The notes under the pieces: generated by a model
Database searches by the model: none
Seen by the model: the letters and a program-made list of their open reading frames with translations, nothing else
What the model was told of the DNA's origin: nothing
Shown: positions 1-13,333 of the stretch, in pieces
How the letters are laid out: the number at the start of each line of letters is the position of its first letter
How positions within the stretch are numbered: position 1 is the first letter of the stretch
Assembly: GCA_023406985.1 (NCBI GenBank)
Contig: JAEXTK010000293.1
Location: 1 to 13,333 of the forward strand
Length of the DNA stretch: 13,333 nucleotides
Direction: 5' to 3'
Source of the DNA: Spirochaetota bacterium
GTDB lineage: Bacteria > Spirochaetota > Spirochaetia > Treponematales > Breznakiellaceae
Position numbers and translations under genes: made by a program

Positions 1-42
1 GGCGGCGTCCCGGGCCGGGGGGGGCCGCCCGCCGCCTTGGGT

Positions 43-516
43 CTATCGGCCTTCAAAGGCGGCCTTGAGATCCGCGATGACGAGCTTGCGCATCGTGAAC
101 ATCGCCGCCGTCATCCGCCCCTTCGCGGCGGCGTCCTCGCTCTCCATCATCTCGATGAGCGCGCGGGGCACGACCTGCCAGGTGACGCCGAATTTGTCGT
201 CGATCCAGCCGCACTGACTCGGCGTGCCGCCGTCGGCGAACGCGTCCCAGTACTTGTCCACCTCGGCCTGATCCGCGCAGCTCACGACGAAGGATACGGC
301 CGGCGAGAACCGGTAGACCGGCCCGCCGTTCAAGGCCGTGAAGCGTTGACCGCCGATCCGGAAATCCACGGTCATGACCGAACCGGCGGGGCCGGGGCCC
401 TCGCTTCCGTAGCGCACCACCGAATCGATGCCGGAATCCGGAAACAGGGAAACGTAGAACCGCGCGGCCTCTTCGGCCGCGTCCGCGAACCAGAGGAACG
501 GGGTGATCTTCTGCAT
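43..516 (-). CDS. VOC-superfamily protein, PhnB-like (3-demethylubiquinone-9 3-methyltransferase-like domain, glyoxalase/bleomycin-resistance fold)
   Basis: 157-aa ORF. The N-terminus MQKITPFLWF... and overall composition are characteristic of the PhnB-like/PF06983 family. A strong SD (GAGGGAGGAG) sits 5-6 nt upstream of the ATG on the minus strand. GC3-biased codon usage. Confidence 0.8.
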   Translation of the reverse strand: MQKITPFLWFADAAEEAARFYVSLFPDSGIDSVVRYGSEGPGPAGSVMTVDFRIGGQRFTALNGGPVYRFSPAVSFVVSCADQAEVDKYWDAFADGGTPSQCGWIDDKFGVTWQVVPRALIEMMESEDAAAKGRMTAAMFTMRKLVIADLKAAFEGR

Positions 517-636
517 GGCTCCTCCCTCGGGGCCGAGCGCCCCGGAACGAGTTCAATGATAGCGGCGCCGGGGATACGCGGGCGGCATGTTTCCGCCATT
601 CTTGGGGGGAGTTTGCGACAACGGGGATGGAGCTCC

Positions 637-720
637 CGGAGCGGCGCTCGCGGAGCGGCGCGCAGCGAGTCGCCCTCAGGGAGCGGCGCTCACGGAGCGG
701 CGCTCACGGAGCGGCGCGGA
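637..720. repeat. Six tandem copies of a 14-bp unit (consensus CGGAGCGGCGCTCA), each with palindromic core GAGCGgCGCTC. Copy 3 is degenerate.
   Basis: Read directly from the sequence. The units are 637-650, 651-664, 665-678 (degenerate), 679-692, 693-706 and 707-720. The array overlaps the last five codons and the stop (704-706) of the minus-strand response regulator, then continues into its 3' flank. Confidence 0.85.
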
Positions 721-2311
721 ATTCCGTCGGGGTCAAGCCGGTCTCGCGCTTGAAGATCGCGCCGAAATAACGGTGATCGGCGTAGCCGACCAAGTCGGCG
801 ATCTCGGCGAGCTTCTTGTCGGTAGACCGGAGCAGCTCTTTGGCCCGCTCCACGCGATAACCGGCCAAGTACTCCACGAAGCCCACCCCGAACTCCTTCT
901 TCATGATCTTGCTGAGATAGCTCCGGCTCATGCCGAGCTCGTCGCAGAGGATCCCCACGCTGAGGTCCGCTTCAGCGTACCGCTCGGCGACCGAGCGGCG
1001 TATCTCCGCGGCGCGGCGGGCGGCGGGATCGGCGCGGCGATCGAGGAGCGCGGACGAGATCTCCCCGCAGGCCGCGGCCATGGCGCGCTCCAGGTCTTCG
1101 AGCCTCCGCATGCCGGCGAAGGGTTTCGTGTGGTCGATCCCCGCGAGCGCTTCCAGGTCGTCCCGCGCGATGCCGAGCGCCTCGGCGGCATCCAGGAGCG
1201 CGAAGACGAGGCGCCGCGTTTCCAGGTCCGCGCGGTCAGGCCGCGGAGAAGAGGCGCGGAGCGCCGCGGCGAATTCCTCCACCGCGGCGAGGGCGTCTTC
1301 CCGAGAAGACGAGAGCGCGAGGGACAGGCGTTCCGCGGAGCGGCGGAGGCGGGGATCGCCGCCCGTGTCGGGCGGGAGGTCTTCCCACCGGACGGGGCGC
1401 CCGTCGCCTGACTTCAGGAAGCGGGTCTTCAAGGCTTCCTCGGCCTGGGATCGCGATAGGGGAATTCCCGCCGCGCCCGCGGCGATGCCGCCGACCGCGA
1501 GGAGCGCTTCCGGCCCCGCGGCCGCGCGGAGCCGGGCCGCCGCGATCTCCGCGTAGGCCCTGAGCCCTTCGCGGAGCGAAGCCTCGTCGTTCGCCGAGAC
1601 CAAGGACGCGGCCAGGCGGGTACCGCCGTCCCGATCGGACTCGTACGCGAAGACCGCCGTCTCCAGCCGGCCGCGGACCGCGTCCTCCAGCGCCGCGAGG
1701 GCGGCGGAGAGCGCCGCGTCGGCGTCCGCGCGGGGCAGCCCCCCGTCGATTTCGGCGAGGAGCACGGCGTAGACGGGGGCGGACAGGGCGGCGCTCTCCA
1801 CGGAGCGCCAGGCGACGAGCTCCTCGTCGGAGAGACGGCCCGACAGAAGGGCTCCGAGCGCTCGTTCGCGGCGGAACCGCTCCGCGGTTTCGGCGAGCGC
1901 TTCCAGGTTTTGGTTTCGGTCGCGCTCCGCCTTCCCCGAATCGAGGCGCTCCTTGAGCCGCAGGAAGAGGGCGCGGATATCCTTGGCGGAGACGGGTTTC
2001 AGGAGGTATTCGGCCACGTTCCGCCGGATGGCTTCCCGCGCGTATTCGAACTCGTCGTAACCGGAGAGGATGACGACGACGGCGTGCGGCAGATGTTCCT
2101 GGGCCCAGAGCGCGAGCTCCAGGCCGTCGGCCACGGGCATGCAGATATCGGTGAGCACCACGTCCGGTTGTTCCCGGCCCGCGACCTCCATCGCCTCGCG
2201 TCCGTCGGCGCAGGCTCCGACGAGACGAAAACCGACGGCGGCCCAGTCCACCCGATCGGCGAGTCCGCAGCGGATGATCTCTTCATCGTCGACGATCAAG
2301 ACCTTGTACAT
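704..2311 (-). CDS. Two-component response regulator, CheY-like receiver + C-terminal AraC-type HTH (YesN-like), with a ~300-aa Ala-rich central region
   Basis: N-terminal MYKVLIVDDEEIIR...DVVLTDICMP...LLKP receiver motifs. C-terminal ...SRSYLSKIMKKEFGVGFVEYLAGYRVERAKELL...ADHRYFGAIFKRETGLTPTEFR is an AraC HTH. I placed the start at the MYK Met (2311) rather than the upstream Met at 2347. Reasons: a minus-strand extended -10 (TGGTATAAT, 2322-2330) sits immediately upstream, and position 2347 falls inside the divergent kinase's putative -35. Confidence 0.85.
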   Translation of the reverse strand: MYKVLIVDDEEIIRCGLADRVDWAAVGFRLVGACADGREAMEVAGREQPDVVLTDICMPVADGLELALWAQEHLPHAVVVILSGYDEFEYAREAIRRNVAEYLLKPVSAKDIRALFLRLKERLDSGKAERDRNQNLEALAETAERFRRERALGALLSGRLSDEELVAWRSVESAALSAPVYAVLLAEIDGGLPRADADAALSAALAALEDAVRGRLETAVFAYESDRDGGTRLAASLVSANDEASLREGLRAYAEIAAARLRAAAGPEALLAVGGIAAGAAGIPLSRSQAEEALKTRFLKSGDGRPVRWEDLPPDTGGDPRLRRSAERLSLALSSSREDALAAVEEFAAALRASSPRPDRADLETRRLVFALLDAAEALGIARDDLEALAGIDHTKPFAGMRRLEDLERAMAAACGEISSALLDRRADPAARRAAEIRRSVAERYAEADLSVGILCDELGMSRSYLSKIMKKEFGVGFVEYLAGYRVERAKELLRSTDKKLAEIADLVGYADHRYFGAIFKRETGLTPTEFRAAP

Positions 2312-2321
2312 AACCCGGAGG

Positions 2322-2330
2322 ATTATACCA
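2322..2330 (-). promoter_or_regulatory. Putative extended -10 (TGnTATAAT) for the response-regulator gene, implying a near-leaderless transcript
   Basis: The minus-strand sequence reads ...gatgGTGGTATAATcctccgggttATG. The perfect TATAAT lies 10 nt upstream of the ATG at 2311. No SD is seen. Confidence 0.35.
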
Positions 2331-2346
2331 TCGATCCGGACTCTCA

Positions 2347-2375
2347 TTGACGCCGGGCTGAGCGGATACGATACT
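2347..2375 (+). promoter_or_regulatory. Putative sigma70-type promoter for the histidine kinase (TTGACG -35, 17-nt spacer, GATACT -10)
   Basis: TTGACG at 2347-2352 and gATAcT at 2370-2375 with a 17-nt spacer. The region is AT-rich relative to the genome. SD GAGGTG (2389-2394) lies 6 nt before the ATG at 2401. Confidence 0.3.
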
Positions 2376-2400
2376 TTTAAAAAACAGTCGAGGTGCCCCG

Positions 2401-3549
2401 ATGGGTGATGCCGGTCTATTCGCGTACGTGAAGATCCAGGGAGCGCAACAACTCGTCACGGTTCCGATTTCCTCGGGAAAGCCCGAAGTCGCCGATGCCG
2501 TGCAGGAACGATGGCAGGGCGTCGTCGACCTCGTCGCCGGCATACTGCACGTGCCGACCGGGCTCATCACCCATCTCACGACCACCGACCTGGAGATATT
2601 CGTCGCGAGCCGGACCGCGGGAAATCCCTACAAACGCGACGACAAGGACAAGCTCGGGATCGGCATGTTTTGCGAATCCGTCGCCGGGACCCAGCGGCGC
2701 CTCTTGGTCGCCGATACCGAGAGCTCGGCTTACTGGAAAAACAACCCGCACGCCGCCCTGGGGATGCGCGCCTACCTGGGCGTCCCCATCCGTTGGGAAG
2801 ACGGGGAACTCTTCGGCACCTTCTGCATGCTGGACGAGAAGGCGAATTCCTTCTCCGCCGAGTTCATCGATTTGATGGAGCGCTTCAAGGACATCATCGA
2901 ATCCGATCTCCGGTACCTCCTCCTCTACAAGGACCTGGAAAGACGCCTATCCGCCAGCCAGATGGAGCTCCGGGAGATCCACCATCGGCTCAAGAACCAA
3001 TTCAACATCCTGACCAGCTACATCAGCCTCCAGTCGCAGGTAGGGCGCCCCGAGAATCTGCAGGATACCCTCAAGGAAATCCAGCACCGGATCATGGCCC
3101 TCTCCATCATCCACGACGAGCTGTACCGGTCCGACGGGATGACCTTGCCCTCGCTGGACGTGTATCTCCCCCGTCTCTGCCGCTACATCCTGGAGGACTT
3201 CGCCGACGCCGACGTGGACGCCGCCTACTCCATCGCCGATCTGGATCTCCCCATGAACGCCGCGATTTCCATCGCGATCATGGTCTCCGAGCTGCTCACC
3301 AACTCCATCAAGCACGCGTTCACCGCGACGCAGGAAAAGAGGATCAGCCTCACGGTCCAACGGACGGACGCGGGACCCGTCTCCCTCGTCTACCGCGACA
3401 ACGGAAGGGGACTCCCCGCCGGCTTCGATCCCGCCACGGCCCCCTCGCTCGGCATGACCCTGCTCAACGCCCTCAGCGCGCAGCTCGGCGGCTCGATGCG
3501 CGCCGCCAACGACGGCGGCGCCGTCTTCATTTTCGAATTGTCGCTTTAG
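2401..3549 (+). CDS. Soluble sensor histidine kinase: N-terminal GAF-like domain + HisKA_2 dimerisation/phospho-acceptor + HATPase_c
   Basis: H-box EIHHRLKNQFNILTSYISLQS (HisKA_2 type). N-box SELLTNSIKHAF. G1 box YRDNGRGLPAGFD. G2 box GMTLLNALSAQLGGS. No TM segments. The N-terminal 180 aa have GAF-like composition. SD GAGGTG upstream. Confidence 0.85.
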   Translation: MGDAGLFAYVKIQGAQQLVTVPISSGKPEVADAVQERWQGVVDLVAGILHVPTGLITHLTTTDLEIFVASRTAGNPYKRDDKDKLGIGMFCESVAGTQRRLLVADTESSAYWKNNPHAALGMRAYLGVPIRWEDGELFGTFCMLDEKANSFSAEFIDLMERFKDIIESDLRYLLLYKDLERRLSASQMELREIHHRLKNQFNILTSYISLQSQVGRPENLQDTLKEIQHRIMALSIIHDELYRSDGMTLPSLDVYLPRLCRYILEDFADADVDAAYSIADLDLPMNAAISIAIMVSELLTNSIKHAFTATQEKRISLTVQRTDAGPVSLVYRDNGRGLPAGFDPATAPSLGMTLLNALSAQLGGSMRAANDGGAVFIFELSL

Positions 3550-3609
3550 AAGAACCCGCCGGAGCGTTATATTGAACCGTGCCGACAGGTATAAAATCCG
3601 GAGGAAAAT

Positions 3610-5235
3610 ATGTTCGTCGACCGCCTGCTGAAGCATTACCCGAATCCGGACTATGAGCTCAGGTCCAAGATGACCATCTTCGCCGCCCTTTCGCTCTTCT
3701 CGGCGGCCCTCGCTCCGGTCATCGGGACCATCGATATATTCGCGGGGGCCGAGCCCGCCATCATCGTCATGGAGTTCGTCTTCCTCCCCGTGATCCTGGC
3801 CCCGCTCTTCCTCGCCATCCGCGGCCGCTACGACCTCGGCGTCGCGCTCTACCTCGTCCTGCTCGACCTGGTCTTCCTCGCGACCACCCTGGTCCTGCCC
3901 GTCTACAATCCCGAGATCATCTATAAATACGCCTTCTACCTGATCCTCTCCCAGCTCTTGGGCCTCGTCATAGCCCGCGACAAGAGTTCCATCATCGCGA
4001 ACCTCGTCCTGAACGCGGGATCCCAAGTGCTCGTATTCGTCCTGCTCGGCCTCGCGCCCGCCCACGCGGACCTCCGCGGCCTCTCCACGACGGCCTTCGT
4101 CGAGACGACCATGATGCTCGCCTTCACGAGCTTCCTCTCCCTCCGCGGCTCGCGCATCTTCTCCCACGCCATCGACATGGCGCGGAGCGAGGCGGAACGG
4201 TCCCGGGCCCGTGCCGCGGGGATGGAGCAGGCGGTGGCGGCGGCCCGGTCCAGCTTGGACGTGGGCAGGGAGCTGTTGGCCATATCCAAGAAGATCGAGG
4301 CCCTGACGGTCGAACGGGAACGGAGCATGCAGGAGCTGGAGTCCCTGTCCGCGGCGTTCCAGGCCCGCCTGGACCAACTCGCGGAAGAAAACCGAAAGCT
4401 CCGTAACACCGCTTCCGACAGCGAGACGATACTCGGCGCCCAGGAACGGGCGATCGAAGAGACGAACGGCGCGGTCGGCGGCGTGTCGGAGGCCATAGCC
4501 GCGGCCCAGGCCATGGCGCAGCAGCGGCGCGCCGCGGTCCAGGCCCTGCTCGCGGCCTCGGAAGAGGGCGTCAAGCGCCGCGCCGAGGTGACGAAGGCCC
4601 TGGAAAAACTCGGCGAGAGCATCCAGGGCGAGATGACCTTCGTCGGCCTCATAGAGGACGTGGCGTCGCGCACCAACCTCCTGGCCATGAACGCCTCCAT
4701 CGAGGCGGCCCACGCGGGCAACGCGGGACGGGGGTTCTCGGTCGTCGCGGCCGAAATCCGTAAACTCGCGGAGCGAAGCACGGAGGAGACCAAAGGCATC
4801 GCCGCGGTGGTGGCCGCGAACCGGGATTCCCTCGGACGTACGGGGCAGGCGAACGTGGAGGCGGAGGCGCAGTTCGGCACCCTCGTCGGGGAGGCCAAGG
4901 AAGTGGCGGAGGCGATGGGCGAACTCCTCGACCGCCTCTCCGGCATGTCGCGCGGGGCGCACCTCATCGACGGCAAGGTGCGCGACCTCCTCAGCACCTC
5001 CCAGCGGTTCGACGCGGCGTTCAAGGAGATCATCGCGATCTCGGGCAGCAACGACGCCGAATTCGCGGAGATGCTGCCCTTCTTCCGCGATCTTTCCTCC
5101 CGCGTTTCCGCCGACCTGGCCGCGATGCAGGCCATCGGCGAGGAGGCTCGGCGGATTGCGGAAGCCGGGAAACGCAACGCGGAGCGGACCGAGGCCCTCA
5201 ACGCCGCCATGGCCGCCCTCGCCCCGGATCGGTAG
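3610..5235 (+). CDS. Methyl-accepting chemotaxis protein with polytopic (approx 6-TM) N-terminal membrane domain
   Basis: Highly conserved MCP signalling motif [43 protein letters not shown]. Ala/Glu-rich coiled-coil heptads surround it. N-terminal 185 aa are hydrophobic with multiple TM helices. SD GGAGG 5 nt before the ATG. Confidence 0.9.
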
Positions 5236-5283
5236 CGCGCGGGACGGTAGCGCCGCTGCGGGGAACGAGGCTATAAAAGGTTC

Positions 5284-6195
5284 ATGATGAACCAAACCGA
5301 AAAGTCCTCGTTCTCCGCCGTGGCCCTGGGCGCCGTCGTCCTCGTGACCGCGATCTGGGGTTTCAATTTTATCGTGATCAAGGTCGGCGTCGCGGGCGTC
5401 CCGCCGCTGCTCCTCGCCTCACTGCGGTTCGCGCTGAGCGCCTTCCCGGCCCTGCTCTTCGTGAAGAAACCCCAAGCCTCCTGGCTATCGCTCGCCGCCT
5501 ACGGGCTCCTCCTCGGCGTCGGCGAATTCGGCCTCCTCTTCACCGCCATGAAGCTCGGCGCTCCCGCGGGCCTCTCTTCCATAATTCTCCAGGCCCAAGC
5601 CTTCTTCACCGCCCTGGTCGCCGCGGCGGCGCTCAAGGAAAAGCTCCATATCCACAACTTCGCCGGCATGGCGGTCGCGGGCGGCGGCCTCGCGCTCATC
5701 GCGCTCTCGGGCCGCAGCGGGCCGGCCCCGGCCCTGACGGCGGGGCTCACCGCCATGATCCTCCTCGCGGCCTTCTTCTGGGCGCTCGCGAACGTCGTCG
5801 CGCGGCGGATGCCCAAGACCGACGGCCTCTCGCTCATGGTCTGGTCCAGCCTCTTTTCGCCCCTGCCCCTCCTCGGCCTCTCCTTCGCCTTGGAAGGAAA
5901 GGAGGCCATAGCAGCGGCCTTCTCCGGCCTCGCGCCCGTCTCCATCGGCGCCCTCGCCTACCTCGTCCTCCTGTCCACGCTCTTCGGCTACGGCGCGTGG
6001 AACCAGCTCATCATGCGCTACGGCGCGAGCCGCGTGGCGCCGTTTTCCCTCCTCGTGCCCATCTTCGGGGTGAGTTCGGGCGCCCTCGTGCTCGGCGAGC
6101 GCTTCTCCGTCCTCGACGCCGCGGCGGCCGGCCTCGTACTCGCGGGCCTCGCCCTCCACGTGTTCGGGGGACGACTCCGCAAGACCCCGGCCTGA
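5284..6195 (+). CDS. EamA/DMT-family (RhaT-like) 10-TM permease
   Basis: 303-aa protein. Two tandem halves, each with 5 hydrophobic segments typical of duplicated EamA domains (...GFNFIVIKVGV... / ...WALANVVARRMPKTDG...). The start is a tandem ATGATG preceded by TATAAAA (5272-5278). Confidence 0.8.
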   Translation: MMNQTEKSSFSAVALGAVVLVTAIWGFNFIVIKVGVAGVPPLLLASLRFALSAFPALLFVKKPQASWLSLAAYGLLLGVGEFGLLFTAMKLGAPAGLSSIILQAQAFFTALVAAAALKEKLHIHNFAGMAVAGGGLALIALSGRSGPAPALTAGLTAMILLAAFFWALANVVARRMPKTDGLSLMVWSSLFSPLPLLGLSFALEGKEAIAAAFSGLAPVSIGALAYLVLLSTLFGYGAWNQLIMRYGASRVAPFSLLVPIFGVSSGALVLGERFSVLDAAAAGLVLAGLALHVFGGRLRKTPA

Positions 6196-6210
6196 AGGAC
6201 CGGCGGCCGA

Positions 6211-6239
6211 TCGGCGCGGCGGATCGACGCCGGCGCCGA
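6211..6239. terminator. Possible GC-rich bidirectional hairpin between convergent genes (no U-tract)
   Basis: tcggcgcggcg / gatcga loop / cgccggcgccga forms an 11-bp stem with one bulge. It lies between the EamA stop (6195) and the hydrolase stop (6249). This is a weak call. No T-run, as expected in 70% GC DNA. Confidence 0.2.
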
Positions 6240-6248
6240 CAGACGCCC

Positions 6249-7052
6249 CTAGGGAGTCTTGATCCAGTCCCGAACGAGGGCGGCCGTCTCGTGCGCCCGC
6301 TCGTCGAAGGGGAAGAGGTGGCCCGCGCCGGCGAGCCGTACGGCCTGGAACGACGAGGCTGCCTTGGCCCGCTGGCGGACCAGGTCGGCCACCTCCGCGG
6401 GAACGACGGGGTCCTCCGCTCCCACGATCACGAGGACGCGGGAGCGGAGGTCGCGTAGGCGGCTACCGCAGGCCAGCATGAGCCTGCCGAGCTCGGCGGC
6501 GGGAGCCACGAGGTCGTCGGCCCAATACTCGCCGTGAAGGGTTTCCCGGATCGGGTCCCCCCGGTCCCCCGCGGCGAGGGGCCGGTCGCGCCGCAGCACC
6601 GGCCGCACCAGACCTACGAGCCGCGCGAGCGTGAGGTTCTGGCCCGTCACCTTGAACGCCGGGGCGAGCAGCGCGAGCTTGGGGGCGCCGAAGGCGGCGG
6701 CCACGGCCGTGGCCAGGAGGCCGCCCATGGAGTGGCCGACCACGTGGACGGTGGGGTACGCGGCGCGGAGGTCCATGTACGCGTCGAAGGCCCGCCGCGC
6801 CCAGTCCTCGGCCCGGGTCAGCATGAGGTCGGCCCTGCTGGTCCCGTGTCCCGGATAGCGCGGCGCCGAGACGGCGTAGCCTTCGGCGGCCAAGGAGGCC
6901 GCGATGACGGACAATTCCGAGGGATTCCCCGTGAACCCGTGGAGGAGGAGCACGGCTTCCTTCGCGCCCGCGGGATCTTCCCGTATGGGCAAAACGTCCC
7001 GTATGGGCCGCGTTTCGGGCGCCGTCCGTAAAAGAGCTTCCAAGCGTGTCAT
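6249..7052 (-). CDS. Alpha/beta-hydrolase fold carboxylesterase/lipase-like protein
   Basis: Oxyanion-hole motif LLLHGFTGNP. Nucleophile elbow VVGHSMGGLLA (G-x-S-x-G). C-terminal AGHLFPF contains the His of the triad. Similar in size (267 aa) and organisation to Est30-type esterases. No convincing SD before the ATG at 7052. Confidence 0.8.
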   Translation of the reverse strand: MTRLEALLRTAPETRPIRDVLPIREDPAGAKEAVLLLHGFTGNPSELSVIAASLAAEGYAVSAPRYPGHGTSRADLMLTRAEDWARRAFDAYMDLRAAYPTVHVVGHSMGGLLATAVAAAFGAPKLALLAPAFKVTGQNLTLARLVGLVRPVLRRDRPLAAGDRGDPIRETLHGEYWADDLVAPAAELGRLMLACGSRLRDLRSRVLVIVGAEDPVVPAEVADLVRQRAKAASSFQAVRLAGAGHLFPFDERAHETAALVRDWIKTP

Positions 7053-7107
7053 AAATCCAAGAGTAGGCTATGCCGCGGGGCGCGGCAAGTACGGCGGCTC
7101 CGACCGC

Positions 7108-7158
7108 TTGACACATTGTACTAGTTCAATTAGCATTGTACTAGATGAATAGTACAAT
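7108..7158 (+). promoter_or_regulatory. Promoter (TTGACA-17-TAGCAT) for the GntR gene, overlaid by three copies of ATTGTACTA (two direct, one inverted). The inverted pair forms a perfect 9-6-9 palindrome spanning the start codon, so this is a probable autoregulatory operator and the transcript is leaderless.
   Basis: TTGACA is at 7108-7113 and TAGCAT at 7131-7136. ATTGTACTA occurs at 7115-7123 and 7135-7143. Its inverse TAGTACAAT is at 7150-7158, with spacer gATGaa containing the ATG at 7145. The predicted TSS at ~7143 lies 2 nt from the ATG. Confidence 0.45.
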
Positions 7159-7540
7159 CGCGAGCCGAGGCGTGGCATTCGGCCTGGACGCGTCGAGCGG
7201 GGTACCGTTCTACCGCCAGATCATCCAGCAGATCGAGCGCGCCATCCTCGCGCGGAAGCTCGAACCGGGGGATCGGCTGCCGACGATCAGGGCTCTCGCC
7301 GTGGAGCTCAAGATCAACCCCAACACCATCGCCCGGGCCTACGGCGAGCTGGAGATACGCGGCATCGTCGTCACCCAGGTCGGCAGCGGGACGTACATCT
7401 CGGACCAGAGACCTGAGCGCGAGGACGCGCGCGCCAAGAAACTCGCCGAGGTCGTGGCCCGGTTCGTTCGCGACACGGAGGCCCTGGGCGCGGACAGGGA
7501 CGAGGCGATCCGGCTCGTCCGCGAGTTCAAGGAGGACTGA
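7145..7540 (+). CDS. GntR-family transcriptional regulator, short YtrA-like subfamily
   Basis: The protein is 131 aa. The N-terminal winged HTH is FYRQIIQQIERAILARKLEPGDRLPTIRALAVELKINPNTIARAYGELEIRGIVVTQVGSGTYIS. The C-terminal extension is short (~50 aa), typical of YtrA-type regulators that control adjacent ABC transporters. Confidence 0.85.
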   Translation: MNSTIASRGVAFGLDASSGVPFYRQIIQQIERAILARKLEPGDRLPTIRALAVELKINPNTIARAYGELEIRGIVVTQVGSGTYISDQRPEREDARAKKLAEVVARFVRDTEALGADRDEAIRLVREFKED

Positions 7541-7541
7541 C

Positions 7542-8720
7542 ATGTGGTCGTTTCGGAAAAACAGCGAAGAGCCTCTCGTCCATAACCCCCGGCGCCCCGA
7601 ACGCCGCGTTGATTTCTCCATCAACGCCGTCGGCCTCATCCTCTTCTGCGCCCTCGTCGTCTTCACGCTGGCCGCCCGCCTCCTCGCGGGAGCGCGGCCG
7701 TCCGCCCTCGATTTCGGCGCCCTCGTCGCGACGCCGGTCGCCACGGTCGCCGTCATGTCGCTCTTCCCCCGCTGGGTCACCGCCGTGAAGTTGTTGATCC
7801 TGGTCGCCTGCGCGGGCGCGGCGTGGGCCCTCGTCGACTCGGGCCTGCTCCTCGCCTTCGCCGCGGCGGGCGCCCTGCTGGCGCCGGCGGTCCAGAAGCT
7901 GGAAGAATGGGAGCGGGCCATCGTCCTCCGCTTCGGCCGCTTCCACCGCGTCCGGGGGCCGGGGCTCTACCTGCTCCTGCCCTTCGCCGATCGCGCGGCC
8001 AAGACCGTGGACCTCCGCATCCGGGTGACCGACTTCAGCGCCGAGACCACCCTGACCCGGGACTCGGTCACGGTGACCGTGGACGCCCTCTGCTTCTGGC
8101 TCGTCTGGGACGCCGAGAAGGCGGTCCTGGAAGTCCAGGACTACGAGGAGGCCGTGGTGCTGTCCGCCAAGACGGCCCTCCGCGCCGCCATCAGCCGGAA
8201 CAACCTCACCGCCTTCCTGGAGCAGGGGAACGAGATCGAGAACCAGATCCGCGCGGACGTGGATATGAAGACCACCGAGTGGGGCATCACCGTCCAGCAC
8301 ATCGAGATCACCGATATCCAGATACCCGAGCAGCTGCAGGACTCCCTCTCCCGCCTCGCCCAGGCGGAGCGGGAAAAGATGGGGCGCGTGCTCCTGGCCG
8401 AGGCGGAGATCGAGATCGCCCATCGCCTGGAGACCGCGGCCAAGATCTACGAAAAGAACGACCTCGCCATGAAGCTCAAGACCCTCTCCATCCTCAACGA
8501 GGGCCTCAAGGCGGGCAATTCCATGATGCTCGTCCCCAACTCGATCACCGAAGAATTGAAATCGAAGGACCTTTTCGGCCTGCAGGCGCTCACCGAGACG
8601 CGGCTCCACGCGGAAGGCAAGCGGCCGCGGAATCGCGCCGGCCAACCCTCCAGTAACGCACCGGGGCGGCCGCAGGATGTATCTTCCGAACCCAAGGAGG
8701 ACGGCCATGACCGTCGTTAA
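7542..8720 (+). CDS. SPFH/band-7 (stomatin/prohibitin/HflK-like) membrane protein with a 4-TM N-terminal region and a disordered basic C-terminal tail
   Basis: SPFH core: EEWERAIVLRFGRFHRVRGPGLYLLLPFADRAAKTVDLRIRVTDFSAETTLTRDSVTVTVDALCFW...ISRNNLTAF...DVDMKTTEWGITVQHIEITDIQIPEQLQDSL...AQAEREK. It is followed by a coiled-coil (AEAEIEIAH). Four hydrophobic helices precede the SPFH domain. GGAGG lies 6 nt before the ATG. The ATG sits 1 nt after the GntR stop. Confidence 0.8.
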   Translation: MWSFRKNSEEPLVHNPRRPERRVDFSINAVGLILFCALVVFTLAARLLAGARPSALDFGALVATPVATVAVMSLFPRWVTAVKLLILVACAGAAWALVDSGLLLAFAAAGALLAPAVQKLEEWERAIVLRFGRFHRVRGPGLYLLLPFADRAAKTVDLRIRVTDFSAETTLTRDSVTVTVDALCFWLVWDAEKAVLEVQDYEEAVVLSAKTALRAAISRNNLTAFLEQGNEIENQIRADVDMKTTEWGITVQHIEITDIQIPEQLQDSLSRLAQAEREKMGRVLLAEAEIEIAHRLETAAKIYEKNDLAMKLKTLSILNEGLKAGNSMMLVPNSITEELKSKDLFGLQALTETRLHAEGKRPRNRAGQPSSNAPGRPQDVSSEPKEDGHDRR

Positions 8721-9432
8721 CGCAAGAGACCTCGTGAAGGATTATTCCCTCAACGGGATTACGGTGAACGCCCTGCGGGGCGTGAGCCTCTCGTTCGAGG
8801 CGGGCGAGTTCGCCGCCGTGGCCGGCCCCTCGGGGAGCGGGAAATCGACCTTCCTGCACCTCGTCGGCTGCCTGGACACGCCGACGGCGGGCTCCATCTC
8901 CATAGACGGCACCGACGTGGCGTCCTTGAGCCGGAAGGACCTGGCCCTGCTCCGCAGGCGGAGCATCGGCTTCATCTTCCAGGCCTACAACCTCATCCCG
9001 GTGCTGACCGCCCTGGAGAACGTTTCCCTGCCGCTCACGCTGCTCGGCGTGGACCGGGAGGAGACGCGCGGCAGGGCGGAGCGGGCGCTCGCGGACGTGG
9101 GCCTGGCCGACATGGGGAAGCGCAAGCCCAAGGAGATGTCGGGCGGCCAACAACAGCGCGTCGCCATAGCCCGCGCGCTCGTGAAGCGGCCGGCCCTCAT
9201 CCTGGCCGACGAGCCCACGGCGAACCTGGACTCCAAGACCGGCAAGGAGATCCTGGAGCTCATGCTCGACCTCAACCGGACCGCGGGCACGACCTTCATC
9301 TTCTCCACCCACGACAAGATGGTCATGGAGTACGCGCGGCGCCTCGTGCTCCTCAAGGACGGAAGGGTGGATGCGGAGACGGTGCGGGACGCGGCAGGCG
9401 CGGAGGCCGTAGCCGCGGGAGCCGCGCGATGA
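8707..9432 (+). CDS. ABC transporter ATP-binding protein, LolD/MacB-NBD/FtsE-like
   Basis: Walker A GPSGSGKST. Q-loop IGFIFQ. Signature MSGGQQQRVAIARAL. Walker B LILADEPTANLD. H-loop FSTHD. I chose the start at 8707 (AAGGAGG 6 nt upstream) over the ORF-track start at 8677. The CDS overlaps the SPFH gene 3' end by 14 nt. Confidence 0.9.
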   Translation: MTVVNARDLVKDYSLNGITVNALRGVSLSFEAGEFAAVAGPSGSGKSTFLHLVGCLDTPTAGSISIDGTDVASLSRKDLALLRRRSIGFIFQAYNLIPVLTALENVSLPLTLLGVDREETRGRAERALADVGLADMGKRKPKEMSGGQQQRVAIARALVKRPALILADEPTANLDSKTGKEILELMLDLNRTAGTTFIFSTHDKMVMEYARRLVLLKDGRVDAETVRDAAGAEAVAAGAAR

Positions 9433-11159
9433 CCGCCGCGGCGTTCCGGGACCTCGCGGGGATGGCGCTCCGCAATCTCGCGCGGCATAAGGTCAAGACG
9501 ATCATCACGACCATCGCCGTGGCCATCAGCGTCGCCCTCTACATCTTCATGGACGCGTGGCTGCTCGGCATGAACCTGGACTCCCGCCGGAACATCGTCT
9601 CCTACGAGATCGGCGCCGCGAAAGTCCAGAAGGCCGCGTACTTCGACAAGAAGGACGAGCTGCCCATGTACGAGAGTTTCGGCGGCTGGGAAGAGCTCGC
9701 GGCCGCGCTCGCCGCGGCGGGGTACGATTCGGCGCCCCGCTTCGTGTTCACGGGCACCCTCTACTCCCGCTCGGGTACCGCGCCCATCGTGTTCAACGCC
9801 GTGGACGTGGAGCGGGAGGCGAAGCTCCTCCGCTACCCCGCCTACCTCGAGTCCGGCCGCTTCCCCGCCGCGGGAAAGCGCGAAATCGCCATCGGCACCT
9901 TCGCGGCGGAGAAGCTCCGCGTCGGCATCCCGACCCGGCCCACCCGCGACGAATTCGAGGACGACCTCCTCGCCGCGGCCGCGACCGCGGAGGACGCGGC
10001 CTTCGTCCGGAGCCTCTACGGGCCGCCGCCGCCGCCCAAGAAGCAGGCCTTTTCCAACCCTGATCCCGCTTTGCGCTCGCTCGCGGCGGAGAAGCTCGCC
10101 CTCAAGGAGGGCGCGACCGCCGCTGAACTCGACCGCCTCTGGCGCATCCTCTCGGAATCCGGCCGCATGGATGTCCGCATCGCCACCACCATCGACCTCA
10201 AGGCCGCCCCGGAAATCATCCGCAAGGAAAAGTTCGAGGGGGAACTCCTCGCGAAACTAGAAGGGAGCGCCCGCGAGCGGCTCCGCGCCGCCTACGCGGC
10301 GGACGAGATCACCGGGGACTACCGCCTCGTCGCCGTCGACGAGGCGGAGGTGGCCGCGGTACTCGCGGATCTGCTGGCGATCGACTTCTCGGGGGCCGTA
10401 CGGCACGTGAACCAGCTCGTGGACGCCGTAGTCGTCGGCGTCGTCAACTCGCCCAACCCCAAGACGAACGGCAACGTCGCCTTCCTGCCCCTGGACGCCT
10501 TGCAGGACGAATCGGGCCTCATGCTCCAGGGCGCGGCGACCGAGCTCCTCGTGCGGAAGGCCGGCGCGGACGACGCGCGCCTGCCGGGCAGGGACGAGTC
10601 GGCGGAGGCGATCGAGGCGGCCCTCGCCTCCCGCCTGGGGGGGAAGCTCCCGGAAGGCCTCGTCGTGCGGCCCTGGATCGATTATGTATCCGATTACCTC
10701 GCGGCCGCGGCGGGCGACAACGTGTCCTCGCGGGTCATGATCTTCTTCCTCTTCGTCCTCTCCTTCATCGGGATCGCCAACACCATGCTCATGGCCATCC
10801 TGGAACGGACCAAGGAGACGGGCATGCTCCGCGCCCTCGGCATGACGGACGGCCAGGTCCTCCTGGCCTACGTGCTGGAGGCCGCCTGCATCGGCGCCCT
10901 CGGATCCGCGGTCGGCATCGTCGCGGGGTGCCTCATGAACATCCCGATGGTGGAACACGGCATCGATTATTCGGCGATGTCCAAGGAATTGGGCGGCGAC
11001 TTCGGCTACCGCATCACCGCGTTCTTCCGATCCGCCTGGAATCCCCCGGCCATCGCGCTCACCGGCGTCTTCGCGACCCTGCTCTCCGCGGCGGCCGCGA
11101 TCCTGCCCACCCGCAGGGCCCTCAAGATGCCCGTGACCGACAGCCTGCGGTTCGAATAG
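9429..11159 (+). CDS. FtsX/MacB/LolC-E-type ABC permease with a ~380-aa periplasmic domain between TM1 and TM2
   Basis: N-terminal LRNLARHKVKTIITTIAVAISVALYIF (TM1). C-terminal 3-TM FtsX block: ...MIFFLFVLSFIGIANTMLMAILERTKETGMLRALGMTDGQVLLAYVLEAACIGALGSAVGIVAG... The start overlaps the ATPase stop (ATGA). Confidence 0.85.
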   Translation: MTAAAFRDLAGMALRNLARHKVKTIITTIAVAISVALYIFMDAWLLGMNLDSRRNIVSYEIGAAKVQKAAYFDKKDELPMYESFGGWEELAAALAAAGYDSAPRFVFTGTLYSRSGTAPIVFNAVDVEREAKLLRYPAYLESGRFPAAGKREIAIGTFAAEKLRVGIPTRPTRDEFEDDLLAAAATAEDAAFVRSLYGPPPPPKKQAFSNPDPALRSLAAEKLALKEGATAAELDRLWRILSESGRMDVRIATTIDLKAAPEIIRKEKFEGELLAKLEGSARERLRAAYAADEITGDYRLVAVDEAEVAAVLADLLAIDFSGAVRHVNQLVDAVVVGVVNSPNPKTNGNVAFLPLDALQDESGLMLQGAATELLVRKAGADDARLPGRDESAEAIEAALASRLGGKLPEGLVVRPWIDYVSDYLAAAAGDNVSSRVMIFFLFVLSFIGIANTMLMAILERTKETGMLRALGMTDGQVLLAYVLEAACIGALGSAVGIVAGCLMNIPMVEHGIDYSAMSKELGGDFGYRITAFFRSAWNPPAIALTGVFATLLSAAAAILPTRRALKMPVTDSLRFE

Positions 11160-11168
11160 GAGTCCTCT

Positions 11169-12443
11169 ATGGAAAAGACCGTAACCGAGCGCGGCGGAAT
11201 CGCCGCCCTCGTCACGATAGCGTACCGGAACATCTGGCGGAACGGCCGGCGGACCGCGCTCTGCGTCGTCGCCGTGGCCATCGCCGTCTTCTTCAACATC
11301 TTCATGGGATCCTGGATGGACGGCATGATGACGGGCATCGAGGAGGTCGTGCGGACCTACGAGACGGGCCACGTCAACGCGGTGACCGAAAAGTTCGAGG
11401 AGGATCGGGAATACTACCCGGTCCAGTTCCCCATTGCCGGCGGCCGCGCCTCCGACGAACTCGTCGCCGAGCTGGAGGCCATCCCCGGGGTGCAGGCCGC
11501 CCTGCCGCGGATCACCGCCTACGCGACCCTCTTCGACAGCAACGTGAAGCACGCCCTCCTCTGGGGCGTGGACATCGAAAAGGAGCGGAAGGTCAACCAT
11601 CTCAACCTCACCGACCGCGACGACGGCCTCGTTTCGGGGCGCTTCCCCGCGGCGGGGGCGAACGAGTGCATGATCGGCGCCGAGATGGCGCGGAAAACCG
11701 GCCTCGGCGTGGGGGACCGCCTACCCTTCAAGACCGTATCCGCCCAGTTCTCGGACAAGTACCTGAGCCCGGCCATCGTCGGCATCTTCGAATTCGATTA
11801 CCGCAAATTCGACGAGGACGTCGTCCTCCTTCCCCTGGACCGGTTGCAGCGCATCCTCGTGCTCGACGGCGGAACCCAGCAACTGTTCGTCTACGCCGAC
11901 GACGCCCGCGAGAGCGCGCGGATCAAGGTCCAGGTGGAGAAGGTCTTGGGAGAAGGCCACGTCGTGCGGGAATGGGGGGACAACTACTGGGTCGCCATGA
12001 TGCGGCAGAGTTCCTTCATGTTCCTCATCATCTTCGGCGTGTTCCAGATCGTGGCCAGTTTCCTCATCATCAACACGGTCCTCATGGTGATCCACGAACG
12101 CATCAAGGAGATCGGCATGATGGGCGCGCTCGGGATGACCCGGCGCGAGATCGTGCTCGTCTTCTTCTTCGAGGCGGTGTTCCTGAGCGTGTTCGGGGCG
12201 CTCGCGGGCTGCGCCGTCGGGGGCCTCGTGACGCGGATCGGGTCCTACTTCCCCATCGACATGCAAGTCTTCACCGGCGGCGGCATGAAGGACATGCCGG
12301 TCTCCGGCACCATCTTCCTGGATTTCTCGCCCGCGGGCATCGGCCGGAGTTTCCTCTTCGGGGTGGCGGTCTCGGGGGCGTGCACGCTCATCCCCTCGCT
12401 CAAGAGCGCCTTCATCGAACCCGTGGAAGCCCTCCGCCGTTGA
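11169..12443 (+). CDS. Second FtsX/LolC-E-type ABC permease (approx 225-aa periplasmic domain)
   Basis: TM1 is ALCVVAVAIAVFFNIFMGSW. FtsX block: FMFLIIFGVFQIVASFLIINTVLMVIHERIKEIGMMGALGMTRREIVLVFFFEAVFLSVFGALAGCAVGG. SD AGGAG lies 6 nt upstream. A 9-nt gap separates it from the preceding permease. Confidence 0.85.
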   Translation: MEKTVTERGGIAALVTIAYRNIWRNGRRTALCVVAVAIAVFFNIFMGSWMDGMMTGIEEVVRTYETGHVNAVTEKFEEDREYYPVQFPIAGGRASDELVAELEAIPGVQAALPRITAYATLFDSNVKHALLWGVDIEKERKVNHLNLTDRDDGLVSGRFPAAGANECMIGAEMARKTGLGVGDRLPFKTVSAQFSDKYLSPAIVGIFEFDYRKFDEDVVLLPLDRLQRILVLDGGTQQLFVYADDARESARIKVQVEKVLGEGHVVREWGDNYWVAMMRQSSFMFLIIFGVFQIVASFLIINTVLMVIHERIKEIGMMGALGMTRREIVLVFFFEAVFLSVFGALAGCAVGGLVTRIGSYFPIDMQVFTGGGMKDMPVSGTIFLDFSPAGIGRSFLFGVAVSGACTLIPSLKSAFIEPVEALRR

Positions 12444-12474
12444 GGCCGGGCCATCGCAGCACAAGGAGAATGAT

Positions 12475-13245
12475 ATGAACGATACGTTTCGCGGTATTCC
12501 CCGCATGAACTTCCCGGCGGCGGCCGCCGTCTTGACGCTCGCGTTGATCGCCTTCCCTGCGGCGGCCGCCCCGACCGCGGCCGAGCTGCTCGCGAAGGTG
12601 GACGAGAACGAGGTGTACGACAGCATCGCCTACAAGGGCGAGATGATCATCGAGTACCAGGGCAAGCGCTTCGTCAAGAAGTTCGAGGCGGCCGGGAACG
12701 GCGAACAGGACAGCTTCGTGGAGTTCGTGAACCCCGAGGACAAGGGGACCAAGTACCTCAAGAAGGACGGACGGCTCTACGTGTATTCGCCCGATACCGA
12801 AGAGGTCATGCTCATCTCCGGCCATCTGCTCAAGGAATCGATGATGGGTTCGGACATGTCGTACGAGGATACGATCGACAACGAGAAACTGTCGGCCCGC
12901 TACGTCCCGACGCTCGCGGGCACGGAAGCCTACGAGGGGAGGCAGGCCTACCTCCTGGACCTCGCGGCCAAGAAGAAGACGGAGAGCTATCCGCGGCAGA
13001 AGCTCTGGATCGATACGGAGACGGGCGACCTCCTCCACTATGAGCTCTTCGCCCTCTCGGGCGCCAAGCTCAAGGAGTACAAGCTCATCCGCGCCGAGCT
13101 CATCGGGAAGCGCCGCTTTCCCGTGGAGGGAGAGATGCGCGACCTCCTCCGCAAGGGCAGCCGCACCCTCTTCCGCATGTACGACGTGAAGCTGGACGTC
13201 GCCATCCCCGACTCCACCTTCAGCCTCAGGAACCTGGAACGATGA
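12475..13245 (+). CDS. Secreted LolA-like / outer-membrane lipoprotein-sorting-protein-like periplasmic protein
   Basis: Signal peptide MNFPAAAAVLTLALIAFPAAAAP with no lipobox Cys, so it is soluble periplasmic. ~230-aa mature beta-rich domain with alternating hydrophobic/polar strands (YKGEMIIEYQGKRFVKKFEAAG...KLWIDTETGDLLHYELFALSGAKLKEYKL). This matches the LolA-like family commonly encoded next to FtsX permeases. SD AAGGAGA is 5 nt upstream. Confidence 0.65.
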   Translation: MNDTFRGIPRMNFPAAAAVLTLALIAFPAAAAPTAAELLAKVDENEVYDSIAYKGEMIIEYQGKRFVKKFEAAGNGEQDSFVEFVNPEDKGTKYLKKDGRLYVYSPDTEEVMLISGHLLKESMMGSDMSYEDTIDNEKLSARYVPTLAGTEAYEGRQAYLLDLAAKKKTESYPRQKLWIDTETGDLLHYELFALSGAKLKEYKLIRAELIGKRRFPVEGEMRDLLRKGSRTLFRMYDVKLDVAIPDSTFSLRNLER

Positions 13246-13333
13246 GGGCGCGCGATCGTTTCGGCGCGGCGGCGCGCGGCGCGGCCCCCCGCACCCTTCT
13301 CGCGGCCCTGGTCCTGGCCACGGCGGCGGGCCC
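13242..13333 (+). CDS. 5' end of a gene encoding a putative exported protein, truncated by the window end
   Basis: The ATG overlaps the LolA-like stop (ATGA). The N-terminus MRARDRFGAAARGAAPRTLLAALVLATAAG looks like a signal peptide. Only 30 codons are visible. Confidence 0.3.
   Translation, partial: MRARDRFGAAARGAAPRTLLAALVLATAAG

Follow-up and report, generated by a model that had tools for sequence, protein, structure and literature searches.

Why would a GntR-type repressor and a stomatin-like SPFH protein be encoded together with an ABC machine resembling the lipoprotein-release system, and what would such an operon move? The question arises from a 13,333-nucleotide stretch of a Spirochaetota genome (JAEXTK010000293.1:1-13333, hereafter the window), in which positions 7108-13333 form a real seven-gene operon on the plus strand. 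The operon is conserved widely across spirochaetes, and the same gene order appears in dozens of independent loci, so the arrangement is far beyond chance. The literature that we searched holds no experimental data on any member of the operon and, in keeping with the first-pass annotation, describes no combination of SPFH with a Lol-like module. We consider it probable that the operon is a repressor-gated unit joining a GntR-SPFH module to a trans-envelope transport line. Its function is most likely the inducible outward transport of lipidic cargo.

The open reading frame, Pfam, and sequence checks agree with the first-pass annotation on all seven genes, on the family of each, and on every junction. 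Profiles for GntR, Band_7, FtsX, and LolA_like all matched, and MacB_PCD passed in the second permease only. The GntR stop and SPFH start read TGAcATG in the sequence, SPFH overlaps the ATPase gene by 14 nt with AGGAGG 7 nt upstream of the ATG at 8707, and the ATPase gene runs into permease 1 through ATGA (9429-9432). A 9-nt gap, with TAGGAG overlapping the stop codon, separates the two permeases, a 31-nt gap with AAGGAG precedes the LolA-like gene, and ATGA (13242-13245) joins the latter to the seventh gene. Terminator-like hairpins within the operon were not in excess (6 versus 3.5 ± 1.9 expected), and all of them lie within coding sequence.

Promoter scanning, repeats, and conservation together delimit a promoter with two operator palindromes at 7108-7158 on the plus strand. 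Coordinate 7108 is the first base of the TTGACA -35 hexamer (7108-7113) of a promoter-like site whose -10 element, TAGCAT, occupies 7131-7136 (10 of 12 positions matched in the scan). Operator O1, ATTGTACTAGTTCAAT (7115-7130), sits inside the -35/-10 spacer, and operator O2, ATTGTACTA-N6-TAGTACAAT (7135-7158), contains the GntR ATG at 7145. Both palindromes are built on GTAC, with inverted as well as direct repeats detected. Allowing at most one mismatch, TTGTACTAG occurs four times in the window, always within 7116-7157, versus 0.18 matches expected. The 51-nt promoter/operator consensus, TTGACatATTGTACTAGTaCAatTAnaATTGTACTAGATGAaTAGTACAAt, is present in 43 loci. At one locus (L110) the same operator lies directly 5' of the ABC gene, GntR and SPFH are absent, and the ATG inside the operator opens an ORF of only 7 codons. 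Hence, conservation of this ATG may reflect the operator sequence rather than a start codon. The GntR ATG lies 9 nt downstream of the -10 box, at the expected transcription start and without a Shine-Dalgarno sequence, so the GntR mRNA is probably leaderless. The gene caller chose an alternative start, GTG at 7172.

The first gene (7145-7540) encodes a 131-aa protein in which a winged helix-turn-helix at residues 23-85 is followed by a C-terminal tail of ~45 residues without an effector domain. PF00392 (E 2.8e-17) is its sole significant Pfam domain, two other HTH families being sub-threshold, and its C-terminal part has no FCD, UTRA, or aminotransferase domain. Its best NCBIfam matches, Rv1152 and PmtR, are short regulators of the YtrA type, and both score below cut-off. 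The short length, the position at the head of an ABC operon, and the palindromic operator (a predicted site) bear out the earlier assignment to the YtrA subfamily. YtrA regulons usually consist of one ABC-transporter operon with long palindromic sites, and described sites are mostly single (PMC4494728), whereas two palindromes are present here. GntR would most likely bind both of them, one in the promoter spacer and the other over the transcription start and its own ATG, keeping the whole operon off until an envelope signal releases repression.

The third, fourth, and fifth genes encode the transporter. The stand-alone ATPase (8707-9432, 241 aa) is of the MacB/LolD/FtsE type (ABC_tran E 2.7e-34), and its Walker A, signature, Walker B, and H-loop motifs are intact in the translation. 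Permease 1 (9429-11159, 576 aa) matches FtsX PF02687 at E 3.5e-19, and its MacB_PCD score of 26.5 bits falls slightly below the 27-bit cut-off; its periplasmic domain is enlarged and differs in length between orthologues. Permease 2 (11169-12443, 424 aa) has both FtsX (E 3.5e-16) and MacB_PCD (E 1.3e-16, 62 bits), with a standard MacB-like periplasmic core domain. The FtsX domains, the transmembrane layout with a periplasmic domain between TM1 and TM2, and a competent nucleotide-binding domain place the transporter among the type VII (MacB/FtsX) ABC systems. The nearest solved chains are YtrF (9o9x, E 1.5e-9) and LolE (E 8e-8) for permease 1, and LolC (E 2.1e-11) followed by LolF and LolE for permease 2.

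How closely does this engine follow known precedents? The first-pass annotation had pointed to B. subtilis ytrABCDEF, a comparison that holds for the regulator class and one FtsX-type permease and for nothing beyond those. In both systems a short YtrA-type regulator, an autorepressor in B. subtilis, heads an ABC operon, and YtrF is the nearest solved relative of permease 1. In contrast, ytrGABCDEF belongs to a monoderm host, has two ATPases and different permeases, and lacks a periplasmic carrier, an outer-membrane barrel, and an SPFH gene. The annotation had also described a canonical Lol architecture, and this likeness to E. coli LolCDE-LolA(-LolB) is partly upheld: the ATPase stands alone, the two four-TM FtsX-type permeases differ from each other, and a soluble open-barrel carrier follows. 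However, no equivalog score approaches its cut-off, and the operon is not orthologous to LolCDE-LolA. The top NCBIfam match of the ATPase, LolD (TIGR02211), reaches 230 bits against a cut-off of 307.75, with DarD, FtsE, DevA, and MacB models scoring nearly as well, and the LolC/E model (TIGR02212, cut-off 362.45) scores permease 1 at 51.5 bits and permease 2 at 107.3 bits.

The carrier departs further from the canonical system. The sixth gene (12475-13245) encodes a 256-aa soluble periplasmic protein, a putative carrier, that reaches the Pfam gathering score for PF17131 (E 9e-44) and has the open beta-barrel LolA/LolB fold, confirming that it is LolA-like. A type I signal peptide is indicated by the hydrophobic N-terminus and the AxA-type cleavage site, and the protein has no lipobox cysteine, or indeed any cysteine; most orthologues are alike in this, and a possible lipobox is seen in a few. 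Its enlarged sheet, as in 9tp6, 4z48, 3bk5, and 3buu, is that of the LolA3 class, the top structural match being 4z48, which was deposited as DUF1329 family. A Pfam search gave no match to canonical LolA (PF03548), and a PDB sequence search (E ≤ 0.01) gave none to canonical LolA chains, including spirochaetal BB0346. The LolA3/PF17131 (TP_0789-like) class, which has a type I signal peptide, comprises P. gingivalis LolA3 (PDB 9tp6), F. johnsoniae Fjoh_0605, and the structural-genomics entries 4z48, 3bk5, and 3buu. Judging by locus-tag numbers, T. pallidum TP0789 would adjoin the RND pump TP0790.

Could this operon nevertheless be the organism's housekeeping LolCDE-LolA pathway for lipoprotein release? 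Its stand-alone ATPase, paired permeases, and LolA-fold protein would fit, and among named models or structures LolD, LolCE, and LolC score highest. We regard this as extremely improbable given the distance to every Lol equivalog model and the lack of any sequence match between the carrier and canonical LolA. In Bacteroidota, the larger LolA3 proteins coexist with a housekeeping LolA, do not bind LolB, and are dispensable (PMC13103446, PMC11885536). Moreover, 150 diverse spirochaetes, Treponemataceae among them, are reported to retain a separate canonical LolA (PMC11326224), and the operon studied here is repressor-gated with an SPFH gene in front, which sets it apart from LolCDE-LolA.

The seventh gene (13242-13333) runs past the window edge, and the 30 codons present correspond to a signal peptide. 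A near-identical contig (L001:13236-14495) supplies the full-length protein of 419 aa, ending in KLKF, which is confidently an 18-stranded outer-membrane beta-barrel with a signal peptide and a C-terminal Phe. The earlier label of exported protein was thus too generic, the product being the barrel of a conserved cassette. The family is without a Pfam model: no Pfam match was found at E ≤ 1, and by sequence the barrel belongs to none of the OprD/Occ, AlgE, MOMP, maltoporin, or Wzi families. Distant barrel relatives have only sub-threshold DUF1302, Wzi, or porin matches. Because the seventh protein is an outer-membrane barrel, the cassette spans the inner membrane, periplasm, and outer membrane, unlike LolCDE-LolA, which is not a three-compartment system and ends in the LolB lipoprotein rather than an integral barrel.

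Import systems, too, classically combine a barrel with a periplasmic binding component and an ABC transporter, and substrate-specific uptake channels (OccD/OprD, chitoporin, and maltoporin types) are among the best matches to the barrel. Under such a scheme, the barrel would admit a hydrophobic nutrient, the periplasmic protein would bind it, and the ABC transporter would import it. However, ABC transporters of the FtsX/MacB fold (type VII) offer substrates no path through the membrane, and only extractors or exporters are known among them. Together with a carrier fold that is not of the substrate-binding-protein type, this makes uptake highly improbable.

Other three-compartment arrangements share parts of the cassette. 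In Pseudomonas and Shewanella, genes for DUF1302, DUF1329, RND (COG1033), and BNR proteins show cofitness and have been proposed to export a cell-envelope component (10.1101/072470). These likewise bring together an exporter in the inner membrane, a LolA/LolB-fold protein in the periplasm, and a barrel in the outer membrane, but with a proton-driven RND engine, a BNR propeller, a LuxR-type regulator, and no SPFH; homology of our barrel to DUF1302 is barely hinted at (E 0.003-0.017). The Borrelia burgdorferi lp38 cluster BBJ23-29, known from prediction, has a layout similar to the cassette (PMC13078400), yet differs in its permease homodimer, Omp85-type barrel, two TPR chaperones, and lack of GntR and SPFH. 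A tblastn search with the carrier found no Borrelia plasmid at E ≤ 1e-3, so the two are analogous rather than orthologous. In P. gingivalis and P. intermedia, operons annotated "outer membrane lipoprotein-sorting protein" combine TetR with an MMPL/RND pump and ABC ATPases, and low iron induces them (PMC10434189). These differ from the type VII ABC engine, YtrA-type regulator, and SPFH found here.

If transport is outward, the cargo might be an exogenous amphipathic toxin, such as an antimicrobial lipopeptide, fatty acid, bile-like compound, or plant/lignin compound, taken out of the inner membrane by the ABC engine of an inducible detoxification or efflux pump and expelled through the carrier and barrel. 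Such a pump would do the work of MacAB-TolC with other components. This is a special case of the preferred explanation in which the cargo alone differs, and we hold it as a tentative possibility. Local repressors of the YtrA and TetR types typically gate resistance transporters, and the best regulator matches are PmtR and Rv1152. B. subtilis YtrA responds to lipid II-cycle inhibitors, and the ytr operon is induced by envelope stress (PMC12772383). Occ- and AlgE-type barrels are channels, and the operon is very abundant in termite-gut metagenomes. However, neither the operon nor its orthologous loci contain the membrane-fusion adaptor or TolC-like gene of a MacAB-TolC pump, and shielded LolA-fold carriers typify acylated cell-envelope cargo rather than drugs. 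LolA3-PG, for its part, failed to bind polymyxin B or colistin (PMC13103446). The genes around the operon differ from locus to locus, so genomic context gives no clue to the cargo; only in Breznakiella is an RND/MFP pair close by, and there it is encoded on the other strand.

What, then, does the SPFH protein contribute? The second gene (7542-8720) encodes a 392-aa stomatin-like slipin (Band_7 PF01145, E 4.1e-36, 125.1 bits) that has four hydrophobic segments at its N-terminus, then the SPFH domain and a coiled coil, and finally a tail that is charged and disordered. Residues 94-333 align to human stomatin cage structures (E ~5e-35), a stretch of ~240 residues covering the SPFH domain, coiled coil, and C-terminal region and reaching across all of stomatin's structured part, and the protein also aligns to QmcA (E 3e-27). 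Hydropathy and positive-inside counts place the SPFH domain on the cytoplasmic side. Orthologues across Spirochaetota are 55-82% identical. Prokaryotic stomatins usually have an adjacent NfeD partner gene, and HflKC encloses FtsH. In contrast to stomatin, QmcA, and HflKC, the protein described here, known from its sequence, replaces the single hairpin with four hydrophobic segments at its N-terminus; its gene is grouped with those for a repressor and an ABC machine, and adjoins no NfeD gene at any locus examined.

Conservation ties this SPFH gene to the transporter in related genomes; a lack of such co-conservation is what the first-pass annotation had named as a refutation. The transporter directly follows SPFH in 31 of the 32 spirochaete genome loci with downstream sequence. 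Among metagenome loci located through the carrier gene, 16 of 19 have GntR and SPFH upstream and 48 of 50 have the barrel gene downstream. GntR precedes SPFH at nearly every locus. Breznakiella homolactica and Gracilinema caldarium share the seven-gene order, and a deltaproteobacterial MAG holds all seven components reordered as GntR-SPFH-carrier-FtsX-FtsX-ABC-barrel. This reordered cluster, like the divergent paralogous cassette found behind some GntR-SPFH pairs, speaks for a linkage that goes further than synteny.

The earlier description of SPFH as fused to the transporter did not survive, since GntR-SPFH is an independent two-gene module found across phyla and the cassette exists without it. 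The GntR-SPFH pair stands without the cassette at 10 loci in Planctomycetota, Victivallales, and Pseudomonadota, and one spirochaete SPFH gene (L027) has no adjoining transporter. Conversely, cassettes lack SPFH at L103 and L110, and in Persicobacter the five transport genes stand under TetR, again with no SPFH. Behind some GntR-SPFH pairs lies a divergent paralogous cassette (ABC ~53%, FtsX ~30%, and carrier ~44% identity, with a distant barrel at E 1e-18), and the pairs preceding it are still 69-80% identical. GntR-SPFH and the five-gene cassette are therefore separable evolutionary modules. That SPFH stays nearly constant even where a divergent cassette takes the place of the usual one disfavours a tight, co-evolving contact between SPFH and the pump.

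This modularity might mean that SPFH and the transporter are merely co-regulated, without physical or mechanistic coupling, and that GntR-SPFH is a self-standing membrane-stress module behind whose promoter spirochaetes simply put a transport cassette. SPFH would then act on membrane organisation at large or on other clients. The solitary pairs, the cassettes without SPFH, and the stability of SPFH in front of a paralogue of only 30-55% identity all favor such an arrangement. On the other hand, adjacency and translational coupling, including the 14-nt overlap into the ATPase, are kept across Spirochaetota, and the association recurs in a different gene order in the deltaproteobacterial MAG. 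There is also precedent in stomatin domes that surround membrane transporters (PMC12407830). On balance, we find co-regulation alone rather doubtful.

Under the preferred reading of a repressor-gated transport line, SPFH would most likely assemble into a ring or dome against the inner membrane, on its cytoplasmic side, organising and possibly enclosing a membrane patch that contains the transporter. Within this patch, the type VII engine of one ATPase and a two-FtsX heterodimer would use ATP in the cytoplasm to move its periplasmic domains, pulling a lipidic or amphipathic cargo off the outer face of the inner membrane. The engine would pass this cargo to the soluble LolA3-class carrier, which would bring it to the dedicated 18-strand barrel, where it would be inserted into the outer membrane or cross it.

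A bolder version, which we think unlikely, is that GntR-SPFH is a self-contained membrane-state switch that in spirochaetes gates a previously unrecognised three-compartment route made up of a type VII ABC engine, a LolA3 carrier, and a new 18-strand barrel family. GntR has no ligand-binding domain, and the stomatin-like cage might itself control the repressor, for example by capturing it at the membrane, or letting it go from there, upon a perturbation of the bilayer. The cage would also corral whichever transporter GntR-SPFH drives. If this were true, the three-compartment route could export lipids or surface lipoproteins, filling a gap in the spirochaete surface-lipoprotein route.

Between position 7145 and the end of the window, the forward strand carries seven consecutive open reading frames. 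Pfam searches placed the first in GntR (PF00392, E 2.8e-17), the second in SPFH/Band_7 (E 4.1e-36), the third among ABC ATPases (E 2.7e-34), the fourth (permease 1, 9429-11159) and fifth (permease 2) among FtsX-type permeases (E 3.5e-19 and 3.5e-16), and the sixth, the carrier, in LolA_like (PF17131, E 9e-44). MacB_PCD was clear in permease 2 and just below the cut-off in permease 1. GntR and SPFH are joined by TGAcATG, SPFH overlaps the ATPase gene by 14 nt with AGGAGG ahead of the ATPase start, and ATGA links the ATPase to permease 1 (9429-9432) and the carrier to the seventh gene (13242-13245). Gaps of 9 nt, with TAGGAG, and 31 nt, with AAGGAG, precede permease 2 and the carrier, respectively. 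Terminator-like hairpins were not enriched within the operon, and every one was intragenic. The observation in the first-pass annotation, namely this gene content with each of these junctions, is confirmed by the reading frames, Pfam and sequence reading, including the suggested matches to GntR, Band_7, FtsX and, for the periplasmic protein, the LolA-like model. Its interpretation proved partly right.

The periplasmic domain of permease 1 is ~150 residues longer than that of permease 2 and carries a PPPPP motif and a helical Ala/Glu-rich insert of variable length, with orthologues of 504 to 581 aa. Upstream of the operon (43-7052) lie unrelated signalling and transport genes, none of which is kept beside it in other genomes: a PF06983 methyltransferase-like gene (reverse strand), a response regulator with an AraC HTH (704-2347, reverse strand), a GAF/HWE histidine kinase (2401-3549), a methyl-accepting chemotaxis protein (3610-5235), an EamA transporter (5284-6195) and a divergent alpha/beta hydrolase (6249-7052, reverse strand). 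Rfam and tRNA scans of the window gave no matches. A phage-defence reading was rejected, as PADLOC returned only generic ATPase and permease similarities.

The seventh product, also encoded on the forward strand, has 419 aa, a signal peptide and the C-terminus KLKF. It had no Pfam match even at E 1, and its 103 word-sharing relatives are all annotated as hypothetical. It had been described as an exported protein; it is more exactly an outer-membrane barrel of an unannotated family. At E <= 1e-3, a profile of this family recovered 793 cluster representatives from a set of 1.84 billion proteins, and 100 of them reached E <= 1e-30. Distant members likewise fell in no Pfam family, with only sub-threshold matches to DUF1302, Wzi or porins. 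Two of them, P0453 and P0465, had such matches to DUF1302 (E 0.017 and 0.003), the outer-membrane partner of LolA/LolB-like DUF1329 proteins, a hint that the two barrel families may be remotely related. With a barrel as its seventh gene, the operon therefore supplies inner-membrane, periplasmic and outer-membrane parts.

These parts were compared with the Lol system, whose canonical architecture the core had been said to reproduce. The ATPase reached 230 bits, where the LolD cut-off is 307.75, and the permeases reached 51.5 and 107.3 bits, where that for LolCE is 362.45. Among solved structures, permease 2 is closest to LolC, LolF and LolE, and permease 1 to YtrF and LolE. The carrier, which like most orthologues has a type I signal peptide without a lipobox, matched by sequence only 4z48, 3buu and 3bk5, all from structural genomics, and the new entry 9tp6; no canonical LolA was among its matches to solved structures. 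It belongs to the LolA3 class. LolA3 itself, a larger paralogue with 13 strands, has neither the arginine of LolA nor the leucine of LolB; it does not bind LolB of P. gingivalis and presumably serves a separate function (PMC13103446). Deletion of lolA3 in F. johnsoniae left gliding and type IX secretion unaffected (PMC11885536). Spirochaetes reportedly also have a distinct, canonical LolA, which is conserved in 150 diverse members of the group, Treponemataceae among them (PMC11326224). Judged by its sequences, the system is Lol-like in architecture and is not a member of the Lol family.

Other known systems resemble the operon in part. A MacAB-TolC-type pump was rejected because the operon has neither an adaptor nor a TolC gene. 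In the predicted BBJ23-29 cluster of Borrelia lp38, a LolA-like protein is combined with a MacB-like homodimer and a barrel of the Omp85 type, and SPFH and GntR are absent; orthology with BBJ28 was rejected, as a tblastn search of plasmids with the carrier gave no match to Borrelia lp38. In Pseudomonas and Shewanella, cofit DUF1302, DUF1329, RND and BNR genes have a proposed role in exporting a component of the envelope. P. gingivalis and P. intermedia have TetR-controlled operons, induced by low iron, in which an MMPL pump accompanies an "outer membrane lipoprotein-sorting protein", and T. pallidum TP0789 would, by locus-tag number, adjoin the RND pump TP0790. These four sets are the closest described analogues, and none has an assigned cargo. 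No paper in the literature searched describes such a transport module together with SPFH or with a GntR-SPFH pair, in agreement with the earlier statement that no described system was known to combine SPFH with a Lol-like module.

Three public assemblies hold contigs identical or near-identical to the window, and a 49-kb ENA contig (L001) carries the seventh gene complete. The best 120 database matches to the SPFH protein were all at least 59% identical, and those with names came nearly all from Spirochaetota. In Breznakiella homolactica and Gracilinema caldarium, both with complete genomes, all seven genes recur in unchanged order, with different flanking genes. We scanned one genome per species for SPFH and scored each of the resulting 47 loci in tblastn searches with the seven proteins. 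The ATPase and permeases directly followed SPFH in 31 of the 32 spirochaete loci having downstream sequence, the single locus with SPFH and no transporter being L027, and the set could be traced through the seventh gene in 19 loci. In the reverse direction, an alignment of the carrier gave at least 593 matches in metagenome contigs, many from termite gut; these are close orthologues only (64-79% identical), so the reverse search covers the association among orthologues. GntR and SPFH lay upstream of the carrier in 16 of 19 metagenome loci with enough upstream sequence, and the seventh gene downstream in 48 of 50. Genome and metagenome loci therefore both show SPFH to be co-conserved with the transporter in relatives, and the observation survives one of the refutations proposed with it, a lack of such co-conservation. 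Two sequences with non-spirochaete labels, L041 (Fibrobacteraceae) and P0063 (Magnetospirillaceae), encode SPFH proteins 71-74% identical to the spirochaete protein. Because L041 also bears the spirochaete-type operator, these labels are probably binning errors rather than transfers.

The operon comprises two modules: a GntR-SPFH front module and a cassette of the remaining five genes. In the SPFH scan, GntR directly preceded SPFH in ten loci outside Spirochaetota (L042-L050, L053), with no same-strand transporter in the 1 to 10 kb available downstream. These stand-alone pairs come from Gemmataceae, other Planctomycetota, Phycisphaerae, Victivallales and one Pseudomonadota MAG; a YtrA-type GntR lies ~300-1000 nt upstream of the SPFH match, and the SPFH protein is shorter (311-327 aa). 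One Gemmataceae locus (L044) has two tandem GntR genes before SPFH. In a deltaproteobacterial MAG (L051), GntR-SPFH is followed by carrier, permease, permease, ATPase and a distant barrel homologue (419 aa, E 7e-7), that is, by the same components reordered. Six spirochaete loci (L012, L013, L016, L018, L026, L039) have divergent cassettes, with identities in five of the six of ~53% for the ATPase, ~30% for the permeases and ~44% for the carrier; the barrel was found by profile only (E 1e-18 to 2e-6) in the four with enough downstream sequence. The GntR-SPFH pair ahead of these cassettes retained 69-80% identity, which suggests cassette swapping behind a fixed front module. The cassette also occurs without the front module. 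Plasmid pPP1 of the Bacteroidota species Persicobacter psychrovividus (NZ_AP025293.1, L054:4033-9654) encodes TetR, a barrel homologue (378 aa, E 7.6e-11), ATPase, permease, permease and PF17131 carrier, the same five cassette genes with neither GntR nor SPFH, in a record unannotated there, and two termite-gut contigs have an orthologous cassette with no front module.

Allowing one mismatch, TTGTACTAG matched four times in the window, all at 7116-7157, against 0.18 expected. The four matches make up two palindromes, O1 between the -35 (TTGACA) and -10 (TAGCAT) boxes and O2 spanning the GntR ATG. The 51-nt arrangement TTGACatATTGTACTAGTaCAatTAnaATTGTACTAGATGAaTAGTACAAt was found in 43 loci, with identical spacing in 37, and the O1 half was 80-99% conserved although it lay outside the search pattern. 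Since the ATG is 9 nt past the -10 box and has no Shine-Dalgarno sequence, the GntR mRNA may be leaderless. Public gene calls begin GntR at GTG 7172 (122 aa). Because ATG 7145 is kept in the 43 loci and GntR homology reaches residue 1, the longer form seems more likely, and is probably leaderless. Stand-alone pairs outside Spirochaetota also have a -35/-10 promoter and a palindrome of another sequence abutting the GntR ATG; in planctomycete pairs the position of the palindromes is the same and their sequence differs. On termite-gut contig Ga0268262_10004879 (L110:6015-6095), the full 51-nt promoter/operator directly precedes the ATPase gene; GntR and SPFH are absent, and the ATG inside the operator opens only a 7-codon reading frame. 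The locus resembles either the product of a deletion or an additional cassette that the same repressor controls in trans. In another locus, L103, the promoter differs. Long palindromes and a single ABC operon are usual for YtrA regulons, in which double sites are described as rare (PMC4494728); in B. subtilis, lipid II-cycle inhibitors induce ytrGABCDEF (PMC12772383). By analogy, the putative regulatory design fits YtrA regulons apart from the double site.

SPFH residues 94-333 align with the structured part of human stomatin (E about 5e-35), and these residues also align with PH stomatin and QmcA and only weakly with HflK/C. Its N-terminus has six Lys/Arg, four hydrophobic segments and another Lys/Arg-rich stretch, a layout that puts the SPFH domain on the cytoplasmic side of the membrane, where the ATPase also lies. 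Stomatin domes enclose aquaporin-1 and UT-B (PMC12407830), so a predicted SPFH cage around the ABC complex is a reasonable model. SPFH stays nearly constant in front of swapped cassettes, which speaks against its being in tight, co-evolving contact with the transporter.

The operon is best seen as an inducible, modular envelope system, in which a YtrA/SPFH front end would drive a transport line from a type VII ABC transporter through a LolA3 carrier to an 18-strand barrel, most probably moving lipidic cargo outward. The LolA3/PF17131 class, to which no function is assigned, thereby gains a partner set: an engine of the type VII ABC kind together with an unannotated family of barrels that has about 800 cluster representatives. 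The survey also brought to light a cross-phylum GntR-SPFH pair, which could explain how YtrA repressors without an effector domain detect the state of the membrane, and what role falls to prokaryotic stomatins that have no NfeD. Two cultured species whose genomes are complete, Breznakiella homolactica and Gracilinema caldarium, carry the operon, so it is open to testing. For spirochaetes, which have no LolB, the operon is a complete candidate line from inner to outer membrane, and a candidate route by which lipids and surface lipoproteins may reach or cross the outer membrane.

What the first reader, a model, noticed from the sequence alone, without database searches (positions are those of the whole stretch)
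7108..7158. Leaderless GntR gene with a perfect palindromic operator spanning its own start codon, plus a third direct half-site
ATTGTACTA-gATGaa-TAGTACAAT (7135-7158) is a perfect 9-bp inverted repeat whose spacer contains the initiation codon. A third identical half-site (7115-7123) lies 20 bp upstream, one helical turn offset from the TTGACA -35. The -10 TAGCAT ends 8 nt before the ATG, so the transcript should start within about 2 nt of the ATG.

This layout (operator = TSS = start codon) is a textbook self-repression design. It also defines a candidate motif for finding the rest of the regulon. The divergent esterase gene starts only 56 bp from the -35, and the half-sites, 63-105 bp upstream of its start, could regulate its promoter as well.
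Basis: seen in the sequence. Interest (0 to 1): 0.55.

Follow-up and report, generated by a model that had tools for sequence, protein, structure and literature searches.

The report
Leaderless YtrA-type repressor with operator-embedded start codon
A small GntR/YtrA-type repressor gene in a spirochaete has its start codon inside its own palindromic binding site, a correct but fairly ordinary self-repression design that is conserved almost base for base in about 48 related loci.

Summary
ATTGTACTA occurs at 7115-7123 (+), 7135-7143 (+) and 7150-7158 (-).

The gene at 7145-7540 encodes a 131-aa YtrA-subfamily GntR regulator. It heads a conserved operon: SPFH protein, ABC ATPase, two FtsX/MacB permeases and a LolA-like protein.

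In 48 distinct spirochaete loci the layout TTGACA-N17-TAnnnT, TTGTACTA-gATGaa-TAGTACAA is kept almost base for base:
- Codons 2-4 are always AAT-AGT-ACA, which are rare codons elsewhere in these genes.
- The reading frame from this ATG always reaches the GntR domain, although the linker length varies.
- There is no Shine-Dalgarno sequence, whereas the downstream genes have AAGGAGG.

More distant orthologues keep the same 8-N6-8 palindrome but have a normal leader. In metagenomes, 87 of 120 exact palindrome hits have a YtrA-like gene on the same fragment, about 80 of them starting within roughly 100 nt.

The GT-N14-AC geometry matches the experimentally studied MbrR operator (mutated bases G3 and C20) and is one base shorter than the B. 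subtilis YtrA operator.

Verdict: a sound prediction of an autorepressed, leaderless YtrA-type operon, a new member of a known kind. Co-regulation of the divergent hydrolase is not supported. The transcription start and protein binding remain untested.

The parts
7108..7113 (+). -35 hexamer TTGACA of the operon promoter
   Evidence: Promoter scan gives TTGACA-17-TAGCAT with 10/12 matches. The hexamer is within 1 mismatch of TTGACA at the same distance from the ATG in 43 of 48 related loci.
7115..7130 (.). Auxiliary operator (site 1): compact palindrome ATTGTACT|AGTTCAAT with one mismatch, filling the -35/-10 spacer
   Evidence: I3; fourth half-site at 7122-7130, minus strand. The left half is within 1 mismatch in 39 of 48 loci. 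The right half is within 1 mismatch in 25 of 48 and within 2 in 32 of 48. It is absent in some orthologues (L012, L014, L015, L020, L025), so it is auxiliary.
7131..7136 (+). -10 hexamer TAGCAT; its last two bases are the first two bases of the main operator arm
   Evidence: The TAnnnT pattern is kept in 46 of 48 loci with variable middle bases, as expected of a -10 element rather than of operator sequence.
7135..7158 (.). Main operator: ATTGTACTA-gATGaa-TAGTACAAT. The conserved core is 7136-7157, TTGTACTA-N6-TAGTACAA (GT-N14-AC). It covers the predicted transcription start, the start codon and codons 2-5.
   Evidence: Perfect inverted repeat (I6). Close to 2 bits per position in 31 loci. The same palindrome with a variable N6 lies upstream of leadered orthologues. 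It lies next to YtrA-like genes in most of 120 metagenome hits. No compensatory covariation, so a DNA-level site.
7143..7145 (+). Predicted transcription start (A7143, G7144 or A7145), giving a 0-2 nt leader
   Evidence: Inferred from promoter geometry: these are positions 7-9 downstream of the -10. Not measured. The first 21 nt of an RNA starting at 7143 are unpaired in the predicted fold.
7145..7540 (+). ytrA-like gene, 131 aa: GntR winged helix-turn-helix (residues 23-85) plus a two-helix C-terminal part. The N-terminal MNST is encoded by the operator's right arm.
   Evidence: Pfam PF00392, E=2.8e-17. Full-length match to YtrA-type structures 4HAM, 4R1H and 3NEU. AlphaFold2 model with pLDDT 83.7: helices 94-113 and 118-127, residues 1-4 disordered. 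Start codon supported. Database relatives called from GTG 7172 (P0001, 122 aa) are probably mis-started.
7542..8720 (+). SPFH/Band-7 (flotillin/HflK-like) membrane protein; second gene of the operon, with Shine-Dalgarno AAGGAGG
   Evidence: PF01145, E=4e-36. Shine-Dalgarno sequence. Follows the regulator in nearly all related loci.
8707..9432 (+). ABC transporter ATPase (LolD/MacB-like). The start at 8707 has an AAGGAGG Shine-Dalgarno sequence; the longer ORF begins at 8677.
   Evidence: PF00005. NCBIfam LolD/MacB-like, below cutoffs. Shine-Dalgarno sequence. Gene call in the source contig. Synteny.
9429..11159 (+). FtsX/MacB-type permease 1
   Evidence: PF02687 and PF12704. Synteny.
11169..12443 (+). 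FtsX/MacB-type permease 2
   Evidence: PF12704 and PF02687.
12475..13245 (+). LolA-like (TP_0789-like) protein; last operon gene inside the window
   Evidence: PF17131, E=9e-44. Shine-Dalgarno AAGGAG.

Best explanation
This is the promoter-operator region of an autorepressed operon headed by a YtrA-subfamily GntR repressor, in a GC-rich spirochaete (Treponemataceae-like).

Promoter and start. A sigma-70-type promoter (TTGACA-N17-TAGCAT) should start transcription 0-2 nt before the ATG at 7145. The regulator would then be translated from a leaderless mRNA, while the downstream genes use strong Shine-Dalgarno sites.

Main operator. A dimer of the regulator binds the 22-24 bp palindrome TTGTACTA-N6-TAGTACAA at 7135-7158. 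This site overlaps the end of the -10, the transcription start, the start codon (which lies in the N6 spacer) and codons 2-5 (the right arm). Bound repressor would therefore block open-complex formation or promoter escape.

Auxiliary operator. A second, weaker compact palindrome at 7115-7130 fills the -35/-10 spacer. It probably recruits further subunits.

Consequence for the protein. Because the right arm is also coding sequence, the N-terminus MNST is dictated by the operator.

What is shown and what is inferred:
- Shown here by comparison: the element is a conserved DNA-level site, it is specifically associated with YtrA-like genes, and the ATG is the translated start.
- Inferred: the exact transcription start, binding by this protein, and repression.
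- Inferred by analogy only: induction. The models are envelope or antimicrobial-peptide stress, possibly through capture of the repressor by the cognate ABC ATPase as reported for MbrR. Low leaderless translation of the regulator relative to its co-transcribed genes would follow the AcuR precedent.
For: Sequence and statistics.

Family assignment:
- Pfam GntR domain.
- Full-length similarity to YtrA-type crystal structures 4HAM, 4R1H, 3NEU and 3BY6.
- Model with a winged helix-turn-helix plus two C-terminal helices.
- Best NCBIfam neighbours are Rv1152 and PmtR, both below cutoff.

Conservation:
- 31-locus logo and 48 distinct loci.
- The loci range from 35% to 67% GC, yet the stretch from -9 to +13 is near-invariant.

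DNA-level constraint:
- Codons 2-4 are AAT in 27 of 27, AGT in 27 of 27 and ACA in 29 of 29 cases.
- The same codons make up 36%, 6% and 10% of their families in the rest of the same genes.
- ACA is used for 0 of 149 Thr codons in eight other genes of the window.

Translated start:
- 46 of 46 ORFs are in frame, while the distance from MNST to the PxYxQ motif varies from 19 to 48 residues.
- No Shine-Dalgarno sequence at 7145, against AAGGAGG before the SPFH and ABC genes.

Operator identity:
- Leadered orthologues keep TTGTAYTA-N6-TARTACAA just after their -10, with a variable N6 and a GGAGG-containing leader.
- Of 120 exact metagenome hits, 87 have a YtrA-like gene of about 26-67% identity on the same fragment, about 80 of them within roughly 100 nt. 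Several other hits precede ABC ATPase genes.

Geometry:
- G3 and C20 of the 22-bp core are kept in 45 of 47 loci. These are the numbered positions whose mutation abolished high-affinity MbrR binding (bioRxiv 10.64898/2026.02.18.706565).
- B. subtilis YtrA binds AGTGTA-N13-TACACT (PMC8060467).
- YtrA motifs are long, with GT and AC far from the centre, and often carry extra half-site boxes (PMC4494728).

Other support:
- The operon SPFH-ABC-FtsX is conserved. The MbrR regulon also contains ABC pumps and a flotillin.
- Leaderless mRNAs are frequent in another spirochaete, Leptospira (PMC5243855).
- A leaderless autoregulated operon with an n6-spaced inverted repeat over the promoter is established for AcuR (PMC3017554).
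Against: - No transcription-start, binding or expression data exist for this or any orthologous locus. Everything rests on sequence comparison.
- The -10 lies 8 nt from the ATG, so the favoured start (A7143) would leave a 2-nt leader rather than a 5'-terminal AUG. That could matter for leaderless initiation.
- The two operators have different half-site spacings: overlapping halves at site 1, and N6-separated halves at the main site. One rigid dimer cannot bind both in the same way, so the role of site 1 is unclear.
- Gene callers placed the start at GTG 7172 in the source contig.
- The induction mechanism is pure analogy to Gram-positive systems.
Confidence: 0.8

Rival explanations
1. The gene really starts at GTG 7172, as annotated in the source contig (122 aa). 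The palindrome would then lie in a short 5' leader, or in the promoter of a second promoter, TTAGCA-17-TACAAT at 7130-7158.
For: - Gene callers chose this start for P0001 and P0003.
- The promoter scan lists a second sigma-70-like match whose -10 is the right operator arm.
- GAGG lies just upstream of the GTG.
- Typical YtrA proteins have only about 10 residues before the PxYxQ motif.
Against: - GAGG is only 1 nt from the GTG, which is too close.
- A start codon at that position is not conserved. For example, L002 has CTG there.
- The ORF from ATG 7145 stays open and in frame in 46 of 46 loci across 14 linker lengths.
- The -35-like TTAGCA coincides with the variable middle of the -10 and is not conserved.
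- Cultured relatives are annotated from MNST (P0077, P0089).
Confidence: 0.05
2. The palindrome acts as an RNA hairpin in the mRNA, sequestering the AUG in its loop or acting as an attenuator, rather than as a protein-binding DNA site.
For: RNA covering 7130-7165 folds into a stable hairpin (-12.1 kcal/mol, z=-4.2) with the AUG in the loop.
Against: - With the conserved promoter, the left arm is not transcribed.
- The arms are conserved in sequence, with one double change and otherwise symmetry-breaking single changes, so there is no compensatory covariation.
- The same half-site recurs in the untranscribed promoter spacer.
- No Rfam family matches.
- The palindrome tracks YtrA-type regulator genes across phyla, in different positions relative to the start codon.
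Confidence: 0.03
3. The palindrome is the site of a different DNA-binding protein, for example a TrpR-like repressor whose operator resembles GTACTAG. Its proximity to the GntR gene would be incidental.
For: Some exact metagenome hits of the same pattern lie before trpE-, trpB- and DAHP-synthase-like genes with no GntR gene nearby (L096, L144, L176). Unrelated factors can therefore use near-identical sequences.
Against: - 87 of 120 hits have a YtrA-like gene on the same fragment, about 80 within roughly 100 nt.
- All 48 spirochaete loci carry the palindrome at the regulator's own start.
- The geometry matches experimentally defined YtrA-type operators.
- The window has no trp genes.
Confidence: 0.04
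4. The operators form a divergon control region that also represses the divergent alpha/beta-hydrolase gene (6249-7052, minus strand).
For: - The hydrolase ATG at 7052 is 56 bp from the -35. The longer start is plausible, because the N-terminal strands before the HGFTG motif would otherwise be missing.
- A repressor bound at 7115-7158 lies 63-106 bp upstream of that start.
Against: - The hydrolase is not adjacent to the regulator in any of the 54 related genomic loci.
- No minus-strand sigma-70-like promoter is detected in 6800-7400.
- YtrA-type sites almost never serve divergons (PMC4494728).
- The operators are positioned precisely with respect to the plus-strand promoter elements.
Confidence: 0.1

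Closest known systems
B. subtilis YtrA and the ytrGABCDEF operon, founding member of the YtrA subfamily of GntR regulators
   Same: - Small GntR regulator with a reduced C-terminal part.
- Autorepressed operon encoding an ABC transporter.
- Long inverted-repeat operator, AGTGTA-N13-TACACT. Its TGTA...TACA blocks are separated by 13 bp, against 12 bp here (PMC8060467).
   Different: - This is a different orthologous group in a diderm spirochaete.
- The operon carries an SPFH protein and a LolA-like protein.
- The start codon lies inside the operator, the message appears leaderless, and a second compact palindrome sits in the promoter spacer.
- From my own knowledge, not checked here: ytrA is not the first gene of its operon and has a conventional ribosome-binding site.
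MbrR-MbrAB of Streptococcus salivarius (YtrA-like repressor controlled by its ABC transporter; bioRxiv 10.64898/2026.02.18.706565)
   Same: - YtrA-like repressor co-transcribed with an ABC transporter.
- Palindromic box in which mutating G3 and C20 abolished high-affinity binding. These are the numbered positions of the near-invariant G and C in the 22-bp core here.
- The MbrR regulon includes ABC pumps and a flotillin-like protein. Here an SPFH gene is in the operon.
   Different: - MbrR is from a Gram-positive bacterium and its genes have ribosome-binding sites.
- The MbrR box sequence itself could not be read, because it is only in a figure.
- Sequestration by the ATPase is demonstrated there and is only an analogy here.
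- The transporter here is a MacB/FtsX type with a LolA-like partner.
AcuR (TetR family) acuR-acuI-dddL operon of Rhodobacter sphaeroides (PMC3017554)
   Same: - The regulator is the first gene of a leaderless operon.
- An n6-spaced inverted repeat overlaps the promoter.
- The regulator is translated less efficiently than the downstream Shine-Dalgarno-led genes.
   Different: - It belongs to a different regulator family.
- Its operator lies upstream of the ATG, whereas here the ATG and four codons lie inside the operator.
- Its transcription start was mapped experimentally, whereas here it is only predicted.
PmtR (S. aureus) and Rv1152 (M. tuberculosis), YtrA-type regulators
   Same: These are the best NCBIfam neighbours of the protein. 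From my own knowledge, not checked here: both are short GntR regulators linked to ABC export or envelope stress.
   Different: Scores are far below the family cutoffs (75.9 against 170 bits, and 57.2 against 200 bits). The protein is therefore not a member of either equivalog.
TrpR operators of Gammaproteobacteria
   Same: The GTACTAG-containing palindrome looks similar (the TrpR consensus is from my own knowledge). Exact pattern hits were found upstream of trp- and aro-like genes.
   Different: The protein family is unrelated, and the window has no trp genes or TrpR. This is a look-alike only, and a caution for motif-based regulon scans.

Membership tests
GntR family, YtrA subfamily | N-terminal GntR-type winged helix-turn-helix domain | tested here: met
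   PF00392 over residues 23-85, E=2.8e-17, 62.6 bits against a cutoff of 27. The model shows H22-35, H48-55, H59-71 and a beta hairpin at 75-85.
GntR family, YtrA subfamily | Reduced C-terminal part of about 50 residues with only two alpha-helices | tested here: met
   The AlphaFold2 model (pLDDT 83.7) has exactly two C-terminal helices, 94-113 and 118-127. There is full-length alignment to the YtrA-type structure 4HAM (query 11-131 against chain 4-125), and also to 4R1H, 3NEU and 3BY6.
GntR family, YtrA subfamily | Gene forms an operon with ABC-transporter genes | tested here: met
   An ABC ATPase and two FtsX/MacB permeases lie downstream on the same strand with minimal gaps. The arrangement is conserved in most related loci.
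GntR family, YtrA subfamily | Long palindromic operator with the conserved GT and AC far from the centre | tested here: met
   TTGTACTA-N6-TAGTACAA, which is GT-N14-AC. It is conserved in 48 loci, in leadered orthologues and next to YtrA-like genes in metagenomes. The criterion comes from PMC4494728.
GntR family, YtrA subfamily | The protein binds this operator and represses its own operon | not testable with these tools
   Needs EMSA or footprinting and expression analysis of a deletion mutant.
Leaderless mRNA | Primary 5' end at, or within a few nucleotides of, the start codon | tested here: inconclusive
   This is only predicted. The conserved -35 and -10 lie at a fixed distance, and the -10 ends 8 nt before the ATG, which places the start at 7143-7145. 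No transcriptome data are available.
Leaderless mRNA | No Shine-Dalgarno sequence upstream of the start codon, in an organism that otherwise uses them | tested here: met
   The sequence upstream of 7145 is operator (cattgtactag). SPFH, ABC (8707), LolA-like, MCP and FtsX2 have AAGGAGG, AAGGAG, GGAGG or AGGAG at the proper spacing.
Leaderless mRNA | The codon at the 5' end is the codon actually used for translation initiation | tested here: met
   This evidence is indirect. The codon is ATG in 30 of 31 loci and GTG in one. The ORF from it is in frame with the GntR domain in 46 of 46 loci, although the linker length varies from 19 to 48 residues up to the PxYxQ motif.
MbrR-type transporter-sequestration switch | Direct, ATP-dependent capture of the repressor by the cognate ABC ATPase | not testable with these tools
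   Known only from bioRxiv 10.64898/2026.02.18.706565. It would need two-hybrid, pull-down or complex modelling.
MbrR-type transporter-sequestration switch | YtrA-like repressor adjacent to an ABC ATPase, with a palindromic box carrying a G at position 3 and a C at position 20 | tested here: met
   Gene order. G3 and C20 of the 22-bp core are kept in 45 of 47 loci. The position numbering is as quoted.
Cis-regulatory RNA hairpin | Base pairs maintained by compensatory changes, with both arms transcribed | tested here: not met
   Among 47 loci there is one double change and otherwise symmetry-breaking single changes. The left arm lies upstream of the predicted transcription start. There is no Rfam match.

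The most novel reading that the evidence does not exclude
Embedding the start codon in the operator may be an evolved stoichiometry device rather than just compaction. Leaderless translation would keep the repressor scarce relative to the Shine-Dalgarno-led ABC ATPase made from the same transcript. A transporter-capture switch of the MbrR type could then flip sharply. This would extend that mechanism from Gram-positive bacteria to a diderm spirochaete envelope module (SPFH, MacB/FtsX and LolA-like proteins). As a side effect, the protein's N-terminus (MNST) would be a pure by-product of operator sequence, a clean natural case of DNA-binding code overriding codon choice across a clade.
Probability: 0.15. 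Interest if true: 0.55.

Novelty: new member of a known kind. Interest (0 to 1): 0.33.

Why it matters
- It gives a ready-made, well-supported operator (TTGTAYTA-N6-TARTACAA) and promoter model for a widespread but unstudied group of YtrA-type regulators. The group occurs in spirochaetes and, with the same palindrome, in YtrA-like loci of diverse metagenomes, including soil, and in a Coriobacteriales MAG.
- It corrects a recurrent start-codon mis-annotation. Several database entries begin at a downstream GTG or ATG.
- It is a clean example of regulatory sequence dictating the first codons of a protein.
- It points to an SPFH/MacB-type/LolA-like envelope operon as the regulated unit. That operon could be tested in cultured relatives: Sediminispirochaeta smaragdinae DSM 11293 and Brucepastera parasyntrophica both have MNST-starting orthologues.
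- It does not challenge any current concept.

Tried and rejected
- Perfect 9-bp inverted repeat as evidence in itself: rejected. Markov-1 simulations show such repeats are common in this GC-rich window. The significance comes from the AT-rich 9-mer recurring and from conservation.
- GTG 7172 start and the second promoter-like match: rejected.
- RNA-structure reading: no covariation and no Rfam hit.
- Hydrolase co-regulation: no synteny and no minus-strand promoter.
- Prior description of this motif. The YtrA site tables in the supplement of Suvorova et al. are stored truncated, and only DgoR (FadR-type) TTGTAGTACAA sites were retrieved. A full-text search for TGTACTA together with GntR also returned only DgoR papers. 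I could not establish whether the motif is already catalogued, for example in RegPrecise.
- Regulon scan in the source genome: not possible. Within the window and L055, the main operator is the only site with 3 or fewer mismatches.
- Reading the MbrR box sequence from the preprint: it is only in a figure, so only the G3/C20 numbering could be compared.
Full report
**1. The observation**

Reading 6900-7400 confirms every coordinate in the finding:
- TTGACA at 7108-7113 and TAGCAT at 7131-7136.
- ATTGTACTA at 7115-7123 and 7135-7143.
- Spacer gATGaa at 7144-7149, with the ATG at 7145.
- TAGTACAAT at 7150-7158.
- An in-frame TAG directly before the ATG.

The repeat finder reports the perfect 9/6/9 inverted repeat. 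It also reports a 17-nt direct repeat (88% identity) spaced 20 bp apart.

The upstream copy is therefore half of a second, compact palindrome, ATTGTACT|AGTTCAAT (7115-7130). This palindrome fills the spacer between the -35 and the -10.

The promoter scan finds TTGACA-17-TAGCAT (10/12 matches). It also finds a weaker second match whose -10 is the right operator arm.

On chance, a perfect 9-bp inverted repeat alone is not remarkable in this 67% GC window. Markov-1 simulations give a mean of 1.9 per window, and a GC-rich example sits at 10322-10347. The AT-rich 9-mer is different. It is expected 0.009 times from composition, or 0.12 times with up to one mismatch. It occurs four times within 44 bp, and 0 of 200 shuffles reach that.

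**2. The gene and its neighbours**

ORF 7145-7540 encodes 131 aa with a GntR winged helix-turn-helix at residues 23-85.
- Its best solved relatives are small YtrA-type proteins (4HAM, 4R1H, 3NEU, 3BY6), aligned over nearly the full length.
- An AlphaFold2 model (pLDDT 83.7) shows the winged helix-turn-helix plus exactly two C-terminal helices. Residues 1-4 are disordered.
- NCBIfam places it nearest Rv1152 and PmtR, but far below their cutoffs.

Downstream, on the same strand and almost without gaps, lie an SPFH/Band-7 protein, an ABC ATPase, two FtsX/MacB permeases and a LolA-like (TP_0789-like) protein. Divergently upstream lies an alpha/beta hydrolase.

The closest database relative (P0001) differs from the window protein only at its start residue, Met for the GTG-7172 codon (99%). 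Through it the source was traced to a 49-kb metagenome-assembly contig (ERZ24911381). Related loci are all Spirochaetota, mostly Treponemataceae-like MAGs.

**3. Comparative evidence**

*Layout.* In about 30 genomic loci whose regulators are 51-77% identical, the upstream region aligns without gaps. The aligned layout is TTGACA, n, ATTGTACTAGTaCAwt, TAnnAT, TGTACTAG, ATG AAT AGT ACA A.

*Logo.* A 31-sequence logo shows:
- the -35 at -37 to -32;
- a 17-nt spacer;
- a -10 with T-14, A-13 and T-9 nearly invariant and the middle bases free;
- close to 2 bits per position from -9 to +13, dropping to noise from +14.
The loci range from 35% to 67% GC.

*More loci.* Adding metagenome fragments gives 48 distinct loci:
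- the -35 is within 1 mismatch in 43;
- the -10 fits TAnnnT in 46;
- the left half of site 1 is within 1 mismatch in 39;
- the right half of site 1 is within 2 mismatches in 32.

*Constraint at the DNA level.*
- Codon 2 is AAT in 27 of 27 Asn cases, codon 3 is AGT in 27 of 27 Ser cases, and codon 4 is ACA in 29 of 29 Thr cases.
- The same codons make up 36%, 6% and 10% of their families in the rest of these genes.
- ACA is used for 0 of 149 Thr codons in eight other genes of the window.

*The ATG is translated.* The ORF from it is open and in frame with the GntR domain in 46 of 46 loci. This holds even though the distance from MNST to the conserved PxYxQ motif takes 14 different values, from 19 to 48 residues.

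*No Shine-Dalgarno sequence.* None precedes 7145, whereas SPFH and the ABC ATPase (start 8707) have AAGGAGG and the LolA-like gene has AAGGAG. The alternative GTG 7172, used by gene callers, has GAGG only 1 nt away. A start codon there is not conserved.

**4. The palindrome is the cognate operator of this regulator family**

More distant orthologues keep TTGTAYTA-N6-TARTACAA immediately after a -10-like hexamer. Examples are L028, L036, L037, L040, L042, L043, L046, L049, L050 and L054, the last from a Coriobacteriales MAG. In these loci the N6 is variable, and a 20-40 nt leader containing GGAGG precedes the start codon. The spirochaete clade represented by the window has in effect lost the leader and placed the ATG in the spacer.

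- On 87 of them a YtrA-like gene of about 26-67% identity lies on the same fragment, and in about 80 it starts within roughly 100 nt.
- 17 have the GATGAA (spirochaete-type) spacer.
- Several of the rest precede ABC ATPase genes (L064, L097, L122, L151).
- A few precede trpE-, trpB- and DAHP-synthase-like genes. I take these to be TrpR-operator look-alikes.

In the arms there is essentially no compensatory covariation: one double change in 47 loci, and the other deviations break symmetry. The outermost A/T pair is not conserved, so the core is 8-N6-8. No Rfam family matches. The site therefore acts as DNA, not RNA.

**5. Relation to what is known**

- YtrA-type regulators are described as short GntR proteins in operons with ABC transporters. 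Their operators are long palindromes with GT and AC far from the centre, usually single sites, almost never in divergons, and often accompanied by additional half-site boxes (PMC4494728). That study contained no spirochaetes.
- B. subtilis YtrA binds AGTGTA-N13-TACACT (PMC8060467). Here the TGTA and TACA blocks are 12 bp apart.
- MbrR of S. salivarius binds a palindrome in which mutating G3 and C20 abolished high-affinity binding. It controls ABC pumps and a flotillin, and it is released from DNA by capture on its ABC ATPase (bioRxiv 10.64898/2026.02.18.706565). In the 22-bp core here, G3 and C20 are kept in 45 of 47 loci, and an SPFH gene is in the operon.
- Leaderless autoregulated operons with an n6-spaced inverted repeat over the promoter are established (AcuR, PMC3017554).
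- Leaderless mRNAs are common in Leptospira (PMC5243855).

Text searches did not retrieve a description of this particular motif for a YtrA regulator. However, the relevant supplementary table is stored truncated.

**6. Mechanism**

The best-supported model is promoter occlusion by the operon's own first product.
- The main operator spans the 3' edge of the -10, the transcription start (predicted at 7143-7145, positions 7-9 after the -10), the ATG and codons 2-5.
- The auxiliary palindrome occupies the -35/-10 spacer. The two sites have different half-site spacings, so site 1 probably serves additional subunits or a higher-order complex. This is unresolved.
- An mRNA starting at 7143 has an unpaired 5' end in the predicted fold.

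Shown here: the conservation, the association with YtrA-like genes, the translated start and the absence of a Shine-Dalgarno sequence. Inferred: the exact transcription start, binding and repression. By analogy only: the inducing signal, the ATPase-capture mechanism, and the idea that leaderless translation keeps the repressor scarce relative to its co-transcribed partners.

**7. The hydrolase**

Its longer start at ATG 7052 is plausible, because the strands preceding the HGFTG motif would otherwise be missing. The source annotation starts it at 6953. Even so, co-regulation lacks support:
- the gene is not next to the regulator in any of the 54 related genomic loci;
- no minus-strand sigma-70-like promoter is detected;
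- YtrA sites rarely serve divergons.

**8. Verdict**

The finding is correct and its main interpretation holds. It is an ordinary kind of system, an autorepressed YtrA-type ABC-transporter operon, in an undescribed orthologous group. Its tidy twist is that the start codon and the first four codons lie inside the operator, and this is conserved across a whole clade.

- Novelty: new member of a known kind.
- Interest: 0.33.

Noticed in passing
window 7172 (GTG); proteins P0001, P0003, P0048; L055 7166-7534: Gene callers start this regulator at a downstream GTG or ATG in several database entries (122-123 aa). This cuts off the operator-encoded MNST N-terminus and looks like a systematic mis-annotation of a leaderless gene.
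   Followed up: yes
window 10322-10347: A perfect GC-rich palindrome, CCGCCTCGTCGCCGTCGACGAGGCGG (arms up to 11 bp), lies inside the FtsX/MacB permease 1 coding region. Simulations show such GC-rich repeats are expected by chance here.
   Followed up: partly
window 6979-6990 and 6997-7008: An exact 12-bp direct repeat, TCCCGTATGGGC, is spaced 18 bp apart. It lies in the 5' part of the hydrolase ORF (minus strand), where the protein reads PIRDVLPIRE. Its meaning is unknown.
   Followed up: no
window 6953 vs 7052 (minus strand) and 8677 vs 8707 (plus strand): Two neighbouring genes have ambiguous starts. The hydrolase is called from GTG 6953 in the source contig, but its fold needs the residues encoded up to ATG 7052. 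The ABC ATPase most likely starts at 8707 (AAGGAGG upstream) rather than at the first ATG, 8677.
   Followed up: partly
L062, L063, L069, L076, L078, L094, L105, L109, L120, L134, L154, L169, L170 (metagenome fragments, many from soil): A large group of YtrA-like loci has the identical palindrome, preceded by a conserved TTGAAACCTTAC-like box and followed after only 5-9 nt by the ATG, with no Shine-Dalgarno sequence. This may be another leaderless layout with a different promoter type.
   Followed up: no
L070, L085, L090, L133, L161, L174: In these fragments the palindrome sits directly after TTGACA, and the ATG or GTG follows the right arm by 7-9 nt. The right arm's TACAAn would serve as the -10. 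This would be an independently arranged leaderless version of the same regulator-operator pair. The source organisms were not checked.
   Followed up: no
L096, L144, L176: The exact pattern TTGTACTA-N6-TAGTACAA also occurs upstream of trpE-, trpB- and DAHP-synthase-like genes with no GntR gene nearby. I take these to be TrpR-operator look-alikes. Motif-only regulon scans would pick up such sites.
   Followed up: partly
L044 1308-1329 and 2706-2727: One related locus has two operator copies. One lies before the regulator and one lies before an upstream FtsX-permease gene pair. This suggests the regulon can include a second ABC operon.
   Followed up: no
window 7130-7921 (minus strand): A 263-aa antisense ORF overlaps the regulator gene and the start of the SPFH gene. 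It is probably a GC-rich artefact, and it has no gene call in the source contig.
   Followed up: no
L055 13236-14495 (beyond the window end): The operon appears to continue past the LolA-like gene with a 419-aa protein that has no Pfam hit. Its start overlaps the LolA-like stop.
   Followed up: no

What the first reader, a model, noticed from the sequence alone, without database searches (positions are those of the whole stretch)
7542..8720. SPFH/band-7 protein with a 4-helix membrane anchor inserted between a repressor and its transporter
Typical bacterial stomatins (QmcA/YbbK) have a single N-terminal hairpin. HflK/C and flotillins are also mono- or bitopic. This protein has four predicted TM helices before the SPFH domain and ends in a long basic disordered tail (KRPRNRAGQPSSNAPGRPQDVSSEPKEDGHDRR).

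It sits between the GntR stop (1-nt gap) and the ABC ATPase (14-nt overlap), which implies stoichiometric co-production with the transporter. SPFH proteins form oligomeric cages that corral membrane complexes (HflK/C around FtsH), so an SPFH ring organising an FtsX-type extractor would be a new pairing.
Basis: partly seen in the sequence, partly recalled or inferred. Interest (0 to 1): 0.5.

Follow-up and report, generated by a model that had tools for sequence, protein, structure and literature searches.

The report
Four-helix stomatin in a spirochaete export operon
This is a real stomatin-type membrane scaffold protein with an unusual four-helix anchor, and it always sits next to a small repressor gene and usually ahead of a Lol-like envelope exporter in spirochaetes, giving a concrete but untested candidate for what a bacterial stomatin works with.

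Summary
ORF 7542-8720 (+) encodes a 392-aa SPFH/Band-7 protein that aligns with human stomatin from the membrane hairpin to the C-terminal oligomerisation motif.

Four hydrophobic helices (about residues 29-49, 55-74, 76-96, 101-118) precede the SPFH domain. The 1-nt gap to the GntR stop and the 14-nt overlap with the ABC ATPase start are exact.

The pairing is not a local accident. In 80 spirochaete genome loci a YtrA-like GntR gene lies directly upstream in 75/75 testable cases. An ABC ATPase lies directly downstream in 60/69. The full unit has seven genes: GntR, SPFH, LolD-like ATPase, two FtsX permeases, a LolA-like carrier and an 18-strand outer-membrane barrel. An almost invariant promoter-operator cassette precedes it.

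The interpretation needs correcting:
- Charge distribution predicts a cytoplasmic SPFH domain, as in stomatin and QmcA, not a periplasmic HflK/C-like cage.
- A two-helix anchor variant occupies the same operon type.
- The basic tail is not conserved.
- GntR-SPFH and the transporter behave as separate evolutionary modules.

I found no description of this system in the literature searched. The mechanism, scaffold for the exporter versus membrane partner of the repressor, is inferred only.

The parts
7108..7136 (+). Sigma-70-like promoter of the operon: -35 TTGACA at 7108-7113, 17-nt spacer, -10 TAGCAT at 7131-7136
   Evidence: Consensus scan gives 10/12 matches. The same TTGACA...TAnnAT arrangement sits at the same distance from GntR in nearly all related loci.
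7115..7158 (.). Candidate GntR operator: ATTGTACTAG box at 7115-7124 between -35 and -10, plus the palindrome ATTGTACTA-N6-TAGTACAAT at 7135-7158, which spans the ATG at 7145
   Evidence: Inverted repeats found. A TGTAC/GTACA core lies in the upstream region of 73/75 related loci, with the boxes at near-constant offsets in most, while flanking intergenic DNA is unrelated. The exact palindrome TTGTACTA-N4-8-TAGTACAA occurs in 44 of 87 loci. The cassette is duplicated ahead of the ABC gene in L045. A single box lies ahead of the orphan transporter in L087. Binding by GntR is inferred, not shown.
7145..7540 (+). Short YtrA-like GntR-family repressor, 131 aa. The gene caller's alternative start is GTG 7172, giving 122 aa
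   Evidence: Pfam GntR PF00392 matches residues 23-85 at E=3e-17. Only about 45 residues follow the HTH. Best NCBIfam hits are Rv1152 and PmtR, both below cut-off. It lies directly upstream of the SPFH gene in 75/75 loci.
7542..8720 (+). The finding: a stomatin-type SPFH (slipin) protein of 392 aa
   Evidence: Pfam Band_7 at E=4e-36. Best solved relatives are human stomatin at E=4e-35, PH1511 at 2e-29 and QmcA at 3e-27. There are 1097 homologues. The top 120 are 327-434 aa and, apart from one partial protein attributed to a Magnetospirillaceae MAG, all named sources are Spirochaetota. Several are annotated 'slipin family protein'.
7542..7619 (+). K/R-rich N-terminal tail, residues 1-26, with the conserved PL[IV]KN...RRDF motif; predicted cytoplasmic
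   Evidence: Column statistics over 117 homologues: K/R exceeds 50% at positions 5, 6, 14 and 21-23, and D24 and F25 are invariant.
7620..7895 (+). Four-helix membrane anchor, residues 27-118: H1 29-49, H2 55-74, H3 76-96, H4 101-118
   Evidence: Supported by hydropathy, family conservation and AF2 helices. Acidic loops at residues 57 and 99 and basic R77, K83 and K119 fit an N-in/C-in topology.
7704..7829 (+). Extra hairpin H2-H3, residues 55-96, with conserved P65 and the turn F75-P76-R77-W78 plus K83. This is the part absent from the two-helix class
   Evidence: W78 is invariant. P65, F75, P76, R77 and K83 are each at least 90% conserved. A P-x-W core persists in 4-TM members at 39-47% identity. 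Two-helix relatives keep the N-tail RDF motif and the final ...S[IV][QR]K motif but lack this stretch.
7899..8414 (+). SPFH/Band-7 domain, residues 120-291
   Evidence: Pfam. Foldseek gives PH1511 stomatin core with TMt 0.72 and mouse stomatin SPFH with TMt 0.65-0.71.
8328..8558 (+). Long coiled-coil helices (263-305, 307-323) and the conserved C-terminal motif A-G-N-S-M-M-L-V-P (323-332)
   Evidence: AF2 secondary structure. The query stretch G-N-S-M-M-L-V-P (325-332) aligns to stomatin K-N-S-T-I-V-F-P at the end of the co-linear match. G325, S327, L330 and P332 are invariant in 117 homologues. That this stomatin motif drives oligomerisation is from my own knowledge, not a tool result.
8610..8717 (+). 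Non-conserved, low-confidence C-terminal tail, residues about 357-392. Its last codons hold the SD (8694-8701) and ATG (8707) of the ABC gene
   Evidence: pLDDT is below 50. Length and sequence vary in the family. Junction sequence shown.
8707..9432 (+). LolD/MacB-like ABC ATPase, 241 aa from ATG 8707; an in-frame ATG at 8677 is less likely
   Evidence: Pfam ABC_tran. NCBIfam LolD TIGR02211 scores 230 bits, below its cut-off of 308. The gene caller uses the start equivalent to 8707.
9429..11159 (+). FtsX-family permease 1, 576 aa, with an enlarged periplasmic domain
   Evidence: Pfam FtsX at E=4e-19. MacB_PCD scores 26.5 bits, just under the 27-bit cut-off.
11169..12443 (+). FtsX-family permease 2, 424 aa, LolC/E-like
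   Evidence: Pfam MacB_PCD and FtsX. NCBIfam lolCE scores 107 bits, below its cut-off of 362.
12475..13245 (+). LolA-like (PF17131, 'TP_0789-like') periplasmic protein, 256 aa. It has an N-terminal hydrophobic signal-like segment and no lipobox cysteine
   Evidence: Pfam E=9e-44. Sequence.
13242..13333 (+). Start of gene 7, which runs off the window. In the identical contig L081 the full product is 419 aa and is predicted to be an 18-strand outer-membrane beta-barrel
   Evidence: ATGA overlap with the LolA-like stop, then a signal-like N-terminus. The gene follows the LolA-like gene in 37/40 loci. AF2 pLDDT is 92.6, all-beta, ending ...RLRF. Foldseek top hits are MOMP, chitoporin, AlgE and OprD/Occ barrels at E about 1e-12 to 1e-10.

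Best explanation
The gene encodes a stomatin-type (slipin) SPFH protein of a clade seen so far almost only in Spirochaetota. It is the second gene of a conserved seven-gene unit.

The first part of the unit is a two-gene cassette: a YtrA-like GntR repressor and the SPFH protein. It is transcribed from a promoter overlapped by a highly conserved TTGTACTA-N6-TAGTACAA operator. The second part is an export module. It comprises a LolD-like ATPase, two LolC/E-like FtsX permeases, a LolA-like periplasmic carrier and an 18-strand outer-membrane barrel.

The SPFH protein is predicted to be anchored by two helical hairpins (four helices). Both ends and the whole SPFH, coiled-coil and C-terminal-motif portion would lie in the cytoplasm. 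By homology it most likely assembles into a stomatin- or QmcA-like multimeric dome on the cytoplasmic face of the inner membrane, fencing off a membrane patch.

My preferred mechanism is that this dome scaffolds the co-regulated Lol-like ABC extractor. It could enclose it or flank it, affecting its assembly, stability or activity while the exporter moves a hydrophobic cargo (lipoprotein or lipid) to the carrier and the barrel.

Shown here: protein identity, the four hydrophobic helices, the gene junctions, the synteny, the shared operator and the barrel fold prediction. Inferred: topology, oligomerisation, the transporter as client, and the cargo.
For: Identity:
- Band_7 at E=4e-36.
- Co-linear match to human stomatin from the membrane hairpin to the C-terminal NS(T/M)..P motif.
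- Foldseek top hits are stomatin and PH1511.

Anchor and topology:
- Four hydrophobic helices.
- K/R on the N-tail, R77/K83 and K119 sides, with D/E in loops 1 and 3.
- The crude hydrophobic-span measure falls into two size classes consistent with two or four segments, never an obviously odd number. An even number keeps the SPFH domain on the N-tail side.
- One GntR-HTH::2TM::SPFH fusion protein also requires a cytoplasmic SPFH domain, but it is a singleton.

Linkage:
- GntR is upstream in 75/75 loci and ABC downstream in 60/69.
- The same order holds for 4-TM members at 40-43% identity and in a locus found through the barrel protein.
- SPFH stop to ABC start overlaps or lies within 15 nt in 46/65 loci.
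- The same promoter-operator cassette drives GntR-SPFH, and in L045 and L087 also the transporter module.

Precedent: SPFH cages enclose membrane proteins. HflK/C encloses FtsH, and stomatin encloses AQP1 and UT-B in a dome about 140-160 Å wide and about 100 Å high (PMC12407830).
Against: There is no experimental or modelling evidence for any SPFH-transporter contact.

GntR-SPFH and the transporter behave as separable modules:
- 9 loci have the pair alone.
- L087 has the transporter and barrel alone.
- About 9 loci combine a near-identical SPFH (80-86% in the domain) with a very different transporter paralogue (ABC 51-55%, FtsX2 26-30%).
- SPFH identity correlates with GntR (rho 0.56) but not with ABC (-0.02), FtsX2 (0.18) or the LolA-like protein (0.21). 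The transporter genes correlate with each other at 0.75-0.81.

A closed cytoplasmic dome around the ATPase subunits would have to allow nucleotide exchange.

The AF2 model of the SPFH protein is only moderate (pLDDT 64), and the first part of the SPFH domain is poorly modelled.

A related Borrelia MacB plus LolA-like cluster is described without any SPFH gene (PMC13078400).
Confidence: 0.42

Rival explanations
1. GntR-SPFH is a signalling cassette. YtrA-type repressors lack an effector-binding domain (own knowledge). In this model the membrane-embedded SPFH oligomer is the sensor or anti-repressor. It binds or releases GntR according to membrane or exporter state, as PspA does with PspF. The export module is merely the regulated output.
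For: - GntR and SPFH are adjacent in 75/75 loci, with a 1-nt gap in the window.
- The pair persists intact with its operator where no transporter follows (L036, L037, L049, L057 and others).
- The transporter can stand alone behind an operator box.
- The pair is combined with two very different transporter paralogues, and SPFH identity tracks GntR, not the transporter.
- The GntR protein is only 131 aa, with about 45 residues after the HTH.
- One GntR::TM::SPFH fusion protein exists.
- The predicted cytoplasmic orientation puts the SPFH domain and N-tail in the repressor's compartment.
Against: - No SPFH protein is known to control a bacterial transcription factor.
- The fusion is a single protein on one 2.4-kb contig. 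A 1-nt indel could create it.
- Co-variation of neighbouring genes can reflect linkage alone. The duplicated operator cassette could itself be the recombination point that separates the modules.
Confidence: 0.27
2. The SPFH protein is a general membrane-integrity or microdomain effector. It belongs to the same stress regulon but has no specific partner among the operon's products.
For: - Stand-alone GntR-SPFH pairs exist.
- The SPFH domain is very conserved (67-95% identity) whatever transporter is downstream.
- YtrA-type regulons respond to envelope stress in other bacteria (own knowledge).
Against: - The pair lies ahead of a Lol-like module in 60/69 loci and in members at 40% identity. That is hard to explain without a functional tie.
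- Translational coupling to the ATPase is frequent.
- The extra H2-H3 hairpin carries an invariant W78 and near-invariant P76, R77 and K83 in the close set, with only a P-x-W core at 39-47% identity. That pattern suggests a specific contact.
Confidence: 0.18
3. The four-helix N-terminus is an annotation artefact: a wrong start codon, with the real protein an ordinary one- or two-helix slipin.
For: A two-helix class exists in the same operon type.
Against: - A strong SD, AGGAGGA, lies 5 nt before ATG 7542.
- The N-tail motif PL[IV]KN...RRDF and all four segments are conserved as protein sequence in 117 homologues.
- The pattern holds in members at 39-47% identity.
- Gene callers on three independent contigs use the same start.
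Confidence: 0.02

Closest known systems
Stomatin and prokaryotic slipins (human stomatin 16-mer, 9oh9/9wmj; P. horikoshii PH1511; E. coli QmcA-YbbJ 26-mer, 8z5g)
   Same: - Best sequence and fold matches.
- The match is co-linear through the membrane segment, SPFH domain, coiled coil and C-terminal NS..P motif.
- The predicted cytoplasmic orientation matches stomatin. It also matches QmcA, whose orientation is from my own knowledge.
   Different: - Four membrane helices instead of a monotopic hairpin or a single helix. PMC12407830 states that SPFH proteins have a single TM or intramembrane segment.
- No NfeD partner gene. No PF01957 hit appears among the called genes of L081.
- The gene is embedded in a GntR/ABC-exporter operon.
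HflK/C-FtsH
   Same: An SPFH assembly with a dedicated membrane-protein client.
   Different: - Only distant similarity (E about 1e-7; TIGR01933 scores 65 bits against a cut-off of 159).
- HflK/C is a hetero-oligomer with a periplasmic cage.
- The protein here is a single gene, predicted to face the cytoplasm.
LolCDE-LolA lipoprotein extraction, and the Borrelia BBJ23-29 cluster (MacB-like ABC, LolA-like protein, Omp85-family barrel; PMC13078400)
   Same: - Type VII ABC architecture, with FtsX and MacB_PCD domains.
- A LolD-like ATPase and a LolA-like carrier.
- An outer-membrane barrel encoded in the same cluster.
   Different: - All Lol equivalog scores fall below their cut-offs.
- The barrel is porin/AlgE/OprD-like, not Omp85.
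- Neither E. coli Lol nor the published Borrelia cluster includes an SPFH or GntR gene.
YtrA-subfamily GntR repressors that autoregulate ABC exporter operons (B. subtilis ytrABCDEF; S. aureus PmtR-pmtABCD)
   Same: - A short GntR protein with a minimal C-terminal part.
- It is the first gene of an ABC exporter operon.
- A palindromic operator with a GT...AC core overlaps the promoter.
   Different: - Below cut-off for the PmtR and Rv1152 models.
- An SPFH gene is invariably inserted after the repressor, which is not a feature of the described YtrA operons (own knowledge).
PspA-PspF (functional analogy for the rival model only)
   Same: A membrane-associated oligomer encoded next to, and possibly controlling, its own transcription factor.
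   Different: - The fold and family are unrelated.
- PspF is an activator.
- No evidence here for an SPFH-GntR contact.

Membership tests
SPFH / Band 7 superfamily (PF01145) | Match to the Pfam model above its gathering score | tested here: met
   125.1 bits against 23.6, E=4e-36, residues 120-291.
Stomatin / slipin subfamily | Closest to stomatins rather than HflK/C, prohibitin, erlin or flotillin, and co-linear from the membrane segment to the C-terminal motif | tested here: met
   Human stomatin E=4e-35 over query 94-332. PH1511 2e-29, QmcA 3e-27, HflK 7e-8, prohibitin and erlin about 4e-5. Homologues are named 'slipin family protein' by NCBI.
Stomatin / slipin subfamily | A single monotopic hairpin or single N-terminal helix as membrane anchor | tested here: not met
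   Four hydrophobic helices are predicted. H3-end and H4 align to the stomatin hairpin. H1 to H3 are extra.
Prokaryotic stomatin-NfeD pair (QmcA-YbbJ, PH1511-PH1510) | An NfeD-family gene in the same operon | tested here: not met
   No NfeD (PF01957) hit among the called genes of the 18.7-kb identical contig L081, nor among the six window proteins scanned.
SPFH cage-formers | Assembly into a closed multimeric ring or dome | not testable with these tools
   Only single-chain prediction was available. The coiled-coil helices and the invariant G325, S327, L330 and P332 motif are present. That is compatible with assembly but is not a test.
HflK / HflC | NCBIfam equivalog score above cut-off | tested here: not met
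   TIGR01933 scores 65.3 against 159.4. TIGR01932 scores 44.3 against 134.4.
   Hydropathy, family charge pattern and AF2 helices all agree. H2 and H4 are short (16-18 hydrophobic residues). No dedicated topology predictor or experiment was available.
LolCDE lipoprotein-release transporter (downstream genes) | NCBIfam equivalog scores for LolD and LolC/E above cut-off | tested here: not met
   LolD scores 229.8 against 307.75. lolCE scores 107.3 and 51.5 against 362.45. The genes are Lol-like paralogues, not the housekeeping Lol system.
MacB-type (type VII) ABC transporter (downstream genes) | An FtsX C-terminal permease domain plus a MacB-like periplasmic core domain | tested here: met
   Permease 2: MacB_PCD 62 bits and FtsX 59.8 bits. 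Permease 1: FtsX 69.5 bits, with MacB_PCD at 26.5 bits just under the 27-bit cut-off.
YtrA-like GntR repressor (upstream gene) | A GntR HTH with a very short C-terminal part, and a palindromic operator at its own promoter | tested here: met
   HTH at residues 23-85 of 131 aa. Operator palindrome conserved across loci. Equivalog models Rv1152 and PmtR fall below cut-off. DNA binding was not tested.
Known anti-phage defence systems (PADLOC) | Any PADLOC model hit for the SPFH, GntR or LolA-like proteins | tested here: not met
   No hits for these three proteins. The ATPase and the two FtsX permeases gave only generic ABC-ATPase and LolE-like TM hits.

The most novel reading that the evidence does not exclude
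The SPFH dome is the missing sensor of an effector-domain-less YtrA-type repressor. In this reading the GntR-SPFH cassette is a portable membrane-state switch. The four-helix anchor, with its conserved cytoplasmic FPRW...K turn, reads lipid or exporter load. The cytoplasmic SPFH assembly then sequesters or releases GntR, switching on whichever Lol-like trans-envelope exporter carries the TTGTACTA-N6-TAGTACAA operator. This would be the first SPFH protein shown to act in bacterial transcriptional signalling.
Probability: 0.2. Interest if true: 0.8.

Novelty: new variant of a known kind. Interest (0 to 1): 0.55.

Why it matters
What bacterial SPFH proteins act on is largely open beyond HflK/C-FtsH and the NfeD pairs. 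This locus offers a genetically hard-wired candidate. A stomatin-type protein is always paired with a small repressor and usually with a Lol-like exporter spanning the inner membrane, periplasm and outer membrane. The arrangement is conserved in dozens of sampled spirochaete species, including cultivable ones.

It also shows that the SPFH membrane belt can be built from four helices per subunit rather than one segment. That should change the geometry and lipid content of the fenced patch.

The nearly invariant operator gives a direct handle for regulation experiments. The modular pattern (pair alone, exporter alone, or both) makes the two mechanistic models separable by simple genetics.

Tried and rejected
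1. A cleaved signal peptide or lipoprotein instead of helix 1. Rejected: a 26-residue charged N-tail, a 21-23-residue hydrophobic core, and no conserved AXA or lipobox.

2. A wrong start codon. Rejected: strong SD, conserved N-tail motif, and the same start on three contigs.

3. The antisense ORF 7527..8708 as the real gene. Rejected, because all homology lies on the + strand.

4. HflK/C membership. Rejected on scores.

5. An NfeD partner, or an NfeD-derived N-terminus. No NfeD gene is nearby. Homology of the N-terminal helices to NfeD membrane parts was not tested.

6. A defence-system role. PADLOC gave no hit for the SPFH, GntR or LolA-like proteins and only generic ABC-ATPase and LolE-like TM hits for the transporter proteins.

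7. I first took L079 to be a second, paralogous cluster on the window's own contig, because both contigs are 49,362 bp long. A k-mer check showed no shared sequence, so that claim is withdrawn. One MAG (assembly JAIRLK01) does carry both anchor classes on separate contigs: L032 has about four segments and L048 about two.

8. The GntR::SPFH fusion P0177 as Rosetta-stone evidence. Downgraded: it is a singleton on a 2.4-kb contig.

9. The gene-7 products of the window lineage and of the distant locus L084 show no sequence similarity. Only the window-type barrel is characterised.

10. Literature searches gave nothing on this pairing. They covered TP0789; SPFH with MacB and LolA-like; YtrA with stomatin, slipin or flotillin; PF17131; and SPFH with ABC transporter, operon and spirochete.

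11. Whether T. pallidum TP0786-TP0789 has an SPFH neighbour could not be checked.
Full report
**1. What is in the sequence**

ORF 7542..8720 (+) encodes 392 aa. Pfam Band_7 matches residues 120-291 at E=4e-36. The mirror ORF on the minus strand (7527..8708) has no support.

- The GntR gene ends with TGA at 7538-7540. One base follows, then ATG at 7542, with AGGAGGA at 7530-7536.
- The ABC ATPase starts at ATG 8707 behind AAGGAGGA at 8694-8701.
- The SPFH gene ends with TAA at 8718-8720, giving a 14-nt overlap.

The window matches three metagenomic contigs almost exactly (L081-L083), with 9 mismatches to L081 over 13.3 kb. Its genome is not among the GTDB species representatives scanned. The nearest is a Spirochaetes MAG, L001, with SPFH at 82% identity.

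**2. The membrane anchor**

Hydropathy gives four peaks. In 117 homologues the same four segments recur with conserved punctuation:
- a K/R-rich N-tail with PL[IV]KN...RRDF;
- an acidic loop 1 (G-x-x-P-S-x-x-D/E-F-G);
- the turn F75-P76-R77-W78 followed by K83;
- an acidic loop 3;
- P115-x-V-Q-K leading into the SPFH domain.

AlphaFold2 predicts helices 29-49, 55-74, 76-96 and 101-118 at pLDDT 65-77. The whole model reaches only pLDDT 64, and the first part of the SPFH domain is poor.

The positive-inside rule then places the N-tail, the FPRW...K turn and the SPFH domain in the cytoplasm. This is a prediction, not a demonstration.

The basic tail (about 357-392) has low confidence, a net charge of about +3, and is not conserved. 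Its last codons carry the ribosome-binding site of the next gene.

**3. Which SPFH protein it is**

The best solved relatives are human stomatin (E=4e-35, query 94-332), PH1511 and QmcA. HflK/C, prohibitin and erlin are far weaker. The stomatin alignment runs from the second half of the membrane region through the SPFH domain and coiled coil. It ends where GNSMMLVP pairs with stomatin KNSTIVFP. Foldseek agrees.

So H3-end and H4 correspond to the stomatin hairpin. Comparison with two-helix relatives indicates that the H2-H3 hairpin is the added element.

HflK/HflC equivalog models fail. No NfeD gene is nearby.

**4. How common the anchor is**

A profile-free scan of 1.84 billion representatives found 12,385 relatives. 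Among the nearest 150, a crude hydropathy count gives two segments in 67, one in 35, four in 14 and three in 9.

The four-segment class keeps a P-x-W turn down to 39-47% identity. The anchor is therefore a conserved minority architecture, not a one-off. It differs from every solved SPFH assembly, each of which has a single segment per subunit (PMC12407830).

**5. Gene context**

A scan of species-representative genomes returned 80 loci, all Spirochaetota. They include Breznakiella, Brucepastera, Treponema primitia and many termite-gut and sediment MAGs. tblastn with the window's proteins gave the following:

| Neighbour of the SPFH gene | Loci with it / loci testable |
|---|---|
| GntR directly upstream | 75/75 |
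| ABC ATPase directly downstream | 60/69 |

The order GntR, SPFH, ABC, FtsX, FtsX, LolA-like holds wherever the contigs are long enough. Exceptions are nine termite-gut Treponema loci where the GntR-SPFH pair stands alone, followed for example by PFOR and glycosyltransferase genes in L057.

Two 4-TM members at 40-43% identity sit in the same operon (L084, L085).

A seventh gene follows the LolA-like gene in 37/40 loci. It begins at window 13242 with an ATGA overlap. Its product has no Pfam hit and only 'hypothetical' homologues. It models with pLDDT 92.6 as an all-beta protein ending in ...RLRF. Its best structural matches are 18-strand outer-membrane barrels: MOMP, chitoporin, AlgE and OprD/Occ. 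The unit therefore spans the whole envelope.

**6. Regulation**

Upstream of GntR lies TTGACA-17-TAGCAT at 7108-7136, with ATTGTACTAG boxes at 7115-7124 and 7135-7144 and the inverted TAGTACAAT at 7150-7158.

This cassette of about 50 bp is almost invariant at the DNA level in related loci whose flanking DNA is unrelated. A TGTAC/GTACA core lies in the upstream region of 73/75 loci. The exact palindrome occurs in 44 of 87 loci.

In L045 a full copy lies between the SPFH and ABC genes. In L087 a transporter-plus-barrel module without GntR-SPFH still has an ATTGTACTAG box before its ATPase gene.

I infer autoregulation by the GntR protein and a shared regulon. Binding was not tested.

**7. Two modules**

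Identity to the window's proteins across loci shows this pattern:

| Pair compared | Spearman rho |
|---|---|
| SPFH domain vs GntR | 0.56 (p=2e-7) |
| SPFH domain vs ABC | -0.02 |
| SPFH domain vs FtsX2 | 0.18 |
| SPFH domain vs LolA-like | 0.21 |
| ABC, FtsX2 and LolA-like vs each other | 0.75-0.81 |

About nine loci join an SPFH that is 80-86% identical in the domain to a very different transporter paralogue (ABC 51-55%, FtsX2 26-30%).

This proxy is crude and linkage could contribute. The duplicated operator cassette might itself be the recombination point. Even so, together with pairs standing alone and an exporter standing alone, it shows that GntR-SPFH is the tighter unit.

**8. Mechanism**

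By homology the protein should form a stomatin- or QmcA-like dome, here predicted on the cytoplasmic face, with a belt of four helices per subunit.

- *Preferred model (0.42).* The dome scaffolds the co-regulated Lol-like extractor. Precedents are HflK/C with FtsH and stomatin enclosing AQP1 and UT-B.
- *Main rival (0.27).* The dome is the membrane sensor or anti-repressor for the effector-less GntR protein. This model better explains the modular pattern but has no precedent among SPFH proteins.
- *General stress-effector role (0.18).* This remains possible.
- *Artefactual N-terminus.* This is very unlikely.

**9.

The pairing with an FtsX-type system is real, conserved and, as far as the searchable literature shows, undescribed.

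Four points do not hold: the periplasmic HflK/C picture, the stoichiometry argument, the importance of the basic tail, and the necessity of four helices. The closest partner is the repressor.

**10. Novelty**

This is a new variant of a known kind: a stomatin-family protein with a doubled hairpin anchor, fixed in a repressor-scaffold cassette that precedes a Lol-like trans-envelope exporter. I score interest at 0.55. There is solid comparative evidence and clear experiments to do, but no functional data.

Noticed in passing
window 7108-7158: A promoter-plus-operator cassette (TTGACA, ATTGTACTAG, TAnnAT, TTGTACTAG-ATG-AATAGTACAA) is conserved almost base for base upstream of GntR across related loci whose surrounding DNA is unrelated. 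The palindrome is centred on the ATG at 7145, 8 nt after the -10 hexamer. GntR may therefore be translated from a leaderless mRNA. If instead the GTG at 7172 is the true start, the conserved 'MNST' N-terminus would only reflect the operator.
   Followed up: partly
window 13242-13333 (full gene in L081:13236-14495): A seventh operon gene overlaps the LolA-like stop by ATGA. Its 419-aa product has no Pfam hit. It is predicted with pLDDT 92.6 to be an 18-strand outer-membrane beta-barrel, closest to MOMP, chitoporin, AlgE and OprD. It is conserved after the LolA-like gene in 37/40 loci.
   Followed up: yes
L045:1740-1830; L087:5480-5525: In L045 the whole promoter-operator cassette is duplicated between the SPFH and ABC genes. 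Its central ATG is replaced by ATA, and an SD plus the ABC start follow. In L087 an ABC-FtsX-FtsX-LolA-like-barrel module lacking GntR-SPFH keeps one ATTGTACTAG box before its ATPase gene. This suggests control in trans.
   Followed up: partly
L003, L005, L009-L012, L021, L023, L042: These loci combine a GntR-SPFH pair very close to the window's (SPFH domain 80-86% identical) with a strongly divergent transporter set (ABC 51-55%, FtsX2 26-30%, LolA-like 42-46%). L021 and L023, the two of these loci with enough sequence downstream to test, have no detectable window-type barrel. This indicates module shuffling.
   Followed up: partly
P0177 (representative-library protein, 421 aa): A single metagenomic protein fuses a GntR HTH (Pfam E=2e-11) to two hydrophobic helices and an SPFH domain. 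It is a singleton on a 2.4-kb contig. It could be a genuine fusion or a 1-nt indel artefact at a GntR/SPFH junction like the one in the window.
   Followed up: partly
L032 and L048 (both assembly JAIRLK01): One termite-gut Treponema MAG carries both a four-segment and a two-segment SPFH gene, each behind its own GntR gene. Paralogous cassettes can therefore coexist in a genome.
   Followed up: no
window 9429-11159: Permease 1 is 576 aa against 424 aa for permease 2, and against 414-422 aa for the permeases in distant operons L084 and L085. It carries a long, alanine- and glutamate-rich periplasmic insertion with a PPPPP run. Its MacB_PCD match falls just under the Pfam cut-off.
   Followed up: no
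window 7816: The window has G where the otherwise identical contig L081 has T. This gives G92 instead of V92 in helix 3 of the SPFH protein. It is a strain-level polymorphism at a variable column.
   Followed up: no
window 704-7052: The upstream neighbours look unrelated to the operon and are not conserved next to it in other loci. They are an AraC-type response regulator, a GAF/HWE histidine kinase, a methyl-accepting chemotaxis protein, an EamA transporter and an alpha/beta hydrolase on the opposite strand.
   Followed up: no
L079 versus L081: Two different contigs, GenBank JAFGIM010000099.1 and ENA NODE_71, have exactly the same length (49,362 bp) but share no 30-mers. Equal contig length is not evidence of identity.
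   Followed up: yes
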